NCBI GenBank assembly: GCA_965115825.1
Contig: OZ220464.1
Span: forward strand, 1,668,437 to 1,732,436
DNA: 64,000 nt
Reading direction: 5' to 3'
From: Dehalococcoidia bacterium
GTDB taxonomy: Bacteria; Chloroflexota; Dehalococcoidia; Lucifugimonadales; UBA3495
In this document: positions 1 through 64,000 of the stretch, piece after piece
Numbering within the stretch: the first letter of the stretch is position 1
Layout of the letters: every line of letters begins with the position of its first letter
Notes under the pieces: generated by a model
What the model was told of the DNA's origin: nothing
Seen by the model: the letters and a program-made list of their open reading frames with translations, nothing else
The model's database searches: none
Made by a program: the position numbers and the translations under genes

Positions 1-325
1 GTTCTTGCACTGAGCGTTCGAGTTCGTAGCAGGCGGCTTTGCCGAGCCAGGGGTCGACGGAGGCGAAGCCCATGAATTGGTTGGGATGGTCGTTGACGAT
101 GCTGGCGACCCAGTCGTTGCTGTCGGGCTTTTCGCCGGTGTTGGTGGTGGTGTCGACGGAGAAGATGACGCCGAAGAGGTCTAACTCACGGAACTTGCGG
201 GCCATTTCAGCGGGGTCTGTGGGAGGGGGAGGGGCGCGGAAATAGCGTAGGAGCTCGGCTTCAATTGCGATTTCGGGCAGGCCGGGTTCGCGGGGGACGT
301 GGATGTGCAGATCGATGGCTTGCAT
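1..325 (-). CDS. amidohydrolase-family (metal-dependent TIM-barrel hydrolase) protein, partial; runs off the left edge
   Basis: Own translation from ATG at 325..323: MQAIDLHIHVPREPG...MARKFRELDLFGVIFSVDTT...NDHPNQFMGFASVDPWLGKAACYELERSVQE. It stays open to position 1, and is absent from the ORF track because there is no stop in the window. It has an N-terminal D-x-H-x-H metal motif and an HPxxFxGFAxVDP segment typical of this family. Confidence 0.5.
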   Translation of the reverse strand, partial: MQAIDLHIHVPREPGLPEIAIEAELLRYFRAPPPPTDPAEMARKFRELDLFGVIFSVDTTTNTGEKPDSNDWVASIVNDHPNQFMGFASVDPWLGKAACYELERSVQE

Positions 326-346
326 GGCAGGGTTCGGTTCTCCGCG

Positions 347-676
347 CTATTTGGGAGGCAGGGCGGCGGCGAATTCTGCGCCGGCGGCAACCCATTGGGA
401 CAAGTCGGCGTCGGAGACTAATCCGGGGGGCGCAACGAGGACCCAGCCGCGCATGGGTCGGCCGGTAAGGTCCATCAGCCCGGCGTGAGGCTGAGCGAGG
501 GCGTCGGCGTAGGCGTGGGGGCCGACGCGGACCATGAGGCCGTGGTTGGTCAGGCAACAGCACATATTGCCGTTGAGCATAAAGGCAAGGCCGCCGAACA
601 TTTTGCGTTGGGCCAGCTCGGGATGGTGGGAGAGGTTGGCGCGGATGCGGTCGGCCAGGGTTTCGTCGTAAGCCAT
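347..676 (-). CDS. TfoX N-terminal domain protein
   Basis: Part of ORF 347..805(-). From the internal ATG at 676 it reads MAYDETLADRIRANL...KMFGGLAFMLNGNMCC...MVRVGP, the TfoX_N-like pattern. The upstream part of the ORF is low-complexity. Confidence 0.55.
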   Translation of the reverse strand: MAYDETLADRIRANLSHHPELAQRKMFGGLAFMLNGNMCCCLTNHGLMVRVGPHAYADALAQPHAGLMDLTGRPMRGWVLVAPPGLVSDADLSQWVAAGAEFAAALPPK

Positions 677-698
677 TGGCTGATGGGGTTGGAGTTGG

Positions 699-1304
699 CT
701 AGGGCTGGCGCCCCATGTAAGCGATGAGTTTGTCCTGGGGGCTGGCGTGGTCGGGGAGGGGGATTTCCGGGCCGATGAATCCGGCTTGGCGGCCCATGTC
801 GACAAAGCCGCCGGAGGTCAGCATACCGTAGGCGAAATCGACCAGGTTGGGATCGAGGGCAGTGTCCTGGCCGGTGGCTTTGGCCAAGTCCCAGCCGTGG
901 ATGAACTGGTCCATGGTGGTGCCGATGAAGATTTGGCTGACGGTCATTTCGCCGAAGTAGGGAGTGGTGACGACGCCATCCAGGGCGCCGGGCCGGAGGG
1001 CGGACTGTAGTACCTGGTCAAGGATGGTGTGGTAGGCCTGGATGAGGACGGTAATGTCCGGCTCGTTGACATAGCTGCTGTCGGCGTCGGCGATACGGAG
1101 GTTGGGGGGATTGCCGGCGATGCTGCCGGCGGTGAATTCGAGGCCGCCGATGAGGTGGTTGAGCAGGCCGCGCACGTCCCATTGGGAGCAAGGGGTGGGG
1201 TCATTGGCCTGGGAGGGCTTGACGCCGGCGACGACTTCCTTGACGCGGAGGGTGGTTTCGCGGAGCATTGCAACCGGGTCTGAGGTTGGGGATTCGGTAG
1301 TCAT
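699..1304 (-). CDS. DinB-superfamily / mycothiol maleylpyruvate isomerase N-terminal domain-like protein
   Basis: ORF 699..1358(-), likely starting at the ATG at 1304 (MTTESPTSDPVAMLRETT...). The W-x-V-R-x-L-L-N-H-L motif and overall layout resemble the TIGR03086/DinB fold. Confidence 0.5.
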   Translation of the reverse strand: MTTESPTSDPVAMLRETTLRVKEVVAGVKPSQANDPTPCSQWDVRGLLNHLIGGLEFTAGSIAGNPPNLRIADADSSYVNEPDITVLIQAYHTILDQVLQSALRPGALDGVVTTPYFGEMTVSQIFIGTTMDQFIHGWDLAKATGQDTALDPNLVDFAYGMLTSGGFVDMGRQAGFIGPEIPLPDHASPQDKLIAYMGRQP

Positions 1305-1318
1305 AACTGCCTCTCCGG

Positions 1319-3178
1319 TTAGAAGACTTGTGGGCAGGGACGGGTGAATACGTCCCATTTGTCGTTGGCGGCGTCGTAGCGGGAGTTAACGAAGACGCGC
1401 CAGTTGGGTTCGTCCATGTCGGGGTAGTCGCTGCGGTAGTAGAAGCCGGGCCAGCGGGTTTCCTTGCGGTGGAGCATATGGCGGAGGTGGGCTTCGGCGA
1501 CCCAGGCGCGATGGATGAGTTCGTGGCAGCGGAGGAGTTCGTGTCGGTTGCGGGCGGCGAGTTTGTCTAGGTCTTCGCGGAGCATTCCCATGAGTTCCAG
1601 GCCGCGGAGCATGGTTGCTTCGTTGGTGGTGAAGCCGGCGGAGACGCCGGCGACGTATTCGTCCATGAGTTTTTGGAGGCGGAAGAGGCCCTGGCGCGGG
1701 AGGAGGTAGTTGGGGTTGACCTCCGGGTTGGTGGAGGCGTATTGATTTTGCTCGAAGGTAACCATGGGGGCCCATGCCTGGCGTCTGAGCTCGTCGATTT
1801 TGCGGTCGTCGACTTTGGGAGGGGCGGAATGATCCAGGGCGTAGATGACGGCGGATTTGCCGGCGAGTCGGCCTTCGGTGAAGGAGCCGGAGGAGAATTT
1901 GTGGGGGCAGGCGCCCACGCCGTCGCCGGCGGCAAAAAGGCCGCTGACGGTGGTCATTTTGCTGTATCCCCAGTGGTAGCCGTCGGGGGCGACGTCGTCG
2001 GGGCCGCTGACCCAGGCGCCGGATTCGCCGCTGTGGCTGCCCATGATGTAGGGTTCGGCGAGGACAACTTCGGAGGGGCGTTCTTCGGGGGCGATGTTGT
2101 GAGCGGCCCAGAGGATGGCCTGGGAGATGGTCATGTCGAGGAAGTCTTCCCAAGCTTCGGAGATGATGTCGCGCTTGCGGTTTTCGTCGCCGGAGGCGAG
2201 GGCGTCGATGGCTTCGGGGGTTTTGAGCATGATGGGGCCGTTGCCGGCCTGGATTTCGGTCCAGAGGAGGTGGTTGCGCAGGGGGGTGGGTGTGGGGAAA
2301 GCGGAGCCGTAGGGGTCGTACTTTTTGAGTTCGGGGAGGCGGTTGACGAAGTAGTTTTCGCCGGCGGCGTTGGTGAGGTCGGCGCGGAAGAGCTGGGACC
2401 AGGCGCCGACGGGGCCGTAGGAGTCTTTGAAGCGGCTGGGGACGAAGCGGTGTTCCATCTGGGTCATTTCGCCGCCGACAGGGATGATGAGGCCATAGAC
2501 GGATCCGGTGTCAAAGATGGAGTACCAGGTGCGGCCCATGCCTTCGCCAACGCTGCGGGGACGGAAGACGGCGGTGGCGCCGCCGGCGGCGCTGATGACG
2601 GAGCGGGCTTTGAAGATGTAGATGACGTCTTCGCGGACGCCGAAGCCGACGGCGCCGGCGACGCGGTTGGGGTCGTCGGCGTCGGTAAAGAGATGGGAGA
2701 TGAAGACACGCTCGTAGTGGTTGTCCGGGCCGAGGGCTTTTTTGGCGGCCTCGGCGACGATGGGCTTGTAGGCTTCGCCGTGGATCATGACCTGCCAGCG
2801 GCCTTCGCGGATGTAGAGGCCATCGTCGTCGTACCAGAAGGGGAGGCCCCATTCTTCGAACATATGGACGCTGCTGTCGACGTGGCGGGCGACGTCATAG
2901 ACGAGGTCTTCGCGGGAGACGCCCATCATGTCGTTGCGGACGTATTCGACATAGTCTTCGGGTTGGTTCCAGCCGTGGCGCATACCCATGTACATGTTGA
3001 TGGCGGAGAGGCCTTCGCCGACGGCGCCGCTGCGGTCGGTGGCGGCTTTGTCGACCATGACGATGCGGAGGTCGCCGCCGCCCCAGTAACGGGCTTCGAT
3101 GGCGGCGCCACAGCCGGCCATGCCGCCGCCGATGATGAGGACATCGGATTCAACGATTCGGGTAGTAGGTTCGGGCAT
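1319..3178 (-). CDS. aprA: adenylylsulfate (APS) reductase alpha subunit-like flavoprotein
   Basis: 619-aa ORF with the N-terminal FAD motif DVLIIGGGMAGCGAA. Segments LSAINMYMG, VRNDMMGVSREDLVYDVARHVDSSVHMFEEWGLPFW and GDGVGACPHKFSSGS are AprA-like. A GAGGAGAAA RBS lies upstream and the gene is paired with the aprB-like gene. Confidence 0.7.
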   Translation of the reverse strand: MPEPTTRIVESDVLIIGGGMAGCGAAIEARYWGGGDLRIVMVDKAATDRSGAVGEGLSAINMYMGMRHGWNQPEDYVEYVRNDMMGVSREDLVYDVARHVDSSVHMFEEWGLPFWYDDDGLYIREGRWQVMIHGEAYKPIVAEAAKKALGPDNHYERVFISHLFTDADDPNRVAGAVGFGVREDVIYIFKARSVISAAGGATAVFRPRSVGEGMGRTWYSIFDTGSVYGLIIPVGGEMTQMEHRFVPSRFKDSYGPVGAWSQLFRADLTNAAGENYFVNRLPELKKYDPYGSAFPTPTPLRNHLLWTEIQAGNGPIMLKTPEAIDALASGDENRKRDIISEAWEDFLDMTISQAILWAAHNIAPEERPSEVVLAEPYIMGSHSGESGAWVSGPDDVAPDGYHWGYSKMTTVSGLFAAGDGVGACPHKFSSGSFTEGRLAGKSAVIYALDHSAPPKVDDRKIDELRRQAWAPMVTFEQNQYASTNPEVNPNYLLPRQGLFRLQKLMDEYVAGVSAGFTTNEATMLRGLELMGMLREDLDKLAARNRHELLRCHELIHRAWVAEAHLRHMLHRKETRWPGFYYRSDYPDMDEPNWRVFVNSRYDAANDKWDVFTRPCPQVF

Positions 3179-3283
3179 TTGGGGGTTTCTCCTCTTAGGA
3201 TAGGTCGGTTCAAGCGGAGCGTGTGTTTGCGGCGGGCGGCAGTATAGCAGATTGGGGTAGGATGGCGGGCAGGCAGCGGCGTA

Positions 3284-3649
3284 TCAGCCGAGGCTTTCCA
3301 AAGCCGCGATAAACTCGGAGATTATATTATTTCCGTGGCGGATAGCGTCGGCCGAGGGCGGCCATGCGTAAGACTCCTGACGGTATGCTGAAGCCATCAT
3401 ATACTGACCGAACAGATGCTGTAGCGCACCTTCTTCGCTGATTAAGCGTTCCATTGTTTGCTGGAGCAGCGCATCGTGATGGGGCCAACCGCGGGTTTCG
3501 GCGGTGGCTTTGATGGCGCGGGCGGCGGCTCCCCAGAGTTTGTTGCTGGCTTCTTCCAGTTCTCCGCGGGCGAGTTCGTCGTCCACGAGGCTGAGGAAAT
3601 GCCAGCTGCGTTCGCGGTGGTAGGCGATGGCGTCGGTGGCGGTGGTCAT
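3284..3649 (-). CDS. small helical protein of unknown function (tentatively HEPN/PaREP1-like)
   Basis: C-terminal 121 aa of ORF 3284..3994(-), from the ATG at 3649 (MTTATDAIAYHRERSWHFL...EEASNKLWGAAARAIKATAE...). The start lies 5 nt after the aprB stop and the gene sits between aprB and aprA. The family assignment rests on memory of the KxWGAxxxxxKA motif only. Confidence 0.4.
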   Translation of the reverse strand: MTTATDAIAYHRERSWHFLSLVDDELARGELEEASNKLWGAAARAIKATAETRGWPHHDALLQQTMERLISEEGALQHLFGQYMMASAYRQESYAWPPSADAIRHGNNIISEFIAALESLG

Positions 3650-3653
3650 GAGG

Positions 3654-4091
3654 TCAGGCTGATTCGGGGAGTTTGAGGTACTCGGGTTCGCCGAAGAGGG
3701 CGGTGGTACGGAGATTGTCGGGGTCGGCCGGGGCGACGTTGGCGTAGGGGTCGATGCTGCCCCAAGGGGTGGAACGGGAGGCGAAGCGGAAATGTTCGGT
3801 GCGTCCGTCGCGGAAGGTGACGTTCCAGACGATGTCCTGGCCTTCGTAGTGGGGCTGGACTTCGGCGCCGAGGGGGACGAAGTCGGCGTAGCCGCGGACG
3901 TGGATGGCGTTTTCGGGGCAGAGTTTGACGCAGGCGTAGCACTCGGAGCACATATCGGGTTCCTGGTTGAGGCTTTTTTGGGTGACCTGGTCAAGGGTCA
4001 TGAGGTCATTGGGGCAGATATAGACGCACTGGGGGCCGCCGTTGACGCTGGCGCAGGAGTTGCAGGCAACGGGGTCAACGTAGGTTGGCAT
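3654..4091 (-). CDS. aprB: adenylylsulfate reductase beta subunit-like iron-sulfur protein
   Basis: From the ATG at 4091 it reads MPTYVDPVACNSCASVNGGPQCVYICPNDLM...CSECYACVKLCPENAI, with two 4Fe-4S Cys clusters and an AprB-like C-terminal tail. A GGAGGAA RBS lies upstream. Confidence 0.7.
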   Translation of the reverse strand: MPTYVDPVACNSCASVNGGPQCVYICPNDLMTLDQVTQKSLNQEPDMCSECYACVKLCPENAIHVRGYADFVPLGAEVQPHYEGQDIVWNVTFRDGRTEHFRFASRSTPWGSIDPYANVAPADPDNLRTTALFGEPEYLKLPESA

Positions 4092-4375
4092 TGGTGGTTC
4101 CTCCGGTGGACGTAGAAAATGAGAGGCGGCGAAAAAGTCCGATGGCAATTGTATCATCAAGTCGCAGGCGGGGGTTAGGGATTAGCGGACGCGGTTGAGG
4201 GTTTGGACGGGTGGATCCTGAGGCGATTGGCCAGAGGCGATCATTTTTGCGCGCGCCCGGTCGATGGCGGGTAATCTCGCGGTGATTGGGCGGAGGTGGT
4301 TGGAGGATTGATTGGCGCGCGGTTGGCGGGCGTGCTACCATAATGGGCGTTGAAAGGAAGGATGGGGTTGGCATT

Positions 4376-6259
4376 ATGAAGCAGCAGAGTATCCGCAATT
4401 TTTGCATTATCGCTCACATTGACCACGGGAAGTCCACTTTGGCCGACCGCCTGCTGGAGATAACGGGCACGGTGCGGCCGCAGGACATGAAGGCGCAGTT
4501 TCTGGATCAGATGGAGCTGGAACGGGAGCGGGGCATTACGATAAAGGGCAAGGCGGTTACGATGTCGCATGGGGTGAAGGGGGGCGACTATGCGGGGGAG
4601 TATCAGCTGAACCTGATTGACACGCCGGGTCATGTGGATTTTTCCTATGAGGTTTCCCGGGCGCTGGCGGCTTGCGAGGGCGCGCTGCTGGTGGTGGACG
4701 CTACGCAGGGGGTGGAGGCGCAGACCATCGCCAACACGCTGCTGGCAATGGAGTATGACCTGGAGTTGATTCCAGTCATTAATAAGGTTGACTTACCGTC
4801 GGCGGAGCCGGAGCGGGTGGCGGCGGAGATGGAGCAGATTTTCGGGTTTCGCCGGGATGAGGTGATGTTCGTGTCGGCGAAGTCAGGGGTGGGCTGCACG
4901 GAGCTGCTGGACGCGATTGTGGAGCGGGTGCCATCGCCGGCCGGCGGGGAGGAGGAGCCGTTCCGGGCGCTGGTGTTTGACTCTACGTATGACACTTACA
5001 AGGGCATTATCGCATATGTGCGGGTTGCCGACGGGGGCATTGCGGCCAGCGACCGGCTGCGGGTGATGTCGTCGGGGAAGTGGGTGGAGATTATGGAGGT
5101 GGGGGTGTTCGCGCCGGAACCTACGCCCACCGGGTCGCTGGGGGCGGGACAGGTGGGATACGTGGCGACCGGGTTTAAGGATGTACAGGAGTGCGCGGTT
5201 GGCGATACGCTGACGAACCACGCCGAACCGGCGGAGGAGCCGCTGCCGGGGTACGTGGAGTTGAAGTCCATGGTGTTTGCGGGGCTGTATCCGGCGGACG
5301 GGGAGGACTATACCCGGCTGAGGGCGGCACTGGAGAAGCTGAAGCTCAATGACGCCTCGCTGACGATTGAGCCGGAGAACAGCGGGGCGCTGGGTTTTGG
5401 GTTCCGCTGCGGGTTTCTGGGGTTGGTGCATCTGGAAATCGTGCAGGAAAGGCTGGAGCGGGAGTATGACCTGGATTTGATTGTCACTGCGCCGAGCGTG
5501 GCTTACGAGGTGCTGCTGACCAACGGCGATCTGCTGCGGGTGGATAATCCGTCGCTGCTGCCGCAGCCTAATGCTATTTCGGAAGTGCGGGAGCCGATTT
5601 TGGGCGTTACCATCGTTGCGCCGAGCCGGGCGGTGGGGGCGGTGATGGAGCTGATGCACGCGCGCCGCTCTGAGTTTCGCCGTATGGAGTACATACAGGG
5701 CATCGGAGGGAAGCCGTCGGGCGGCGACGGGAAGGAGAGCGCTGATAATGAGAGGGGCGACAATGAGCAGACGCGGGTGGTGATGGAGTACACGATGCCG
5801 CTGTCGGAGATGCTGGCTGATTTTTACAATCAGCTGAAATCGCGGACGCAGGGGTACGCATCGCTGGACTATACGTTTGAGGGTTACCGGGCGGCGCCGC
5901 TGGTGCGGATTGACATTCTGGTGAACCAGACGCCGGTGGAGGCGCTGAGCATGATCAGCCACCGGGATCATGCGGTGGCGCAAGGGCGCACTATTGTGGA
6001 GAAGTTGCGGACGACGATTCCGCGTCAGATGTTTGAGGTGCCCATCCAGGCGGCTATCGGCAGCCGGATTGTGGCGCGGGAGACGGTGCGGGCGATGCGT
6101 AAGGACGTGCTGTCCAAATGCTACGGGGGGGACATTACTCGGAAGCGGAAGCTGCTGGAAAAGCAGAAGGAAGGCAAGAAGCGGATGAAGCGGGTGGGGC
6201 GGGTAGAAGTGCCGCAGGAGGCGTTTTTGAGTTTGCTGCGGATGGGGGAGGAGGGGTAG
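4376..6259 (+). CDS. lepA: translation elongation factor 4 (LepA)
   Basis: [28 protein letters not shown]...DTPGHVDF...NKVDL G-domain motifs and the LepA C-terminal region ([28 protein letters not shown]). The ATG at 4376 follows GAAAGGAAGGA. Confidence 0.95.
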
Positions 6260-6263
6260 GGGG

Positions 6264-6968
6264 ATGCCGATACCGACTCATGGGGCCAATTGCAAAACCC
6301 TGATATATTCATGGGATTGCCCCAGTTGCAGAGTGGCGATATACCATCTGCGTTGCAATCACGGGTCAAGCGTCTTCCTGGACGATAACGCTCCGCCGTG
6401 GCCTGTCCACTGCTGTGGGAGAGGGGAGCAGTCTGTCAGACCGCCGTGGCTAGACGAAGTGGAGAGGATTTCCTACACGGATGGTCGCAAAGCAGCGACC
6501 GGGATTCCTGGTTTGGACTACCTCGTGAGGCCAGGCTTCGCTGCTAGTGGCAACCTTGTTCCGTCTGGGAAGAAGAGCCAAAAGCCGCGAAACCCGGCTC
6601 CCGACCTGATAGTTCCAGCACCACCGGGGGAAGGGGAAACACGGGAGTTCAGCGGCGTGCTTCGTGAGGTTGACAGCAACATCAACCATATGAAGGCGTT
6701 TGGTTACGGTGATGACGGGCCGATGGCGGTTGCGATGGCACAGGCCATGTTGGGGGAAAGGTGGGTCAACGAGTTTGGGCGCATAACGGTGCATACTCCG
6801 CGCCCTGATAGTAGCCAGCAGGAAAGCTATACTGCGTGGGTTCCAGCGGAGCGGATCAGAGGCCGCCGGATCAAGCGTGGGATCACAGTGTCGGTTAAGC
6901 TGGTCAGCGTTGATGTGAGCGATCTCTGCCGAGGTTGGTATTGCGACGACTTCCAAGTGGTCGGGTGA
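6264..6968 (+). CDS. hypothetical Cys/His-rich protein
   Basis: 234-aa ORF starting 5 nt after the lepA stop. The N-terminus carries clustered Cys/His (CKTLIYSWDCPSCRVAIYHLRCNH...HCC). I recognise no family, and GC content looks lower than in flanking genes. Confidence 0.35.
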   Translation: MPIPTHGANCKTLIYSWDCPSCRVAIYHLRCNHGSSVFLDDNAPPWPVHCCGRGEQSVRPPWLDEVERISYTDGRKAATGIPGLDYLVRPGFAASGNLVPSGKKSQKPRNPAPDLIVPAPPGEGETREFSGVLREVDSNINHMKAFGYGDDGPMAVAMAQAMLGERWVNEFGRITVHTPRPDSSQQESYTAWVPAERIRGRRIKRGITVSVKLVSVDVSDLCRGWYCDDFQVVG

Positions 6969-7131
6969 GCGCTACGTCAGGGTTAGGTGAATATCGGCGT
7001 CGGCTGCCCTGACGGCGGAGGTTTGTACCCGATGAGGCTGGCCACTGAAATGTCGCTGACGGCAGGGATGTCGGCGCAGTCAGCGCGGGGTATAGCCATG
7101 TTCGGGCGAGGCGGCGATGGTGTGGGATGGG

Positions 7132-8139
7132 TTATTGGTTTGGGGGCTGCCGGTTCCATTGTTGGGCGCGCTGGGTGAATATGGTTGGGTCGGCGCGCCA
7201 TTCGGGGTACCCGATGCGGCGGTGGTCGGTGAGCCAGTCGATGCGCTCGTTGAGCAGGGCCAGCAGCTCGGCGTTGTCGGCGGCTACGGTGAAGCCGCCG
7301 TACTCAACAAGGCTGTCGAGGGCGGTGACGGTGAAGTGGCCGTTGGAACTATGTACGGCGCTGATGTTGGCAATTTCCTCGCGGGCCACTGCGTCGACTT
7401 CGCGGTTTTGCAGCATCCGGTTCAGGAGGGCTTCGCCGGAGTTGTCGGGCAGATAGGCTATTTGCGGCATGGCGTCGTTGGGTGGATAGATGTGGCGCCG
7501 TTGTGCAAGGCTGGGAGAGGAGCCGGCGGCGGTGATGGAGTAGTCGGGGCTGCCGTCGGAGATGATATCGCCGGCGTCGGTTGCGACGCGGACGCCGGCA
7601 GCCAGGACGCCGTTGTCGTCGGTCAGGCCGGTCAGAATGAGCAGGCGGGCTTCGTTGGTGGTGTCAGCGCCGACGCCAACGATTACATCGGAGGTTAGAC
7701 TGTCGTAGGAGGAGAGGCGGTGGGCGTCTTCGGTTCGCACTTGGAGGGATTGGCGAAAGGCGATGTGGCCGTTGGTGAAGGCGACAACCGTTTGGCCGTC
7801 GGCGTTGCGGGTGCGGGCGTCTCGGATGGTGATGCCGCCGGCGATGATGTCGTACTGATCTTCGGCCGATTTCAGCCAGATGCCCGGCCATTCGAGAATG
7901 GCGCGGCGGTTGAAGGAGATAGCGTCGCCATCCATGGCGGCTATTGCGGTGAGCAGGTCGGCTTCGTAGCCGAGGTGGGTGTTGAATCCGGCGTCGTCGG
8001 GGTCGGAGCTGGCGTTGTAGCTTACTGAGTCGTATGAGGGGCTGAAGCCCACGTTCAGTGTCCGGGGCTGGCTGGAGCAGGCAGCCGGAATCAAGATAAG
8101 CAGAGACAGGGCGACAATGGCAATGAGAAGGCGCGGCAT
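7132..8139 (-). CDS. solute-binding protein family 3-like lipoprotein
   Basis: From the ATG at 8139 it reads MPRLLIAIVALSLLILIPAACSS, a signal peptide plus lipobox. The YDIIAGGITIRDART segment resembles type-3 periplasmic binding proteins. Confidence 0.55.
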   Translation of the reverse strand: MPRLLIAIVALSLLILIPAACSSQPRTLNVGFSPSYDSVSYNASSDPDDAGFNTHLGYEADLLTAIAAMDGDAISFNRRAILEWPGIWLKSAEDQYDIIAGGITIRDARTRNADGQTVVAFTNGHIAFRQSLQVRTEDAHRLSSYDSLTSDVIVGVGADTTNEARLLILTGLTDDNGVLAAGVRVATDAGDIISDGSPDYSITAAGSSPSLAQRRHIYPPNDAMPQIAYLPDNSGEALLNRMLQNREVDAVAREEIANISAVHSSNGHFTVTALDSLVEYGGFTVAADNAELLALLNERIDWLTDHRRIGYPEWRADPTIFTQRAQQWNRQPPNQ

Positions 8140-8150
8140 CAGCAAGGCGG

Positions 8151-8633
8151 TTACACTCCGAGGGTTTCGCGGATGGCGCGGAGTTGGTTCAGGTGCTCGC
8201 TCCAATGCCGTTCCAAGCCGTCGATGAAGGCCTGGGCGGTGCGGATTTCGTGGATGTTGCGGTGGGGGAAGTGAGCGACGGCGGTTCGGGCCATGAAGTC
8301 GGCGTCAGATGCGGCGGCGATGGCGTCTTCGGCAGTTTGGAGGATGGCGAGGGGGCAGGCCAGGGCCTGGTGGATGTCGGCAGCGAGGCGTTCGGGGGTG
8401 ATGTTGTTGGCGTCGGGCAGGATGGTTATTTCGGAGAGGGAGCCGTGGAGAACGCCAGCGATGACGCTGCCGATGCCGTTTTCCGGGGTGTCGACCAGGT
8501 GGTAGAGTATTTCACGGGCGGACCAGTTGTCGCCATCTTTCCAGTCCAAGCAGTAATCCATGCCCTCGAGCAGGGCAGTGAGTTGGCTACGGATGTGGCG
8601 GACGGTGGCGAGGTTTAGGTCACGGGCTGACAT
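8151..8633 (-). CDS. DinB family protein
   Basis: From the ATG at 8633 it reads MSARDLNLATVRHIRSQL...WSAREILYHLVD...HWSEHLNQL, a DinB-like four-helix His pattern. Confidence 0.55.
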   Translation of the reverse strand: MSARDLNLATVRHIRSQLTALLEGMDYCLDWKDGDNWSAREILYHLVDTPENGIGSVIAGVLHGSLSEITILPDANNITPERLAADIHQALACPLAILQTAEDAIAAASDADFMARTAVAHFPHRNIHEIRTAQAFIDGLERHWSEHLNQLRAIRETLGV

Positions 8634-9321
8634 ATTGGGGTTCTCCCTGGGGGGTTTTGAGGAGTCCGGCGGCGAGCCAGAGGCCGCTGACGATGAGCCA
8701 GAAGAGGAAGGCGATGCCGGATACACGGTGCATCAGGGTGGCGGCGTCAACCCAGATGAGGAGCATGGCGACGCCGATAATGAGGTCGGCGACGGCGGAG
8801 ATTTTGAGCAGGCCACCGATGCGCCACTGAGCCGGGGCGAGGGCAATCAGCGCGAGGCCGGCCAGGGTGAAGCCGAGTTTGCCGGCAATCCAGCGGGCGG
8901 CGTCCACCGACGGGATCCAGTCAGGGAGAGAGGGGAGAGATTGGTAGGCGGTCAGAGCGGCAGGTTCGGTTTCGGGGAGGGCGGCAGAGAGGGTCAGCAT
9001 ACAAGCGCCGGACACTGCCGTAGCAGTTCCTGACGCTTCGAGCAGCCGGCCGGAGACGTTTGCCGTCCAGTGGCGGCCGGTCATCGCCTGCCGCAGGAAA
9101 ACGGCGGCGGCGAGCAAGGCCAGCCCGGAGAGAACCCGGGCCGCGCCGGCGATGATATACAGGCCGGTGTCCATGATGATGGGGACTGGCAGGGCGGCAG
9201 CATCGGGTGGCTCTGAGCTAGAGGCAAGGCGGGACATCACCGACGCCGCTGTTGCCGCTGCGGTTAAGAGTAGCAGGAGGCCGGCGGTGCGGGCAGGGGT
9301 TATGGGGGGTATTATAGCCAT
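8620..9321 (-). CDS. hypothetical integral membrane protein
   Basis: 233-aa ORF with several hydrophobic helices. Its 3' end overlaps the downstream DinB start by 14 nt, which suggests an operon. Confidence 0.45.
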   Translation of the reverse strand: MAIIPPITPARTAGLLLLLTAAATAASVMSRLASSSEPPDAAALPVPIIMDTGLYIIAGAARVLSGLALLAAAVFLRQAMTGRHWTANVSGRLLEASGTATAVSGACMLTLSAALPETEPAALTAYQSLPSLPDWIPSVDAARWIAGKLGFTLAGLALIALAPAQWRIGGLLKISAVADLIIGVAMLLIWVDAATLMHRVSGIAFLFWLIVSGLWLAAGLLKTPQGEPQYVSP

Positions 9322-9329
9322 TGCAAGGG

Positions 9330-10360
9330 GTTGTCAGAATCAGGATTTTCGGGATTTTCGGATTTTCAGGATTGGAGGTTTGTTCCTATGATGAGCTGCG
9401 GCTTTCGCCGAAATGAAGGTTGAAGCGCTGGCATAGCAACGTCGGGGTAGTGGGAATTGGAATGGTTGACGGCGGGGTTTTGCTAGTGATGCGGAGGCCG
9501 GGGGTTGGCGCGGGGGTTTGGCCGGTGGATGTTCTGCCGGGGATGCGGAGGAGGGGGTTGTCAGAATCAGGATTTTCGGGATTTTCGGATTTTCAGGATT
9601 GGAGGTTTGTTCCTATGATGAGCTGCGGCTTTCGCCGAAATGAAGGTTGAAGCGCTGGCATGGCAACGTCGGGGTAGTGGGAATTGGAGTGGTTGACAGC
9701 TGGGTTTTGCTAGTGATGCGGAGGCTGGGGATTGGCGCGTGGGTGGGTTGCGCGGGTTGGTGTTGATGGGCTGTTAGGGGGTTTGGCCGGTGGATGTTCT
9801 ACCGGGGATGCGGAGGAGGGGGTTGTCAGAATCAGGATTTTCGGGATTTTCGGATTTTCAGGATTGGAGGTTTGTTCCTATGATGAGCTGCGGCTTTCGC
9901 CGAAATGAAGGTTGAAGCGCTGGCATGGCAGCGTCGGGGTAGTGGGAATTGGAATGGTTGACGGCGGGGTTTTGCTAGTGATGCGGAGGCTGGGGATTGG
10001 CGCGTGGGTGGGTTGCGCGGGTTGATGTTGATGGGTTGTTAGGGGGTTTGGCCGGTGGGTATTCTGCCGGGGATGCGGAGGAGGGGGTTGTCAGAATCAG
10101 GATTTTCGGGATTTTCGGATTTTCAGGATTGGAGGTTTGTTCCTATGATGAGCTGCGGCTTTCGCCGAAATGAAGGTTGAAGCGCTGGCATGGCAACGTC
10201 GGGGTAGTGGGAATTGGAGTGGTTGACAGCTGGGTTTTGCTAGTGATGCGGAGGCCGGGGGTTGGCGCGTGGGTGGGTTGCATGGTTGACGGCGGGGTTT
10301 TGTAGGTGATGTGGAGGCTGGGGGTTGGCGCGTGGGTGGGTTGTGCGGGTTCATGTTGAT
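9330..10360. repeat. tandem intergenic repeat, 4 copies of about 227-270 bp
   Basis: Copies start at 9330, 9557, 9822 and 10087 with GTTGTCAGAATCAGGATTTTCGGGATTTTCGGATTTTCAGGATTGGAGGTTTGTTCCTATGATGAGCTGCGGCTTTCGCCGAAATGAAGGTTGAAGCGCTGGCAT. The first ~115 nt are identical in all four copies and the remainder diverges by substitutions and indels. Confidence 0.9.
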
Positions 10361-10431
10361 GGGTTGTTAGGGGGTGGGTCGGTATTTGGCATAAGGTAGT
10401 GTGCCAGGAGTGTGCTGGTGTTGATGGGCTG

Positions 10432-11757
10432 TCAGGAGGTTTGACCGGTGGGTGTTTTGCCGGGGATGAGGAGGGAGACGAGGAGGCCGATGAAGTAGAT
10501 GGCGGCGGCGATGTAGAAGCCGTACTGCCAATCGAACCACTCCACCGGGCCGAAAATCATGAACGCGGCTACGGCGCCGAAGAGGGTATTGTTGCCCCAC
10601 ATGAGGCCGAGGAAGCTGGACTCGAGGCGCCGGCCGGCGGCGATGTCGGCGGCGGCGGCCTGGGTCAAGTTGTTCACTGAGAAGTTCATGACGCCGTAGA
10701 TGGCGACGAAGACGGTTATCCAGTAGGTGTATCCGTCGCGGCCAGCCCAGATTACGGCGAGGGTGAGGAGGGTGGTGGCGGCCATGATGAAGACGATGAG
10801 GGGACGGCGGCCGATTTTGTCGGAGAGGGCACCTATGATGGGGCCGGCGAGTATGCCGGGGCCAACCATGAGGGCGACGTGGGCGGCGGCCTGGAAGGAG
10901 TTGACGCCGAGGGCGTTGGTGAGGTAGAGGGGGATCAAGAAGACTAGGGAACGGTCGGCCATGCCGCGGACGGCGGAAACGGTGAAGATGGCCCACATTC
11001 CGGTGCCCCGGAAGGCGTCTTTCATGCCGGCCCAGTTGGCGCGGATGCGCTCACCAATGTCGACGTTTTCGGGGCGTTCGCTGCCGGCGTGGCGGAGGAG
11101 GATGAAGATGAGGACGGTAGCAACGAACATTATGGGGGTGCTGAATCCGAGGACCCAACGCCAGTCGATGGCGCGCCAGGGGAGCTGCCAACTGACTTCA
11201 ACGGCGGCTTCGCCGGCGCCATCGCTCCAGATTACTGCGCCCAGCACAAGGGCGCCGGCGACCATGGGGCCGAGGACGTCGCCGATGCTGCCGGTGGAAC
11301 GGTGCATTGAGATGAAGAGGCCGCGGCGCTGGGGGAAGCGTCGGGCCAGGAGCCCCAGAGCGGGGGGATGCCAGAGGGCGCTGCCCATGGATCCCAGAGC
11401 CAGGGCGCAGAGAATCAGCGCGTAGGAGGGGGCGATGGACATGAGCAGATAGCCCAGGCCAATCATAAAGGTGCTGATGGACAAGACCCAGGCAACCCGA
11501 TGGTGGAACAGGTCAACCAGCACGCCGCCGGATACGCTGGTCAGGCCGCCGAATATGGAACGAACGGCGACGATGTAGCCTACTTGGAGCGCGCCGAGGC
11601 CGAGATCGGCGGCGATAACGGTGGTGAGCACGGGGATGCTGTGGGCGTAGAGGTGCTCGAAGGCGTGGGCTCCGATGAGGGTGGTGGCCATGACGGAGCC
11701 TTTGGTGCGGGGCTCGGCGGCAGGGGAGGGAGGGCTAACGCCGGCTGCCTGTGCCAT
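10432..11757 (-). CDS. MFS transporter
   Basis: 441-aa ORF with about 12 hydrophobic segments and an MFS loop motif (LARRFPQRRGLFISM). Confidence 0.75.
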   Translation of the reverse strand: MAQAAGVSPPSPAAEPRTKGSVMATTLIGAHAFEHLYAHSIPVLTTVIAADLGLGALQVGYIVAVRSIFGGLTSVSGGVLVDLFHHRVAWVLSISTFMIGLGYLLMSIAPSYALILCALALGSMGSALWHPPALGLLARRFPQRRGLFISMHRSTGSIGDVLGPMVAGALVLGAVIWSDGAGEAAVEVSWQLPWRAIDWRWVLGFSTPIMFVATVLIFILLRHAGSERPENVDIGERIRANWAGMKDAFRGTGMWAIFTVSAVRGMADRSLVFLIPLYLTNALGVNSFQAAAHVALMVGPGILAGPIIGALSDKIGRRPLIVFIMAATTLLTLAVIWAGRDGYTYWITVFVAIYGVMNFSVNNLTQAAAADIAAGRRLESSFLGLMWGNNTLFGAVAAFMIFGPVEWFDWQYGFYIAAAIYFIGLLVSLLIPGKTPTGQTS

Positions 11758-12012
11758 GGAATGCGCTCCTTGTTCAGCCAGTAATCAAGTAATGAAGCAA
11801 TGCGCGGAGGGATGGCGGATGGGGGGCATTATACACGCTGGGAGGGCGACAGTACATCAGAGGGAGGAACGAACGGTTTAATGAGGGAAAAAGCCGTTCC
11901 AGGCCGATCTTACAGATGGTGTACAGCTAGTGGTTACCGAGTTGGCAAGGGCAATCTGTCAGAGCAAACGTCGCGACCGAGCAATGCGGTGTTCTACGTT
12001 GTACGAAATCTC

Positions 12013-12041
12013 TTGACAAAGCAGGCGGTGGGGCGTATGAC
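12013..12041 (+). promoter_or_regulatory. sigma70-like promoter candidate
   Basis: TTGACA (12013..12018), a 17-nt spacer, then TATGAC (12036..12041). It lies about 45 nt upstream of an AAGGAGG RBS and the ATG at 12086. Confidence 0.35.
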
Positions 12042-12085
12042 GCTTGAGTACAACGCGGAACACCGCAAGCGCAAGGAGGAAACAG

Positions 12086-12249
12086 ATGACTACTCGGATT
12101 TATACAGCATCAAAAACCCGCTCAAATAACCGACCTGGCTGGAGCGTGACGTTTACGCACCCGCGCCGTAGCGACGGACGCGGCAAGCTAGGACTGAAAA
12201 TGCGGCGCGGATTGGGTACCACGGATGATTCTGAGGCTGAGCGCCTGGT
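12086..12249 (+). pseudogene. 5' fragment of a gene (possibly tyrosine-integrase N-terminal arm domain) truncated by the CRISPR trailer
   Basis: An AAGGAGG RBS precedes an ATG encoding MTTRIYTASKTRSNNRPGWSVTFTHPRRSDGRGKLGLKMRRGLGTTDDSEAERLV. This resembles integrase N-termini (RPxGxW..Y/F.xP....LGT.D..EAE.L). The reading frame then runs straight into half a CRISPR repeat at 12250. Confidence 0.35.
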
Positions 12250-15200
12250 TGTGCGGGGGAGCCCTCCGGCAAATCGGTACTGCGTCCCGCCGGTGGGGTC
12301 TATCCCCGCGTGTGCGGGGGAGCCGGTCAACGTAGCCGAACCCGGTGCCGGAAGTCAGGTCTATCCCCGCGTGTGCGGGGGAGCCCGGGTGCGCAGTTCA
12401 CGATGCGCTACCTGGATGGGTCTATCCCCGCGTGTGCGGGGGAGCCTGACCAGCGTGTCGCAGGCTACCGTCTCGGCCGGGTCTATCCCCGCGTGTGCGG
12501 GGGAGCCAGCAACGACCTCGGGCCGGCTATACGTTCGTAAGGTCTATCCCCGCGTGTGCGGGGGAGCCAACGCAACGAGGCCCGGCCCCGTGTTCTGTAT
12601 CGGTCTATCCCCGCGTGTGCGGGGGAGCCATGTCAACGAGTAGATCGTTGGCAGCGTTCCGAGGTCTATCCCCGCGTGTGCGGGGGAGCCGGCCGCCAGA
12701 CTCATCAAGCCGTACGACACCCCGGTCTATCCCCGCGTGTGCGGGGGAGCCGAAAGGCGGTCAAACGGAAGGCTACCACGAGCGGGTCTATCCCCGCGTG
12801 TGCGGGGGAGCCGTCGTGTTCAGCAGCGCCGCCAACGCCGTGTCGCCTCTATCCCCGCGTGTGCGGGGGAGCCGTACTACACCAACCGGTGGCTCAATGC
12901 GCGCACGGTCTATCCCCGCGTGTGCGGGGGAACCTACGGATACATGCAGAACCCCTATGAAGTGCGGGGTCTATCCCCGCGTGTGCGGGGGAACCAGCCT
13001 GACCTCAGTCACCGCCGGCGGGCCTATCGGTCTATCCCCGCGTGTGCGGGGGAACCATATCTTGCGGACGTTGACCGTATTATCCGCAGGGTCTATCCCC
13101 GCGTGTGCGGGGGAACCACCGACGGCTCCCCATCGTGCCGGTACAGCCCCGGTCTATCCCCGCGTGTGCGGGGGAACCACCGTCGGCCAGTCCGCATAGT
13201 AGGCGGTCAGGGGTCTATCCCCGCGTGTGCGGGGGAACCATGGCATTAGGGCCTCCTTTTCGGCGAGGTGATGGTCTATCCCCGCGTGTGCGGGGGAACC
13301 GCCCGGACTGTACCTATGCCCTGATTGCGGCGGGGTCTATCCCCGCGTGTGCGGGGGAACCGCCAGAACCGCCGCCGATGCCGGGGCGCATCCTGGTCTA
13401 TCCCCGCGTGTGCGGGGGAACCCCGGCCTGTCGCGGACGGTCGGACAGTCAGTCCGGTCTATCCCCGCGTGTGCGGGGGAACCCCGGAGGGATACAATGG
13501 CAGTCCACGTAACTAAGGTCTATCCCCGCGTGTGCGGGGGAACCGGTTGGCGGGGGTTTTGGGTAATGGTGTAAATGGGTCTATCCCCGCGTGTGCGGGG
13601 GAACCACCGGGCAGGGGCCGCGCCATACCTCTTTGCCGGGTCTATCCCCGCGTGTGCGGGGGAACCCGCGCCGGCACCCCCGCCGTCTCGGCAATGTCCG
13701 GTCTATCCCCGCGTGTGCGGGGGAACCTGGCCTTTTGAGACAGACTTGGCTCGTATTCTAGGTCTATCCCCGCGTGTGCGGGGGAACCCTGCGGCCTGGT
13801 CAGCAGCATGGCGACGAGAGCGGTCTATCCCCGCGTGTGCGGGGGAACCGCCCCCACCCGGGCAGTGTACTGCGGCGCCCTGGGTCTATCCCCGCGTGTG
13901 CGGGGGAACCGGGCAGGGGTACACAGTGCCAGGGGACGGGCGGCGGTCTATCCCCGCGTGTGCGGGGGAACCCCCTCACCTTCGCCCTCAAACGCGGCTC
14001 CCCCGGGTCTATCCCCGCGTGTGCGGGGGAACCGTCCGCTGCCACTGAGCCGAATTCAGGTTCTGAGGTCTATCCCCGCGTGTGCGGGGGAACCTATTCA
14101 GCGTATTCTTTCCCCTCCTGAAAGGCGGGTCTATCCCCGCGTGTGCGGGGGAACCCCCAGGCCCAACTTTCCGCCGCCGGCGTGGGGCGGTCTATCCCCG
14201 CGTGTGCGGGGGAACCTGGCGGTCTCAAAAAGAGAGGGTGTTAACCCGGGGTCTATCCCCGCGTGTGCGGGGGAACCACAGCAACCCCGCCTTCACGGGC
14301 AACCAAATCCGGTCTATCCCCGCGTGTGCGGGGGAACCCCGACGCCTGCGCGACCCGGAGCGGCCAAATGGGGTCTATCCCCGCGTGTGCGGGGGAACCC
14401 ATCGAAAACCGCCTGTACCACGAGACCTGGGGGGTCTATCCCCGCGTGTGCGGGGGAACCTAATTTGACGCTATCTACCATATGACTAGGCAAGGTCTAT
14501 CCCCGCGTGTGCGGGGGAACCGAGCAGGCGGCGCCGGGGCGGATAGCGCACGCCTGTCTATCCCCGCGTGTGCGGGGGAACCGATATTGACGGTATTGGC
14601 GGCAGTGCCGCGGACGGTCTATCCCCGCGTGTGCGGGGGAACCCCCAGGCAGGCCGCCACATCCATTTGCGCATTCGGTCTATCCCCGCGTGTGCGGGGG
14701 AACCCAAAAAGCCGGTCGCCTCGTCGTAGTCGTAGAAGGTCTATCCCCGCGTGTGCGGGGGAACCCTCATAGATGGCGGCGATTTTGGCTTTGATAGTGG
14801 TCTATCCCCGCGTGTGCGGGGGAACCGTGCAGCGGCTACTGGTACTGTACCCACTGCGGGGTCTATCCCCGCGTGTGCGGGGGAACCCGGGAGGTTGTCC
14901 AAGATGATCTGGATAGCGGGGGTCTATCCCCGCGTGTGCGGGGGAACCGATGTCAAGCTGGAAGTCCGATAGCAGCAGGCCGGTCTATCCCCGCGTGTGC
15001 GGGGGAACCGCCGAGGACGGCAACGGGAACTACCGCGCGGCAGGTCTATCCCCGCGTGTGCGGGGGAACCGGATGCGGCCCGGCATCGGCGGCGGTTCCG
15101 GGGGGTCTATCCCCGCGTGTGCGGGGGAACCCGATAGCGCAAGCCGATGCAAAACACGCCGCCAGGTCTATCCCCGCGTGTGCGGGGGAACCCCCACCGG

Positions 15201-18200
15201 CTCATAGCGGATGCCCAGGGCGGTCGGTCTATCCCCGCGTGTGCGGGGGAACCCCTGCCCAATGTCAAATCCGACCTATTTTTTGGGGTCTATCCCCGCG
15301 TGTGCGGGGGAACCCCGCCACTGGCTTGCGCGGTCAGTGACGGCTACGGTCTATCCCCGCGTGTGCGGGGGAACCCGCCCAGACCCGGCGCCTTTACCCT
15401 GTCCGACGGGTCTATCCCCGCGTGTGCGGGGGAACCTATGGACAGCAGCTCGGCGATGTCGCGGTACGAGGTCTATCCCCGCGTGTGCGGGGGAACCCAA
15501 AAACCGACGCCGTCGTGTAGCGGCTGACGGGGTCTATCCCCGCGTGTGCGGGGGAACCCATCAGCTCGTCCAGCACCTCGTCCAGAGGAACGGTCTATCC
15601 CCGCGTGTGCGGGGGAACCCCCGGCGCGAGCGGTTGCTCATTCCCCGCCGAGGGTCTATCCCCGCGTGTGCGGGGGAACCCCGCACTGCCCGCGGGCCCC
15701 GGCCAGTGGACGCGGTCTATCCCCGCGTGTGCGGGGGAACCAGATCTGGTGGAGCAGCCCGACTACCCTGGTTGGGTCTATCCCCGCGTGTGCGGGGGAA
15801 CCATTTTATGATAGTAGCATTGCGTTTTATGATAAGGTCTATCCCCGCGTGTGCGGGGGAACCCGCCGGGCGTTGGCGGCGTAGGTCTGCCCCAGGGGTC
15901 TATCCCCGCGTGTGCGGGGGAACCGTAGCAGTCTATCGGGACGATGCGGATGAGGCTGGTCTATCCCCGCGTGTGCGGGGGAACCGCTGCCGCCCGCGAC
16001 TACGGCTTTATCAGCACGGGTCTATCCCCGCGTGTGCGGGGGAACCTCCCGGCAATGGCCTCCGGGGATGGGCGGCTCCGGTCTATCCCCGCGTGTGCGG
16101 GGGAACCGCCCCCGGCGTCCTGAACCGCCGGGGGCTGATGGGTCTATCCCCGCGTGTGCGGGGGAACCGACATGACGGCTTCGCATACAGCATCATCTTG
16201 GGGTCTATCCCCGCGTGTGCGGGGGAACCTGGACGACGCCGGCCCCGAAAGCCCCTATCGCAGGTCTATCCCCGCGTGTGCGGGGGAACCGGGCCTTGGC
16301 GACTGCGGCTTGCCACTGGCCGGGGTCTATCCCCGCGTGTGCGGGGGAACCTGATGAGTTCCTCTTCAGCTTGCATCGGTCTCAGGTCTATCCCCGCGTG
16401 TGCGGGGGAACCGCGATATGGGCAACGACAGCAGCCCACGCCCGCGGTCTATCCCCGCGTGTGCGGGGGAACCCTCCGGCGGCATTTGATACAGCCCCCG
16501 GTCGACGGTCTATCCCCGCGTGTGCGGGGGAACCTCACCCGCTGGAGCTCTATCTGAAGGGTCTGACGGTCTATCCCCGCGTGTGCGGGGGAACCACCTG
16601 AAATGCGTGGACACCAACTCGTGGTACAGGTCTATCCCCGCGTGTGCGGGGGAACCACCCGGAGTACCCGCCCCCATACGCTGACAAGGGGTCTATCCCC
16701 GCGTGTGCGGGGGAACCTCCAGCTGGCCGGTTTTGAGGTCGAGCAGGCCAGGTCTATCCCCGCGTGTGCGGGGGAACCCGGTTCAAACTCGATATTCTGG
16801 TTGTTGCCCAGGGTCTATCCCCGCGTGTGCGGGGGAACCAGAATAAATCGAGCGCTTTCACCATAGCCGCCCGGTCTATCCCCGCGTGTGCGGGGGAACC
16901 ATAGTCCTCGACCACCCGACCGCCTTCGCCAGCGGTCTATCCCCGCGTGTGCGGGGGAACCCAGTCAGCATAGTAGGCGGTCAGGTAGGGGGCGGGTCTA
17001 TCCCCGCGTGTGCGGGGGAACCAGCCTACGAACGGGGTGAGGAAGCGGCCCGAAAGGTCTATCCCCGCGTGTGCGGGGGAACCACTATGCCGGCATTGGC
17101 GCCGGGTTCTACCGAGGGTCTATCCCCGCGTGTGCGGGGGAACCCTGGTGGTCGTGCTGGTGGGGCGGCGGGCTTCGGGTCTATCCCCGCGTGTGCGGGG
17201 GAACCTCACCGAGTGGACTAACTCGGCGATCCCGCCGGTCTATCCCCGCGTGTGCGGGGGAACCACCGACGGCGCCGGAGACCGTCGCTGGTGAAAGGTC
17301 TATCCCCGCGTGTGCGGGGGAACCCCTCGTGCCCCTGGGTTACATCGTAAAGCTTGGGGTCTATCCCCGCGTGTGCGGGGGAACCATAACGACGGGCTGC
17401 AAGTCATCTATTAGAACAGGTCTATCCCCGCGTGTGCGGGGGAACCCGGTGGAGCGGGCGGATGCGCTGGTGCAGGTGGGGTCTATCCCCGCGTGTGCGG
17501 GGGAACCCCGGAGAGGGGCGCCGCCTTGTTGCGGGTGGAGGGTCTATCCCCGCGTGTGCGGGGGAACCATGGTAGCGTCCACCCAGGACTTGGTGTAATA
17601 GGGTCTATCCCCGCGTGTGCGGGGGAACCGAACCACTCGATGTCGTAACTGTTGCTGCTGCGGGTCTATCCCCGCGTGTGCGGGGGAACCCCTCCGACAA
17701 GCCGGCGTATCCCCCAATGACGAGGTCTATCCCCGCGTGTGCGGGGGAACCGTTCGGCGGCGCCGGGCGATATGGCTTTGGAGAGGTCTATCCCCGCGTG
17801 TGCGGGGGAACCTTTGCACTACGGACCATGATATGAAGCCGGCGGGGTCTATCCCCGCGTGTGCGGGGGAACCTTCACCGATTCGCATAAGAGGGCCTCA
17901 CGGTAAGGTCTATCCCCGCGTGTGCGGGGGAACCCTTTACATATGCCCGCAGTGCGGAGGTAAGAAGGGTCTATCCCCGCGTGTGCGGGGGAACCCGCTT
18001 TTCCACCATCCCCAAGGGCGAACCGGACGGTCTATCCCCGCGTGTGCGGGGGAACCCCGACGGCCACGCCGTAGCCTGCGCCGCCGCGGGGTCTATCCCC
18101 GCGTGTGCGGGGGAACCGACCAGGCTTGCAAGGACGTCGCCCGACTCTGCGGTCTATCCCCGCGTGTGCGGGGGAACCACCATGGCGCCCCAGGTCTCGT

Positions 18201-21200
18201 GGTACAAGCGGGGTCTATCCCCGCGTGTGCGGGGGAACCAGGTCGCACCAGTGTTCAATCGCCGGCCTGGTGGGTCTATCCCCGCGTGTGCGGGGGAACC
18301 GCTCCCTCGCCTATGCCCCCGACCCCGAGGCGCGGTCTATCCCCGCGTGTGCGGGGGAACCGAGGGCAAGGACGATAACGCCCGCGTCATCCAGGTCTAT
18401 CCCCGCGTGTGCGGGGGAACCCTATGGAGGTCGTAAGAAATGGCGATTGACACCGGTCTATCCCCGCGTGTGCGGGGGAACCTCCGCCTTCGGCTTGGGC
18501 CGGGTGATGAACGTGGGTCTATCCCCGCGTGTGCGGGGGAACCGGGGACAATACCGTCATCACCACGCGGGGGGACGGTCTATCCCCGCGTGTGCGGGGG
18601 AACCAAGACCGGCAAATCATCCTGAACATAAGAGCCCGGTCTATCCCCGCGTGTGCGGGGGAACCGGTATCCGCTCACTAGCCAGCGGCACGACCCGAGG
18701 TCTATCCCCGCGTGTGCGGGGGAACCGCCGACAGCAGCAAGTCCCGCGCCGCCTCGGTCGGTCTATCCCCGCGTGTGCGGGGGAACCTCGGGCGGATTTG
18801 GCAGATTGATACACCAGCAAGGTCTATCCCCGCGTGTGCGGGGGAACCCTCTAGTCAGTCGCATTGGCATGAGACGCCTCCGGTCTATCCCCGCGTGTGC
18901 GGGGGAACCACCTTCATTGGCGATTTCGCTCGGTCAGTTCTCGGTCTATCCCCGCGTGTGCGGGGGAACCAACAGCAGGTCGGCGGCTTGGTGTTTCGGG
19001 CAGGGTCTATCCCCGCGTGTGCGGGGGAACCCCCGAAGGCAACCCCGTCGTCTACGCCCTGATGGGTCTATCCCCGCGTGTGCGGGGGAACCCCGGGCGA
19101 CATTGGTCGGGGGATACAGGAGACGGGTCTATCCCCGCGTGTGCGGGGGAACCCGCCTGGGCAACCTCCGCCGCCGTCAGCGTCAAGGTCTATCCCCGCG
19201 TGTGCGGGGGAACCAGTAGCCGGTCTATCCGGTCTCGGGCGTAGGCGGGTCTATCCCCGCGTGTGCGGGGGAACCACGATGTAGGGGTCGCGGGGCAACG
19301 GCTGATGGGGTCTATCCCCGCGTGTGCGGGGGAACCGGTAAATCACGCAATGCATCGTAATCGGGAAACGGTCTATCCCCGCGTGTGCGGGGGAACCTCG
19401 CAACTTTTGCCGTCCTAGCAGCAGGATATGGGTCTATCCCCGCGTGTGCGGGGGAACCAATGCTTATGATACCGGCGCGATACGTTGCGGAGGTCTATCC
19501 CCGCGTGTGCGGGGGAACCAAAAAGAGGGGGGCAAAAATGCCTACCATTGAGGGTCTATCCCCGCGTGTGCGGGGGAACCCGGCCCCGCAAGCATGACAG
19601 CCCGTCCGTGCGGGGTCTATCCCCGCGTGTGCGGGGGAACCGTAATGTATACATGTGCGATACCGATAGCATAGGGTCTATCCCCGCGTGTGCGGGGGAA
19701 CCCACGCCGGCCGAGGGCACATTCCGGAGGTGTCGGGTCTATCCCCGCGTGTGCGGGGGAACCGCGGTGGGGAGTCGCATGCTGCCGCAGCAGCGCGGTC
19801 TATCCCCGCGTGTGCGGGGGAACCACGGTGGGAAGATGGCGCTGGCAAGAGGGATCCGGTCTATCCCCGCGTGTGCGGGGGAACCGACCTGCTGAGCTGC
19901 AAGAGCTGCGGCAGCCGCGGTCTATCCCCGCGTGTGCGGGGGAACCTAGCTATAGAAGGACGGGGGCGCCAGGAGCGTCGGTCTATCCCCGCGTGTGCGG
20001 GGGAACCCTGCTTACCGACGCGGCGGATAAGGCGGCGGCCGGTCTATCCCCGCGTGTGCGGGGGAACCTACCGCTGGCCGCTCCATTTTGGGCCCCCGGA
20101 AGGTCTATCCCCGCGTGTGCGGGGGAACCGCGCCGTAAGCAAGCCGGCCCGCGCCGTTGAGCGGTCTATCCCCGCGTGTGCGGGGGAACCGACATCGCGG
20201 AGACTGCGGGGGTGCCGGCGCGGGGTCTATCCCCGCGTGTGCGGGGGAACCGGTTCCGGCTTTCGCAAGGGCTTGAGGCTATGCGGTCTATCCCCGCGTG
20301 TGCGGGGGAACCTTTTGATGAGGTCAATGGGGTTCATGATGCTCCGGTCTATCCCCGCGTGTGCGGGGGAACCCTGATGTGGCAACCCCGGCACAGCGTC
20401 CGGAGGGGTCTATCCCCGCGTGTGCGGGGGAACCCCAGTGCTCGTCCCCATCGGGACGGGTGCCCAGGGTCTATCCCCGCGTGTGCGGGGGAACCAACTG
20501 GGTCCCTATCGGCGCGCCGGTATTGAGAGGTCTATCCCCGCGTGTGCGGGGGAACCCCCCGTTGGGCATGCAGACAGAAGCGTTGCGCTGGTCTATCCCC
20601 GCGTGTGCGGGGGAACCGTCAGCGGTCTTCAGGAGGCAGAGGTTACAGGAGGTCTATCCCCGCGTGTGCGGGGGAACCCTGACGCCGGTCATCATCGCCC
20701 TGACGCCGGCGGGTCTATCCCCGCGTGTGCGGGGGAACCCTTGAGACTAGCCTCCGGGCCGCCGAGCGGGAGGGTCTATCCCCGCGTGTGCGGGGGAACC
20801 TCGCCGCCCGCCGGCAGCACCTTCGCGTCCAAAGGTCTATCCCCGCGTGTGCGGGGGAACCCGCTCCTCTATCCAGTCGAGGCCCTCCCGCACCGGTCTA
20901 TCCCCGCGTGTGCGGGGGAACCCGAAACCAGTTGTGTACAGCAAGGACTGCTACAGGTCTATCCCCGCGTGTGCGGGGGAACCAACTGGGTCCCTATCGG
21001 CGCGCCGGTATTGAGAGGTCTATCCCCGCGTGTGCGGGGGAACCCACCATACCTCGCAGTTGAAGTCCGACGGGATGGGTCTATCCCCGCGTGTGCGGGG
21101 GAACCATGCCGTCCCCGCGCCCCGCCGCCCCGTGCCGGGGTCTATCCCCGCGTGTGCGGGGGAACCAGCTTCACATGCACCACGCCGGCCGAGGGCACAG

Positions 21201-24200
21201 GTCTATCCCCGCGTGTGCGGGGGAACCCTAGGACGGCAAAAGTTGCGACTGGCAATGATGGGTCTATCCCCGCGTGTGCGGGGGAACCGCGCCAGTGTTG
21301 ACGTCGCTGCCGGCCTCCGCAGGTCTATCCCCGCGTGTGCGGGGGAACCGTGGCCATGGCATTCCAGTTCGCCACTTGCGTGGGTCTATCCCCGCGTGTG
21401 CGGGGGAACCGGCCCGGCCCGTTGGCCGATTACGCCGGCAAAGGGTCTATCCCCGCGTGTGCGGGGGAACCTCACGCCCCATCCCCGGGGGTTCATCCGG
21501 GAGGGGTCTATCCCCGCGTGTGCGGGGGAACCAACTATCACGATTGGCAACATCGCCGCCGCCGAGGTCTATCCCCGCGTGTGCGGGGGAACCTTGAAGT
21601 CCGACGGGATGTTGCCGCCGGCGAAAGGTCTATCCCCGCGTGTGCGGGGGAACCTAAGTCGCTCCACCGCCCACAAGGCCGCCAACTGGTCTATCCCCGC
21701 GTGTGCGGGGGAACCGCCGCGCCGCGTCGGTATGCCATAGCATCGCGGGGTCTATCCCCGCGTGTGCGGGGGAACCCCGGCCCGGCCCGTCGGTTACCAG
21801 GGCCGGAGCGGTCTATCCCCGCGTGTGCGGGGGAACCCTTCGGGCCGCCGCATTCGGGGCATAGGTACAGGGTCTATCCCCGCGTGTGCGGGGGAACCCG
21901 ATGTAACGCAGGGGCACGAGGTTGCGATCCGGGTCTATCCCCGCGTGTGCGGGGGAACCCCGGATACCGCTACCGGACTACCATGGGGTCAGGGTCTATC
22001 CCCGCGTGTGCGGGGGAACCCGTCTGATTTACCGCGACCCCCGCACTTATTACGGTCTATCCCCGCGTGTGCGGGGGAACCCCCACGCCTTGGGCCTGCA
22101 TCAGGATGTCCAGCGGTCTATCCCCGCGTGTGCGGGGGAACCGGTCGTGGTGGTACATCCGTCAGTACGACTCGGGGTCTATCCCCGCGTGTGCGGGGGA
22201 ACCCTTCGGGCCGCCGCAATCGGGGCATAGGTAACGGGTCTATCCCCGCGTGTGCGGGGGAACCCTTGGACGTATAGGCCTTCGGGCCGCCGCATTCGGT
22301 CTATCCCCGCGTGTGCGGGGGAACCTTGACTTGCTGGCGATCAGTCCAGCAAGCCGGAGGTCTATCCCCGCGTGTGCGGGGGAACCAGCGGCGGCGGCGG
22401 CCAACGCGGGCCGGGCCGGGGTCTATCCCCGCGTGTGCGGGGGAACCACGCAGGCGTAGCATACCGCCACATTGCGGGGGGGTCTATCCCCGCGTGTGCG
22501 GGGGAACCGTCATCGCGAATGTCCACCACCTTCGTGATGAAGGTCTATCCCCGCGTGTGCGGGGGAACCCAGTAGTCGCAGACGAGGGCCAGACGAGGGG
22601 TGGGTCTATCCCCGCGTGTGCGGGGGAACCTGGCCGGTGAGCTGGTGAACCCCCCGCGTCAACGGTCTATCCCCGCGTGTGCGGGGGAACCTGATTTTCT
22701 CGCCGCCAATTTTGCCAATGGAAGGGTCTATCCCCGCGTGTGCGGGGGAACCTGGCCGGTGAGCTGGTGAACCCCCCGCGTCAACGGTCTATCCCCGCGT
22801 GTGCGGGGGAACCGAGGTCAATCGGGTTCATGATGTTCTCCTATTGGGTCTATCCCCGCGTGTGCGGGGGAACCATTGAGCACTGGTGCGACCTGTTGGG
22901 CCTCGGGGGTCTATCCCCGCGTGTGCGGGGGAACCCGTGAAGGCGCACCTGGAACCGACGCACCAGACGGTCTATCCCCGCGTGTGCGGGGGAACCTGCC
23001 CCGGGTAGCCGATGGCGGCGTGAAAATAGGGTCTATCCCCGCGTGTGCGGGGGAACCACCTATGGTGTCAACAGCCCCGCCCGGGTAGCGGGTCTATCCC
23101 CGCGTGTGCGGGGGAACCGAACGCAAGCGGCGGCTGCGGCGGGGGATGGACGGTCTATCCCCGCGTGTGCGGGGGAACCACGGGGATGCTCAAAAAGGTA
23201 TGTCCGTCAATGGGTCTATCCCCGCGTGTGCGGGGGAACCTGCCACCCGTCCCGGTCAATGCGACGCATTAAGGGTCTATCCCCGCGTGTGCGGGGGAAC
23301 CTGGATGGACGCGATAGCCGGCCGCCCGCCCGGCGTGTCTATCCCCGCGTGTGCGGGGGAACCTGCCACTCCGTGCCGGGGGCGTCGGGGGTAATGGGTC
23401 TATCCCCGCGTGTGCGGGGGAACCCGGCCCGCGACGTGGACGCCGACTGGATTTGCAGGTCTATCCCCGCGTGTGCGGGGGAACCAGCCTGAGGGTCATA
23501 ACTGCGGACTGCTCGAACGGTCTATCCCCGCGTGTGCGGGGGAACCATCGTCGCCGCCGGACGATGCGCCGGCGGGAAGGGTCTATCCCCGCGTGTGCGG
23601 GGGAACCCCCCAGGTCTCGTGGTACAGGCGGGATTCGACGGGTCTATCCCCGCGTGTGCGGGGGAACCTCCGTCCATCATCAGTCCACCCATCCGCCGCG
23701 CGGTCTATCCCCGCGTGTGCGGGGGAACCCCGTCGCCTGCGCGACCCTGACCGGCCCAGTGGGGTCTATCCCCGCGTGTGCGGGGGAACCACCGCCCACA
23801 CCTCGAAAGTGTGATAGCCCGGAGGTCTATCCCCGCGTGTGCGGGGGAACCGATGTCCAGCTTGGTCTCGATTACGGCCAGCCGGGTCTATCCCCGCGTG
23901 TGCGGGGGAACCCGACATCGCCGCTGAAAATGACCTCAAAGGCAGGGTCTATCCCCGCGTGTGCGGGGGAACCGGGACGGGCGGCTTGTCAGCGGTCAAT
24001 GCGTGGGGTCTATCCCCGCGTGTGCGGGGGAACCGCGTGCCGAAAGCGGCCAGTGAGTAGCGCATAGGGTCTATCCCCGCGTGTGCGGGGGAACCACTGC
24101 CATAGTGCGCCGTCCAGTCGGGCGGCAGGGTCTATCCCCGCGTGTGCGGGGGAACCTAGGCAGGGCCGCCACGCGGCCCGCTCCATTTGGGTCTATCCCC

Positions 24201-27200
24201 GCGTGTGCGGGGGAACCTCGGGGGGACACGCCGGGGCGCGACATGCTGCAGGTCTATCCCCGCGTGTGCGGGGGAACCGCAGCCGCACGGGACAAGCAGT
24301 CCCAACCTGGGGGTCTATCCCCGCGTGTGCGGGGGAACCGCCGCTTGCGTGGCGCCGTGCATGTACAACATCGGTCTATCCCCGCGTGTGCGGGGGAACC
24401 GGCATTCAGCGGGCTCAACCGAACGGTCGGCAGGGTCTATCCCCGCGTGTGCGGGGGAACCCCGATAGCATAGCAATGTGGCCAGCGCGTCCACGGTCTA
24501 TCCCCGCGTGTGCGGGGGAACCAGCATGACTTTAGGCTTGTCGCCGGGCAGGTATGGTCTATCCCCGCGTGTGCGGGGGAACCCCGTTGGCGGTAGCGAT
24601 GTAGGCGGTCAGCGCGGGTCTATCCCCGCGTGTGCGGGGGAACCCCGTCGCTGGTCCCTGGACGCAGCTCGATGTACGGTCTATCCCCGCGTGTGCGGGG
24701 GAACCTGGCCGACGTCAAGGAGGAGCTCGAAAAAGAGAGGTCTATCCCCGCGTGTGCGGGGGAACCATGTGTCGCAGCTCCGTGCTCCCCGGAGTCCGGG
24801 GTCTATCCCCGCGTGTGCGGGGGAACCCCGATCTTCTCGAGGATCGTCTGCGGATTTTGAGGTCTATCCCCGCGTGTGCGGGGGAACCCCTCCCGGATAA
24901 ACCCCCGGGGATGGGGGGTGAGGTCTATCCCCGCGTGTGCGGGGGAACCCCGTTTGAGGGCGAAAGAGAGGGAACGCAGGCCGGTCTATCCCCGCGTGTG
25001 CGGGGGAACCAACCCAACGTCGGGAGGATGGAACTGCCGACCGGGTCTATCCCCGCGTGTGCGGGGGAACCCCAAACCGGCGCCCTGGACACCGCAGGCC
25101 CGGAGGTCTATCCCCGCGTGTGCGGGGGAACCCCCAGCGGCATTCCGAACGCCGATCGCAACGACGGTCTATCCCCGCGTGTGCGGGGGAACCGTTCCGA
25201 ACGCCGACCGCAACGACTTGCTGGCGGGTCTATCCCCGCGTGTGCGGGGGAACCACCCCAACGTCGGCAGAATAGAACTCCCGACCGGGTCTATCCCCGC
25301 GTGTGCGGGGGAACCCGTTCGGGACGCCGCCGGGCAGCATTATTTTGAGGTCTATCCCCGCGTGTGCGGGGGAACCCCTTTGCCCGTATGGGCGTTCTCG
25401 TAGACCAGGGGTCTATCCCCGCGTGTGCGGGGGAACCATTGAACACTGGTGCGACCTGCTGGGCTACGGCGGTCTATCCCCGCGTGTGCGGGGGAACCTC
25501 CTTTGAGCAGTTGGGTAAGGGCGTTGATGGCGGTCTATCCCCGCGTGTGCGGGGGAACCCCCGCAGAACGAACCCCAAAGCGGCGCCGAAAGGGTCTATC
25601 CCCGCGTGTGCGGGGGAACCACCGCCATAGACCACCAGCAAGCCCCCGGGCAAGGTCTATCCCCGCGTGTGCGGGGGAACCGTGTCGCTATCAGAACCAG
25701 CGTCTCAACCGTCGGGTCTATCCCCGCGTGTGCGGGGGAACCCCCAGTGCCAATCCTGTTCGGCAAGGGGGCGGAGGTCTATCCCCGCGTGTGCGGGGGA
25801 ACCGTCCCCGGAGCTGCCCAAGCTGCCTTGCCGGAGGGTCTATCCCCGCGTGTGCGGGGGAACCGGTCATAGCCCGTGATAAGCCGGGGATAGATGCGGT
25901 CTATCCCCGCGTGTGCGGGGGAACCGGAGCGTCGGTTGGCGGGGCGGGCGTACCAGCCGGTCTATCCCCGCGTGTGCGGGGGAACCCCAAACTGTTCGAC
26001 GTTACGCAGGGGCACGAGGGGTCTATCCCCGCGTGTGCGGGGGAACCGGGGCAAAAAGTGACAACCGTCTCGCAGTACGAGGTCTATCCCCGCGTGTGCG
26101 GGGGAACCCCCCATTGACCTCATCAAAAAAATCGTCCTGGGGGTCTATCCCCGCGTGTGCGGGGGAACCCCACCCTGGCTGAAAAGTTCGAGCAGTCCGC
26201 AGGGTCTATCCCCGCGTGTGCGGGGGAACCACCCACCGATGGAAACCACCAGCGCCAGCAAGAGGTCTATCCCCGCGTGTGCGGGGGAACCTCGGCCTTC
26301 AATTCCTTGAGGTTGCCCGTCGTCGGTCTATCCCCGCGTGTGCGGGGGAACCGTCGTAACTCCCACCGGCTCCGGCGGGTGTCGGGGTCTATCCCCGCGT
26401 GTGCGGGGGAACCGCGGCGGGATGCTATCGCCATTCATCCCTCCTCGGTCTATCCCCGCGTGTGCGGGGGAACCGCCCCGAACAGCTCATGATGAAGTGG
26501 CTGGAAAGGTCTATCCCCGCGTGTGCGGGGGAACCCGCTTGGAGTCGAGATGGATTTTGCCGACGTGAGGTCTATCCCCGCGTGTGCGGGGGAACCCATC
26601 AGGTCGTCTATCACCTCGTCCAGCGGCACGGTCTATCCCCGCGTGTGCGGGGGAACCCCTCCGGGCCGGAGGGGTGGCATCAAAAGGAGGGGTCTATCCC
26701 CGCGTGTGCGGGGGAACCCGCCAGCAGGTCGTTGCGGTCGGCGTTCGGGACGGTCTATCCCCGCGTGTGCGGGGGAACCGGGTTCACCCATACCCAAGGC
26801 CGGGTCAATGCGGGTCTATCCCCGCGTGTGCGGGGGAACCCCGCTCCTCCGTCTGGCCGCTGAATATCGAGACGGTCTATCCCCGCGTGTGCGGGGGAAC
26901 CAGCGAGGCGTGGAACGAGCTGTACGAACAGGCGGGTCTATCCCCGCGTGTGCGGGGGAACCGACAGGACAGGCTATGATATAGTCAACGGCATGGGTCT
27001 ATCCCCGCGTGTGCGGGGGAACCAAGCCGTATGACGCCCCGGAGTTCGCCGATGGGGGTCTATCCCCGCGTGTGCGGGGGAACCTGTACCAGGAGTTGGT
27101 GTCCACGCAATGAAGGTGGTCTATCCCCGCGTGTGCGGGGGAACCCCGGGCGGTCGGTCAAAATCGGGTGGGCCGACGGGTCTATCCCCGCGTGTGCGGG

Positions 27201-30200
27201 GGAACCTTCTCCGTCTTCGGTTCGCCGCAATCAATGCAGGGTCTATCCCCGCGTGTGCGGGGGAACCCCGCCACACTGGCATTGACTGCCATGTACCCGG
27301 GGTCTATCCCCGCGTGTGCGGGGGAACCAAAATGGCTATCGACACATTTGCCCCCCAGTACGGTCTATCCCCGCGTGTGCGGGGGAACCGGGTTGACCCA
27401 TACCCAAGGCCTGGTCAATGCGGGTCTATCCCCGCGTGTGCGGGGGAACCCGGCCGTGTCTCGTACTGCACCCCCAGCACGCCGGTCTATCCCCGCGTGT
27501 GCGGGGGAACCGCAAGCGCCGGCGCCAACATCACCGGCGCTCACGGTCTATCCCCGCGTGTGCGGGGGAACCCCAGGGCGGGACATGTTGCACTTCGCCA
27601 TCGGGGGTCTATCCCCGCGTGTGCGGGGGAACCCCTCCGGGCCGGAGGGGTGGCATCAAAAGGAGGGGTCTATCCCCGCGTGTGCGGGGGAACCTCAAAC
27701 CGGCGGCGGACACCAAGGTTGGTATAGGGTCTATCCCCGCGTGTGCGGGGGAACCTACGACCAGGAGTACACGCTCACCATCGACCAGGGTCTATCCCCG
27801 CGTGTGCGGGGGAACCCTCTAAGCAGGGCCACGCGGGCCGCTCCATTTGGGTCTATCCCCGCGTGTGCGGGGGAACCAGGTGCCTTTCGGTGGCGGTTTG
27901 GGAGAGTATCGGTCTATCCCCGCGTGTGCGGGGGAACCATGGTGAAGACGTGGAAGCCGGGTTCCGGCTCGGGTCTATCCCCGCGTGTGCGGGGGAACCC
28001 GTAATCGGCGGCAAGCCCCCCGGCGCGAGCGGGGTCTATCCCCGCGTGTGCGGGGGAACCGCTGCTGGGCGAGGCGGATACCGAGCAGGGGACGGTCTAT
28101 CCCCGCGTGTGCGGGGGAACCAGGCCGCGTCAATGCGTTCGGGTCTTCCGCCAGGGTCTATCCCCGCGTGTGCGGGGGAACCGGTCGGGGTGGAGACGGC
28201 GCCGTCGCCTGAGGAGGTCTATCCCCGCGTGTGCGGGGGAACCACATACGCCGCAACCAGTCCAGCGCGCCAGGAGGGTCTATCCCCGCGTGTGCGGGGG
28301 AACCATGAGCCGGTCGGCGATATAGTCGATATCGGCCGGTCTATCCCCGCGTGTGCGGGGGAACCAGGCCGGCGTATCCCCGCACCACCCCGGCGGCGGG
28401 TCTATCCCCGCGTGTGCGGGGGAACCTACTCCAAGTGGGAGTACGTGATGCGGATGAAGGGTCTATCCCCGCGTGTGCGGGGGAACCATGCTGGACATCA
28501 ACACCAACATTCGCAATGAGGGTCTATCCCCGCGTGTGCGGGGGAACCCTGCTGGTCTGGGTGGCGGTTGGCGACGGGCATGGTCTATCCCCGCGTGTGC
28601 GGGGGAACCAACCGCCGGCGCAATAACGCCCCATCCTCGCGGGGTCTATCCCCGCGTGTGCGGGGGAACCTCCGGGCGGCCAAAATGGAGCGCCCAGCGG
28701 TAGGGTCTATCCCCGCGTGTGCGGGGGAACCATGTCGGACTCCACTATATAAATAGGAAGGATCGGTCTATCCCCGCGTGTGCGGGGGAACCTATCCTCC
28801 TGGTGATGTATGCGGCGCCGGGGACGGTCTATCCCCGCGTGTGCGGGGGAACCATGGCGCAGTACATGATGCAGGCCGACCGGGAGGGTCTATCCCCGCG
28901 TGTGCGGGGGAACCGCGGCCCGGCACCTGTTCGAGATCACTTTGGAGGGTCTATCCCCGCGTGTGCGGGGGAACCCCGCCCAAAATGCCGGCGGGCGCCG
29001 GGGTGTCGGGTCTATCCCCGCGTGTGCGGGGGAACCTAGATAGCGGCGATTTTGGCTTTGATAGTTTCGGGTCTATCCCCGCGTGTGCGGGGGAACCGCG
29101 CGGCATTCTCGGCGGGTCAGTGGAGGCAGGGGTCTATCCCCGCGTGTGCGGGGGAACCCCGCCGCAAGCCGAAGCGGCCGGCGTGGTTCGCGGTCTATCC
29201 CCGCGTGTGCGGGGGAACCCGTAATGAACGACTGGGTCAGCCGACGTACCGCGGTCTATCCCCGCGTGTGCGGGGGAACCCAGCTCCGCTATCCGCTGCT
29301 GCGAGGCCAGACGGGTCTATCCCCGCGTGTGCGGGGGAACCCATCAGCTCGTCCAGCACCTCGTCCAGCGGAACGGTCTATCCCCGCGTGTGCGGGGGAA
29401 CCCCCGGCGGCACTCCCTCACCATCCGACGCCGGAGGTCTATCCCCGCGTGTGCGGGGGAACCCCCGATATGGCCTTACTATGCGACGCAGTGGACGGTC
29501 TATCCCCGCGTGTGCGGGGGAACCGTAGGCAGTAACGGCCTGGTCAACAACTTTAACGGTCTATCCCCGCGTGTGCGGGGGAACCCCTGGTCGACGAACG
29601 GCTCGTCCGCCCACCCGAGGTCTATCCCCGCGTGTGCGGGGGAACCGACAAGCCTAAAGTCATGCTGGGACCCAAGCCCGGTCTATCCCCGCGTGTGCGG
29701 GGGAACCGAGTCCACATAGATACCGCTGCCCAACTGCGGCGGTCTATCCCCGCGTGTGCGGGGGAACCTAGCCATGCCGGTAGGCGCCGGTCGGGGTGCA
29801 GGGTCTATCCCCGCGTGTGCGGGGGAACCCCTCCCGGATGAACCCCCGGGGATGGGGCGTGAGGTCTATCCCCGCGTGTGCGGGGGAACCCCTGCCTTGC
29901 TGCTGCTGGCCGTCAACGGCAGCGGTCTATCCCCGCGTGTGCGGGGGAACCGTCGATAGCCATTTTTCAATCACCTCTAAGCAGGGTCTATCCCCGCGTG
30001 TGCGGGGGAACCGCCACCTATGCCCGGGGCACAAATATGACCGACGGTCTATCCCCGCGTGTGCGGGGGAACCGCCCCGAACAGCTCATGATGAAGTGGC
30101 TGGAAAGGTCTATCCCCGCGTGTGCGGGGGAACCATAGTGCGGGTGCTGTACAAGCTGGCCGAATAGGGTCTATCCCCGCGTGTGCGGGGGAACCGTGGG

Positions 30201-32879
30201 CGGATGAGCTGCGAGACATAGCGTTGCTGGTCTATCCCCGCGTGTGCGGGGGAACCTTCGGCAGGCCAAAGAAAAGGTCGGTGGACGGGGGTCTATCCCC
30301 GCGTGTGCGGGGGAACCAGTTCCGCCGGCCGGTTGTCGGGGCCGGAGGGGGGTCTATCCCCGCGTGTGCGGGGGAACCAGCAGCTAGGCCCCCCCCGCCG
30401 ACAGCGGCTTGGGTCTATCCCCGCGTGTGCGGGGGAACCCGGATGTGGCTGAGGTGGTGGGCAGAGGAGTCCGGTCTATCCCCGCGTGTGCGGGGGAACC
30501 CTGGCCTACGAACTGGCGGAAGACCCGAACGCAGGTCTATCCCCGCGTGTGCGGGGGAACCTACGACCAGGAGTACACCCTCACCATCGATCAGGGTCTA
30601 TCCCCGCGTGTGCGGGGGAACCTCCTCATCTACGTAAATGCAGATGTCGATGCGAGGTCTATCCCCGCGTGTGCGGGGGAACCCCACTATCAGGAGGCAG
30701 ACTGATGGACGGGATGGGTCTATCCCCGCGTGTGCGGGGGAACCCGTCGTCGCGACATTCGTCGCACGCAACGCAGGGGTCTATCCCCGCGTGTGCGGGG
30801 GAACCACCCGAACACGGATACTAACCGCTCGTTGGGGAGGTCTATCCCCGCGTGTGCGGGGGAACCTCGGCGCCGGGAAAAACAAGTCATCGTCAAAAAG
30901 GTCTATCCCCGCGTGTGCGGGGGAACCGGCTAGGACTGACCGCTGGCGGTGGCGCATCTAGGTCTATCCCCGCGTGTGCGGGGGAACCTCTATAAGATAC
31001 AGAACACGGGCCCGGGTGTCGGGTCTATCCCCGCGTGTGCGGGGGAACCGAGGTGCAGTTCGTGGCCGGCACGACGCGGGACGGTCTATCCCCGCGTGTG
31101 CGGGGGAACCTGCAAGGCGTTGACTCGCTGGTGTCCGTAACCCGGTCTATCCCCGCGTGTGCGGGGGAACCGTGTAGGTGCGCTCCCATTGCGTGCTACT
31201 CAAGGGTCTATCCCCGCGTGTGCGGGGGAACCCGACTTCGCCGCAAGCCAGGCCAGGGTGGCGGCGGTCTATCCCCGCGTGTGCGGGGGAACCTCGGCGA
31301 TATTTATCCCGCCGCCCAGTCGGATGGGTCTATCCCCGCGTGTGCGGGGGAACCGAGTTCTCGTCGGTTAGCGACGTGGACAGAACCGGTCTATCCCCGC
31401 GTGTGCGGGGGAACCATCCGCGTTTTGAGGGATGAGGCGGAGTCGAGGGGTCTATCCCCGCGTGTGCGGGGGAACCGTGGTGCTTCACGCCGATGACAGT
31501 TCCGTCGGGGGTCTATCCCCGCGTGTGCGGGGGAACCGTCTACCACAATGGCGGCGTGTTTTGCATCGGCGGTCTATCCCCGCGTGTGCGGGGGAACCAA
31601 CCCATCGGCGAACTCCGGGCGGTCATAGGGCGGTCTATCCCCGCGTGTGCGGGGGAACCGGGCTTGGCGATGGTGAAGACGTGGAAGCCGGGGGTCTATC
31701 CCCGCGTGTGCGGGGGAACCAGGATAGCATCAGCAGGGCGGCGTTGCGGGCGGGGTCTATCCCCGCGTGTGCGGGGGAACCTCCTATGACGGGTTCATCT
31801 CGATGATTTTAATCGGTCTATCCCCGCGTGTGCGGGGGAACCCTTCGCTGGCGGCAACATCCCGTCGGACTTCAAGGTCTATCCCCGCGTGTGCGGGGGA
31901 ACCTTCCATCGGGTTCCTGCCGACGGCGCCCATCGGGGTCTATCCCCGCGTGTGCGGGGGAACCTGTACCACGAGACCTGGGGCGCGATGGTGGTGCGGT
32001 CTATCCCCGCGTGTGCGGGGGAACCCCGACGGCGCCGGCGCCGCATCCCTGGCCAAGCGGTCTATCCCCGCGTGTGCGGGGGAACCGGGAAAAACAAGTC
32101 ATCGTCAAAAATTTTGCCCGGTCTATCCCCGCGTGTGCGGGGGAACCGCAATACGTCCACCCCGTGGTACTCCACTGGCGGGTCTATCCCCGCGTGTGCG
32201 GGGGAACCCTATCTTTGATGCGGGTTACGGCAAATGTGTATGGTCTATCCCCGCGTGTGCGGGGGAACCCCTACCGTCCGCCGCCCGATGATGGGAACGT
32301 CGGGTCTATCCCCGCGTGTGCGGGGGAACCCCAACGAGCTGCGCCTCGAGGAGGTCTACCCCGGGTCTATCCCCGCGTGTGCGGGGGAACCACGGGGATA
32401 GTCCTGCCGGCCGTGCTGAAGTCGGGTCTATCCCCGCGTGTGCGGGGGAACCTTGACATCGAGATTGACTATTTCCTGCTGGTGAGGTCTATCCCCGCGT
32501 GTGCGGGGGAACCCAAGCGAACGACGCCCGGTCCCGTGTTCTGAATGGTCTATCCCCGCGTGTGCGGGGGAACCCCCAGCGCTGCTGCGGTTGGCCGTCA
32601 ACAGCGGGGTCTATCCCCGCGTGTGCGGGGGAACCGCCCGCCGGGGAGACACCCCGGGGCGGGACATGGGTCTATCCCCGCGTGTGCGGGGGAACCGACG
32701 GGGATAGTCCTGCCGGCCGTGCTGAAGTCGGTCTATCCCCGCGTGTGCGGGGGAACCCCCCTGGGGTTCACCAGGCGGATGGATGTCCCGGGTCTATCCC
32801 CGCGTGTGCGGGGGAACCGGCATCCCTGGACTCCACGCCGACGGCCCGGGAGGTCTATCCCCGCGTGTGCGGGGGAACC
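12250..32879 (-). CRISPR. type I-E CRISPR array, about 338 repeats and 337 spacers (estimated)
   Basis: The 28-nt repeat GGTCTATCCCCGCGTGTGCGGGGGAACC (plus strand) recurs every 61 bp (occasionally +/-1) from 12297 to 32879, and a half repeat GTGCGGGGGAGCC sits at 12250..12262. The reverse complement GGTTCCCCCGCACACGCGGGGATAGACC matches the E. coli I-E repeat architecture (CCCCGC-N4-GCGGGG hairpin, ATAnACC handle). The array is therefore read on the minus strand with the leader next to cas2. Confidence 0.99.
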
Positions 32880-32909
32880 TCTTGGCGAATTGATACTTTG
32901 TATTTTATA
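32880..32909 (-). promoter_or_regulatory. CRISPR leader (very short AT-rich intergenic segment)
   Basis: Only 30 nt separate the cas2 stop (32910..32912) from the first repeat. The minus-sense sequence TATAAAATACAAAGTATCAATTCGCCAAGA contains a TATAAA box and an ATCAA (IHF-like half site). A 7-bp inverted repeat, GGCGAAT (32884..32890) and ATTCGCC (32912..32918), brackets it. Confidence 0.45.
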
Positions 32910-33218
32910 TCATTCGCCTCGGGGACGGGACTGACCGTATCTTACCAAGTACACGCCGTCAGCGTCTATAACTTCCTTGGGCGGTTCTCCCAAACTTCTG
33001 ATGCTCTGCTGTCCCGGCGCCGACGGATCTCTCCAAGTCATCACGATTGAGCCGTTGCCCAACTCGCCGTGCCAACGCGCCAGCACATCCCAGATACGTT
33101 CTCTGATGCCGCTGGTCAGATCCGGAGACGTGTACACCCCCGGGGCTATCTCCAGCATCACCGATGCCAGAAACCCCCGATACCGCCCTTCTACGTTCAC
33201 TGTCACGACCACCGTCAT
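32910..33218 (-). CDS. cas2: CRISPR-associated endoribonuclease Cas2 (I-E)
   Basis: From the ATG at 33218 it reads MTVVVTVNVEGRYRGFLASVMLEIAPGVYTSPDLTSGIRERIWDVL..., collinear with E. coli Cas2 ([31 protein letters not shown]...). It sits last in the cas operon. Confidence 0.9.
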   Translation of the reverse strand: MTVVVTVNVEGRYRGFLASVMLEIAPGVYTSPDLTSGIRERIWDVLARWHGELGNGSIVMTWRDPSAPGQQSIRSLGEPPKEVIDADGVYLVRYGQSRPRGE

Positions 33219-33223
33219 CAGCG

Positions 33224-34189
33224 CTATCCCTCTGAGGAGCTCTCGTCCAGCCAATCTTCCAGCAGACTCACATCATCAACGCTTCTCGGCGCCGGCTTGC
33301 TCTCCAGTGGCGGCACGTCCTGAAACAGGGTTTTGATGCGGTCGATCATCTTGGAAATAACCCGCTCCGTCCGTAGCAGATCGCCCGTGGTTCGCCTGGT
33401 GTGCCTTTCTATATCCAGTCGGTTATTTCCGGCGACCTCGGCCGCCGATTTGAACGCCGCCGGCAGCAGGACCGTATCCCGGAAGAGGTCTGCAATGTCC
33501 AGGGCAAACGCTTCGCCGCTGTGCTCGTGGATGAACCCGAGCTGCGGGATTGCCCCCAGCGATGTCACTGCAATTACCGCCGCTGCCGTAACCGCAACTG
33601 AAGCGTGGTTGATGGCTTGATTCGGAATGTCTGCCGCCATGGGGTTGGCCCGGTCATAGCGCCGCCCCCGCCACTCTATGCCATACTGCCGCGACAAGTT
33701 CTGATAGGTGCGTTTCATCCGCGCGCCTTCGATGCCGCGCAATGCGGTGATGTCCATATGGGGCAGCACTTCGCCCAGACGCAGGGCATACATTTTCCGG
33801 GCAATCGTGATTCGGCTACCCTCCGGGTCGCCCCAGGCCCGCATCTGCCGCCGCGCGATGTCTGAGGTGTCCGGCATCAAGGGCGGCGCCGTATAGCACC
33901 GCACGCCATCCTCTCCGACGGCCACTAATCCGGTGCCGTGTCGCGCCATCAGCCGCAGGGCATCGTGGCTTACCGTAGAACCGGGGCCCAACAGGATCAT
34001 GGAAAGGCTCTGAAAGGGAATACCGTATTCGCCGGCCGCCAGCGGGCTGGCGGCGTCCGGCCCGGCCTGCCGTTCAAAACGGAGCGTACCATCCCGTACC
34101 GTCAGAGCGCCGCGGGACAACCAAAGCAGCCCGTGACGGTCGGCGTGGGGTATCCGCGCCGTTTCCAGTCCTAACCTTCCTCTCAGCAT
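33224..34189 (-). CDS. cas1: CRISPR-associated integrase Cas1 (I-E)
   Basis: 321-aa ORF with a GAGGAG RBS. Cas1e-like features include the N-terminal beta domain (LLWLSRGALTVRDGTLRF) and the helical catalytic domain (NHASVAVTAAAV...GFIHEHSG). It lies directly upstream of cas2. Confidence 0.93.
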   Translation of the reverse strand: MLRGRLGLETARIPHADRHGLLWLSRGALTVRDGTLRFERQAGPDAASPLAAGEYGIPFQSLSMILLGPGSTVSHDALRLMARHGTGLVAVGEDGVRCYTAPPLMPDTSDIARRQMRAWGDPEGSRITIARKMYALRLGEVLPHMDITALRGIEGARMKRTYQNLSRQYGIEWRGRRYDRANPMAADIPNQAINHASVAVTAAAVIAVTSLGAIPQLGFIHEHSGEAFALDIADLFRDTVLLPAAFKSAAEVAGNNRLDIERHTRRTTGDLLRTERVISKMIDRIKTLFQDVPPLESKPAPRSVDDVSLLEDWLDESSSEG

Positions 34190-34295
34190 CTCAACTCCTC
34201 GCGCGATATTTGCCGCGGCAGGGGTTATTCAGTTTTTAATCTGCGCTGACCCAGGTAGCCGCCGACCGCCTAGCGCTCTAATGCTTGGCGGAGCA

Positions 34296-35018
34296 TTAGG
34301 CAGGTCGGAGCAGCAGCATTCCGTACCCGTAGGCGCGATGACGACCCAAACCGTTGGCCAGCAATTTGGAGAAGGCGTGGCCATCGGTAACGACGAGGTT
34401 GCCCCGCACCAGCGCGTCCGGCCCTTCGCTGTGCCGGACGCCCCGTCTGCGGATGGCGCGGGTGCGCTGAAACGACTGCAGCGTAGCCGACTTCAGAGTG
34501 GCTCCGCCGCGAGCGTCAAATTGGCGGGCCAGCCATTCTTGATAGACCTGCTCGCGGCTGCGGGGCATTTCCCCTATCTCATACCGTTCCGCCTCCAGTT
34601 GGAAGGCGTCGCGCTCCTTCCCCGGCCTGGAAGCGGCGTTTTTGGTGGCGCGAACTACAGGCCGAATCCTGACTTCAAAGCCCAGCTTCAAGTCGGACTT
34701 CCATTCGGTCGGCATCGGTTTGCTCTCGATACGATTGGCTGGCATGACGGCGGCCTGCAATGGGCAGGCGAAAATGTCAGCAGCTTCCCGCAGCGCATCG
34801 GCGTCGGCGCGGGTGTAACCGTACAAACAGCCTCTGGAAACACCCTGGGAGGTCATCAATCGGAAGGGCTTGGGCGCCAGGTCTTTGCCAAGAGATTCAA
34901 CCAGCAGACAGTGCATAGCGTGGTCGGGGTCTTGCAGCCGGCGCATTCCCATCCAGCGCTGGAAATGGCGCACGCTGATTTCAGCGCGTATCATCTGCAA
35001 CGGGGCTTGGTTATTCAT
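34296..35018 (-). CDS. cas6e: Cas6e (CasE) crRNA endoribonuclease
   Basis: From the ATG at 35018 (MNNQAPLQMIRAEISV...). The C-terminal GLGRHRAYGYGMLLLRP matches the glycine-rich G-x-G-x-x-K/R-x-x-G-x-G-L-L motif of Cas6e. Its position after cas5e fits, and it overlaps the cas5e stop by 8 nt. Confidence 0.85.
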   Translation of the reverse strand: MNNQAPLQMIRAEISVRHFQRWMGMRRLQDPDHAMHCLLVESLGKDLAPKPFRLMTSQGVSRGCLYGYTRADADALREAADIFACPLQAAVMPANRIESKPMPTEWKSDLKLGFEVRIRPVVRATKNAASRPGKERDAFQLEAERYEIGEMPRSREQVYQEWLARQFDARGGATLKSATLQSFQRTRAIRRRGVRHSEGPDALVRGNLVVTDGHAFSKLLANGLGRHRAYGYGMLLLRPA

Positions 35019-35763
35019 TTGGCTCTTCCTTGCTTGGGGCGAACTCTTCGCGGTCAATCTTTCCCTCAAACATCCACCGACCGCCGCCGTGCAGCCCGGA
35101 AACCCAGTTGCGCTGGTCGGTAAGCAGATGCGGATAAGGGCGGTCGCTTTTGACGCCGGCAGCCGCTTCTTCCTGAGGCCATTGCATTCGTATGCCGTCC
35201 CCAACGGCGGCGCATCTGGGCAGGGGCGTGTTCAGCAGCGCCGCCAACGCCGTGTCGCCTTCGGCAAACCCGGCGAACATCGGCGCGGACGGCAGACACG
35301 GCTTGCGGCCGATGAACAGCGGACGTCGGGGCTCCTGGATGGCCGCCGCCAGCTCGTCCAGTACCGGCGCATCATCCGCCGGTTCCAGTCGCAAGGCCAC
35401 TGAGACCCGCATATCGGCGTAGTAATCGCGGTAGCGTAGCCAATTGGTGTATTGCCCCCCGCCCCGGCCTTCAGGCGCGCCTCGGGTGGTCCAACCCCGG
35501 TCGGTATTGGTAATGGCGGCTGACTGAAAATCCGTCATACGTACGCCGCCGGCCGGTTCGCGGTCAATCCGGGCGGCGAAGACCAAGCGATCCTGCAAGT
35601 CCTGGTGTCGCTCCCGTTCCACGCGCCGCCAACCCAGCGCATTGGCGAACAGGCCGGTCAGCATAGACATGGCGGGGAAGGGACGGATGACGCCGTAGTT
35701 GTCGATGGTTTCGCCTCCGAAAGCCAGCAGGGGACTTTCCAGGTTCAGTATCAGATGCCGCAT
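35011..35763 (-). CDS. cas5e: Cas5e (CasD) Cascade subunit
   Basis: MRHLILNLESPLLAFGGETIDNYGVIRPFPAMSMLTGLFANALGWRR is the typical Cas5e N-terminus, and gene order supports the call. The gene contains the 34-nt sequence matched by the array spacer at 12815..12848. Confidence 0.9.
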   Translation of the reverse strand: MRHLILNLESPLLAFGGETIDNYGVIRPFPAMSMLTGLFANALGWRRVERERHQDLQDRLVFAARIDREPAGGVRMTDFQSAAITNTDRGWTTRGAPEGRGGGQYTNWLRYRDYYADMRVSVALRLEPADDAPVLDELAAAIQEPRRPLFIGRKPCLPSAPMFAGFAEGDTALAALLNTPLPRCAAVGDGIRMQWPQEEAAAGVKSDRPYPHLLTDQRNWVSGLHGGGRWMFEGKIDREEFAPSKEEPNE

Positions 35764-35768
35764 GGAGA

Positions 35769-36941
35769 CTACACCGCGCCGTTACGAACCGCATCCGCCG
35801 CCCATGTGGCCAGGTCGTCCAGGCACAGCCGTTCCGCGTTGGCGATGTCGCAGCCGGTCACCGACATCACCCGCCGCGCTTCCTTGCCGCCGTAAGCGGC
35901 GTCCAGATTGGCAAGATGCTCTGACATTGCGGCGGCGGCATCCGCAACCTGGGCCCGAGACGGGTTGCGATAGGCGTTGGCCAGGCTGCGCGGCTGGCGG
36001 CTGCCCGCCTCAATCAGCATGAGGTCGGCGTAAGCATAAGGCGCGGTTGAACCCAGCTTTGCCCCCGGCGACACGGTGGCAATGAGATGGGCCAGATGCT
36101 CCGTTACCTTGGCGGCCAGCTCCCGGTCTGCGTCCTGCCAGTCTTCCGCCGGGCAGCCTTCCAAGTTGGACACCAATCCTGGCACGTCCGTCACTACGTA
36201 CCCGTAGAACAGTCCTGCCGTCAGCTCCATGTCTCCGATGTGAGCGGCTCCAGCGTCCTCATCTTCCCGTTGCAGGTCGTCGACCACGGAGAAGTAGTCG
36301 CTTTCACTTTCTTCCCGATGTACGGTGAAGGCGTGGGCGACGTGGATGGCGGCATCGATATTGGCGCCGGGGTCGGAAGTGACCATGCGCCCGAACAGCG
36401 CGCCCTCCAGTCCGGCCGGCAGTTTCGCCCCATCCAGCAGAGACTTGAAGTTGCGGCCTTCGCCGCGCCGGGCGTTGAACAATTCGGTGGCCGCCTTGCC
36501 GGCGGCGTCGGCATCTGAGGGATGCTCGGCGCAGATGGCCGCGGCGCGGTCCCGCAGATGCTCCGCTTCCGGGAGGCCCAGCAGCAGCGGCTGGCGCCCG
36601 CTTTCAGTCGTACCGCTATTTCCATACACGCCGATGTTGAAAGCGTTTTCAACTGCTCGCAGCACTTCTTCGCCGGCGTTGCCGGCAGCGCGTAGAGGCT
36701 CCATCACCTCGCGCTCCACGATGTTCCGCGACCGCAGCGCCTTTGTCGCTCCGGCGATGTTGTGGATGGCGAATTCATCCCGGGCCGTTCGCCAGTGCCG
36801 TTTCAGACACTGCGACGAGATGCGGGTACGCACTGCGCCTCCGAAGGGCATTCGCTTAGCCAAGCCGGAATCATCCCGGTTCAGCAAAGCCGCCGGGTAC
36901 GAATGCAATGTGTGTATCTGCAAAAATCTGGGGGTTGTCAT
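35769..36941 (-). CDS. cas7e: Cas7e (CasC) Cascade backbone subunit
   Basis: From the ATG at 36941 it reads MTTPRFLQIHTLHSYPAALLNRDDSGLAKRMPFGG, the signature Cas7e start (FLxIHxL...NLNRDD.G.PK). Gene order supports the call. Confidence 0.9.
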   Translation of the reverse strand: MTTPRFLQIHTLHSYPAALLNRDDSGLAKRMPFGGAVRTRISSQCLKRHWRTARDEFAIHNIAGATKALRSRNIVEREVMEPLRAAGNAGEEVLRAVENAFNIGVYGNSGTTESGRQPLLLGLPEAEHLRDRAAAICAEHPSDADAAGKAATELFNARRGEGRNFKSLLDGAKLPAGLEGALFGRMVTSDPGANIDAAIHVAHAFTVHREESESDYFSVVDDLQREDEDAGAAHIGDMELTAGLFYGYVVTDVPGLVSNLEGCPAEDWQDADRELAAKVTEHLAHLIATVSPGAKLGSTAPYAYADLMLIEAGSRQPRSLANAYRNPSRAQVADAAAAMSEHLANLDAAYGGKEARRVMSVTGCDIANAERLCLDDLATWAADAVRNGAV

Positions 36942-36957
36942 TAGGCTGCTCCCTGTC

Positions 36958-37587
36958 TTAGTCATTCGACTGCTGTTCACTCTGTTGTTTGCTGCGCCGA
37001 GCCGCGCGGTAGTAATCGCGGGCGATGCGACGCCGCCCTGCTTCGGCCCGTTCGTCATCGTATCCTTCGTTCAGGATGTACGCCGCCATCTCGCCCCAGT
37101 CGAAAGATACGTCCGCGGCGGCCATCATACGGAACATCCGCGCCAGCAGAACGCGAAGCATATCGCCCCGAGCAGTCAGGAGGCGGTTCAGCCGGCTCTC
37201 GCTGTAGTATCCAGCCTCTCCCCTGTTGGAGCTGTCGCCCAGGTACAGCGCCCGGCCCACCGACATACTCCCGCTATGCGCTGAACGGCCGGCTATGCCA
37301 TTGCCGCCGGCGGTGCGCGTCATGAGCGCCATGCCGTGCAGAATCAGCCCCCACTTGCGCTCGATGTCAGGGTTGCCCAGCAATTCCTCGCCGGCCATCA
37401 GCCGCCAGAAAGATGCCGTGTCCGGTTCATCGGGATCCATGCGCCGCAGGCCGGCCAGTCCACCACGGTCGCGGTCAGGCATGGCTGCCAACTCGCGGGC
37501 GAGACGAAATGCAATGTCGCCCCATGAGCGGCCGGTTGATTCCGCTGCCGGCGCGGATGTGGTTTCAGTGGTTTCGGAGGTGGTCAT
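36958..37587 (-). CDS. cse2: Cse2 (CasB / Cas11e) small subunit
   Basis: 209-aa helical protein between cse1 and cas7e. It has an ATGA overlap with the cse1 stop and a GGAGGG RBS. The segment LRRMDPDEPDTASFWRLM is Cse2-like. Confidence 0.85.
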   Translation of the reverse strand: MTTSETTETTSAPAAESTGRSWGDIAFRLARELAAMPDRDRGGLAGLRRMDPDEPDTASFWRLMAGEELLGNPDIERKWGLILHGMALMTRTAGGNGIAGRSAHSGSMSVGRALYLGDSSNRGEAGYYSESRLNRLLTARGDMLRVLLARMFRMMAAADVSFDWGEMAAYILNEGYDDERAEAGRRRIARDYYRAARRSKQQSEQQSND

Positions 37588-39149
37588 AGGTTACCCTCCT
37601 GGTTATCAGCGAACAGGAACGGCAGGCCGCTACTTCCGCGCAGCCGGCCTTCAAAAAGCCCGCTTGCATTCTCGCGGGCGCGGTAACGGTGGATAGCCGG
37701 GCAGGGCAGCGAATCCGTCGCTTCGGACAGAATGCTGCGGGCGTGGTCAACTATGCCGTCTTTACCGTTCATCAGCCATGTTTTGCGGACGCGCTCACGC
37801 TCAATACGGTCGTCGTGTTCGAATTCGTCCTGCAAGGCGTCAAAAAAGTCGGCATCAACAATTACGTCCAATTTGTTCGCCCATGGATTTGCCAGAGAAC
37901 GCTGCTCGGCGTTTGCGTCACCGGCCTCACCCCGTGCGATGAACGTGGCGACAGCATGGCGCAGAATTCTCTGGACAATGCCGACTTGGTTAATCCGTTC
38001 CTGCGCGATTGTCCCCAAATCCTCTGCGCTGTCGCTGCCGTTGCGGCGCAGCATAGCGGTCTTGGCTTTACTCCGTATTGGAACTCTCCGCTCGTAGTAG
38101 CCTTCCGTTTTACCCTGCCCTCGCACCATCCCGCGCGCTACCAGTTGCATGGTTTCGCCTGAACGCAGCTCATCTGGCGTAGGCTTAAGCAGGTCGGGCA
38201 GCTGCCAATCGAACAAATACTCGTTGACGCGCTTATAAGTGAAACCACCATTCGCCAAAGTGAGCGGCAGCCCATCCCGATTTGGATTGAATGGCGTCCA
38301 CGGGTCGCCGGTGCGCCCTTTGAGTTCTTTGCCCTCAATCCGCGCTGCTTTGGAACTAGCTTTGATTCCGTGCAGCTGACCGTTCTCGCCGCTACGCAGT
38401 CGGACGCGCCGGCAAACCTCAATGTAGTACGGGGCCAGATCGTTTAACAACAGCCCTTCGAGTCTGGCGCCATCCCACGGCAGTACCCACAACAAGTTAT
38501 GCTTCTCTCTGCCGGCCGGATAAATCGTCAGCAGAGCCGAAATGTCCCGACGGACATGGGCGCCGATTCCACCTGGCGGCGCCAAACTGAACGCCGGACG
38601 GCTGCCCAACCCGCCGTTCATCCGGGATATGCCGTGGTTGCCAGCACCACCATATCCTTCCATGGTTTGCAGAGTGACTAACGCAAAGAGCCAGTCGTCA
38701 ATGCTGCCTTGCGACGCTACTGACGATTTCAGGTCATGGCACTTGGACGTAACCAGCATATCCAGCTCATCCGCAGTCACTAGGGTGTTCTTATATTCTG
38801 TCTCCTTGCCCGGGGAGGTTGCCGGCGGCTGCATAAACGCTGGCCGTGTGATGTCTTCCACTACCATGTGCCACGGCTCGTCGTCGGGCCAGTCCGGCGT
38901 TAGCCCTCTTATCAGCTCGGCCCATTCCGCAGCGTCTGCCGGAGGGGATTCCGTGCCGGCTTTTTGCATAGCCATGGCGCCAAGCTGTACCAGGAAAGCG
39001 TGCCAAGCGTGCCGCTGGTGCGGACGCAAAGCGGGAAATGTCTCTACTGCGTCCGCTATCAGCGCCGCGTACACCTCTGGAAGAGTCGATAAGCGCGTCT
39101 CGCTAGCCGTGGCAACCCTGATTAGGGGTTCTGTTAGAATGTTGAGCAT
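37584..39149 (-). CDS. cse1: Cse1 (CasA / Cas8e) large subunit
   Basis: From the ATG at 39149 (AAGGAG RBS) it reads MLNILTEPLIRVATASETRLSTLPEVYAAL...LRPHQRHAWHAFLVQL, the typical Cse1 N-terminus. The gene lies after cas3. Confidence 0.87.
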   Translation of the reverse strand: MLNILTEPLIRVATASETRLSTLPEVYAALIADAVETFPALRPHQRHAWHAFLVQLGAMAMQKAGTESPPADAAEWAELIRGLTPDWPDDEPWHMVVEDITRPAFMQPPATSPGKETEYKNTLVTADELDMLVTSKCHDLKSSVASQGSIDDWLFALVTLQTMEGYGGAGNHGISRMNGGLGSRPAFSLAPPGGIGAHVRRDISALLTIYPAGREKHNLLWVLPWDGARLEGLLLNDLAPYYIEVCRRVRLRSGENGQLHGIKASSKAARIEGKELKGRTGDPWTPFNPNRDGLPLTLANGGFTYKRVNEYLFDWQLPDLLKPTPDELRSGETMQLVARGMVRGQGKTEGYYERRVPIRSKAKTAMLRRNGSDSAEDLGTIAQERINQVGIVQRILRHAVATFIARGEAGDANAEQRSLANPWANKLDVIVDADFFDALQDEFEHDDRIERERVRKTWLMNGKDGIVDHARSILSEATDSLPCPAIHRYRARENASGLFEGRLRGSSGLPFLFADNQEGNL

Positions 39150-39244
39150 TGTCAAGGGCTCCTTTTGGGATCCCGCATTTGGCGCACTTGGGTTCTGTGT
39201 AACATCAGATGCCAGCGCTGTCAACTCTTGCGCCGGGGCGGTAA

Positions 39245-41908
39245 TTACAGCGCGCGCAACCCTCGCCGGTCGTAGCGAAACTGCCGTTTGCCCACGCTAA
39301 ACTCGAACCCTCCGTCGTCGGTTGCACTTGGTTCTACCGCATCCGGCGTTTCTGTGCCGGCCAGCCATCGCGTAGTTAACGCCAGCCGGTCTATCGTGCG
39401 CGTTGGGTCGAAGGGGCTATCCGGCGCGGGGCTGAGGGCTATTTCCACCCGGTCGTCGCCCAGCCGGGTGCGTATCCGCTCCTCGTCGCTGGGAAAGCAG
39501 ACTTCCTGGTTGTCGGTAAAGAAGGATTTGTTCCGCTGCGCTACGTGGCCCCGCGCCGCCTGTACGTCGGCGATGAGGGCGCCCGCCGTGCTGATGGCGT
39601 GCTCCTGCCAAGCGTCGCCCAGCTGGGCGGTGATTTGCGCGAGGGTTTCCGGGTGCATGGCCCGCTCTACCAATTCCCGGTTCATCTCGGGTATCCGCCA
39701 TTGGGGATGTTCTTTAATCAGCCGCCGCGTAGCCTCCAGGATGTGCAGGTTCCGGTACACTCCGCCGTAGGGGCCCAGGCCGTTGGCGTTCTGGCCGCCC
39801 CCTCTCGCCAGCAGCGGCGAAAGGTCGTCCCCCGGCGTCAGCACGATGCAGGTCGGCTTGTCGTAGCCCGATGGCCGGTAGTCGTCGTTCTCCCGGCGCC
39901 GGTGCAACCGGCCAATGCGTTGCAGCAGCACGTCGGCCGGGCACAGGTCGGTAATCAGCAGGTCGGCGTCGATGTCCAGAGACTGCTCCAGCGTCTGGGT
40001 ACCCACTACCGCGAGGCCGCCGGAGCTGCGCCCCGCCTTGCCTAGACGCAGTTCTATTTCCGCGTCCATCGGCTCCCGGTCTTCGGCGGCAAACCTCCCG
40101 TGATGCAGCGTATGAAAGCCGTTGACGGAGAACAGCAGCCCGGCGTCTCCGGGGCCGGCCCGTTCTTCTATTGTCTGCTGCGTGCGGATGGCATAACCGA
40201 CTGTGTTCCGAACCACCAGCACTTTCGCTCCGGCCCGCGCCGCCGCCAGCGCCAGCGCCGCCACCGCGTCGTACTCCCGCATCTCCGGCGCCGCCCGAAT
40301 GCTCACGTTCTTGCTGCGGTTATTTTCTCCGGCGCCGACCATACCCAGCTCCGAGGTTACCGCCGGATAAGGCGCATCTATCGCCTCGGCCAAGGGAGGC
40401 ACATCGTCTGCGCTGCCTCCGCTGCTGCGCCTCCAACGACACCTAGCCGTCGCCCCCAGCGTCGCGGACATCAGGAGGGCGTACCCGCCGGCGCCGATGT
40501 GCGCTTCCAGCACGGCGGCAAGAACCTCACTCATGTAGGCGTCCGAGGCGTGAACTTCGTCCACTACCAGCAGGTTGCGCGACAGGCCGGCTGCCCTGAG
40601 GTGGGCGTTCTTGACCTTTAGCGCCCCCAGCATCGCCTGATCCACCGTGCCTACGGCAATTTGAGCTGTGAGAAAGCGCTTGGGGCTTTCAGCGGCCCAC
40701 CGCCGCCCGTCGCTGGCGTGGTCATCCCACCACACTTCGTAGTTATGCAGACGCTGTCCCGAGGACTCGCCGGCCCGCAGATACCCCGGCACCGCCAGAA
40801 CCGGCTCCGGCCCCGCGCCGTCCTGGAACAGACGCCCGGCGAATTCTCGCACCCGGTCGAAAATCTGCTTTGCGGCGGCCCGGGTCGGCAGCGCGAAGTA
40901 CATGCCATCCACCAGCCCCGCCTCGTACATTCGCGCAAACCGCCACAGCGCGGCCTCCGTTTTGCCGGAGCCGGTCTCCGATTCTATAATGACCAGGCGG
41001 TCGTCGAGCGGCGTGGAGCTGGCTTTAAGTTGGATGGAGTTGGCCTGCCCGATATGCGGGAACAGTCCGGTTATGTCCGGCGCGCCGGGGCGCGCAATGC
41101 GCTGCCGCTGGCCGGCGAGGTCCAGGCCGACGGCGCGAATGGCAGCGCGAGCTTGCTGGCGGGCAGTACATATGTAATCGTCCTGAGGATCTCCAACGTA
41201 CTTAAACCAGACCTCGTTGGAGCCGATCCAATCCGCCAGGTTGCATAGTCCCAGAAACTGATGCTGGAAGGCAGGAGCCGACGGCAGCGGCGGGCCGTTA
41301 TCCGCAAACGCTGCGGGAAACCACCGGCGTATCAACCGTCCGATACGGGTCACGCACTCCTGTGGGTTCAGTTCCCCAAATCGCCTCCATAGCTGTGGGT
41401 GTTTGGCCCGCCGGCCCTCAAGCTGCAAGGGTCGCCCGTGATGCGACAGGGACGCCACCAGCAGCCCGCAGACTGCTTCTCCTCCGCAGTCGTCCCAAGT
41501 CAGAAGGTCGTCCTGCCATTTCAGGGCGTCAAAGAACCAGTCGGCGGTTTCACCGTCGTTATCTTGCAACACGGGCGTCAAGTCCAGAGTGTGGCCGGCG
41601 CGTTCAGGCCGGCGTTCGCCCGGCGGGAAGTCTTCATTGCGCCAGATTTGCGTCTGGAACCCAACGTTCACCTTGCCGATGTCGTGCAGGGCTGCGAAAA
41701 CGCACAGACGCGCCACAGTAGTGGCGCCAATATCGTCCTGCCCGGCGGTATGCGCCAGCCGCCGCCGTATAATCGGCTGTTCCAACAGCGCTTCGAGACA
41801 CGCTCCAACATCCGCCAGGTGGTGCTCTAGCAGGTGGATGCGACTGGGGTCGCTCCGGTCGGATTTTCCCCAAAATCGGTACGTGTATGGTTTTGGCGTT
41901 TCCCGCAT
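39245..41908 (-). CDS. cas3: Cas3 HD nuclease / SF2 helicase (I-E)
   Basis: HD domain (LLEHHLADVG...ALHDIGKVNVGFQ), helicase motif I (ESETGSGKTEAAL) and motif II (VVDEVHA). The ATG at 41908 follows GGAG. The longest ORF would begin at a TTG at 41947. Confidence 0.95.
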   Translation of the reverse strand: MRETPKPYTYRFWGKSDRSDPSRIHLLEHHLADVGACLEALLEQPIIRRRLAHTAGQDDIGATTVARLCVFAALHDIGKVNVGFQTQIWRNEDFPPGERRPERAGHTLDLTPVLQDNDGETADWFFDALKWQDDLLTWDDCGGEAVCGLLVASLSHHGRPLQLEGRRAKHPQLWRRFGELNPQECVTRIGRLIRRWFPAAFADNGPPLPSAPAFQHQFLGLCNLADWIGSNEVWFKYVGDPQDDYICTARQQARAAIRAVGLDLAGQRQRIARPGAPDITGLFPHIGQANSIQLKASSTPLDDRLVIIESETGSGKTEAALWRFARMYEAGLVDGMYFALPTRAAAKQIFDRVREFAGRLFQDGAGPEPVLAVPGYLRAGESSGQRLHNYEVWWDDHASDGRRWAAESPKRFLTAQIAVGTVDQAMLGALKVKNAHLRAAGLSRNLLVVDEVHASDAYMSEVLAAVLEAHIGAGGYALLMSATLGATARCRWRRSSGGSADDVPPLAEAIDAPYPAVTSELGMVGAGENNRSKNVSIRAAPEMREYDAVAALALAAARAGAKVLVVRNTVGYAIRTQQTIEERAGPGDAGLLFSVNGFHTLHHGRFAAEDREPMDAEIELRLGKAGRSSGGLAVVGTQTLEQSLDIDADLLITDLCPADVLLQRIGRLHRRRENDDYRPSGYDKPTCIVLTPGDDLSPLLARGGGQNANGLGPYGGVYRNLHILEATRRLIKEHPQWRIPEMNRELVERAMHPETLAQITAQLGDAWQEHAISTAGALIADVQAARGHVAQRNKSFFTDNQEVCFPSDEERIRTRLGDDRVEIALSPAPDSPFDPTRTIDRLALTTRWLAGTETPDAVEPSATDDGGFEFSVGKRQFRYDRRGLRAL

Positions 41909-42621
41909 CGTATCTCCGGCAATCTTACCTTGTTTTTCTGCCCTCAACCTGCCGGCTCCAGATATTATCAGACACGATGCAATCGTGCTGGCTAGCGGGG
42001 CAGCTACGTATCCGCGGCGTGCCTGGCAAGTGGGGCCGGTTTTCTCGCTGGCCGGGAATGATGGGGGAGGTTGGGGATGAAGGCGGGCGAAAACGTGGGA
42101 GGTGGAGGGCGGCTGAGACGGGAGGGTTGGTTCACGGTTGTTTCTCCTTTGGTTGGTCGGTTAGGTTTTGGTGGTTGGTTAGTTGGTTGGGTTCCTGGGG
42201 TTCAGGATGTCGGCGCTACGGCCTGAGAGCGTGGCTTGCTATTTACGTCCTAGTCTTGCGCGTGCTAACGGCTGCTTGCGCAGTACCCGTCCTCGCGCAG
42301 CGGTGGTGACTCCCGCCGTGCTGAGTGCGCCAGCCGGGTAATGTGACCGACCTCCGGCGCACCACAGTGGTGCAATGGATCCGACGTGCCGCAATGTACT
42401 AGTTGCGGCGGTTTAGACCGTGTTATCCTGAACCCCGTTGAACTCCTGTTTTTAGCCTCCTAGTTAGGTTGTGATGTCGGGCGGTGTCCTAGCCGGTGCA
42501 CCAGCGGGGACGGCAGCGGCCTTGGGGAGTAGCGCTTTGCTCCTTGGGGCGCGCCGGGCGCCTGACAATGGATATTATAGCACGATGGTACGGTTTTGCA
42601 AACGGCGGATGTCATCATTTT

Positions 42622-42660
42622 GTCAGGATCGGGATTTTGGGATTTTCAGGATTGAGGGAT
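42622..42660. repeat. solo copy of the GGATTTTC-rich intergenic element
   Basis: GTCAGGATCGGGATTTTGGGATTTTCAGGATTGAGGGATT resembles the invariant core of the 9330..10360 tandem repeat. Confidence 0.7.
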
Positions 42661-42888
42661 TACGGCCGCGGTTCGTGAGATTGGGAGATGGTGTTCCGCC
42701 TTTCGCCAGAAAGCCGGTGCCGGGGGTGGGCGGCCGTTGTCTAAACTGTGGTTTGGGTGATTGGAGTTGTGGGCTGACTGTGGATTTTCGGCTAGGGGTA
42801 GCGTGTGGTAGGGGCAAGGCGTCGTTATGTGGCAGTGGGGTTACAATGATTGGGGGATCAGCAGCAACCGGACAAATGCCGGGATCCA

Positions 42889-42977
42889 GGCTATCCCCGC
42901 GTGAGCGCGACGCCGGGTGGCCATGACTTGGGTTCCGCCTAGATGTGCAGGCTATCCCCGCGTGGGCGCGCGGTTGG
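42889..42977 (-). CRISPR. degenerate two-repeat mini-array or array remnant upstream of cas3
   Basis: GGCTATCCCCGCGTG occurs at 42889 and 42950, exactly 61 bp apart and in the same orientation as the main array. It matches the handle-proximal part of the repeat (minus sense CACGCGGGGATAG-CC, with a 1-nt deletion). The other hairpin arm is degenerate. Confidence 0.5.
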
Positions 42978-44232
42978 GGGATGGGGGGCGGGAGCCGGGG
43001 GGAAGCGGCGACGGACGGGTGATTAACGGGGTGAGGAACAGAGCAGGGAGAGAAATGGCAATGCAGGCAAGGGCGTTCAGCGTGATGGACCAGCGGACGC
43101 CGAGGGCAGTGTCGCCTAACCAGCCCATCAGGAGGACGCCGGGCGGAGTGCCGATGCCAATGCACAGGCTCATCAGGCCGACCATGCGTCCGCGCATTTC
43201 CGGAGGGGAGGAGCGCATGGTGATGGCGCTTTGCATAGTGCCGAAGCAGGACAGGCCGACGCCGCTGACGACCAAGAGGGCAAAAGTGGCGGGATACCAG
43301 GGCAGCCAGGCGAAAATGGCCGAGGTTACCATTACGGTGAAGGCGCCGGCGGCGAAGAACCGTCCGTGATAACGCATCCGGCCAACGGAGGCCAGGGCGC
43401 CGGCCATAACCAGTTGGCCGATGGCTTCGGAGGCCGCCAGGATTCCAACGAGGGTTTCACCGACATTCAAGTAGTCGCGGCCGACGGCGGGGACGAATTG
43501 GCGGGCAGGAAAGGCCATGGCGTTAATCATTATGGTGATGAAGAGCATTCCGACCAGCTGCCGCTGGCCCAGGGCGGCACGGACAACGTCGCCGAGGCTG
43601 TTCCAGATGGGTTCGACGCGCCACTCGCGGGCGACGCGGGGGATGCGAACGCGCAAGGCCAGCAGAATAGCGATGGAGTGCAGGGACACGACAAGAGCGT
43701 AAGCCCAGACGTAGCCGGCGTAGTGGGGCCAGTAGTAGCCGACGTGCTCGACTAGGAAGCCGCCAACAAAGGGCCCGAGCATCCGCCCCATGGTCATGCT
43801 GATTGAGTCGATAGAGAGAGCGTTGACTACCCTGCGCTCGCCTACAATGTCAAAGACGGCGGTGCGACGGGCCGGGTCTTCCAAGGCGCGGCTGACGCCC
43901 TGCAACAGCATGGCGAAGAACACGTGCCAGGCTGCGATGTAACCGAAGAGCAGCAGCAGAAACAGGGCGATGCCGGCTCCGAGTTTGATGGCCAGGGCGG
44001 ACAGCCAGATTTTTTTGCGGTCGAATCGGTCGGCGATAATGCCGGTGAAGGGGGAGAAGAGGGGACGGGGAATGTTCTCAAAGGCCAGGACCAGGCCGAG
44101 CATGAGGGAGGAATCGGTGAGGGAGTAGACGAGAACGCTGGTGACGAGGAGCTCCATCCAGCGGGTTATCTCGGCGACGTTGACGACGTACCAGATAGCC
44201 CGGAAGCGGGGGTTGCGGAGAACCTCCATCAT
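42952..44232 (-). CDS. MFS transporter
   Basis: ORF 42952..44283(-), whose annotated start is a TTG. The first ATG at 44232 gives MMEVLRNPRFRAIWYVVNVAEITRWMELLV... There are multiple TM helices and the MFS motif (GIIADRFDRKKI). Confidence 0.75.
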   Translation of the reverse strand: MMEVLRNPRFRAIWYVVNVAEITRWMELLVTSVLVYSLTDSSLMLGLVLAFENIPRPLFSPFTGIIADRFDRKKIWLSALAIKLGAGIALFLLLLFGYIAAWHVFFAMLLQGVSRALEDPARRTAVFDIVGERRVVNALSIDSISMTMGRMLGPFVGGFLVEHVGYYWPHYAGYVWAYALVVSLHSIAILLALRVRIPRVAREWRVEPIWNSLGDVVRAALGQRQLVGMLFITIMINAMAFPARQFVPAVGRDYLNVGETLVGILAASEAIGQLVMAGALASVGRMRYHGRFFAAGAFTVMVTSAIFAWLPWYPATFALLVVSGVGLSCFGTMQSAITMRSSPPEMRGRMVGLMSLCIGIGTPPGVLLMGWLGDTALGVRWSITLNALACIAISLPALFLTPLITRPSPLPPGSRPPSPNRAPTRG

Positions 44233-44297
44233 GGGAGAAAGCGGGCGACGGGGCGCGGCCGGGCGACGGGCGGAAACTGCCAAAGCAAACCTCTCTT

Positions 44298-45635
44298 ATG
44301 GACGGCGGACGGGGACGGGCCGCGCCGGGGGATTTTACACCGACGCAACACAACGGGCGCGCTATAATGCGGGACAGTCTTTCAGCCGGAATGAATACGA
44401 ACATGACCACAGGCAGCACGCGGGCCGGCAGTCGGGGCTACAACCCGGCGGCGAGGGCGAGCGATAAACCCGGCTTCAGCACCGGGTTCAACAGTTTTAT
44501 GGCTACTGGACGAGTGGGGCTGGCTTTGCGTCTGGGGCTGCGTTACGGCGTTGACCGGCGGTTTATCCTCCGCTACTTGGGGATATTGGCGGCCGACGCC
44601 ATATTTGCGCCGCTGCGGGTCTGGCAGAGCGTGGCCTACGGGCGGCGCATACGCGAGGCGGAGATACACCCGGAGCCGATATTCCTGCTGGGGTTCTGGC
44701 GTTCCGGCACTACGCTGCTGCATAACCTGCTGGCGATGGATCCACAGTGGGGCTTTGTGAATACGTACCAAGCGGCGCTGCCCGATGCGTTTCTGGCCGG
44801 GCAGCGGAGGGTGCGCGGGATGATAGAGTCGAGGCTGCCGGCTAACCGGGGAGTGGACAACATTCCGGTGGATTTGGCGATGCCGCAAGAGGAGGAAATT
44901 GCGCTGATGTGCTCCTCCGGCCTCAGCCCGTATGTGTCGCTGAACTTTCCGCGCACAGCGGACGAAACGCTGGAGTATCTTTTTCAGGGCGATGGGCTGG
45001 GGAGCAGGCAGCGGGAGCGGTGGCGGGCAGAATACGTCAAGCTGCTGAAGGCGGCCAGCTTATACATGGATGGGAAGCGACTGGTCTTGAAATCGCCTTC
45101 CAACACGGGCCGGATTGCCGCGCTGCTGGAGCTGTTTCCCTCGGCCCGGTTCGCGTACCTGCAAAGGAATCCCTATGATACGCTGCGCTCGTACGCGCAG
45201 CTGCTAGGGCTGATGAACGGCTGGCACACGTTGCAAAGCGTGGACTTTGACGAACTGCTGCTGCGCCACGTGAAGATCTACCGGCGCATCGCGGAAACCT
45301 ACTTGGAGCAGCGGGAGCTGATACCGGAGGGGCGACTGGTGGAGCTACGATACGAAGAGCTGGAGCAGGATAAGGTAGGACAGGTGAGCCGGATTTACGA
45401 TGCGCTAGGGCTGCCGGGATACGACGATTTTGCGCCCCGGCTGATGGATTACGTGGCGTCAATTGCCGGTTTTCAGAAGAATCCGTCGTACATCAGTCCG
45501 CAGGTGATTGGGCTGGTGAATGAGTATGTGCCGTTTCTGGTGGCACGATACGGTTATGAGTTTATGGACCCCGCTGGCGAGGTGGATGGCGGTGAGCATG
45601 GTAATATCCAGCGGGCGCTCCGATTGGGAAATTGA
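44298..45635 (+). CDS. sulfotransferase family protein (start uncertain)
   Basis: The FLLGFWRSGTTLLHNLL (5'-PSB PAPS-binding loop) and LKSPSNTGR motifs are present. Several in-frame ATGs (44298, 44367, 44391) are candidate starts, and a later one is more likely because the divergent gene is only ~65 nt away. Confidence 0.65.
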   Translation: MDGGRGRAAPGDFTPTQHNGRAIMRDSLSAGMNTNMTTGSTRAGSRGYNPAARASDKPGFSTGFNSFMATGRVGLALRLGLRYGVDRRFILRYLGILAADAIFAPLRVWQSVAYGRRIREAEIHPEPIFLLGFWRSGTTLLHNLLAMDPQWGFVNTYQAALPDAFLAGQRRVRGMIESRLPANRGVDNIPVDLAMPQEEEIALMCSSGLSPYVSLNFPRTADETLEYLFQGDGLGSRQRERWRAEYVKLLKAASLYMDGKRLVLKSPSNTGRIAALLELFPSARFAYLQRNPYDTLRSYAQLLGLMNGWHTLQSVDFDELLLRHVKIYRRIAETYLEQRELIPEGRLVELRYEELEQDKVGQVSRIYDALGLPGYDDFAPRLMDYVASIAGFQKNPSYISPQVIGLVNEYVPFLVARYGYEFMDPAGEVDGGEHGNIQRALRLGN

Positions 45636-45713
45636 CCGGATTTACGCATTCGGGCTTATCGCTTTCGCGAGGATGACGGATCGGTTGCGAAGCACAGCAA
45701 TGGGAGGTCTGAG

Positions 45714-46604
45714 ATGGACCAGGATGTCAGAGAATTTTGGAGCGCGACCCGCGCGATTCTGAACGAAACGCCGGTTGACGCCGCGCTTACGGAATGTCCG
45801 GAGCGCAGCGGACGGGAGTACGAAACATGGAGCGTTGCGCTCAACAGCTACGGAGGCCAGCGACTGCGGGGATTTTACACTGCGCCGCGTCACAGGCCGC
45901 CGTCGGGGAGGTTCCCGGCGATGCTGGCGGCGCCCGGCTATGGCGGAGCTAAAGAGATACCCTATCACGTGGCAATGCAGGGGTTTGCCGTCTTTACGCT
46001 CTTTCCGAGGGCACAGGGGGAGAGCATCGCAGAGGGAGGTTTGCCGGAGGGGGCAACCAAGCTGACCTACAACGTAACCGACAAGGATACGTACTATTAT
46101 CGGGCCGGGTATATGGACTGCGTGCGGGGCGTGGATTTTCTGGCGGAACGGGAGGAGGTGGACAGCAAGCGCATCGGGATGTGGAGCCGCAGCCAGGGCG
46201 GCGGTTTTACGCTGGCTACGGCGGCGCTGGACCATCGGCTGGCCGCGGCGGTAGCGGAAGAGCCGTTCTTGTGCAACTACCCGGTAGCCGTGGACATTGA
46301 CACGCGCCCGTACCACGAGCTGCGGAATTACGTCCGGGAGCATCCCGAACAACGGCCGGCGACGCTGGATACGCTGCGATACTTTGACACGCTGACGCTG
46401 GCGGACGCTATTGCGTGTCCGATACTGGTTAACATCGGGATGGCGGACACGACTTGTCCGTATGAGACCATCATGCCGGTGTTCGAGCGCATCGGGGCGC
46501 ACAAATCGCTGTTGGTGTATCCCGAGCTGACGCACAGCCCCTGCGCCGATTTCAACGCGCACGCGCTGAATTGGTTGAAACTGTATCTGGGAGCGGGGGC
46601 ATGA
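45714..46604 (+). CDS. acetyl xylan esterase / cephalosporin-C deacetylase (AXE1) family hydrolase
   Basis: The RLRGFYTAPR...PGYGG...YYYRAGYMDCVRGVDFL...GMWSRSQGGGFTLA (nucleophile elbow)...PILVNIGMADTTCP layout is present. A GGGAGG RBS lies upstream. Confidence 0.75.
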   Translation: MDQDVREFWSATRAILNETPVDAALTECPERSGREYETWSVALNSYGGQRLRGFYTAPRHRPPSGRFPAMLAAPGYGGAKEIPYHVAMQGFAVFTLFPRAQGESIAEGGLPEGATKLTYNVTDKDTYYYRAGYMDCVRGVDFLAEREEVDSKRIGMWSRSQGGGFTLATAALDHRLAAAVAEEPFLCNYPVAVDIDTRPYHELRNYVREHPEQRPATLDTLRYFDTLTLADAIACPILVNIGMADTTCPYETIMPVFERIGAHKSLLVYPELTHSPCADFNAHALNWLKLYLGAGA

Positions 46605-46728
46605 CTACAGGCTTGGGAAAGGGACGCCGGGGGGTTCCGTCGGCGTAGGGCTGACTCTGGCGGGGCGGAAACGACGGATGCGGAGGAGGTAACGGAAATG
46701 ACAGTTACAGGGCGGAAGGAGGTTGATT

Positions 46729-48186
46729 ATGGCCGCTAGGACCGGGGCCGAGTATCTGGCCGGATTGAAAGAGCAGGAGCGGGAAATCTGGCTGGATGGG
46801 CGGCGCATTGACGACGTTACGGAGTTTCCGGGTCTGGCCAACGGGGCGCGTTCCGTTGCCGCATTGTACGATATGCAGCATGATAGCAAGGCCGGCTGCG
46901 AGATGACGTACCTATCGCCGAGCACCGGCGACCCGGTAGGGTTGTCGTTTATCATGCCCAAATCGGCGGAGGATCTGGCGCGAAGGCGGGCGATGATGTC
47001 CAGGTGGGCGCACGCCAGTTACGGGATGATGGGGCGCAGCCCTGATTTTCTGAACGTAACCATCATGGCGCTGGCGGCGGCCGGAGATTTCTTTGGAGAT
47101 GAGCGGCCGGAGTTCAAGCAGAACGTTGTTAACTACTACGAGTACGCTCGGGAGAACGACATCTGTATGACGCACACGCTGGTGAATTTGCAGCGGAACC
47201 GGGCGCCATCTGCCACGACGATGAACTACACGACCGACGTGGCGCTGCGGGTGGAGAAGGAAACGGACGCCGGGCTGGTGGTGCGTGGCCCGCGAGTGCT
47301 GGCGACGCTGGGGCCGCTGTCGGATGAGATAATGGTTTATCCGACACGCTCGCATCTGCTGGCGCGGGACGAAGACGCGCACAAGTACGCCTTCGCCTTT
47401 GCCGTGCCGTGTGGGATACCGGGGCTGAAGTTCATTTGCAGGGAGAGCTTTGACCTGGACAAATCCCATTTTGACCATCCGCTGGGTTCTCGCTTTGAGG
47501 AGATGGACGCCATCGTCTATTTTGACGACGTGCTGGTTCCCTGGGAGCGGGTGTTCATGTACGGCGACCGGCATAAGTGCAACAATATGTCCAACGCCAC
47601 CGGGCAGTACGTGCACACCGGGCACCAGGTGGTGACCAAGAACGTTGCCAAGTGTGAGTTCATGGCGGGCATCGCCAGCCTGATGGTGAAGACGCTGGGC
47701 AGCGGCGATATTCCGCAGGTGCAGGCGCTGCTGGCGGAGCTGGTGGAAAACCTGGAAATCACCAAAGCTCTACTGACGCAGGCGGAGGTCAACGCAGCCA
47801 TTGATGAGTGGGGGGTGATGCTGCCCGACCGGATTCCGTTGAACGTGGCGCGTAACCTGTTCATCAAGATGTACCCCCGGATGGCGGAGATAATCCAGCT
47901 GCTGGGTTCCAGCAGTCTGATGGCGCTGCCGTCGGAAGGGGACTTTGAGGGGCCGCTGGCCGAGGTACTGGATACCTACCTGGACACTGACACTGCTACC
48001 GCGAGGGAACGGGTGCGCTTGTTTCGGTTGGCTTGGGATGTAGCGTGCAGTTCGTTCGGCGGGCGGCAGGTACTGTACGAGCGTTACTTTCAGGGGGACT
48101 GGATGCGGAACGCGGCTCTGCTGCTCAGCATATACGACCGGGAGCCGCTAATGGAGCAAGCGCGGGAGTTTCTGGAACGGGATTGA
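46729..48186 (+). CDS. 4-hydroxyphenylacetate 3-monooxygenase oxygenase-component (HpaB) family protein
   Basis: MAARTGAEYLAGLKEQEREIWLDGRRIDDVTEFPGL is a typical HpaB-family start, and the length is about 485 aa. GGAAGGAGG lies 6 nt upstream of the ATG at 46729. Confidence 0.75.
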   Translation: MAARTGAEYLAGLKEQEREIWLDGRRIDDVTEFPGLANGARSVAALYDMQHDSKAGCEMTYLSPSTGDPVGLSFIMPKSAEDLARRRAMMSRWAHASYGMMGRSPDFLNVTIMALAAAGDFFGDERPEFKQNVVNYYEYARENDICMTHTLVNLQRNRAPSATTMNYTTDVALRVEKETDAGLVVRGPRVLATLGPLSDEIMVYPTRSHLLARDEDAHKYAFAFAVPCGIPGLKFICRESFDLDKSHFDHPLGSRFEEMDAIVYFDDVLVPWERVFMYGDRHKCNNMSNATGQYVHTGHQVVTKNVAKCEFMAGIASLMVKTLGSGDIPQVQALLAELVENLEITKALLTQAEVNAAIDEWGVMLPDRIPLNVARNLFIKMYPRMAEIIQLLGSSSLMALPSEGDFEGPLAEVLDTYLDTDTATARERVRLFRLAWDVACSSFGGRQVLYERYFQGDWMRNAALLLSIYDREPLMEQAREFLERD

Positions 48187-48220
48187 GGCATCGCGTTCCG
48201 TGGTGCAGAGTAGATATGAT

Positions 48221-48249
48221 ACAGGGGCGGGTTTCAAACCCGCCCCTGT
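48221..48249. terminator. GC-rich hairpin between convergent genes
   Basis: ACAGGGGCGGGTTT/AAACCCGCCCCTGT is a perfect palindrome between the HpaB-family gene (+) and pstS (-). There is no clear U-tract, and it could equally be a REP-like element. Confidence 0.45.
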
Positions 48250-48286
48250 AGGATCCGGCTTTCGCAGGAATGACGATGAGACCGGG

Positions 48287-49486
48287 CTAGCGGGTGAGGC
48301 CGTCGGCGACGGGGCCTTTGAAGGCGTTGTCACCGCCGAACACCGTGCCCGTCGTTCCGGCGTTGAACTTGGACAGCGCCAGGTCATACACCTTGTGCGG
48401 GAACGGTATGTAACCTACCGAAGCGGCCAGATCCTGCCCCTTTTCGCTCAAGTAGTACCGCACGAACTCCGCAATGTGTTCTTCCTGCGCCGCATCGGCA
48501 CGCACGTAGATGAACAGCGGGCGACTGAGCGGCGCATACGTTCCGTTGTTGATGGCCGCATCCGTCGGCGCAATGCAGCCGTTGCCTCCGTCTATCGGCA
48601 CCACCTTCAACTTGTCCTTGTTCTCCACGTAGTAGGCGTAGCCGAAGTAGCCCAGGCTGTACTTGTCGCCGGATATGCCCTGCACCAGCACATTGTCGTC
48701 TTCCGACGCTACGAAGTCGCCGCGGGAGACCCCGCCGTCGCCGTTGATGGCTTCGGTGAAGTAGTCAAAGGTTCCGGAGTCCACGCCGGGTGCGTACATC
48801 TTGATTTCCTCGGCGGGCCAGTCCGGATTGACCTGGTTCCACATGGTGACTACGCCTTCGGATTCGGGCTTCCAAATCATGTTGAGCTGCTCGACCGTGA
48901 GACACTCAACAAAGTCGTTCTCCGGGTTCACCAGGACGGAGAGGCCGTCAATGGCTACCGGCAGTTCGATGTACTCGATGCCGGCTGCGGCGCACAGGTC
49001 GGCTTCTTTCTGCTTGATGGGACGGGATGCGTCGGAGATGACGGTTTCGTTAGCGCAGAACTTTTTGAAACCGCCGCCGGTGCCGGAGATGCCAACCACG
49101 GCGCGGACATTGCCGCCGGTGAGGTCGCCGAACTCTTCGGCTACCGCCTCGGTGATGGGGAACACGGTGGATGAGCCGTCAATGGGAATGTCCCCGGAAA
49201 GCGCGGCGTATTTATCGGGGTTGGCCTGTTTGCCGGTTCCAGGCTGGGTCGGCGCGCCCGGGTCCCCGGTGGAACTGTTGTCGGTGGTGAGGCCGTCGGC
49301 GTTGCCGGGAGCCGTGGGGTCAGGGGCGCCAATGTTGGCGGAGCCGGAGCTGTTGGTGGGGGGGGGAGCCTCTTCGGACGGGCCGCAAGCGGTGGCGAGC
49401 AGCATTGCGGCGCTGATCGCTAATACCGCCAGAATCAGCAGGCGGGTGGGGACGCTTTTCAGAGCATCCAAATTAGGGGAAATCAT
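48287..49486 (-). CDS. pstS: phosphate ABC transporter substrate-binding protein PstS family
   Basis: Signal peptide plus lipobox (LLATACG). The segments [47 protein letters not shown] and [14 protein letters not shown] are PstS-family motifs. A GAGGAGG RBS lies upstream. Confidence 0.85.
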
Positions 49487-49686
49487 CGATCCTCCTCGAA
49501 TCGTCGGTTAGAGAGACTGGGATAGCGGGTCAAACGCGACCGTCTGCGCGCGGGGAGGCCGACAGCCGGCAGATGAGGTCGGCTGCGGCGTGCATCATTC
49601 GATAGGCATTCCTCCGGTTGACGTTGGCGATTGCTGAACCGCGAACGGGGTTACGGCCAACTGAGCCGACGGCTTGTTGGACGGGC

Positions 49687-49747
49687 AAAAAAGAGCGAAG
49701 CGCAGAGGCTTCGCGGGGTAAAAAATAACGGGGAATGAAATCCCCGT
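49687..49747 (-). terminator. two tandem rho-independent terminators
   Basis: In minus sense, ACGGGGATTTCATTCCCCGT is followed by TATTTTTT, and GCGAAGCCTCTGCGCTTCGC is followed by TCTTTTTT. They lie about 160 nt downstream of the pepP stop. Confidence 0.6.
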
Positions 49748-49908
49748 GAGGTTTGATTGGCGCCGCTCCGATGGAGCGAAAGGCAGCGGGTAAGAGATAA
49801 AGCGATTCCTCTCCCGCTGCGACGGCAACGGGAGGCGATATGTCGACGGTCGCCTCCGGGTGGATATGTCCTAGCTTCGGCTGGCGTTGGGCGACATGGT
49901 TCATGGTT

Positions 49909-51237
49909 TCACCGGGATTGGGAAACGATGGTTTCCAGTTCGTCCGGGTCTTTGGGGATGGCTTGGGAAAGGACGCGGCAGCCGTCTTCGGTAACCAGCA
50001 CGTCGTCCTCGATGCGGATGCCAATGTCGCGGTAGGGCTCCGGAGTTTGCCTGGCCTGGGGGCCGAAGTAAAGGCCAGGCTCGACGGTGAGCACCATACC
50101 GGGGCGCAGCCGGATTGGGCCTTTGTCATCGCGGTAGGGGCCGCAGTCGTGCACGTCCAGGCCCAGCCAGTGGGATGTGCCGTGCATATAATAATCCCGG
50201 TAGGCAGCATCGTTGTAAATCTGCTCGGCGTCGCCTTCCATGATGTTGAGGGCCAGCAGTCCGTCTATCAGGGCGCGGGTAGCCACCTGGTGCACATAGT
50301 CAAAGCCGGCGCCTGGCTTAACGGCGGAGATGGCTTTTTGCTGGGCGTCCAGGACTACCTCGTAGATTTCACGTTGGGGTGGCGTGAACTTGCCGGAAAC
50401 GGGCCAAGTGCGGGTTACGTCAGCGGTGTAGTAGCCGTATTCCGCGCCGGCGTCGATGAGCAGAAGGTCATCATTGCCGAGGGTGTCGTTGTTGCGCACG
50501 TAGTGGAGTATGCAAGCGTTGGCTCCGCCGGCGACGATAGAGGGATAGCCGTTGCGGGGCGAACCGAGATGCCGGAAAGGGCGTTCCAGAGCGGCCTGAA
50601 CTTCGTACTCAGGGATGTCGGGGGCGGCGGTACGCATGGCGGCGTCGAAGCCCTGGGCGGTGATGTCGATGGCGCGTTGGAGCAAGGCCACCTCGGCATC
50701 GGTTTTGACCTGGCGCATCAGGTCAATTTGTGGTGTCGGGTCTTCGATGCGACGGACGCTTTTCGCGCCGCGCTGGGCCAAGCTGCGGCGACGCTTGACC
50801 AACCCGGAGATGATACCGTCAACGCGGTCATCGCTGCCCAGGGCGTAGTAGATGGTTTCGTAATCGGCGAGCAGCTTGGGCAGTTGGGCGTCCAGCTGCT
50901 CCAGGGGGTAGGCGGCGTTAGCTTCCAGGGCGCCTACTGCGCCGCGCACCCCGGCCCGTCGACCGACCCAAATCTCATAGGTTGGGTCGTAGGGACGGAC
51001 GAACAGCGTATAAGGAGTGTGAGAACCGGGGCGCAGTACTACCACGGCGTCGGGTTCGTCGAAGCCGGTGAGATACCAGAAAGAGGAATGCTGCCGGTAC
51101 TGATGGTCGACGTCGTTGTTGCGTGGGGAATCGTGGCCGGCGGCAACGATGGTAGGGCCGCCCGTCAAGGAAGCCATCAAGCGACGGCGACGGGAGCGAA
51201 ACTCGCCAGGTTGCGTTGCCAGGAGGTCAGCACTCAT
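49909..51237 (-). CDS. pepP: Xaa-Pro aminopeptidase (M24B)
   Basis: AMP_N region (YRQHSSFWYLTGFDEPDAV) plus an M24 catalytic domain (LIDAGAEYGYYTADVTRT, HGTSHWLGLDVHD, VLTVEPGLY, GIRIEDD). Confidence 0.85.
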   Translation of the reverse strand: MSADLLATQPGEFRSRRRRLMASLTGGPTIVAAGHDSPRNNDVDHQYRQHSSFWYLTGFDEPDAVVVLRPGSHTPYTLFVRPYDPTYEIWVGRRAGVRGAVGALEANAAYPLEQLDAQLPKLLADYETIYYALGSDDRVDGIISGLVKRRRSLAQRGAKSVRRIEDPTPQIDLMRQVKTDAEVALLQRAIDITAQGFDAAMRTAAPDIPEYEVQAALERPFRHLGSPRNGYPSIVAGGANACILHYVRNNDTLGNDDLLLIDAGAEYGYYTADVTRTWPVSGKFTPPQREIYEVVLDAQQKAISAVKPGAGFDYVHQVATRALIDGLLALNIMEGDAEQIYNDAAYRDYYMHGTSHWLGLDVHDCGPYRDDKGPIRLRPGMVLTVEPGLYFGPQARQTPEPYRDIGIRIEDDVLVTEDGCRVLSQAIPKDPDELETIVSQSR

Positions 51238-51410
51238 TCTATACTATCGGCAGGTTTCAAAGCAGATTCAACGTTGATGTTGGCCATAACGGATTATAAC
51301 AGGGGATCGGGCGCATAGCAATAGCGGATTAGTCTTGCGGCAACACAATCCGCCGCGCTGTGACGTTTTCGGCCGCTGCCGCGATTTGCCGCCGGTTGCT
51401 ACGGGTTTTG

Positions 51411-51437
51411 TTGCAGGCTATCGGTTTCTGCTATAAT
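51411..51437 (+). promoter_or_regulatory. sigma70-like promoter candidate upstream of purA
   Basis: A consensus TATAAT sits at 51432..51437. TTGCAG (51411..51416) lies 15 nt upstream, or TTGTTG (51408..51413) lies 18 nt upstream. Confidence 0.45.
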
Positions 51438-51479
51438 CAGCCAACAACCGTACTGCCATTACCGTATTCGGGTGAATTG

Positions 51480-51515
51480 GCCGCCGCAGTTCCAAGTCTG
51501 CGGGGGCGCTTTTTC
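51480..51515 (+). terminator. terminator-like hairpin with U-tract in the purA leader
   Basis: CCGCCGCAG-TTCCAAGT-CTGCGGGGGCG is followed by CTTTTTC. It lies about 45 nt downstream of the TATAAT and about 33 nt upstream of the purA ATG. Confidence 0.4.
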
Positions 51516-51547
51516 GGTTAGTTCTGAGAATTGGGGAGCAAAGCGCA

Positions 51548-52834
51548 ATGCCGGCTTATGCCGTTATAGGAGGGCAATGGGGGGACGAGGGCAAGGGTAA
51601 GGTAATTGATTACCTTGCCGGGCAGTCCGACTGCGTCGTGCGCTACGCCGGCGGCAATAACGCCGGCCACACGGTGGTCAACGGGCAGGGAGAGTTTCAG
51701 CTGCATCTGGTGCCCTCCGGCATATGCTGGCCCGGCGTAACCGGCATCATCGGCAACGGCGCGGTGGTGAATCCCGACGTGCTGCTGGGGGAAATCGCCG
51801 GCCTGCGGGAGCGCGGCATTGACACCGGCCGACTGTTTGTCAGCGACCGCGCCCACGTCATCATGCCTTATCACATCCTGCTGGATGGATTGCAGGAGCA
51901 AGCCAGAGGCGATGCGGCTATCGGCACCACCGGCCAGGGGATCGGCCCGGCCTATGTGGACAAAGCATCCCGCGACGGCATTCGGGTGGGCGATCTGCTG
52001 GACAGTGAACGCCTGCCGGAGCGGGTCGTCGCTGCCGTAGCAATGAAAAACCGAGTCATCCAGGGCGTCTATGGCGGCGAGCCGGTGGACGCGGACGAAG
52101 TGCTGGCCCAATGCCGGGCCTGGGGTGAGCAGCTGCGCGAGCAGGTTCGCCCCACCGAGCAGATGGTGCAGGACCTGCTGGAGCAGGGCAAGCGCGTTCT
52201 ACTGGAAGGAGCGCAAGGCACGCTGTTGGACATTGACCACGGCTCATATCCATATGTGACGTCGTCGTCTCCGTCTATCGGCGGCGCCATTACGGGCTTG
52301 GGCATTAACCCCCAAGCGATCAAGGGAGTAGTGGGGGTTTTCAAGGCTTACTCCACGAGGGTAGGCAGCGGCCCGATGCCCACGGAGATGCTGGGGCTGG
52401 CTGGCGACGACCTGCGCGAGAAAGCCCACGAATATGGCACTACTACCGGTCGCGCCCGGCGGGTAGGCTGGTTTGACGCCGTAGCCGCCCGCTACAGCTG
52501 CCAGATTAACGGTTTCACCGGGATGGTGCTGACCCGCCTGGACATTCTGGACGGGATGGAGGACGTAAAAATCTGCGTCGGCTACCGCGCCGGCGGGCGG
52601 ATAGTGGAACGGTTTCCCGCCAGCACGGCGTTGCTGGAAGAGTGCGAGCCGGTGTATGAGAAACTGCCGGGCTGGCAAGAGCCTACTGCCAGCGCAACGC
52701 GCACCGAACAACTGCCAGCCAACGCTCTGGCTTACGTGCGCCGGATTGAAGAGCTGGTCGGCTGCGCGGCGCAGATAATTTCCACAGGGCCCAGCCGCGA
52801 CGAAACCATCGCAATCAGGCAGGTAATTCACTAG
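51548..52834 (+). CDS. purA: adenylosuccinate synthase
   Basis: MPAYAVIGGQWGDEGKGKVIDYL...GGNNAGHT...GTTGQGIGPAY...TTGRARRVGWFD are canonical PurA motifs. Confidence 0.95.
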   Translation: MPAYAVIGGQWGDEGKGKVIDYLAGQSDCVVRYAGGNNAGHTVVNGQGEFQLHLVPSGICWPGVTGIIGNGAVVNPDVLLGEIAGLRERGIDTGRLFVSDRAHVIMPYHILLDGLQEQARGDAAIGTTGQGIGPAYVDKASRDGIRVGDLLDSERLPERVVAAVAMKNRVIQGVYGGEPVDADEVLAQCRAWGEQLREQVRPTEQMVQDLLEQGKRVLLEGAQGTLLDIDHGSYPYVTSSSPSIGGAITGLGINPQAIKGVVGVFKAYSTRVGSGPMPTEMLGLAGDDLREKAHEYGTTTGRARRVGWFDAVAARYSCQINGFTGMVLTRLDILDGMEDVKICVGYRAGGRIVERFPASTALLEECEPVYEKLPGWQEPTASATRTEQLPANALAYVRRIEELVGCAAQIISTGPSRDETIAIRQVIH

Positions 52835-52924
52835 CATTAATCGGGGCTGGCTGTAATATAGTATCGTCGCAGTAGCGCCGGCGGGAAAGTCGGGCGCAAA
52901 ATGTCAACTGCGGGAGAGATTGTA

Positions 52925-53425
52925 ATGGCCACAAACGCATCTCAATCCGGGGAGCAGGACAAGCCCATTTTCGGGCAGTTTCTGACCCGGTACACCGACG
53001 AGTTTTACCTGGCTTTCAGGTTGATTTTCGCTTTACTGGTGTTTCTGCATGGCATCCAGAAAGCGTTCTTGCTGTGGGGTTTTCCGGCGGGGGCCAATCC
53101 CAATGGACTGGGCGCGCTGGTTGACCTAGCTGGATGGGTTGAAGTCATTGCTTCGCTGCTCATCGCGTTTGGCATTTTCACTCGGCTGGGAGCCGGCGCG
53201 CTGGTGGTCACAATGATTGTCGCCTACTTCGGAGTGCACGCAGCACTGAGTCCAATCTGGCCCTGGCCGCACCTGTACCCTAATCCCCCGGATGGCGGGA
53301 ACGCTTTTGTCGCTCACGGCGGCGAGGTTACCATCCTCTGGTTCATCTGCGCCGGCATCATCGGCATTCTGGGCAGCCGGAAGTACGGCCTCGAGCGCCT
53401 GATTCTCAAGAAGGAAATCCTGTAA
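52925..53425 (+). CDS. DoxX family membrane protein
   Basis: FRLIFALLVFLHGIQKAF...LIAFGIFTRLGA is DoxX-like, with four TM helices. The ATG at 52925 follows GGGAGAG. The longer ORF begins at 52901. Confidence 0.65.
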   Translation: MATNASQSGEQDKPIFGQFLTRYTDEFYLAFRLIFALLVFLHGIQKAFLLWGFPAGANPNGLGALVDLAGWVEVIASLLIAFGIFTRLGAGALVVTMIVAYFGVHAALSPIWPWPHLYPNPPDGGNAFVAHGGEVTILWFICAGIIGILGSRKYGLERLILKKEIL

Positions 53426-53655
53426 TGCAGCAGCAAGCAGCCCGCTTCGGCATCTATTACAATGCCGCACAGAACCAGGTAGTCCGCATCAACTCGCCCT
53501 ATTGGTTCCCCCCGGAACCGGAGTGGCAAAAGGTTACCGGAGAGGTCAACGCCACCTTGCTGGACCTGCGCCGGATGGTGGGCGAGCAAGGTCTCTCCGC
53601 GAACCCGGACGAGATAACCTGGACTACGCTGCCCTTGCTGGACGAAGACGATTAG
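53425..53655 (+). CDS. hypothetical small protein
   Basis: 76-aa ORF whose start overlaps the DoxX stop (TAATG), suggesting translational coupling. I recognise no family. Confidence 0.35.
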   Translation: MQQQAARFGIYYNAAQNQVVRINSPYWFPPEPEWQKVTGEVNATLLDLRRMVGEQGLSANPDEITWTTLPLLDEDD

Positions 53656-53733
53656 GGCCGTCACGGACACTCCAACGGGACAGCTGCCCGCATACATCCG
53701 CCAGGGGCGCGCCGGCATGCGCTCCTGGCGGAA

Positions 53734-54267
53734 ATGACTATGAACCAGGAACCGCCGGAGTACAACCCGGACACGCCGGCGGATGTGGTTGACCATACCC
53801 GCCCGCCGGGATGGCGGGGCAAGCTGGGCGCGCCCGGCCTTCCCCAGGCCCGACGGTGGATGCGATGGGCGTGGCTGGCGGCGCTGGCCTGGTGGGTGTG
53901 GAACACCGGATTGCTGCTGGTGTGGCTGGTGGCGTCCGTCATACCGCCGGAGGCCGGAAGCGTCGGGGAGGCTGACCCGCCGGTTCCGGCCCGCATCATT
54001 ATCTACCACGGAGTGGAAGGGTTTTTGATTGGGATGCTGGGCCTGGGGCTGAATTTCCGCCTGTCGCTGGCCGGATTGCTGCTGCCCGCCGTATTCCTGG
54101 CTGCCCGCATCATCGCGCTGACCCGACTGGAGCCAGTGCACTTTGATGTTCGGGGGGTAGTCTGGGTTGGGACGTACCTACTGCTGCTGTTCCTGTTTGT
54201 GCGTGGCGCGCAAGGCGCATTGAGCTGGCATTGGCACACTCGCCCGAAGTATCCAGACGGGAACTAG
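53734..54267 (+). CDS. hypothetical membrane protein
   Basis: 177-aa ORF with a Trp-rich first TM segment (WMRWAWLAALAWWVWNTGLLLVWLV) and three further hydrophobic segments. A terminator follows it. Confidence 0.45.
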   Translation: MTMNQEPPEYNPDTPADVVDHTRPPGWRGKLGAPGLPQARRWMRWAWLAALAWWVWNTGLLLVWLVASVIPPEAGSVGEADPPVPARIIIYHGVEGFLIGMLGLGLNFRLSLAGLLLPAVFLAARIIALTRLEPVHFDVRGVVWVGTYLLLLFLFVRGAQGALSWHWHTRPKYPDGN

Positions 54268-54280
54268 ACAACCCGGCAAA

Positions 54281-54318
54281 GCCGAGGGGTGGGTTTGATG
54301 CCCGCCCCTCGGCTTTTG
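54281..54318. terminator. hairpin terminator between convergent genes
   Basis: GCCGAGGGGTGGG-TTTGATG-CCCGCCCCTCGGC is followed by TTTTGG. Confidence 0.55.
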
Positions 54319-54336
54319 GCAGCAAGCTGAGCCGGC

Positions 54337-55491
54337 CTAACCGGCGCTGAAAGCGGGCATTACGTCCTGGGCGAAGCGGGCCAGCTGGTCTTTGAAAACC
54401 TCGCGGGGCATTCCCATAACGGAGCCGAGGTTGACGCGCTCTACGCCAGGGTAGCGAGCCTCATCCTCTTTCAGGGTGTTGATAATATCGTCGGGGGAGC
54501 CGCAGAGCCAGGCGCCGCTCTCCACCGCGCCTTCCAGCGTGGGCAGTTGGACGCCGCGGCGAAGGCCGGGGTTGGCTACGGCCTCAATCTGCTCCGGCTG
54601 CATCGCCATCAAGCCCAAGGGGGCAGCGAATTTCATAGCTTCTTCGAAGTAGGGCTTTGCCTCTTTGATTGCCGCCTCCCGGTTCTTGCCAATGAAGAAG
54701 CGGTAGCCGAGGGCGATGTCCTCGCCCAACGCCAGCTCCCGGCCATGGTTGGCGGCGGCCTGCTGGTACATGGTCAGCCGTTCGTGGCGGGTCGGCTCGG
54801 GGGTGTTGGCGACCATGGCTTTGATGCCGATGCGGGCCATGAAGTCCACGCCCTTGGGGTTGCCCGATACCAGAGGCTGCCAGATTTCCACCGGGTTCTG
54901 CATAGGGCGCGGCACCAGGCTCAGCTTTTCCAGCGTGTAGCCGCGGTAGGGCACTTTGGCGGGAATTTGATAATACTCGCCCTGGTGGGAGAAGGACTCC
55001 TGGCTGAAGGCCTTGACCATCACCTCCACCTGTTCCTCGAACATTGACCGGTTGGCGTCGCCGTCGAACATGGGAGAGCCGAAGGTTTCGACTTCGCGGG
55101 AGTGGTAGCCGCGCCCGACGCCGAAGATGATGCGGCCACCGGAAAGAATATCGGCCATGGCGAAGTCTTCGGCAAGGCGCAAGGGGTGCCACATCGGGGT
55201 AATGTTGAAGCCGCAGCCATACTTGAGCCGCCGGGTGTTGCAGGCCAGGTACAACCCCAGCATTATCAGGTTGGGGATGCACTCGTAGCCCTCGGGCTGG
55301 AAGTGATGCTCGGCCATCCAGAACTCGTCGTAGCCGTGGGCCTCCAGGTGTTTGGAGATGTCAAGCGCCCAGTCAAAGACGCCGGCCAGTTCTTCGTTGG
55401 AATACCGCCGGTCGTTAGCGGGAGTGCCGTCAAGGCCGAGGTTATCGTCCACTACATGGCCGGCGTAGGATGCGCTGAAACTCTTGAACAT
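54337..55491 (-). CDS. LLM-class flavin-dependent oxidoreductase (luciferase-like monooxygenase)
   Basis: EFWMAEHHFQPEGYECIPN...LRLAEDFAMADILSGGRIIFGVGRGY is an LLM signature. Confidence 0.8.
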   Translation of the reverse strand: MFKSFSASYAGHVVDDNLGLDGTPANDRRYSNEELAGVFDWALDISKHLEAHGYDEFWMAEHHFQPEGYECIPNLIMLGLYLACNTRRLKYGCGFNITPMWHPLRLAEDFAMADILSGGRIIFGVGRGYHSREVETFGSPMFDGDANRSMFEEQVEVMVKAFSQESFSHQGEYYQIPAKVPYRGYTLEKLSLVPRPMQNPVEIWQPLVSGNPKGVDFMARIGIKAMVANTPEPTRHERLTMYQQAAANHGRELALGEDIALGYRFFIGKNREAAIKEAKPYFEEAMKFAAPLGLMAMQPEQIEAVANPGLRRGVQLPTLEGAVESGAWLCGSPDDIINTLKEDEARYPGVERVNLGSVMGMPREVFKDQLARFAQDVMPAFSAG

Positions 55492-55583
55492 GGTTCGGTG
55501 TCCTTGTGATGGGTTGGTTCCCGGTTGCGCGGGAATGATAGGTTGAGAGGTGAGAGAATGCCGCCGGCGTCAGGCGATGCGCG

Positions 55584-56495
55584 CTAGGCGGTGGGTGGCG
55601 GCGCCGGGGCGGGGTTGTAGAGCTCGATGCCGATGGTTGCCGGGAATACGGCGGCCAGTTCGTCAACCGTCCAACGACCCTGTTTGCGGATGGACTTGAC
55701 GGGTTCCGGCTCGTTGAGCAGGGTTACCAACCCGCCGGTTACGTGGAATACGCGGCCGTTGACGTGGGCGGCTTCATCGGAGGCCAGCCAGGTTACCATG
55801 GGGGCAACGTCTTCAGCGTCGCCGCGCAGGCCGCCGCCGGCGGCGATGCCGCGAGCGGAGCGCAGGGCACGCGCCTCGTCGGGAACGCTGGTGGTCATCC
55901 GGGTGCTGGCCGACGGTGAGATGGAGTTGGCGGTTACCCCGTAGCGACCCAAGTCGCGGGCGCAAACGCGAGTGAAGCCGGCGATGCCGTCTTTGGCGGC
56001 GCCGTAGTTGGCCTGGCCGCTGTTGCCGTAGAGCCCGGAAGTGCTGCTGAAAGTGATGATACGGCCGGAACGCTGCTGACGGAACAGGATGCTGGCGTGC
56101 TTCACCACGGTGAACGTGCCCTTGAGGTGAACGGCGATAACGTCGTCCCATTCCTGTTCGCTCATGTTGAAAACCATGCGGTCGCGCAGGATGCCGGCCA
56201 CGGTTACGACGATATCCAGCTTGCCGAAATTGTCCACGGCCGTCTGCACGATTTTCTCGCCGCCGGCCATGGTGGCGACGGATTCGGTGCAAGCGACGGC
56301 GTTGCCGCCATCGTCCTTGATTTCGTTGACTACCTGTTGGGCTACGGATACGTCGGCGCCCGAGCCGTCAACATTGACGCCCAAGTCGCAAACGACGACG
56401 CTGGCGCCTTCCTCGGCCATCAGCTTGGCGACGCCGCGGCCGATGCCGCGGCCGGCGCCGGTTACGATTGCTACCTTGTCCTGTAATAGGGGCAT
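55584..56495 (-). CDS. short-chain dehydrogenase/reductase (SDR), paralog 1
   Basis: From the ATG at 56495 it reads MPLLQDKVAIVTGAGRGIGRG (TGxxxGxG), with NYGAAKDG (YxxxK). The longer annotated ORF upstream is low-complexity. Confidence 0.85.
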   Translation of the reverse strand: MPLLQDKVAIVTGAGRGIGRGVAKLMAEEGASVVVCDLGVNVDGSGADVSVAQQVVNEIKDDGGNAVACTESVATMAGGEKIVQTAVDNFGKLDIVVTVAGILRDRMVFNMSEQEWDDVIAVHLKGTFTVVKHASILFRQQRSGRIITFSSTSGLYGNSGQANYGAAKDGIAGFTRVCARDLGRYGVTANSISPSASTRMTTSVPDEARALRSARGIAAGGGLRGDAEDVAPMVTWLASDEAAHVNGRVFHVTGGLVTLLNEPEPVKSIRKQGRWTVDELAAVFPATIGIELYNPAPAPPPTA

Positions 56496-56571
56496 AGTTC
56501 TGATTCCTTGCAGTTTTGGGGAGCCCGTCGGAGGGAATGACGGCAGTGGGCGAGTATGGCGCTGGAGTAGA

Positions 56572-57507
56572 TTAGCGTTGTTGGGATGGCGCGGGATTGG
56601 CGATGCCGGCGGTAAGGTAGTTGCGGGCCCGCTCCGAAATCTCGTCCATTTCCCAATGCCCGGTTTCGGTCCAGATGGCTCGCTCGGGACGCGGCTGGGA
56701 GACCAGCGAGACGGTGTCGCCATAGACCAGGAAAGTCTGGCCGTTGATGTTGGCCGCATAGTCGGAAGCCAGATAGCAGACGAAGGGCGCAATGCCGTCC
56801 GGGTCCAGGTCGCGGATGTTGCCGGCGTCCGTGCCATCGCCGGAGAGGGAGGCAACGCCGCCGCGGGCGCGGATTTCAGCCGCAGAGTCGGGTATGGCGG
56901 CAATCATCCGAGTAGCGGCCCGGGGGGCAATGGAGTTGGCCGTGACACCGTAGCGTCCCATGTCTTTGGCGACGACTTTGGTGAAGCCGGCGATGCCGCT
57001 CTTGGCGGCGCCATAGTTGGCTTGGCCGCTGTTGCCAACGAGGCCGGACTCGCTGGAGAAGGTGATGATGCGGCCGGAACGCTGCTGGCGGAACAGGATG
57101 CAAGCGTGCTTAACCACCGTGAACGTGCCCTTGAGGTGCACCGCGATGACGTCGTCCCATTCCTGCTCGGTCATGTTGAAGACCATTCGGTCGCGCAGGA
57201 TACCGGCGCAGGTTACTACGATGTCCAGGCGGTCAAAGTTGTCGATGGCGGTTTGGATGATTTTCTCGCCGCCGGCCATGTCCACCACGGACTCGGTGCA
57301 GGCTACCGCCTTGCCGCCGGCTTCGGCAATCTCGTTGACCACCTGCTGGGCGACGGAAACGTCCTGACCGCTGCCGTCAACATTGCCGCCCAGGTCGCAA
57401 ACGACGACGCTGGCGCCTTCTTCCGCCATCAATTTGGCGACGCCGCGACCGATGCCGCGGCCGGCGCCGGTTACGATGGCTACCTTTCCTTCCAGATTAT
57501 TGGGCAT
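56572..57507 (-). CDS. short-chain dehydrogenase/reductase (SDR), paralog 2
   Basis: From the ATG at 57507 it reads MPNNLEGKVAIVTGAGRGIGRGVAKLMAEEGASVVVCDLG. The first ~220 aa are very similar to the adjacent SDR, and the C-terminal third differs. Confidence 0.85.
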   Translation of the reverse strand: MPNNLEGKVAIVTGAGRGIGRGVAKLMAEEGASVVVCDLGGNVDGSGQDVSVAQQVVNEIAEAGGKAVACTESVVDMAGGEKIIQTAIDNFDRLDIVVTCAGILRDRMVFNMTEQEWDDVIAVHLKGTFTVVKHACILFRQQRSGRIITFSSESGLVGNSGQANYGAAKSGIAGFTKVVAKDMGRYGVTANSIAPRAATRMIAAIPDSAAEIRARGGVASLSGDGTDAGNIRDLDPDGIAPFVCYLASDYAANINGQTFLVYGDTVSLVSQPRPERAIWTETGHWEMDEISERARNYLTAGIANPAPSQQR

Positions 57508-57545
57508 TGTGATTGAGTCCTTTCTGCTCTGCGCTGCGAGAATTG

Positions 57546-57977
57546 TCAGCCACGGCTGGGCAAAGCGACGGTGGCCGCGCCCGGCGTGGTTTGCTGGCCT
57601 GCGGGGTTTTCGAGCCAAATCGTGCAGTCCACCAGGTTCAGGCTGCCTTCCCGGTACACGCGGGACACGTGTCCTTTGGCGGTAATAGGCTCGTCGGGGT
57701 AGTCCATGCCGCGATACTGGCAGCTGAGGCGGCGCAGTTCGCCGGCCGGCCCGGCCCAGTTGGTTACATACGCGCCCAGCATGGCGTTCTTCAGCGCGCC
57801 GTGGATGATGATGTCCTTCAACCCCGTGCTCTGCGCGAAGTTCCTGTCGTAGTGGATTTCGTAGAAGTCGCCCGACGCGCCGGCGTACTGCACCAGCTGG
57901 CGCGGCGTGGGGTTGCGCACTTCCACCGGCAGCTCCATTCCCTCGCTGACGTCTTCAAAATAAATCTGCTGACCCAT
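57546..57977 (-). CDS. MaoC-like (R)-specific enoyl-CoA hydratase hotdog protein
   Basis: From the ATG at 57977 it reads MGQQIYFEDVSEG...YAGASGDFYEIHYDRNFAQSTGLKDIIIHGAL, the MaoC dehydratase motif. Confidence 0.8.
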   Translation of the reverse strand: MGQQIYFEDVSEGMELPVEVRNPTPRQLVQYAGASGDFYEIHYDRNFAQSTGLKDIIIHGALKNAMLGAYVTNWAGPAGELRRLSCQYRGMDYPDEPITAKGHVSRVYREGSLNLVDCTIWLENPAGQQTTPGAATVALPSRG

Positions 57978-58044
57978 AGCAATCTCCCTGGACATTTGGC
58001 GGGGACGTCGCGGCGTAGGGCTCGGTTCAGTAGCGGCGGTCTAT

Positions 58045-58494
58045 TCAGTATCGGATGGACGTGCTGGTCTGGGTCGCTACGATGACGTCGCGCTGGTTGC
58101 GGTAGGTGATTTTGATGGTGGCGATGAGCATCTGCCCGATGCTGCCGGCGCGCTCGCGGATGTCTTCAATGCGGCCAACGGCGGTGATGACGTCGCCGGG
58201 GCGCACGGGTTCAAAGTACTCCCAATCACTGCCGCCATCGAGGAGGCGGGTATAGGGAGCTTCAAATGGCAAAACAGGCCGGATGCCCCGCATGGCCCGG
58301 AGAAAGGTAGGCGGCGCCACTATCCCGCCGCTTTCGGGAGTTCCTAGGGTGTAGGCCGGGTTATCGTCTCCGATGGCTTCGGCAAAACGCGCGATATGCC
58401 CCTGCTCGATGAGCATAACGGCCGGCTCGCTTTCCACTCCGATGCTCTGTTGGCGCAGCTCATCGGTTAGGGTAAAGGCTTCGCTGGGCAACAC
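58045..58494 (-). CDS. MaoC N-terminal-like hotdog protein (non-catalytic partner); start uncertain
   Basis: IARFAEAIGDDNPAY...PPTFL...GDVITAVGRIEDI is hotdog-fold. AGGAGG precedes GTG/TTG codons at 58494/58491. The ATG of the longer ORF (58539) adds only an Arg-rich tail. Confidence 0.6.
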   Translation of the reverse strand: MLPSEAFTLTDELRQQSIGVESEPAVMLIEQGHIARFAEAIGDDNPAYTLGTPESGGIVAPPTFLRAMRGIRPVLPFEAPYTRLLDGGSDWEYFEPVRPGDVITAVGRIEDIRERAGSIGQMLIATIKITYRNQRDVIVATQTSTSIRY

Positions 58495-58591
58495 AGACCT
58501 CCTGCCGTCTCTGCGCCGGGGCCGGCGCCGCAATATCAAACGATGATGATTATGTTACGACGCCGGGCCGGTGTCAAGGATTGGGTGATGG

Positions 58592-58635
58592 GGCTTTGTT
58601 TGTCAGAATCAGGATTTACAGGATTTTGGGATTTA
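58592..58635. repeat. solo copy of the GGATTT-rich intergenic element
   Basis: GTCAGAATCAGGATTTACAGGATTTTGGGATTTACAGGATAGG is related to the elements at 9330.. and 42622... Confidence 0.7.
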
Positions 58636-58790
58636 CAGGATAGGGGTTGCGCTGTGGGGGGATTGCAGCTGCGTATCAGGTAGGGGATAACGTTTCTTGC
58701 GGCGGGGTGACGATTAAACTCCGCGAAAATTGGGCGGAAGCGGGTGCTTGCGGCAGTACACCGGCATTGCGAAGTATGTTATAATCTAGA

Positions 58791-58876
58791 CAGACAGCGC
58801 GCGCCACAGACAGCGCGCGCCACAGACAGCGCGCGCCACAGACAGCGCGCGCCACAGACAGCGCGCGCCACAGACA
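58791..58876. repeat. 16-bp tandem repeat, about 5.4 copies
   Basis: CAGACAGCGCGCGCCA is repeated perfectly 5 times (58791..58870) with a partial sixth copy. It lies about 220 nt upstream of the large secreted-protein gene. Confidence 0.9.
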
Positions 58877-59096
58877 AGGAAGGAGGCGCGCGTTGAAGCA
58901 TCTGTCCAGCTGACGGAACCCAGCGCCGGCCGGCTCGGTTTGAGCCGATGCCGGTTTGTTGCGTTTCCGTCCGGTAAGCCCTCCGCCGTTCCACTCCGAT
59001 ACCAGCAAAGCGGGCGTCGGAGTGGGTGAACGATGGTGGTGAGGGCCATTGAACCGACAACCCTTGAACGACAATCCCGCAAGGAGATTCTGTCAA

Positions 59097-62000
59097 ATGA
59101 AACCCAAACTGCAAAAACTCAAGCGGTCAGCGCCCTTGGCCATAACGGCCCTCGCCGTCGTCGGCGCACTGGCCCTCTTCGGCCTCCTGGCCCTACCTGA
59201 CCCCGACCCTGCCAGCGCCCAAGGCGGCGCCTGCGCCGATGGCGGCTCCGGCTTCCAAACCACCCCCACTACCAAGCCGGCCGCGCCCACGCTGACGGCT
59301 AAAAACACGGCCCTGGCCGTCATGTTACCCGCCGCGGCCGACGGCGAAAGCGCCACCGCCACCAACGGCAGCCCGGAGTACACCGGGTTTGACATTCAAT
59401 ACCGGCAAGGAACCTCCGGGGCCTGGACGGCCTTTACCGGCACGATTACGGTCAACCAGCGGAACCTCTCCGGGGCGGCGCAGATTACCGGCCTCACCAA
59501 CGGTCAAGCCTACGAAGTGCAGGTGCGCGTAACCTGCGCGGCTACCTCCGGCCCTTGGAGCACTTCCGCAACGGGAACCCCGGCGGCAACCGTGCCCGGC
59601 CCAGTCCGGAATCTAAAGATGCATCAGGCATGGTATCTAAGCGCCGCAGACAATCTGGCGCGCGGCACCGCTTACGGCAATTGGCCCGCAGCCGACATCC
59701 GGGCGGAGTGGGATCCGCCAGCAGATGACGGGGGCAGCCCCGTTACCTCCTATTATTTCAAGAACTACCGCGGCGGAACGGCCGCTACCATCGGCGCACT
59801 GACCATTTTTTACGACCTTGCCGAATGGAAGCTACAGAACCTACGATTCGACAGCGGGACTCAGAGCGGCCTCGCGGACCACAACCTTTGGTGGAAGACC
59901 GAAGTGGCGGCCAACAACTCGGCCGGCACCGGCCCGTTCTCGGAGGTGACCCTCCGGATCGACAAGGACAGGGCGCAGGACTCTGCCGCCAGCAATTTCC
60001 ACGGCACGATTGCGTCCGACAGCACCACGTCCGGCGCCGCACCCAAACTCACGGTCAATCTGACCAGTACAGACATGCCCTTATGGGTAGGCTCCCGCGT
60101 CGTGCTGTTCCTGGAAGACGACTTCCAGGTTCCCGACTCCATCCCGGCCAGCTCCATCTACTTCGTCGCCAACTCGCCGGCCACCGTGGCCACCGGCAAC
60201 GGCGCCCCGGTGTACGCCACCGAAGCCCCAGAGATTGACACCGACGCCTACTTTGACGACGACAAGGACGACGTCAGCGTTACCGTCCGAATCCCCGATA
60301 TGTGCACCGGAGATTCGGACGAATGCGAAGGCTCCAACGGGGTAGCCACGGGCCAGGCCCTGACCATGGTCATCCTGGGCAGTTCGGGCATCAAGAACCC
60401 CTCCGAAGCGGGAACCCACACCGTCGCCTATGACGTGCTGGACTTTGACGACGGCCTCCCCGGCCGCATCGAGCGGCGGATGGAAAAAGGCATGGAACTC
60501 AGCGCCAAAACCGCTACCGGCAACCGCACTATCCAGAAGCGTCAAGGGGTGTACGTCAGCACGGTGGCCAAAATCTCCCTCTCCGACACGGACGGCGAGC
60601 GTGGCGAGGAGCTGACCGTAACCGGCAGCGGCTTCAACAACGGAGTTTCCGCTTCCGCCTACGTAGCCCAGCGCAAAGCCGCCCGCTACGCCGTAGCCGA
60701 GTGGTGGGAAACCCTCAACTGCGACAAGATGAAAGCAGCCATGGGCCCCGGCGCCGGGCAGGAGTTCTGCTTCCACTACACCCTCAACTCCTCGGAGATG
60801 ACCTACACCGTAGCCAGCAAGGACAAGGCGTCCAGCGACAAAGTGTTCGCCCGCCACCTCTGTGAGCGGGGCATCATCCCCACCGGAACCGAAGCCGGCA
60901 GCGCTACTGTCGGCAGCGACGACAAGGTAGCCATCTCCTTTGAGGTCACCGTACCCACCTTCAAGCCCGGCAACAACAACCTCATCTGCGTGGAAGACGG
61001 CGAAGCCCGCACCTCCGGCGAGGATGTTGAGGACTTCGAACTCACCCCCAACATCAGCGTGTCGCCCGCCGAGGGCCAAGCCGGCGATGAGGTAACCATC
61101 TTCGCCGAGGACTTCCCCACTGCTGGGGCAGCTTTCATGGAGCTGAAAGTGGGCGGCGTGGTCATCAAGGACAACATCCGCTCCACCAGCATCAGCTCCG
61201 ACGGTTCCGCCACGGCGACGTTCAAACTGCCGCCGCAGAAGGGCACCAAGCGCGTCGACGCCAAGTGGGGAACCAAGTCGGAAGACACCAAGGTGACCAT
61301 CCTGCCGGCCGTGCTCAACGTCAGCAAGGGTGAAGTGAATCCCAACGAGCGGATTACGCTCACGGGAACCGGCTTTGCCACCGGCGCCGGCAGCGGCATC
61401 ATGGCCGAGAAAATCACCATCGGCGACGTGCCCCTGTACGTGTACGACGATTCCACGGACAGCGACGACGAAGTCGAAGTGTCCAGCGGAGGCCAGTTCG
61501 TCGCCGCCATCGCGGTGTGGCCGGCCGATGACGCCACGTCCAACCCGACCCTGACGCCCGGCAAGCACAGCATCAAGGTTGTGGACAAGAAGGGTTACGA
61601 AGGTGAGGTGGAAATCACCATCCTCGATCCTGCCGTCAGCTCCACGCCGGCCATCGCCGGCCCGAGGGATGTGGTAACCATCTCCGGCGAGAACTGGCCC
61701 GTGGACAACCCGGAAAACTCCATTGACGCCATCACCGTCACGGTGACCGACGGCGACCGGATGCGGCAGTACAGCGTGTACGCCGACGGCTCCGGCCGCT
61801 GGTTCATCGAGCATCAGGTGGACGGCAACGTCCCCATACCCTCCACCAGCGCCATTGAAGCCAAGTACAGCGACCTGGTTAGACTGGGCGAGTACGAAGT
61901 GCCGGCCTCCATCATCATGGTCGACCCCGGCGAGGGTCAGCCCGGCGATGACATCACGCTGTCGGTGGAGAAGATGCCGGTGCACTCCCGCGTCAGCCGG

Positions 62001-62447
62001 ATTGAAATCGGCGGTCGCGACGTAATGCCGGCGGGAACGCCAGGCACCGACGGCTCCGGCGCGGTAACGGTGGAAGACATCGTCATCCCCGGCCTTGACC
62101 CCGGCACGTACAGCGTACTGCTGGAGGTCAACAACACCGTAGCCATCGGTAACTTGGACATCCTCCCGGAGGGCCCCATCGGAACCGGAACGCCGGTGTC
62201 CGAAGCCCTGGCTCCGCTGGGCGACAGCGTAGGCGCCGTCTTCTACTTTGACGGGGTGAGCAAGGAGTGGCTGTTCTACGACCCTCGTCCGGAGTTCGCG
62301 GGCCTGAACACCCTGGAGGAACTGGTAGCCGGCGAACCCTACTGGATCCTGGTAACCGAGGACGTTGAGGACGTAGCCCTCGGCGGCAAGAGCCGCAGCC
62401 TGACGTGCAGCGCCGGCGGCAACTGCTGGAACCTGATGGTCTGGTAG
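59097..62447 (+). CDS. large secreted/cell-surface protein with an FN3-like domain and multiple Ig-like (IPT/TIG-like) repeats
   Basis: An AAGGAGA RBS precedes the ATG at 59097. The signal peptide is MKPKLQKLKRSAPLAITALAVVGALALFGLLALP...ASAQ. An FN3-like segment (YTGFDIQYRQGTSGAWTAF...LTNGQAYEVQVRV) is present. Recurring about 90-aa units begin with I/L-S-V-S-P-x-E/G-G-x-x-G-D-x-V/I-T-(I/L). Confidence 0.8.
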   Translation: MKPKLQKLKRSAPLAITALAVVGALALFGLLALPDPDPASAQGGACADGGSGFQTTPTTKPAAPTLTAKNTALAVMLPAAADGESATATNGSPEYTGFDIQYRQGTSGAWTAFTGTITVNQRNLSGAAQITGLTNGQAYEVQVRVTCAATSGPWSTSATGTPAATVPGPVRNLKMHQAWYLSAADNLARGTAYGNWPAADIRAEWDPPADDGGSPVTSYYFKNYRGGTAATIGALTIFYDLAEWKLQNLRFDSGTQSGLADHNLWWKTEVAANNSAGTGPFSEVTLRIDKDRAQDSAASNFHGTIASDSTTSGAAPKLTVNLTSTDMPLWVGSRVVLFLEDDFQVPDSIPASSIYFVANSPATVATGNGAPVYATEAPEIDTDAYFDDDKDDVSVTVRIPDMCTGDSDECEGSNGVATGQALTMVILGSSGIKNPSEAGTHTVAYDVLDFDDGLPGRIERRMEKGMELSAKTATGNRTIQKRQGVYVSTVAKISLSDTDGERGEELTVTGSGFNNGVSASAYVAQRKAARYAVAEWWETLNCDKMKAAMGPGAGQEFCFHYTLNSSEMTYTVASKDKASSDKVFARHLCERGIIPTGTEAGSATVGSDDKVAISFEVTVPTFKPGNNNLICVEDGEARTSGEDVEDFELTPNISVSPAEGQAGDEVTIFAEDFPTAGAAFMELKVGGVVIKDNIRSTSISSDGSATATFKLPPQKGTKRVDAKWGTKSEDTKVTILPAVLNVSKGEVNPNERITLTGTGFATGAGSGIMAEKITIGDVPLYVYDDSTDSDDEVEVSSGGQFVAAIAVWPADDATSNPTLTPGKHSIKVVDKKGYEGEVEITILDPAVSSTPAIAGPRDVVTISGENWPVDNPENSIDAITVTVTDGDRMRQYSVYADGSGRWFIEHQVDGNVPIPSTSAIEAKYSDLVRLGEYEVPASIIMVDPGEGQPGDDITLSVEKMPVHSRVSRIEIGGRDVMPAGTPGTDGSGAVTVEDIVIPGLDPGTYSVLLEVNNTVAIGNLDILPEGPIGTGTPVSEALAPLGDSVGAVFYFDGVSKEWLFYDPRPEFAGLNTLEELVAGEPYWILVTEDVEDVALGGKSRSLTCSAGGNCWNLMVW

Positions 62448-62475
62448 GCGGCAAACAGCTGCATCAAGCCATCCC

Positions 62476-62514
62476 GGCAGGGGCCGGTCTTTGGGCCGGC
62501 CCCTGCCGTTTTTT
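62476..62514 (+). terminator. rho-independent terminator
   Basis: GGCAGGGGCCGG-TCTTTG-GGCCGGCCCCTGCC is followed by GTTTTTT, about 30 nt after the stop at 62447. Confidence 0.75.
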
Positions 62515-62573
62515 ATGGGAGTGCTTGGTCGGATTTTGCGTTACTTATAGGGTATTATTGCAGTGGAGGTTTT

Positions 62574-64000
62574 ATGGCTGTTGCCGGTAATGAGAGATTG
62601 CATCCGCCGTTGGGTCGGACGTTGATGGTGCAAGGCACGGCGTCGCACGTGGGCAAGAGCGTGCTGGTGTCGGCGCTGTGCCGAATACTGCGGCAGGACG
62701 GGCTGCGCGTGGCGCCGTTCAAGGCGCAGAATATGTCCAACAATTCCTACGTTACGCCGGACGGGGCGGAGATTGGTCGGGCGCAGGCAGTGCAGGCCGA
62801 GGCCGCCGGCGTGGAAGCCCGAGCAGAGATGAACCCCGTCCTGCTGAAACCGGAAGCAGACAGCCACGCGCAGGTGGTGCTGATGGGCCGGCCGCTGACC
62901 TCGGCGCGGGCGCGGGATTACTTTGACTTGAAAGCGACGCTGTGGGAGTCGGTCGCGCAATCGCTGGACGCGCTGCGCAGGGAGCACGACGTGGTGGTGA
63001 TTGAGGGCGCCGGCAGTCCTGCCGAAATCAACCTGAAGGCTACGGAAATCGTGAATATGCGCGTGGCGTTGTATGCTGACGCGCCGGTGCTGCTGTGTGG
63101 TGATATAGACCGGGGCGGCGTGTTTGCGTCGCTGGTGGGCACGCTGCAACTGCTGGACGATGCGGAACGGGCGGCAGTGAAAGGTATGCTCATCAACAAG
63201 TTTCGCGGCGACGTTTCCCTGCTAACGGATGGGTTGACCTGGCTGGAAGACTACACCGGCAAGCCCGTTGTCGGCGTGGTTCACCATTTTCGGGACATCC
63301 ATATTCCGGAGGAAGATTCCGTCGCGCTGGAAATCACGCCGCCGTCAGCGCCGGCGGCCGCCGTGCTGGACGTTGCGGTGGCGCAGCTGCCGCACATATC
63401 CAACTTTGACGACTTTGACCCACTGGCCCGGGAGCCGGGCGTGGCATTGCGTTACGTGCAGCACGGCGATCGGCTGGGCAGCCCCGACCTGGTGATTCTA
63501 CCGGGCAGCAAAACGACGATTCCCGACCTGTTATGGATGGAACGTCAAGGGTTGTCGCGGGCGGTGCTTGACGCTGTTGAACGGGGGGCATCGGTAATCG
63601 GCATCTGCGGCGGCTACCAGATGCTGGGTCAAACCCTGCTGGACCCTGATGGGGTAGAGTCGTCAATCGGACGGGCCGACGGGCTGGGGCTGCTACCGTT
63701 GTCAACGACCTTTGTCGGCAACAAAGAGACCCACCGGGTTCAGGCTACGGTGCGGCTCGAAGCAGGAAAGCCCGGTGGGCTGCTGTCCGGCGCGGGCGGC
63801 GAGCCGGTGGTAGGGTACGAGATCCACATGGGCCGCACCACCGGCGAGGGCTGCATCGCGCCTTTCGCCGTCAATGACAGGGCGGACGCTCCGGTAACGG
63901 CGACAAACGCTCTGGACGGCGCGCTGAGTGCGTCGGGCCGGGCGCTGGGGACATACATTCACGGGTTGTTTCACAACGCCGGCGTACGCCGCGCGGTGCT
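62574..64000 (+). CDS. cobQ: cobyric acid synthase, partial; runs off the right edge
   Basis: Own translation from the ATG at 62574 (GGAGG RBS): MAVAGNERLHPPLGRTLMVQGTASHVGKSVLVSALCRILRQDGLRVAPFKAQNMSNNSYVTPDGAEIGRAQAVQAEAAG...EGAGSPAEINL...INKFRGD...VILPGSKTTIPDL, open to the window end. It is absent from the ORF track because there is no stop. Confidence 0.85.
   Translation, partial: MAVAGNERLHPPLGRTLMVQGTASHVGKSVLVSALCRILRQDGLRVAPFKAQNMSNNSYVTPDGAEIGRAQAVQAEAAGVEARAEMNPVLLKPEADSHAQVVLMGRPLTSARARDYFDLKATLWESVAQSLDALRREHDVVVIEGAGSPAEINLKATEIVNMRVALYADAPVLLCGDIDRGGVFASLVGTLQLLDDAERAAVKGMLINKFRGDVSLLTDGLTWLEDYTGKPVVGVVHHFRDIHIPEEDSVALEITPPSAPAAAVLDVAVAQLPHISNFDDFDPLAREPGVALRYVQHGDRLGSPDLVILPGSKTTIPDLLWMERQGLSRAVLDAVERGASVIGICGGYQMLGQTLLDPDGVESSIGRADGLGLLPLSTTFVGNKETHRVQATVRLEAGKPGGLLSGAGGEPVVGYEIHMGRTTGEGCIAPFAVNDRADAPVTATNALDGALSASGRALGTYIHGLFHNAGVRRAV

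Follow-up and report, generated by a model that had tools for sequence, protein, structure and literature searches.

A type I-E CRISPR spacer matching its own cas5e gene appears to be an internal, out-of-register insertion

In a 64-kb stretch of DNA from a Dehalococcoidia bacterium (the window, by which we mean the whole stretch analysed), one spacer of a long type I-E CRISPR array matches the cas5e gene of the same locus. The architecture of the unit that carries it, spacer 329, suggests that a fragment of cas5e was probably captured by Cas1-Cas2 and inserted into the interior of the array 2 nt out of register, an event that would have left the resulting spacer harmless.

The eight genes of a type I-E system (cas3, cas8e, cse2, cas7, cas5e, cas6e, cas1e and cas2e) form one operon beside the array, all on the minus strand and upstream of the leader:

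32910-33254, minus strand: cas2e, NCBIfam I-E model
33224-34189, minus strand: cas1e, NCBIfam I-E model
34296..35010, minus strand: cas6e (casE), NCBIfam I-E model
35011..35763, minus strand: cas5e (casD), 250 aa, intact, NCBIfam Cas5e model (E = 3e-50)
35769 to about 36932, minus strand: cas7, NCBIfam I-E model
36958-37587, minus strand: cse2, NCBIfam I-E model
37584-39224, minus strand: cas8e, NCBIfam I-E model
39245..41947, minus strand: cas3 with HD and helicase domains, NCBIfam models

Every one of these reading frames matches I-E-specific NCBIfam models over its full length, in agreement with the sequence-only reading, which had described all eight as intact; the caveat is that Cas8e, at 61.5 bits, misses its curated cut-off of 70.05 bits and that Cas3 falls under the cut-off of the full-length model while exceeding those of the core-helicase and HD models. 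The Cas5e protein is 96% identical to protein P0002 of a sister strain, and an exact-protein look-up of the resident Cas5e returned no record.

The crRNA sense of the array is the minus strand, and its leader lies at the high-coordinate end:

12297..32879, minus strand: type I-E CRISPR array, 338 repeats of 28 nt and 337 spacers
32880..33000, minus strand: AT-rich leader, ending ...CGCCAAGA at the first repeat, that is, in GA and not in AC

The array is highly regular, with spacers of 33 nt in 332 of 337 cases and a period of 61 nt in 332 of the 337 units. The consensus repeat, in crRNA sense GGTTCCCCCGCACACGCGGGGATAGACC, accounts for 326 of the 338 copies and contains the hairpin CCCCGC-ACAC-GCGGGG followed by ATAGACC; its length (28-29 nt expected), stem-loop, handle of 7-8 nt and 61-nt period are those of type I-E repeats, and Rfam held no family matching them. 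The 10 repeats nearest the trailer begin with GGCTCC, and all 328 repeats on the leader side begin with GGTTCC and end in ...GACC. Many spacers overlap or are duplicated, as after repeated active adaptation. The leader is 99% identical to that of sister strain L081.

The sequence-only reading had reported a 34-nt match to cas5e in this array, and the match is real. The window contains two exact copies of the 34-mer CGTGTTCAGCAGCGCCGCCAACGCCGTGTCGCCT and no more: one at 12815-12848, flanked by the repeats at 12785-12812 and 12846-12873, the other at 35227-35260, inside the intact cas5e of the locus itself; no such coincidence is expected by chance (0 expected, from 100 shuffles). The unit had been called the tenth from the trailer, a count that holds if the degenerate terminal unit is included and otherwise becomes the ninth; from the leader, it is spacer 329 of 337. 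Overlooked at that stage was that the match extends 2 nt into the expected repeat and that the last 2 nt of the unit (AC) differ from the gene. The insert as acquired and the guide as presented thus differ in register:

12815..12847, minus strand: 33-nt insert as acquired, crRNA sense GGCGACACGGCGTTGGCGGCGCTGCTGAACACG, 33/33 identical to cas5e
35227..35259, minus strand: protospacer in cas5e, coding sense, with AA directly 5' on the minus strand (35260-35261)
12813..12845, minus strand: 33-nt guide in the predicted Cascade register (CGACAC...CACGAC), 32/33 against cas5e, target PAM slot reading GG

The cas5e reading frame runs through the matched site with the residues GDTALAALLNT, the target comprising codons 168-180 and lying 2.35 kb from the leader. 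The crRNA of spacer 329 is complementary to the template strand of the gene, over 31 consecutive nucleotides. Among all 337 spacers it is the sole self-match (at least 90% identity, outside the array, within the window), with 33/33 positions matching as acquired and 32/33 as read in the array.

A shifted duplication frames the insert, and the repeat on its leader side is aberrant:

12846..12873, minus strand: aberrant repeat, the only one of 338 to end in ...ATAGAGG (crRNA sense) instead of ...ATAGACC, supplying the 5' handle AUAGAGG
12787..12814, minus strand: trailer-side copy of the shifted 28-nt target-site duplication, in crRNA sense AC plus repeat positions 1-26
12848..12875, minus strand: leader-side copy of the shifted 28-nt duplication, its AC at 12874-12875 being the last 2 nt of spacer 328

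Positions 12787-12814 and 12848-12875 carry the same sequence, and the two copies diverge directly beyond either end. A shifted duplication accounts for each base of unit 329 with zero substitutions; on the other side of the balance, the AC coincidence taken alone would arise by chance with a probability of about 6-8%. The duplicated 28 nt begin with the AC of spacer 328, so that the target-site duplication contains leader-side spacer sequence, and none of the younger (leader-side) repeats shares the defect seen in the aberrant one; together these point to internal (ectopic) insertion as the most likely origin of unit 329. The array position of a spacer inserted in this way would be uninformative about its age, which undercuts the earlier claim that about 327 spacers were added after spacer 329 and that the cell has long kept this guide. 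Two other routes were considered and rejected. Shifted integration at the leader end is contradicted by the leader, which ends in GA, and by the younger repeats, which lack the defect; array fusion through recombination within a repeat is unable to reproduce the observed repeats.

The flank of the protospacer is that of a canonical acquisition. The flanks recovered from overlapping spacers have AA directly 5' of the spacer in 9 of 14 cases for the window, in 5 of 6 for relatives and in 23 of 33 when pooled, as expected of a type I-E system with an AA(N)-type PAM. The AA flank previously assigned to the cas5e target is correct in the 33/33 register, where 35260-35261 read TT on the plus strand, and only in that register. 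We propose that the Cas1-Cas2 integrase captured a 33-nt piece of the resident cas5e beside this normal AA PAM and inserted it not at the leader but into an internal repeat between spacers 328 and 330. The two staggered cuts would have fallen 2 nt upstream of their normal positions with their 28-nt spacing kept, and gap filling would then have duplicated AC plus repeat positions 1-26 instead of repeat positions 1-28.

The register of the guide was deduced from the fixed 61-nt unit and the intact hairpins. Because unit 329 is still 61 nt long and both of its hairpins are intact, Cas6e should still cut out a 61-nt crRNA, predicted to begin AUAGAGGCGACAC. This crRNA would carry the handle AUAGAGG for AUAGACC and a guide that begins 2 nt into the captured fragment and ends in the duplicated AC. 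With the guide offset by 2 nt, the two positions that Cas8e must read as AA would be GG on cas5e; Cascade would be expected not to license Cas3 cleavage there, and the spacer would persist as a neutral scar. Judged by sequence, an interference-competent guide combines a consensus PAM in the presented register with intact flanking repeats, and here the PAM slot is GG and the upstream repeat ends in GAGG instead of GACC. The guide RNA of spacer 329 is thus probably unable to attack cas5e. A mutated handle, an offset guide and GG in place of the required AA would together be an ordinary cause of tolerance, leaving no need for the unknown control layer that had been suggested as a possible reason for it. 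Against this expectation, more than one PAM is accepted in some I-E systems, and adaptation can still be primed from a non-consensus PAM. Cells that took up a correctly registered spacer from their own cas5e would be expected to die, and finding the only self-spacer in a rare mis-registered unit is what such survivorship would predict.

The signature is also found elsewhere. We surveyed 5550 repeats in 89 array segments, counting as cases those repeats that are alone in their own array in having the last two nucleotides, or the last one, altered. Among two-base cases the signature is present in 3 of 4 from relatives, or 4 of 5 with the window included, against a control rate of 7.9% (P = 1.8e-3 and 1.8e-4, respectively); among one-base cases it is present in 4 of 5 by one count and in 6 of 7 by another, the latter against a control rate of 26% (P = 1.8e-3). 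All true shifted-duplication cases carry inserts of 33-34 nt. In L034 a 1-nt shift at the leader, in which the leader's last A was duplicated, was inherited by 15 younger repeats. Shifts in the opposite direction gave no clear signal. The mis-registered class makes up ~0.2% of units and contains the single self-match of the 337 spacers. More speculatively, and with less confidence than we place in the origin of unit 329, the integrases of this I-E family may repeatedly insert spacers internally and out of register in nature, at about that frequency, always leader-ward and always with a 28-nt duplication; such insertion would create dead spacers and may, where interference is active, be the sole surviving route for chromosome-derived ones, perhaps triggered in the present case by cross-reactive priming.

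None of the 128 leader-side spacers read in sister strain L081 is colinear with this array, and L082 has lost its I-E array. A sister strain in which spacer 328 directly adjoins spacer 330 was not found, which weakens the case for internal insertion. The spurious reading frame at 12495-13199, used as a protein query for a sister array sharing the trailer spacers, returned only repeat-driven matches of ~50% identity.

Tolerance could instead reflect interference that is switched off while the guide itself is competent, whether because transcription or processing fails so far from the leader, because the cas operon is repressed or because the genome encodes an anti-CRISPR at another site. Spacer 329 does lie 20 kb from the leader, and anti-CRISPRs are enriched in genomes with self-targeting spacers (PMC7708048). 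We nevertheless regard this as unlikely, given that the cas genes are intact, that the overlapping and duplicated spacers suggest repeated active adaptation, and that the locus is flanked by housekeeping genes with no prophage in the 64 kb; nor would it account for the coincidence of the self-spacer with the 2-nt mis-registered unit, each being the only one of its kind.

The origin of the insert bears on a second alternative, for which the trailer-side neighbour of spacer 329 is relevant:

12752..12784, minus strand: spacer 330, a divergent cas8e fragment whose plus strand encodes KGGQTEGYHER, 24/33 against the resident cas8e
38089..38121, plus strand: site in the resident cas8e resembling spacer 330 at 24/33 positions, with the conserved motif RGQGKTEGYYER

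The match between spacer 330 and cas8e scores 36 bits, a value reached by 2 of 5184 reversed-spacer controls, and its site lies 2.8 kb from the cas5e protospacer, on the opposite strand. The sequence of spacer 330 clearly derives from a divergent, foreign cas8e and not from the resident one; a degenerate pattern for its peptide found no matches in JGI metagenomes or IMG/VR. Two spacers alone exceed the level of the reversed-spacer controls, 329 with 62 bits and, marginally, 330 with 36 bits; the apparent matches of spacers 101, 126, 127 and 253 to cas1 or cas3 of relatives are at noise level. Targeting of cas genes as a general habit of this I-E family was likewise rejected, as 0 of 5184 spacers from 80 relatives match a cas gene well.

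Spacer 329 might derive from a related, foreign I-E cas operon of a mobile element or competing strain, its match to the resident gene being incidental. Besides the foreign origin of spacer 330, this is favoured by the presence of the same I-E family with identical repeats across several phyla of metagenome-assembled genomes, which implies horizontal transfer, and by the clade-conserved motif GDTALAALL that the target encodes. The resident allele, however, matches at 33/33, compared with 30/33 for cas5e of the closest sister strain and at most 30/35 for 80 other relatives, and the AC that departs from the gene would encode Thr at a position that is almost invariably Pro in homologues. The 31-nt core of spacer 329 has no matches in JGI metagenomes or IMG/VR, and the whole array, compared with phage and plasmid collections, gave only repeat-level matches, on one plasmid. 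A 16-nt match to a spacer of L029 reflects a shared GC-rich motif and not cas5e. The sequence-only reading had held that a better-matching foreign cas5e would make the self-match incidental; none was found in the JGI metagenomes, IMG/VR, the phage and plasmid collections or the relatives, which supports derivation from the resident gene and makes a foreign source improbable.

We consider it decidedly improbable that the spacer was acquired in register at the leader end, as CGACAC...CACGCC, and was afterwards disarmed by escape mutations, namely a CC-to-GG change in the adjacent repeat and a C-to-A change at spacer position 32. Self-targeting spacers are known to be escaped through mutation of a flanking repeat and through mismatches (PMC6990116, PMC7708048), and spacer 329 stands among the old trailer-end units. 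Yet three substitutions would be needed, two of them recreating the bases of the gene and the third the terminal base of the neighbouring spacer by chance; the flank of the gene in that register is GG and not the AA used for acquisition, and the same signature in relatives would be left without explanation.

Selection of unit 329 as a regulator, its crRNA guiding Cascade to bind cas5e without cutting and so tuning expression of the cas operon, appears very improbable. Two points count in favour of such a role: the template strand of cas5e is the one to which the crRNA is complementary, and repression of cas promoters by crRNA-like RNAs occurs in other type I systems. Known regulators, however, act on promoters through partial complementarity and a proper PAM, and spacer 329 lacks the seed-only complementarity, proper PAM and promoter target of a CreR/CreA-like RNA, having near-full complementarity, no PAM in register and a coding target in the middle of an operon. 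Moreover, the protospacer is not conserved in cas5e of the sister strain (30/33), and the signature fits an integration error met elsewhere with unrelated inserts. An assembly artefact, in which a chimeric join or consensus error put cas5e sequence into an array of a kind that is difficult to assemble, is scarcely credible, as it would not give an AA-adjacent 33-nt insert in canonical orientation with a clean 28-nt duplication and a 61-nt period, and the same architecture occurs in independent assemblies.

A mis-registered internal insertion would place unit 329 among several described phenomena. Like tolerated type I self-targeting spacers (Stern et al. 2010; Wimmer & Beisel 2020, PMC6990116; Nobrega et al. 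2020, PMC7708048), spacer 329 matches the chromosome beside intact cas genes and falls into the listed non-effective classes, which, in the summary of Stern et al. 2010 given in PMC6990116, include spacers whose target has no PAM, those next to a mutated repeat and those whose pairing continues into the repeat. It differs in that the target is the gene of the system's own Cascade subunit, and in that its repeat and PAM defects would come from one out-of-register integration, readable in the shifted 28-nt duplication, and not from later mutations. Ectopic integration is known chiefly from type II-A arrays (McGinn & Marraffini 2016; Achigar et al. 2017 and 2021, PMC5338259, PMC7999890; review PMC8047081). 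There, too, the new spacer-repeat unit lies inside the array instead of at the leader, whereas the present case concerns type I-E, is deduced from natural sequence and has an offset of 1-2 nt with the 28-nt cut spacing kept. Slipped acquisition in E. coli type I-E, with a last repeat base derived from the PAM, was reportedly observed by Shmakov et al. 2014 and Goren et al. 2016. A PAM-donated repeat base is noted in bioRxiv 10.1101/2022.05.19.492656. In that slipping, as here, the protospacer can contribute bases to the end of a repeat, and the duplication keeps a constant size. In E. coli, however, the protospacer is chosen at a shifted position with respect to the PAM, whereas here the PAM is the canonical AA and the shift would lie in the cuts made in the array.

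Self-targeting spacers serve in the search for anti-CRISPRs and hidden regulation. A slip of 2 nt in register, which goes unseen in the spacer-target alignment alone, could be enough to defuse an apparently perfect guide against a cell's own effector gene, AA flank included, and inspecting repeat ends and duplicated bases offers a cheap filter before new tolerance mechanisms are invoked. Shifted 28-nt duplications also provide evidence from natural sequence that type I-E integrases sometimes insert inside arrays, that the spacing of the two cuts holds even when their position slips, and that spacer order is not always a reliable clock.

Two coincidences of the site are left unaccounted for by the best explanation: the insertion lies in the first repeat on the trailer side of the boundary between the GGTTCC and GGCTCC variants, and it adjoins spacer 330, the only other cas-like spacer. 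For the second, a priming variant may be envisaged in which spacer 330 records a foreign I-E cas8e and recognises the cas8e of the resident locus through its partial match; from that site, PAM-proximal movement of Cas3 would take it past cas5e and into the array, which could explain why the new unit landed beside spacer 330. Acquisition hot spots beside CRISPR arrays (Levy et al. 2015, as summarised in PMC6990116) and priming from prophage targets (PMC7708048) have been described. The source in cas5e lies close both to the leader and to the partial match of spacer 330, and either process could explain why cas5e was sampled; the new protospacer is on the strand opposite to the putative priming site.

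The window contains exactly two copies of the 34-mer CGTGTTCAGCAGCGCCGCCAACGCCGTGTCGCCT, one at 12815-12848 in the CRISPR array and one at 35227-35260 in cas5e, and no such duplicate is expected in shuffled sequence. The near-perfect copy of cas5e reported in the sequence-only reading is thus present in the array. The features concerned are:

12297-32879, crRNA sense on the minus strand, CRISPR array of 338 repeats of 28 nt and 337 spacers
35011-35763, minus strand, cas5e, holding the second copy of the 34-mer, with the ORF open through the site

The array has a period of 61 nt in 332 of its 337 units, its consensus repeat in crRNA sense is GGTTCCCCCGCACACGCGGGGATAGACC, and its high-coordinate end adjoins an AT-rich leader with the last bases ...AAGA. 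Past the leader follow, all on the minus strand and in this order, cas2e, cas1e, cas6e, cas5e, cas7, cse2, cas8e and cas3. The earlier description of these eight genes as intact holds, since each is a full-length ORF matching its I-E model in NCBIfam, with the Cas8e score below the curated cut-off of its model and the Cas3 score below the cut-off of the full-length model but above those of the core-helicase and HD models. At the match site cas5e codes for GDTALAALLNT, which is a conserved motif of this Cas5e clade. Counting from the leader, the unit with the match is spacer 329, and no other of the 337 spacers matches the window outside the array. No prophage was found in the 43 kb flanking the array, and the flanks carry housekeeping genes. 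Duplicated and overlapping spacers are numerous in the array, in both orientations (46 = 105, 86 = 102, 166 = 168 and 195 = 203, with 50 the reverse complement of 187), a pattern expected when a few targets are sampled repeatedly or by priming.

The leader-side repeat of unit 329 (12846-12873) is the only one of the 338 to end ...ATAGAGG, the others ending ...ATAGACC, and its GG extends the cas5e match. In crRNA sense the unit is laid out as ...GGTGTAGT-AC / GGCTCC...GGGGATAGA / GGCGACACGGCGTTGGCGGCGCTGCTGAACACG / AC / GGCTCC...GGGGATAGA / CC / spacer 330, and its middle 33 nt are identical to cas5e 35227-35259 at 33 of 33 positions, with AA as the gene flank. This insert is bracketed by two identical 28-nt blocks (12848-12875 and 12787-12814), each consisting of AC plus repeat positions 1-26, and the identity ends on both sides of each block. 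Staggered-cut integration with both cuts 2 nt upstream of normal, and the 28-nt spacing kept, would yield such a shifted duplication, and under this model every base in the unit is accounted for with no substitutions. Acquisition in register followed by later mutation is the alternative; it requires three substitutions, each recreating the bases of the gene or of the neighbour.

The possibility raised earlier of a better-matching foreign cas5e was pursued, and none was found. A Cas5e scan recovered 80 further loci (L001-L080; Cas5e identity 59-78%, best 78%) in MAGs of Dehalococcoidia, Chloroflexota, Binatia, Caldilineaceae and Entotheonella, most of them with an identical or almost identical 28-nt repeat, contributing 5184 further spacers. 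Spacer 329 matches cas5e at no more than 30 of 35 positions in all 80 relatives and at 30 of 33 in the closest sister strain (L081), and neither JGI metagenomes nor IMG/VR contained an exact match to its 31-nt core. The unmatched AC would put Thr at a position that is almost invariably Pro in homologues, and so fits duplicated array sequence and not protospacer. In many of the 80 loci the array exceeds 120 spacers; the distribution of the system suggests broad horizontal spread inside one community type.

Phage and plasmid collections gave no spacer-level match, and hence no target, for any spacer of the array, and the PAM was therefore inferred from mutually overlapping spacers, each such pair revealing in one spacer the sequence upstream of the other. 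Directly 5' of the 33-nt spacer, AA was recovered in 9 of the 14 window cases, in 5 of the 6 from relatives and in 23 of the 33 of a larger pooled set, bearing out the AA flank proposed from the sequence alone. As AA is also the gene flank, the cas5e fragment in its 33/33 register has the canonical acquisition PAM. The insert is also canonically oriented, its PAM-proximal end against the upstream repeat, and PAM and orientation together favour a true Cas1-Cas2 product.

The sequence-only reading had supposed that about 327 spacers were added after this one, against which several observations argue for internal insertion. Spacer 328 ends in the same AC that is duplicated, unlike the leader (...AAGA). 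All 328 younger repeats end GACC, with the GAGG end absent; because new repeats copy the leader-proximal one, the aberrant repeat would never have been leader-proximal. A relative's locus (L034, 12971-13825) serves as a positive control, in which a shift of 1 nt at the leader led to duplication of its final A, and 15 younger repeats inherited the variant repeat end. Unit 329 was thus probably inserted internally, in which case its position does not imply 328 later spacers. The insertion hit the first repeat trailer-side of the boundary (repeats 12846 and 12907; 12846-12934) between the younger GGTTCC repeats (n = 328) and the trailer-most GGCTCC repeats (n = 10), which may be coincidence. The cas genes of L081 are 94-99% identical to those of the window at the nucleotide level, and the full 33/33 match of the spacer to the resident allele, as against 30/33 to that of L081, is mild evidence that acquisition came after the two lineages split.

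Similar events were sought in 89 array segments, which include the window and together comprise 5550 repeats. Cases were repeats unique in their own array for an altered last base or last two bases, and the signature was equality of the unit's last 1 or 2 bases with the last bases of the upstream spacer.

Frequency of the shifted-duplication signature
2 bases altered, relatives only: 3 of 4 (L053, L063, L066), control 7.9%, P = 1.8e-3
2 bases altered, window added: 4 of 5, control 7.9%, P = 1.8e-4
1 base altered, 5 cases in relatives and 2 in the window: 6 of 7, control 26%, P = 1.8e-3

Sites in the window and in relatives
14555-14582 and 23336-23363, window: repeats ending ...GACA and not ...GACC, 1-nt shifted 28-nt duplication, the latter with an insert of 34 nt
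L053 18580, L063 18150, L066 20008, L042 17026 and 17087, L050 15812, L053 20470: signature sites in unrelated MAGs

All true signature cases have inserts of 33-34 nt and an exact 28-nt duplication. Point changes deeper in the repeat (for example A to G at position 26) lack the signature, and for shifts the other way there was no clear signal. From these counts, out-of-register internal insertion seems to happen rarely but repeatedly in this I-E family, at about 0.2% of units.

Since unit 329 keeps its 61 nt and both hairpins are intact, Cas6e would be expected to release a 61-nt crRNA composed of AUAGAGG, then CGACAC...CACGAC, then a 21-nt hairpin. Relative to a normal crRNA, GG would replace CC in the handle and the guide window would start 2 nt inside the captured fragment; on the cas5e target, the positions at which Cas8e requires AA would read GG. 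The guide ends in AC where cas5e has CC. Type I-E target licensing reportedly depends on a protein reading the PAM, not on handle pairing (Westra et al. 2013), and with GG at those positions we would expect the predicted crRNA to recruit no Cas3 at cas5e.

Spacer 329 is thus a mis-registered, probably ectopic insertion with a crRNA predicted to be inert, so that the self-targeting paradox mostly dissolves. The classes of tolerated self-targeting spacers attributed to Stern et al. 2010 in PMC6990116 include those with no PAM, a mutated adjacent repeat or pairing into the repeat, and PAM statistics for self-targeting spacers are given in PMC7708048. Spacer 329 fits these classes in all three respects, lacking a PAM in register, adjoining an altered repeat and pairing into the repeat, and it adds to the tolerated spacers already known. 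The sole spacer of 337 with a match in the window outside the array falls in a unit type of about 0.2% frequency, a pattern to be expected from survivorship if self-spacers in the correct register kill the cell. Tolerance may instead be due to silencing or to an anti-CRISPR at another place in the genome; the unit lies 20 kb from the leader. That the spacer matches the system's own cas5e is real, and a curiosity; of greater interest, as a by-product, is that a shifted-duplication signature of internal integration recurs in natural I-E arrays.

The trailer-side neighbour also resembles a cas gene:

12752-12784, spacer 330, matching the resident cas8e site 38089-38121 at 24 of 33 positions

In gene sense spacer 330 encodes KGGQTEGYHER, which gives an in-frame alignment to the family's most conserved Cas8e motif, RG(Q/E)G(K/G/Q)TEGY(H/Y)ER; the resident cas8e has GQGKTEGYYER, and the nearest variant, RGGQTEGYYER in L005, matches at 25 of 33 positions. 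The DNA score of 36 bits is marginally above controls (2 of 5184 reversed controls reach 36), and it is the in-frame motif that points to spacer 330 as a memory of a different, non-resident I-E operon with a divergent cas8e. Its adjacency to the cas5e unit may be coincidence. Cross-reactive priming from the partial cas8e match, a site on the strand opposite to the cas5e protospacer and 2.8 kb away from it, is a speculative link.

L081 shares its chromosomal site, leader and cas genes with the window and has an additional gene with an HNH domain, located between cas3 and cas8e (L081 6026-6520) and absent from the window. None of its 128 readable leader-side spacers is colinear with the window array. 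Spacers 59 and 78 of L081 are identical to window spacers 141 and 57, and their non-colinear order makes them look like independent acquisitions. In L082, a further contig from the same sample, the place of the I-E locus on the chromosome is taken by a type I-C cas module together with an I-C array of 46 repeats (L082 1-9210). The junction falls within an I-E repeat, with only the terminal spacer and degenerate repeats remaining of the I-E locus, and this replacement marks the site as a hot spot for CRISPR-Cas module exchange. The degenerate terminal repeat past the last regular repeat of the window (12236-12263; GGCTCCCCCGCACAACCAGG...) is conserved in L082 and duplicated there (L082 9123-9210). 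Upstream of cas3, two degenerate repeat-like units 61 nt apart (42888-42915 and 42949-42976; ...CACGCGGGGATAGCCT) are probably the leftover of a second small array. Downstream of an MFS transporter gene (10432-11757, minus strand), staggered and repeated BLAST alignments of window 9327-10281 against L082 indicate tandem repeats of a few hundred bases whose copy number differs between strains.

Follow-up and report, generated by a model that had tools for sequence, protein, structure and literature searches.

The window, by which is meant the whole 64,000-nt stretch of Dehalococcoidia bacterium DNA that was analysed, contains a long type I-E CRISPR array and, beyond the leader end of the array, a complete type I-E cas operon (Table 1). 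The repeat of the array reads GGTCTATCCCCGCGTGTGCGGGGGAACC on the + strand and GGTTCCCCCGCACACGCGGGGATAGACC in crRNA sense (- strand), and its internal hairpin, its ..AUAxACC 3′ end and its 61-bp period (332 of 337 intervals) place it in the class of 28/29-nt repeats that defines type I-E. Spacer lengths of 31-34 nt occur in the array and the leader ends ..CCAAGA; besides the repeat at 12846-12873 discussed below, the variants among the 338 repeats are nine GAGCC repeats at the trailer end and two TGTCTAT repeats. The array also contains a pair of spacers related by a classical +1 slip (32392-32424 and 32697-32729), and no stand-alone repeat-like element, such as relatives possess, is present in the window within three mismatches of the 20-nt core. 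All eight cas genes lie in the one operon with intact open reading frames and each has an NCBIfam match, that of cse1 (61.5 bits) being under the curated cut-off of 70.05 and that of the full-length cas3 model (an equivalog) also under its cut-off, with the cas3 core and HD domain models passing. A frameshift in cas5e near the targeted site was suspected since the NCBIfam match stops at residue 185, and was discarded, the frame running on to a typical C-terminus.

Table 1. Coordinates, in the window, of the array, the cas operon and the elements of the cas5e-derived unit (all on the - strand).
Feature	Positions	Strand	Remarks
Type I-E CRISPR array	12236-32879	-	338 full repeats and a truncated terminal repeat; leader end at 32879
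Type I-E operon, complete (cas3, cse1, cse2, cas7, cas5e, cas6e, cas1, cas2)	32910-41947	-	NCBIfam matches for 8/8 genes (cut-offs in text)
cas5e, intact 250-aa ORF	35011-35763	-	TIGR01868, E 3e-50; frame unbroken through target
Protospacer in cas5e	35227-35259	-	Encodes ..EGDTALAALLNT..; Cas5e residues about 169-179; sole 33/33 source found
AA PAM of cas5e protospacer	35260-35261	-	TT on + strand
Upstream spacer, in place before the putative cas5e insertion	12874-12906	-	Last two bases AC duplicated; leader ends GA
Shifted 28-bp target-site duplication, leader-side copy (AC + repeat 1-26)	12848-12875	-	Identical to 12787-12814
Altered repeat	12846-12873	-	+ strand CCTCTATCCCCGCGTGTGCGGGGGAGCC; crRNA sense GGCTCCCCCGCACACGCGGGGATAGA+GG; unique among 338
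Inserted 33-nt spacer, true register	12815-12847	-	GGCGACACGGCGTTGGCGGCGCTGCTGAACACG in crRNA sense; 33/33 to 35227-35259; canonical length for array
Duplicated dinucleotide (AC in crRNA sense, GT on +)	12813-12814	-	Equals 12874-12875, last two bases of upstream spacer
Shifted 28-bp target-site duplication, trailer-side copy	12787-12814	-	Identical to 12848-12875
Older neighbour spacer from diverged cse1, flipped relative to its AA PAM	12752-12784	-	Compared with own cse1, 38089-38121
Candidate 1-nt offset internal insertion, repeat ending ..GACA	14555-14582	-	Preceding bases equal, C/C
Candidate 1-nt offset internal insertion, repeat ending ..GACA, 62-bp period	23336-23363	-	A/A equality

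A sequence-only reading of this DNA had drawn attention to one repeat that starts CCTCTAT on the + strand and in which the two changed bases are those of cas5e. Both points are borne out, since the repeat at 12846-12873 is the sole instance of such a start among the 338 and, in crRNA sense, its positions 1-26 are those of the repeat and its last two are the first two bases of an inserted cas5e fragment (cas5e 35258-35259). Identity on the + strand runs from 12815 to 12848 against 35227 to 35260, taking in the 31 nt of the nominal spacer, the substituted CC and one T, which the canonical repeat has as well; beyond the other edge of the match, 12814 is mismatched (T versus G) and 12813 is matched. 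The same reading was correct in placing an AA-flanked 33-nt block 2 nt out of register, with AC as filler and the 61-bp period kept. The unit is self-targeting, matching cas5e, 22.4 kb away, at 33/33 positions in the shifted register and at 32/33 in the nominal one. Indeed, when all 338 spacers were compared with the 43 kb outside the array, the only significant matches were those of the cas5e spacer (E 3e-13) and of its neighbour (E 2e-5). Across 80 related loci, no cas5e homologue exceeds 29/33 to the spacer, and only the cas5e of the window combines 33/33 with AA; an origin of the spacer in a foreign operon was rejected in view of this figure of 29/33 for the closest homologue.

The best explanation of these features, and in our judgement a probable one, is a single aberrant integration of a cas5e prespacer at an internal repeat, in which the nicks fell 2 bp too far leaderward and left a guide that was probably disabled. 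A 33-bp prespacer, beginning immediately 3′ of an AA PAM, would have been cut out of the organism's cas5e or an all but identical allele of it, and Cas1-Cas2 would have integrated it in the normal orientation at an internal repeat with both nick sites displaced 2 bp leaderward. The 28-bp stagger would have been kept, and gap repair would therefore have copied 'AC + repeat positions 1-26' in place of the repeat itself. In other words, the upstream copy of the repeat would lose its terminal CC, its apparent end GG being the first two bases of the insert, and a copy of the AC with which the upstream spacer ends would come to sit between the insert and the downstream repeat, such that the period stays at 61 bp. 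The duplication and insertion steps of this proposed course of events can be read off the array: an exact 33-nt cas5e block stands between equal 28-bp copies, each of which has the trailer-type C at position 3 of the repeat, such that all 61 nt are explained with zero mutations, and the k nucleotides before the altered repeat equal the k nucleotides before the next repeat with the period kept. The background chance of the AC/AC equality is 0.079. An offset of 3 nt with one retained PAM base was also considered and rejected (TAC versus GAC, and the period would be 62).

That the entry was internal is indicated by the AC, which belongs to the upstream spacer and not to the leader (GA), and by the 328 repeats newer than the altered one, all of which are canonical, the altered end not having been inherited. 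The unit itself is the 329th of 338 from the leader, about 20 kb away from it. In this regard, the insertion site counts against the offset integration as proposed, for it lies at a T/C repeat-variant boundary beside another cas-derived spacer, where a random internal site would fall with a chance of ~2/338; this suggests, as an added assumption, that the event happened early, near the second repeat of a then-short array. A leader-proximal insertion in chronological order would give both adjacencies naturally. Such an insertion would require that only the spacer-side nick slipped by 2 nt, with a 35-nt prespacer, one mutation and a newer array that was restored by recombination with another array; spacers of 31-34 nt do exist in the array, but the leader ends GA rather than AC, the altered repeat should have been copied to the newer repeats, as happened in one related array (L034, below), yet 328/328 are canonical, and to the extra mutation and extra recombination must be added a 1/16 coincidence for the AC. 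We regard it as improbable.

A different history would begin with a 33-mer acquired in the nominal register (CGACAC...CGCC) beside a GG flank, after which point mutations (CC to GG, and one spacer base) were selected to disable a toxic guide. The end sequence would be identical, and degraded repeats beside self-targeting spacers have been reported (Stern et al. 2010, as cited in PMC3338789). Against this, three substitutions are needed, of which two are adjacent and must both equal the target (1/9) and the third must recreate the dinucleotide of the upstream spacer (background 0.079); moreover, the starting point is a non-AA PAM although AA dominates the family, and the same footprint at the altered ends of other arrays, described below, is left unexplained, such that later mutation is a distinctly improbable course. 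Gene conversion or recombination between cas5e and a normally acquired spacer might also have extended the identity by 2 nt, the spacer and the gene forming 34-bp direct repeats 22.4 kb apart, which are potential recombination partners. However, cas5e sequence would then be expected at both ends, where the far end has AC and the gene CC, no match between AC and the last two bases of the upstream spacer is predicted, and footprints at unrelated spacers elsewhere find no explanation; conversion is accordingly very unlikely.

The footprint just mentioned was surveyed across 5,620 repeats (69 related arrays and the window), considering singleton repeats in which the alteration is confined to the final 1-2 nt. 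Equality of the bases preceding the altered repeat and the next repeat was found in 4/5 two-base cases with the focal case included (3/4 without it), against a background rate of 0.079, and in 4/5 one-base cases (6/7 on counting an adjacent pair in L042), against 0.263, giving a Fisher-combined P of 4.5e-5 without the focal case. At loci with a readable leader end, namely L063, L053, L042, L050 and the window, the duplicated bases differ from that end; the leader end of L066 was not captured. [quoted passage not shown] The slipped or aberrant integration, which the sequence-only reading had offered as one of two possibilities, is strongly supported by the shifted 28-bp duplication together with this recurrence at other altered ends. 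It also bears on whether the altered repeat is an artefact of sequencing or assembly, which might be entertained given that arrays are repetitive and that the window apparently comes from a metagenome-assembled chromosome; an error would not yield cas5e bases and a matching AC duplication with the 61-bp period kept, nor would it recur as the same footprint in independent assemblies, and we consider an artefact extremely improbable.

Among related arrays, none was found that has the same neighbouring spacers and lacks the cas5e unit, so no before-and-after comparison was available. The closest relative, L081, was reached by searching for homologues of the MFS transporter and is 96-99% identical across the trailer flank; of its array only the last spacer and a duplicated degenerate terminal repeat are left, and it therefore cannot show the pre-insertion state. 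L082 was set aside for comparison as too distant. No match was obtained by megablast of the whole 20.6-kb array against a phage collection, by a scan of viral contigs with a degenerate pattern for the thrice-acquired spacer, or by metagenome scans for the neighbour spacer and for the cas5e block, and exact-protein look-ups of the flanking MFS transporter (two start choices) and of Cas5e returned no record.

The consequences for the guide follow from its register. The PAM of the family is AA, as indicated by 22/34 inferences from overlapping spacers against a background of 3.8%. AA stands immediately 5′ of the cas5e 33-mer in crRNA sense, whereas the effective flank of the guide as the array would produce it is GG, and its handle is AUAGAGG in place of AUAGACC; neither is the configuration expected of a unit competent in interference. 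The handle AUAGAGG+C and the GGC opposite it in the target had both been claimed beforehand, and both agree with the sequence. In the E. coli type I-E system, C is needed at handle positions -2 and -3 and a C-2G change abolishes defence with processing unaffected (PMC3764190). If the handle and PAM requirements of E. coli are carried over to a Dehalococcoidia-type system, cleavage by Cas6e behind the intact hairpin should still occur and would give a crRNA that has AUAGAGG as its handle and whose guide is offset by 2 nt from the protospacer; Cascade would meet GG in place of AA, with G at the two handle positions that need C in E. coli, and either defect should block attack by Cas3 on cas5e. 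A non-PAM flank or a defective handle is thus a plausible reason for the tolerance of the self-spacer, and the guide RNA of the inserted unit is probably harmless on this analysis, which would explain the coexistence of a perfect self-match with an intact operon, and also why the only self-spacer to survive was an aberrantly integrated one. Low expression alone, in a unit 329th of 338 from the leader, could also explain the tolerance.

What does not stand is the further suggestion that Cascade would see a repeat-like 'self' configuration. Handle-flank complementarity is present here by construction, and what the flank resembles is the mutated handle, not the end of the canonical repeat; in E. 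coli type I-E, PAM reading and self-avoidance are independent of base pairing between handle and flank, and a type III-like, handle-pairing mechanism has been excluded experimentally (PMC3764190), because of which the idea is unsupported. The two readings that had been put forward as alternatives are better taken as cause and consequence, the slip being the well-supported cause and tolerance its plausible consequence, without the repeat-like self. A functional role, in which crRNA-loaded Cascade would bind cas5e without cutting and tune cas expression, has some precedent, for regulatory RNAs of repeat-like type that act on cas loci are known (bioRxiv 10.1101/2023.03.03.530964), and the relative L001 has a mini-array inside its operon with a first spacer resembling the 3′ end of cas5e. 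Known regulators, however, combine a correct PAM with partial complementarity, where here complementarity is full, the PAM is absent and the handle is crippled; moreover, the unit is conserved in 0/69 related arrays and lies about 20 kb from the leader, and regulation is a highly improbable role for it. The case is a well-explained integration error and not a new immune mechanism.

Several known phenomena resemble the offset integration in part. Self-spacers with degraded or mutated repeats (Stern et al. 2010, as cited in PMC3338789; surveyed in PMC7708048) have a perfect host match, intact cas genes, an abnormal adjacent repeat and a likely escape from autoimmunity in common with the present unit, in which, by contrast, the repeat change would be made by integration itself, with a shifted target-site duplication, and not by later mutation, and the target is the system's own cas5e. 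The 'slipping' of type I systems (Shmakov 2014 and others, as summarised in bioRxiv 10.1101/2020.02.10.942821) likewise gives guides 1-2 nt off the optimal PAM register; in that account the prespacer is mis-trimmed and repeats stay intact, whereas here the block begins right after AA and is 33 nt long, as in a correct prespacer, and the changed part is the end of the repeat, rewritten as the target-site cut slipped. A protospacer-derived repeat end that is not passed to newer repeats is also known in E. coli type I-E, where the last repeat nucleotide derives from the PAM (Swarts et al. 2012, PMC3338789); there the nucleotide is not part of the duplicated 28 bp, whereas the two changed positions here belong to the 28 bp normally duplicated, with AA adjoining the 33-mer. 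Ectopic acquisition shares the entry at a repeat that is not leader-proximal (S. thermophilus type II-A, PMC7999890, PMC5338259; noted before in E. coli arrays, where it is rare, PMC4081107), and the described cases, among those checked, are in register, where the internal events considered here are recognised by being 1-2 bp off register.

The neighbouring spacer at 12752-12784 is itself of cas type. It matches the window's own cse1 at 24/26 positions of the core (the first 26) and 24/33 overall, and the closest homologues at 26-27/33, with TT at the 3′ flank in 4/4. A peptide-level scan of all spacers against Cas proteins gave no cas-derived spacers beyond the two found at the DNA level, and in that scan the peptide score of the cse1 spacer falls within noise. 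The flipped cse1-type spacer may have driven acquisition from the organism's own cas operon 2.8 kb away (self-priming).

With the offset integration as its explanation, an odd 'mutated repeat beside a self-spacer' becomes a readable record of one integration error, every base of which is accounted for. The footprint, an identity between the k bases that precede an altered repeat and the k bases that precede the following one, needs no protospacer, and in any array it tells repeat variants born of integration apart from ordinary mutations. Should it prove general, it would speak to whether Cas1-Cas2 places the second nick by fixed spacing or by motif-anchored rulers. The integrase of E. coli belongs to the same family and makes the same 28-bp staggered cut with duplication, and in its two-ruler model (Goren et al. 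2016, PMC5039180) inverted-repeat motifs within the repeat fix the position of the second, spacer-side nick. In the footprints here both nicks move together with the 28-bp spacing kept, a coordinated shift which departs from the E. coli prediction and to that extent counts against the offset integration as proposed. The footprint would bear also on the frequency of internal array growth, which is relevant to arrays read as chronological records, and on why some perfect self-matches are harmless, which is relevant to searches for anti-CRISPRs via self-targeting spacers. A wider and speculative proposal, rather unlikely to hold as a whole, is that the Cas1-Cas2 of this clade acts as a rigid 28-bp caliper and not as repeat-anchored rulers, docking 1-2 bp off where no leader is adjacent; off-register internal insertions would in that case repeatedly give rise to repeat-end 'mutations' and serve as a filter through which otherwise lethal self-derived spacers persist, the present episode possibly being self-primed by the flipped cse1-type spacer. 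The clade of type I-E systems concerned resembles the systems found in sponge-associated Chloroflexota and in neighbouring phyla.

Among the repeats of the array, only that at 12846-12873 begins CCTCTAT on the forward strand, and it does so where identity to the resident cas5e continues. On this strand 12815-12848 is identical to 35227-35260, a match that takes in 31 nt of what is nominally the spacer, both substituted bases of the repeat, and a T that the canonical repeat has as well. Just beyond the match cas5e reads TT (AA in crRNA sense). At the opposite limit 12813 matches and 12814 does not. All that the sequence-only reading had stated of this repeat and its likeness to cas5e proved correct on re-check. 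The Cas5e reading frame is intact (250 aa), with the spacer target encoding residues ~169-179, and a search of the 43 kb outside the array with all 338 spacers gave significant matches only for the cas5e spacer and its older neighbour. Spacer and target form 34-bp direct repeats lying 22.4 kb apart, such that their recombination would entail the loss of cas6e, cas1, cas2, the leader and 328 spacers.

Of the 337 intervals between repeats, 332 show the 61-bp period; in crRNA sense (minus strand) the repeat is GGTTCCCCCGCACACGCGGGGATAGACC. Its leader end is at 32879, where the leader terminates in ..CGCCAAGA, and a truncated repeat stands at the far (trailer) end (12236-12263: GGCTCCCCCGCACA, then unrelated sequence), ten trailer-end repeats having C in place of T at position 3. 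Just 30 nt (32880-32909) separate the cas2 stop codon from the first repeat, so that the promoter and the signals for integration must lie partly within cas2. Relatives have kept the leader end ..CCAAGA/G. Essentially the same repeat is found in the MAGs that hold the closest Cas5e relatives (at most 78% identity), which are labelled Dehalococcoidia, Chloroflexota, Binatia, Entotheonella and Caldilineaceae.

Features of the array, its operon and related loci (window positions unless a related locus is named)
Feature	Position	Strand	Remarks
Type I-E CRISPR array	12236-32879	crRNA sense = -	338 full repeats of 28 nt, 33-nt spacers
Complete type I-E operon	32910-41947		minus strand; cas2, cas1, cas6e, cas5e, cas7, cse2, cse1, cas3
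Altered repeat	12846-12873
Inserted cas5e block, true register	12815-12847
cas5e protospacer	35227-35259	-
Next older spacer	12752-12784		matches antisense strand of resident cse1 38089-38121
Solitary repeat-like element, locus L004	6110-6146
Solitary repeat-like element, locus L013	6324-6360
Solitary repeat-like element, locus L023	4954-4990	-

No phage or viral match to the array was found in a phage collection searched with the whole array, or in viral contigs scanned with the degenerate pattern of one spacer, and the PAM was therefore deduced from spacers that overlap each other at an offset. Of 34 overlaps that were 19 nt or longer, 22 have AA as the two bases immediately 5' of the 33-mer (background, 3.8%), in agreement with two cross-locus protospacers. 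Since the first spacer base is variable, the repeat is truly 28 nt long and its terminal CC is normally part of the duplicated segment, whereas in E. coli the 29th repeat base is PAM-derived (PMC3338789). Only the window's own cas5e offers a 33/33 match together with AA, the best of 80 homologues reaching 29/33 and most of them being flanked by AG or AC; the spacer, then, was taken from the cell's own gene or from an allele all but identical to it. Elsewhere in the array, two leader-proximal spacers (32392-32424 and 32697-32729) derive from one protospacer with a 1-nt shift, a classical slip pair whose repeats are canonical, and exact duplicate spacers are also present (for example 26719-26751 = 27695-27727 and 26536-26568 = 30135-30167).

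In crRNA sense the locus reads: upstream spacer ...GTAGT-AC, GGCTCCCCCGCACACGCGGGGATAGA, GGCGACACGGCGTTGGCGGCGCTGCTGAACACG, AC, GGCTCCCC...GACC. In other words, a 28-nt segment, AC plus repeat positions 1-26, is present twice (12848-12875 and 12787-12814), and what lies between the two copies is precisely the 33-nt stretch that cas5e has directly after AA. Such an arrangement would arise from staggered Cas1-Cas2 integration in which both nicks fell 2 bp leaderward of their normal sites with the 28-bp spacing kept, a model that needs no mutations and predicts a filler dinucleotide equal to whatever stood before the targeted repeat. The filler AC is the end of spacer 12874-12906 and does not match the leader end, GA; the insertion was thus internal, downstream of an existing spacer, which also accounts for the canonical form of the 328 newer repeats. 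Two ..GACA repeats (14555-14582 and 23336-23363, the latter with a 62-bp period) end in A rather than C, and both fit the footprint of a 1-nt shifted duplication; their terminal A may have been kept from the PAM.

The same footprint recurs elsewhere. In a set of 5,620 repeats drawn from the window and 69 related arrays, adjacent spacers around neighbouring canonical repeats agree in their last base in 26.3% of cases and in their last two bases in 7.9%. For singleton repeats changed solely at the last one or two positions, equality was found in four of five two-base altered ends (L053, CG; L063, AC, with a spacer unrelated to the window's; L066, GT; and the window) and in four of five one-base altered ends, or 6/7 counting two adjacent L042 events (combined P = 4.5e-5 without the focal case). 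Leader ends in the footprint loci are conserved as ..AAGA or ..AAGG, and, where they are readable (that of L066 was not captured), the duplicated bases differ from them in L063, L053, L042, L050 and the window, so that these events were internal. In L034 (12956-13837) the terminal C is replaced by T in all 15 leader-proximal repeats, and the base that precedes the first canonical one is the same as the leader's last base, a pattern that fits what would be expected for a leader-proximal 1-nt offset insertion, later inherited.

Self-targeting spacers beside abnormal repeats are known (Stern et al. 2010, as cited in PMC3338789; PMC7708048), as are slipping in spacer acquisition (bioRxiv 10.1101/2020.02.10.942821), ectopic acquisition (PMC4081107) and ruler-based repeat duplication (PMC5039180). 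In a limited literature search we found no description of repeat-end variants that arise when the two nicks at an internal repeat shift together by 1-2 bp, and the text of a recent repeat-mutation survey (56,343 arrays) names neither ectopic acquisition nor slipping.

Intact hairpins stand on either side of the unit, so normal Cas6e processing is expected. The predicted crRNA would have AUAGAGG(+C) as its handle and a guide shifted by 2 nt, and Cse1 would read GG(C) as the target flank, not AA(N). When Westra et al. mutated positions -1 to -3 of the E. coli type I-E handle, processing was unaffected, C was needed at -2 and -3, C-2G abolished defence, and discrimination was independent of handle-flank pairing (PMC3764190). 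By analogy, the cas5e-matching unit would be disabled twice over; the 'repeat-like self configuration' that had been proposed as one possible reason for its tolerance would, given that independence, not be operative. The unit is the 329th of 338 from the leader, a position that may be a third disabling factor through low abundance.

The next older spacer matches the resident cse1 at 24/26 in its core and 24/33 overall, and it fits cse1 genes of the 'KGGQTEGY' subtype better (26-27/33). TT follows the match in 4/4 of its closest cse1 homologues, which puts AA on the other strand and marks the spacer as derived from a diverged cse1 and inserted in flipped orientation; from its sequence it looks to have come from another type I-E operon. 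Two adjacent cas-derived spacers are thus both aberrantly integrated and both predicted to be non-interfering, which looks like survivorship and suggests a single early episode in the array's history, in which the cas5e fragment went in at roughly the second repeat. It is conceivable that the flipped spacer primed on the resident cse1. For purely random internal insertion, this clustering is the main unexplained coincidence.

Metagenome scans and exact-protein look-ups found no sister array without the cas5e unit. Many relatives carry solitary repeat-like elements (..GTTCCCCCGCACACGCGGGGATAG..) ~4 kb upstream of cas5e on the opposite strand, and the window holds none within 3 mismatches of the 20-nt core. 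In L001, which encodes the closest relative of this Cas5e, a mini-array of three repeats (10712-10866) separates cas5e from cas6e; its repeats share the variant end ..ATGGGCA, and its first spacer resembles the cas5e 3' end of other lineages, where there is an AA PAM. In one close relative, L081, the array is reduced to its last spacer: the degenerate terminal repeat is duplicated around an additional 33-nt spacer (9073-9210), the remaining array and type I-E operon are absent, a serine-recombinase-like fragment adjoins the replacement, and a type I-C operon lies ~5 kb away. Units of ~265 bp are arranged in tandem over 9327-10480 of the window and contain 58-aa ORFs that are nearly identical (9732-9908 and 9997-10173); repeated BLAST matches suggest that their copy number may differ from that in L081.

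Follow-up and report, generated by a model that had tools for sequence, protein, structure and literature searches.

The CRISPR-1 array of Escherichia coli K-12 holds roughly a dozen spacers. Its leader extends over ~500 bp; IHF binds it from -9 to -35, and an upstream element occupies -50 to -55 (PMC10011333). Longer arrays are described elsewhere: the published record, and the longest array in CRISPRCasdb, is the 587-spacer array of Haliangium ochraceum DSM 14365 (PMC7145573); Myxococcus xanthus harbors a 121-spacer type I-C array with a boxA in its leader, in which the position effect was tested experimentally (bioRxiv 10.64898/2026.07.09.737519); and the long arrays of the Sulfolobales are associated with the Cbp1/Cren7 transcription-support system (PMC10883916). 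In studies of sponges, the largest arrays reported had 158-169 spacers (PMC11410982, PMC5099237).

In this work we analyzed a stretch of 64,000 nucleotides (the window) from a sponge-type SAR202 (Chloroflexota) bacterium, and identified a genuine, very long yet otherwise ordinary type I-E immune memory. A fuzzy search with the 28-nt core detected 338 full 28-nt repeats, all on one strand, the first and last in coordinates lying at 12297-12324 and 32852-32879, respectively. The whole array spans 20,630 nt (0.63% of the 3.27-Mb genome), in agreement with the ~338 repeats and ~20.6 kb of the original prediction. Its main parts are:

12250..32879, minus strand: type I-E CRISPR array with 338 full repeats, one partial repeat and 337 spacers; leader end at 32879, trailer end at 12250; crRNA-sense repeat GGTTCCCCCGCACACGCGGGGATAGACC
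12250..12262, minus strand: truncated terminal repeat of 13 nt, GTGCGGGGGAGCC, the distal end of the array, fused to an unrelated truncated ORF
12297..12873, minus strand: trailer block of ten variant repeats with GGCTCC in place of GGTTCC

A type I-E repeat is palindromic, measures ~28-29 nt and ends in an 8-nt handle, and it alternates with 32-33-nt spacers in a 61-nt period. Here the conserved 28-nt repeat forms an I-E-type hairpin with a 6-bp stem and an ACAC loop (-15.4 kcal/mol). The near-perfect 61-bp periodicity noted previously also held, since 332 of the 337 repeat-to-repeat intervals measured 61 nt, the exceptions being 62 (two), 60 (two) and 59 nt (one); this near-constant spacing implies that nothing has been inserted in the array. 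Among the 337 spacers, 333 are unique and 332 have a length of 33 nt. The longest internal repeats, of 89-90 nt, correspond to one duplicated spacer with its flanking repeats, with no duplications of multi-unit blocks. As many as 326 of the 338 repeats are identical and none is decayed over 20 kb; ten carry one changed base (9 + 1), all at the far end, and two more differ at the terminal base. The variant and truncated repeats are confined to the end distant from cas2, and the oldest units are those of the trailer block.

Read on the minus strand, the array lies directly downstream of a complete cas operon, ordered cas3-cse1-cse2-cas7-cas5-cas6e-cas1-cas2 on the same strand from 41947 down to 32910:

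39245..41947, minus strand: cas3 (HD nuclease and helicase), profile match
37584..39224, minus strand: cse1 (cas8e), TIGR02547
36958..37587, minus strand: cse2 (cas11e), profile match
35769..37058, minus strand: cas7e (cse4), profile match
35011..35763, minus strand: cas5e, which holds the protospacer of spacer S329 at 35225-35260
34296..35204, minus strand: cas6e (cse3), NCBIfam and Pfam profile matches
33224..34189, minus strand: cas1e, TIGR03638, 282 bits
32910..33254, minus strand: cas2e, 114 aa, Pfam Cas_Cas2CT1978 and NCBIfam Cas2e; its last seven codons (QSRPRGE) are a stop-loss extension

All eight Cas proteins matched I-E-specific models, and all but Cse1 scored above the NCBIfam cut-offs. 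The Cse1/Cas8e and Cse2/Cas11e signature of type I-E is present: Cse2 matched TIGR02548 above its cut-off (62.5 bits) as well as the Pfam CRISPR_Cse2 model, and Cse1 matched TIGR02547 over 450 residues (E = 7e-17) with 61.5 bits, below the curated cut-off of 70. A Pfam search of Cse1 gave no match, and the sub-cut-off score of this protein was counted against our overall explanation of the locus. The true start of cas6e probably lies downstream of the first start codon of the ORF.

The spacers record how the array was filled. Twenty-eight clusters of overlapping spacers, comprising 64 spacers, were found on both strands, and the variants within them differ mostly at third-codon positions. Searches of phage, plasmid, IMG/VR, JGI metagenome and congener DNA yielded no protospacer, so that the PAM, like the assignment of the spacers (64% G+C) to foreign DNA, is read from these internal overlaps only. 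Of 20 informative overlaps, 13 show the dinucleotide AA immediately 5' to the unit. The unit itself opens with C in 48%, G in 29%, T in 19% and A in 4% of the spacers (C, G or T in 96%). Together these features indicate a 5' AA-type PAM whose last base is co-acquired, as in the AAG-type motif of type I-E. New 33-nt units were probably added by Cas1-Cas2 at the cas2 end (32879) from sites flanked by 5' AA, the third PAM base (C > G > T) entering as the first base of the unit, and the array was probably filled as a small number of diverging invaders were sampled repeatedly and with priming. The array is recently active; the slipped duplicate S3/S8 sits within the eight newest spacers. Its content is wholly private, none of its spacers being found among ~4,000 spacers of relatives. 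Four spacers, all in the older two-thirds of the array, match the host itself:

12813..12845, minus strand: spacer S329, derived from the locus's own cas5e (12813-12848 and 35225-35260 are identical at 35 of 36 positions)
17813..17906, minus strand: adjacent spacers S247 and S246, both matching the host chromosome at 33/33 positions; the target sites lack an AA flank
12447..12479, minus strand: spacer S335, a perfect match to a chromosomal gene of the metallo-beta-lactamase fold

With the cas2 TGA codon at 32910-32912 and the end of the first repeat at 32879, the gap is exactly 30 nt, as originally proposed. Taking these 30 nt as the leader did not survive the comparison with relatives, in which the corresponding gap measures 50-54 nt (mode 50-51 nt). 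In these genomes the cas2 stop is found 21 nt earlier, as a TAG or TAA codon (L013, L022, L023, L033) that aligns with CAG at 32931-32933 here. Only 30 nt look non-coding because the lost stop lets the cas2 ORF run 21 nt (7 codons) into the leader, an effect of annotation. The leader alignment thus points to a conserved compact element of ~51 nt as the true leader:

32880..32930, minus strand: leader-equivalent DNA of 51 nt, homologous to the 50-54-nt gap of relatives
32880..32884, minus strand: leader-repeat junction box C-A-A-G-A (consensus C-W-A-G-R), a candidate Cas1-Cas2 anchoring site
32890..32895, minus strand: TATCAA A/T patch (-16 to -11), conserved across most related leaders
32884..32918, minus strand: imperfect inverted repeat GGCGAATGATA ... 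TATC-A-ATTCGCC, spanning most of the leader, with its left arm within the cas2 ORF extension

At the junction, A at -3 is conserved in 71 of 72 leaders, G at -2 in 70 of 72, and G or A at -1 in all 72. The inverted repeat showed a DNA fold z of -4.0, and its homologous arms pair in 77.7% of cells versus 25-55% when slid, with only modest covariation; RNAalifold gave no consensus structure for the related leaders. A leader of the E. coli type, with at least 60 bp of non-coding DNA, an upstream element and a sigma-70 promoter, differs from what was found here, namely 51 nt of which 21 are read as cas2 and a scan devoid of consensus promoters. Such a very short leader is also normal for the relatives.

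It had been anticipated that a leader promoter or IHF site must overlap cas2, or else the array is co-transcribed with the cas operon. Leader functions do overlap the cas2 ORF; the IHF site, however, found no support. The HU/IHF profile PF00216 had no match in this genome nor in any of 24 congeners, whereas it matched in 9 of 16 further genera belonging to the order and in 9 of 14 named control genomes. Since no HU/IHF-family gene was found in this genome or its congeners, an E. coli-type IHF site is not expected, and bending of the leader between -9 and -35 by host IHF has no counterpart here. Recognition of the leader would operate without IHF or HU, probably through the invariant C-W-A-G-R box, the TATCAA patch and the leader-spanning inverted repeat.

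With respect to transcription, a scan for consensus -35/-10 promoters found no pair in 31500-35500. Neither a consensus promoter nor a terminator-like site was seen on the sense strand, whether in the interval from cas6e to the array or within the array itself. The promoter-like sites considered were:

42574..42602, minus strand: sigma-70-like promoter TTGCAA-16-TATAAT with an upstream TG, ~630 nt upstream of cas3, 10/12 matches (shuffle mean 0.4 sites), the candidate operon promoter
15808..15835, minus strand: TTATCA-16-TATCAT, the sole sense-strand promoter-like site within the array, 9/12 matches (one site versus a shuffle mean of 3.4)
32902..32912, minus strand: TGATATAAAAT, read from the sequence as an extended -10-like element (TGnTATAAA) that shares bases with the cas2 stop and precedes the first repeat by 23-33 nt

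As no promoter or terminator separates cas2 from the array and a strong promoter-like site precedes cas3, our best guess is that the array may be co-transcribed with the cas operon. The precursor RNA would most likely be produced largely by read-through from the promoter upstream of cas3, possibly helped by the weak extended -10 element in the leader, and Cas6e would cut it into 61-nt crRNAs whose abundance would drop toward the trailer end. The genome encodes Rho. No match to boxA (GNTCTTTAANA) within one mismatch was found near the leader (32880-33300), three matches in the window being at chance level, although the lineage's own boxA may diverge. The presence of Rho and the lack of a boxA-like motif near the leader were counted against an untranslated transcript of 20-30 kb.

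Alternatively, the array could be expressed independently of the cas operon from a promoter within the compact leader, either TGATATAAAAT or the TTGGCG...TATCAA of the relatives. This is a possibility that we regard as open to considerable doubt. The position of the TGnTATAAA element and the A/T-rich composition of the clade's leaders around -11 to -18 favor it, as does the precedent of E. coli CRISPR-1, where a weak sigma-70 promoter starts transcription ~50 nt upstream of the first repeat (PMC10011333). However, the scan found no -35/-10 pair, bearing in mind that it requires a -35 and hence makes no call for TGATATAAAAT; the extended -10-like element is not conserved, being absent from the leaders of the closest relatives; and the -35-like TTGGCG of the relatives, 19 nt from the TATCAA patch, is mutated to GAGGCG here. 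Read-through from the cas operon is the reading that we retain.

The original prediction described the array as exceptionally large, which is right when compared with model organisms but not within its clade. In 50 related genomes the median I-E repeat count is ~125 and five exceed 338, placing this array at about the 90th percentile; congeners carry 525, 397, 239, 213, 184 and further repeats, and the 525 repeats, the maximum listed, form one contiguous array (G030). A reversed-pattern control gave no matches in any genome searched. The comparison of array length in related genomes that had been suggested as a check thus showed its size to be a trait of the lineage: arrays with hundreds of spacers are the norm in sponge-type SAR202/Dehalococcoidia and neighbouring Chloroflexota. 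Given that published sponge arrays reach only 158-169 spacers, long-read genomes reveal much longer memories than short-read work.

Length does not by itself mean use, and most of the array could be silent baggage, only the leader-proximal tens of spacers giving useful crRNA and the rest surviving, unused, owing to slow repeat-mediated deletion in this lineage. We entertain this explanation tentatively. In line with it, Rho is present and boxA was not found, the older two-thirds of the array tolerates four spacers that match the host, and models reportedly place optimal array sizes well below this one, effector complexes becoming diluted (PMC5749868). On the other hand, the uniformity of the repeats over 20 kb fits selection or rapid build-up, the sense strand lacks terminator-like sites, and long arrays recur in dozens of independent genomes. 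Moreover, non-AA flanks or a shifted register would make the self-spacers tolerable even if expressed. That the length is an assembly artefact (an expanded, collapsed or strain-variant chimeric array) is very improbable even though the genome is apparently a metagenome-assembled single contig and periodic repeats are difficult to assemble, for nearly all spacers are unique with no collinear duplicated blocks, the units all share one polarity between one leader and one decayed trailer, and many relatives assembled independently have arrays as long or longer.

Taken together, it is highly probable that this is a real, recently active I-E array of 338 repeats and 337 spacers that belongs to the complete upstream cas operon, with a length characteristic of its lineage and a leader of ~51 nt, for which we infer IHF-free recognition and cas read-through. 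A bolder reading, which we consider unlikely, is that the I-E systems of sponge-type SAR202 and neighbouring Chloroflexota are a variant adapted to hyper-long arrays, with a ~50-nt palindromic leader working without IHF/HU, a ~30-kb transcription unit starting at the cas3 promoter and some processivity or anti-Rho mechanism keeping the trailer expressed; if true, hundreds of spacers would really be in use, contrary to dilution models. As a single locus, an ordinary I-E system with a big array, this case matters little. The clade-level picture, with dozens of complete genomes carrying 100-525 repeats behind a ~50-nt leader, is more useful, as it provides a natural test bed for how long an array stays expressed and useful, for how, in a genus where no HU/IHF gene was found, Cas1-Cas2 locates the border between leader and repeat without IHF, and for why models predicting tens of spacers break down where exposure is high, as in sponge tissue.

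Among the systems described, the Sulfolobales also have multi-kilobase arrays, for which processive transcription and cryptic promoters are likewise a problem; these are arrays of archaea, in which the spacers are A/T-rich and a dedicated protein binds the repeats, whereas the spacers here are G+C-rich with few promoter-like sites, and we know of no dedicated repeat-binding factor like Cbp1 for this lineage. The array of M. xanthus is likewise a long bacterial class 1 array that raises the question of position effects, but it belongs to subtype I-C and has a leader boxA, which was not found here, and the present array is nearly three times longer. H. ochraceum shares a single hyper-long array in a bacterial chromosome; it belongs to another phylum and its array is longer, so the present one is no record. 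With E. coli K-12 CRISPR-1 the locus shares the same eight genes in the same order, the 28/29-nt hairpin repeat with a 61-nt period, the 5' PAM of AA type with incorporation of its last base, and polarised insertion at the leader-proximal repeat with slipped, flipped and primed spacers; it differs in its leader-equivalent of ~51 nt, partly inside the cas2 ORF, in the lack of an HU/IHF gene and in a degenerate third PAM base (C/G/T). The related sponge-type SAR202/Dehalococcoidia MAGs, such as OY843611.1 (G030/L023), have an identical or near-identical repeat, Cas1 proteins 79-92% identical, the compact leader with its C-W-A-G-R junction and arrays of 100-525 repeats; what sets this locus apart from them is its private spacer content and the loss of the earlier cas2 stop that many of them retain.

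A type I-E array of about 338 repeats and about 20.6 kb, beginning 30 nt past the cas2 stop codon, had been proposed in the original prediction, and both statements held. A 28-nt repeat was found 338 times at 12297-32879, always on the same strand, by Tandem Repeats Finder and by fuzzy pattern matching, and a partial repeat of 13 nt lies at 12250-12262. The array extends over 20,630 nt, equivalent to 0.63% of the 3.27-Mb host genome, which is a single contig of 62% G+C. Repeats were spaced by 61 nt in 332/337 intervals; of the 337 spacers, 332 have a length of 33 nt and 333 are unique. The plus strand shows the typical I-E repeat in reverse complement; the crRNA sense is GGTTCCCCCGCACACGCGGGGATAGACC, which forms a 6-bp stem capped by an ACAC loop (-15.4 kcal/mol). 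A complete cas operon lies to the right of the array, every protein matching an I-E-specific model:

39245-41947, minus strand, cas3
37584-39224, minus strand, cse1 (the weakest match, 61.5 bits; cut-off, 70)
36958-37587, minus strand, cse2
35769-37058, minus strand, cas7e
35011-35763, minus strand, cas5e
34296-35204, minus strand, cas6e
33224-34189, minus strand, cas1e
32910-33254, minus strand, cas2e (TGA at 32910-32912; the first repeat ends at 32879)

As this operon is on the minus strand and to the right, the array is transcribed leftwards, and a leader at the opposite end was ruled out. The polarity of the repeats agrees with a leader at 32879 and a trailer at 12250, since GGCTCC replaces GGTTCC in the ten cas2-distal repeats (12297-12873) and the terminal repeat is truncated. 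The locus is thus a large but ordinary type I-E array; the observation behind the original prediction was confirmed, and its interpretation was supported in part.

The internal evidence argues against an assembly artefact. No collinear duplicated blocks were found within the array, the longest internal repeats (89-90 nt) being a duplicated spacer plus its two flanking repeats; the array has a single leader and a single decayed trailer, and many independent assemblies of relatives contain arrays just as long.

The proposed 30-nt leader stood only as a description of the non-coding gap, which is exactly of that length. In the 75 related junctions compared, the first repeat begins 15 to 122 nt past the cas2 stop, with a mode of 50-51 nt (18 loci), and a 30-nt gap was present in seven, those of the window's genome and six related loci. 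In four related loci (L013, L022, L023 and L033) the cas2 stop, TAG or TAA, directly follows a conserved ...GTGTACTTGGTAAAATACGGC (alignment A1). In the window's genome this stop aligns with CAG at 32931-32933, and the reading frame continues as QSRPRGE to a TGA lying within a conserved leader motif, CCCTTGGCGAATGA in the relatives and CCCGAGGCGAATGA here. This alignment places the homologous leader at 32880-32930, 51 nt long, and the overlap between leader and cas2 is a by-product of the loss of the cas2 stop, which shortened the gap.

Conservation was counted in 72 distinct leaders anchored at the leader-repeat junction. A at -3 was kept in 71/72 and G at -2 in 70/72, and every one of the 72 has G or A at -1; positions -4 and -5 keep A/T and C, respectively, and an A/T patch near -14/-15 corresponds to TATCAA at -16 to -11 in the window's genome. 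Farther upstream there was little general conservation. The closest relatives have in common an imperfect inverted repeat, CCCTTGGCGAAT ... ATTNGCCAAGGG, spanning the whole leader. Its arms pair in 77.7% of alignment cells compared with 25-55% when slid, and 7/12 arm pairs include at least one double change. The DNA fold was significant in the window's genome (z = -4.0) and in the related leader L019 (z = -3.2), and not in four other leaders. No consensus structure emerged when 23 leaders were folded with RNAalifold, and we therefore make no claim of a leader RNA structure; support is limited to the DNA inverted repeat, which could be a symmetric protein site, a cruciform or a bend. A search of Rfam with the leader and array end returned nothing meaningful. 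In the three-module E. coli leader, positions -1 to -4 form the Cas1-Cas2 site, -9 to -35 the IHF site and -50 to -55 an upstream element (PMC10011333). Three conserved blocks occur here in the same order, but compressed.

The original prediction had also allowed for an integration-host-factor site in the leader. Such a site is not expected, as the HU/IHF family (PF00216) had no match in the window's genome or in 24/24 congeners. This family is a near-universal nucleoid protein, and it was detected in 9/16 other genera of the order and in 9/14 named control genomes; its absence from these 25 genomes is an apparent genus-wide loss. This implies that leader recognition in the genus would be independent of IHF/HU, or would be carried out by an unrelated protein. 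Among 50 related I-E-bearing genomes, 16 possess the family and 34 do not. Array size did not differ with its presence across these 50 (Mann-Whitney p = 0.32), nor did the leader gap show a pattern when compared by eye. The five largest arrays are all in HU-less genomes, an outcome that we estimate at about 13% by luck.

In a sense-strand consensus scan running from cas6e to the end of the leader, there was neither a -35/-10 promoter nor a terminator-like site. An extended -10-like element, TGATATAAAAT, lies over the cas2 stop at 32902-32912 and is not present in the relatives. Within the array, only one weak promoter-like site was found on the sense strand (15835-15808; 3.4 expected), and extended -10 motifs in spacers were at shuffle level (5 vs 4.5). 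The single terminator-like site across the array is on the plus strand, with none in the sense direction, while shuffles predict 9.8 on both strands; the repeats themselves are not terminators because their hairpin is followed by AUAGACC, with no U-run. About 630 nt upstream of cas3, the minus strand has a strong promoter-like site at 42602-42574, TTGCAA-16-TATAAT with TG upstream. Our best guess, with the balance roughly even, is that much of the array precursor would arise by read-through from the cas operon, in a unit as long as 30 kb. The genome encodes Rho, and no match to the E. coli-type boxA consensus was found near the leader, so completion of so long an untranslated RNA needs explaining. 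A steep expression gradient has been measured along a M. xanthus array (bioRxiv 10.64898/2026.07.09.737519), and by analogy a similar gradient along this one is a real possibility. The interval of about 630 nt between the promoter-like site and the cas3 start (41948-42573, minus strand) contains no minus-strand ORF of at least 80 aa, and may correspond to a long 5' UTR or to some unannotated element.

Other promoter-like and repetitive sequences lie beyond the trailer. An ORF fragment of 55 codons (from 12086, plus strand), preceded by the promoter-like TTGACA-17-TATGAC (12013-12041, plus strand) and by an AAGGAGG ribosome-binding site, is cut short by the partial terminal repeat and is directed antisense into the array. 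An "integrase-like" label for this truncated ORF was unsupported, as no Pfam family matched it. A dispersed G/T-rich repeat (core TTGTCAGAATCAGGATTTACGGGATTTTGAGGATTTTCAGGAT), present at 9329-10105 and 10220-10343 and in more than 100 clusters genome-wide as tandem units of 90-265 nt, is not CRISPR.

The spacers carry signs of how they were acquired. Sixty-four overlap one another, in 28 clusters, with 21 same-strand and 19 opposite-strand overlaps. Where the flank could be read from an overlapping spacer, AA was directly 5' of the 33-nt unit in 13/20 cases, and the first base of the unit was C in 48%, G in 29%, T in 19% and A in 4%. These patterns point to a PAM consisting of AA plus one base, the last base being carried into the array as in the E. 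coli-type I-E mechanism; the difference is that the third PAM base is degenerate here. Members of a cluster often differ at every third base (e.g. S58, S284 and S103), suggesting that they derive from coding genes of recurrent invaders that are homologous but diverged. Identical spacers were present twice in four cases; S50 and S187 are an identical 33 bp in opposite orientations, and S3 and S8, both within the eight newest spacers, are a pair slipped by 1 nt. Taken together, overlapping, duplicated, slipped and flipped spacers are hallmarks of acquisition that was both repeated and primed, and of activity at the leader end that was recent. On the sense (minus) strand of 12263-32851, spacers contain 13 runs of at least five T, compared with 2.5 +/- 1.4 in shuffled spacers; TTTTTG accounts for 9/13, and there are only two A-runs. 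This excess may reflect a bias in strand or motif among the targets sampled.

Searches for external targets yielded no protospacer. Megablast of the whole array gave no match to phages, and the sole match among plasmids was repeat-level similarity to another I-E array; exact or degenerate spacer scans of IMG/VR, spacer scans of JGI metagenomes and a scan of 54 genomes of the genus were equally negative, and none of about 4,000 spacers of relatives was in common with those of this array. Four spacers matched the host chromosome:

S246, perfect 33/33 chromosomal match; protospacer flank not AA
S247, perfect 33/33 chromosomal match; protospacer flank not AA
S335, perfect 33/33 chromosomal match; AA one base out of register
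S329, 35/36 match to the locus's own cas5e (12813-12848 vs 35225-35260)

The three perfect self-spacers, at 17813-17906 (S246 and S247) and 12447-12479 (S335), have as targets the start of an ORF at genome positions 22274-23188, a small ORF (2277780-2278187) and a metallo-beta-lactamase-fold ORF (2142900-2144000), and a canonical AA-flanked site was present at none of the three. In S329 the identity takes in 2 nt of the adjacent repeat, where CCTCTAT replaces GGTCTAT, indicating an AA-flanked 33-nt block 2 nt out of register. Non-AA flanks or a shifted register plausibly account for the tolerance of these self-matches.

The window's own genome holds a second CRISPR array (C1:3153829-3162213), with about 114 repeats of 37 nt (GTAGCACCCACCTTTTCGGGTGGGTGAGGATTGAAAC) and a period of about 73, and an orphan I-E mini-array of five repeats about 3 kb from it (C1:3165281-3165490). 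The I-E spacer S67 (28793-28825) matches a spacer of the second array at 28/29 bases, implying that the two systems sampled the same target.

Array size was compared in 50 related genomes whose Cas1 is 79-91% identical, mostly complete long-read chromosomes, named as Dehalococcoidia, SAR202, Chloroflexota or Caldilineaceae MAGs. Judging by bin names, several of them presumably come from sponge studies. Two others, the SAR202 bins MPMM and MPNC, derive from the sponge Aplysina aerophoba (PMC5649159). From these relatives, the window's genome would appear to belong to a sponge symbiont. The median repeat count was about 125 (quartiles 63 and 180), and five of the 50 exceeded 338, with 377, 402, 455, 474 and 514. 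Congeners carried 525, 397, 239, 213, 184, 141, 126 and 121 copies of this array's repeat. The 525 copies, in the congener genome G030 of locus L023 (OY843611.1), form one contiguous array with 61-nt spacing in 515/524 intervals and a cas2 gap of 54 nt. Its trailer end (L091, G030:C1:170566-170700) adjoins, by eye, a sequence resembling a tRNA 3' half (…GGTGGGCTCGATTCCCATCATTCGCTCCA), which hints at an integration hot spot beside the array.

The description of the array as exceptionally large is therefore apt with respect to model organisms, but not within its own lineage; the clade, more than this locus, stands out for array size. What is worth keeping lies at that level: arrays are normally hyper-long, the leader is compact, at about 50 nt, and one genus has no HU/IHF. 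By comparison, the CRISPRCasdb maximum is 587 spacers in a single array (PMC7145573), sponge studies reported maxima of 169 (PMC5099237) and 158 spacers (PMC11410982), and an array of 121 spacers was still termed exceptionally long (bioRxiv 10.64898/2026.07.09.737519).
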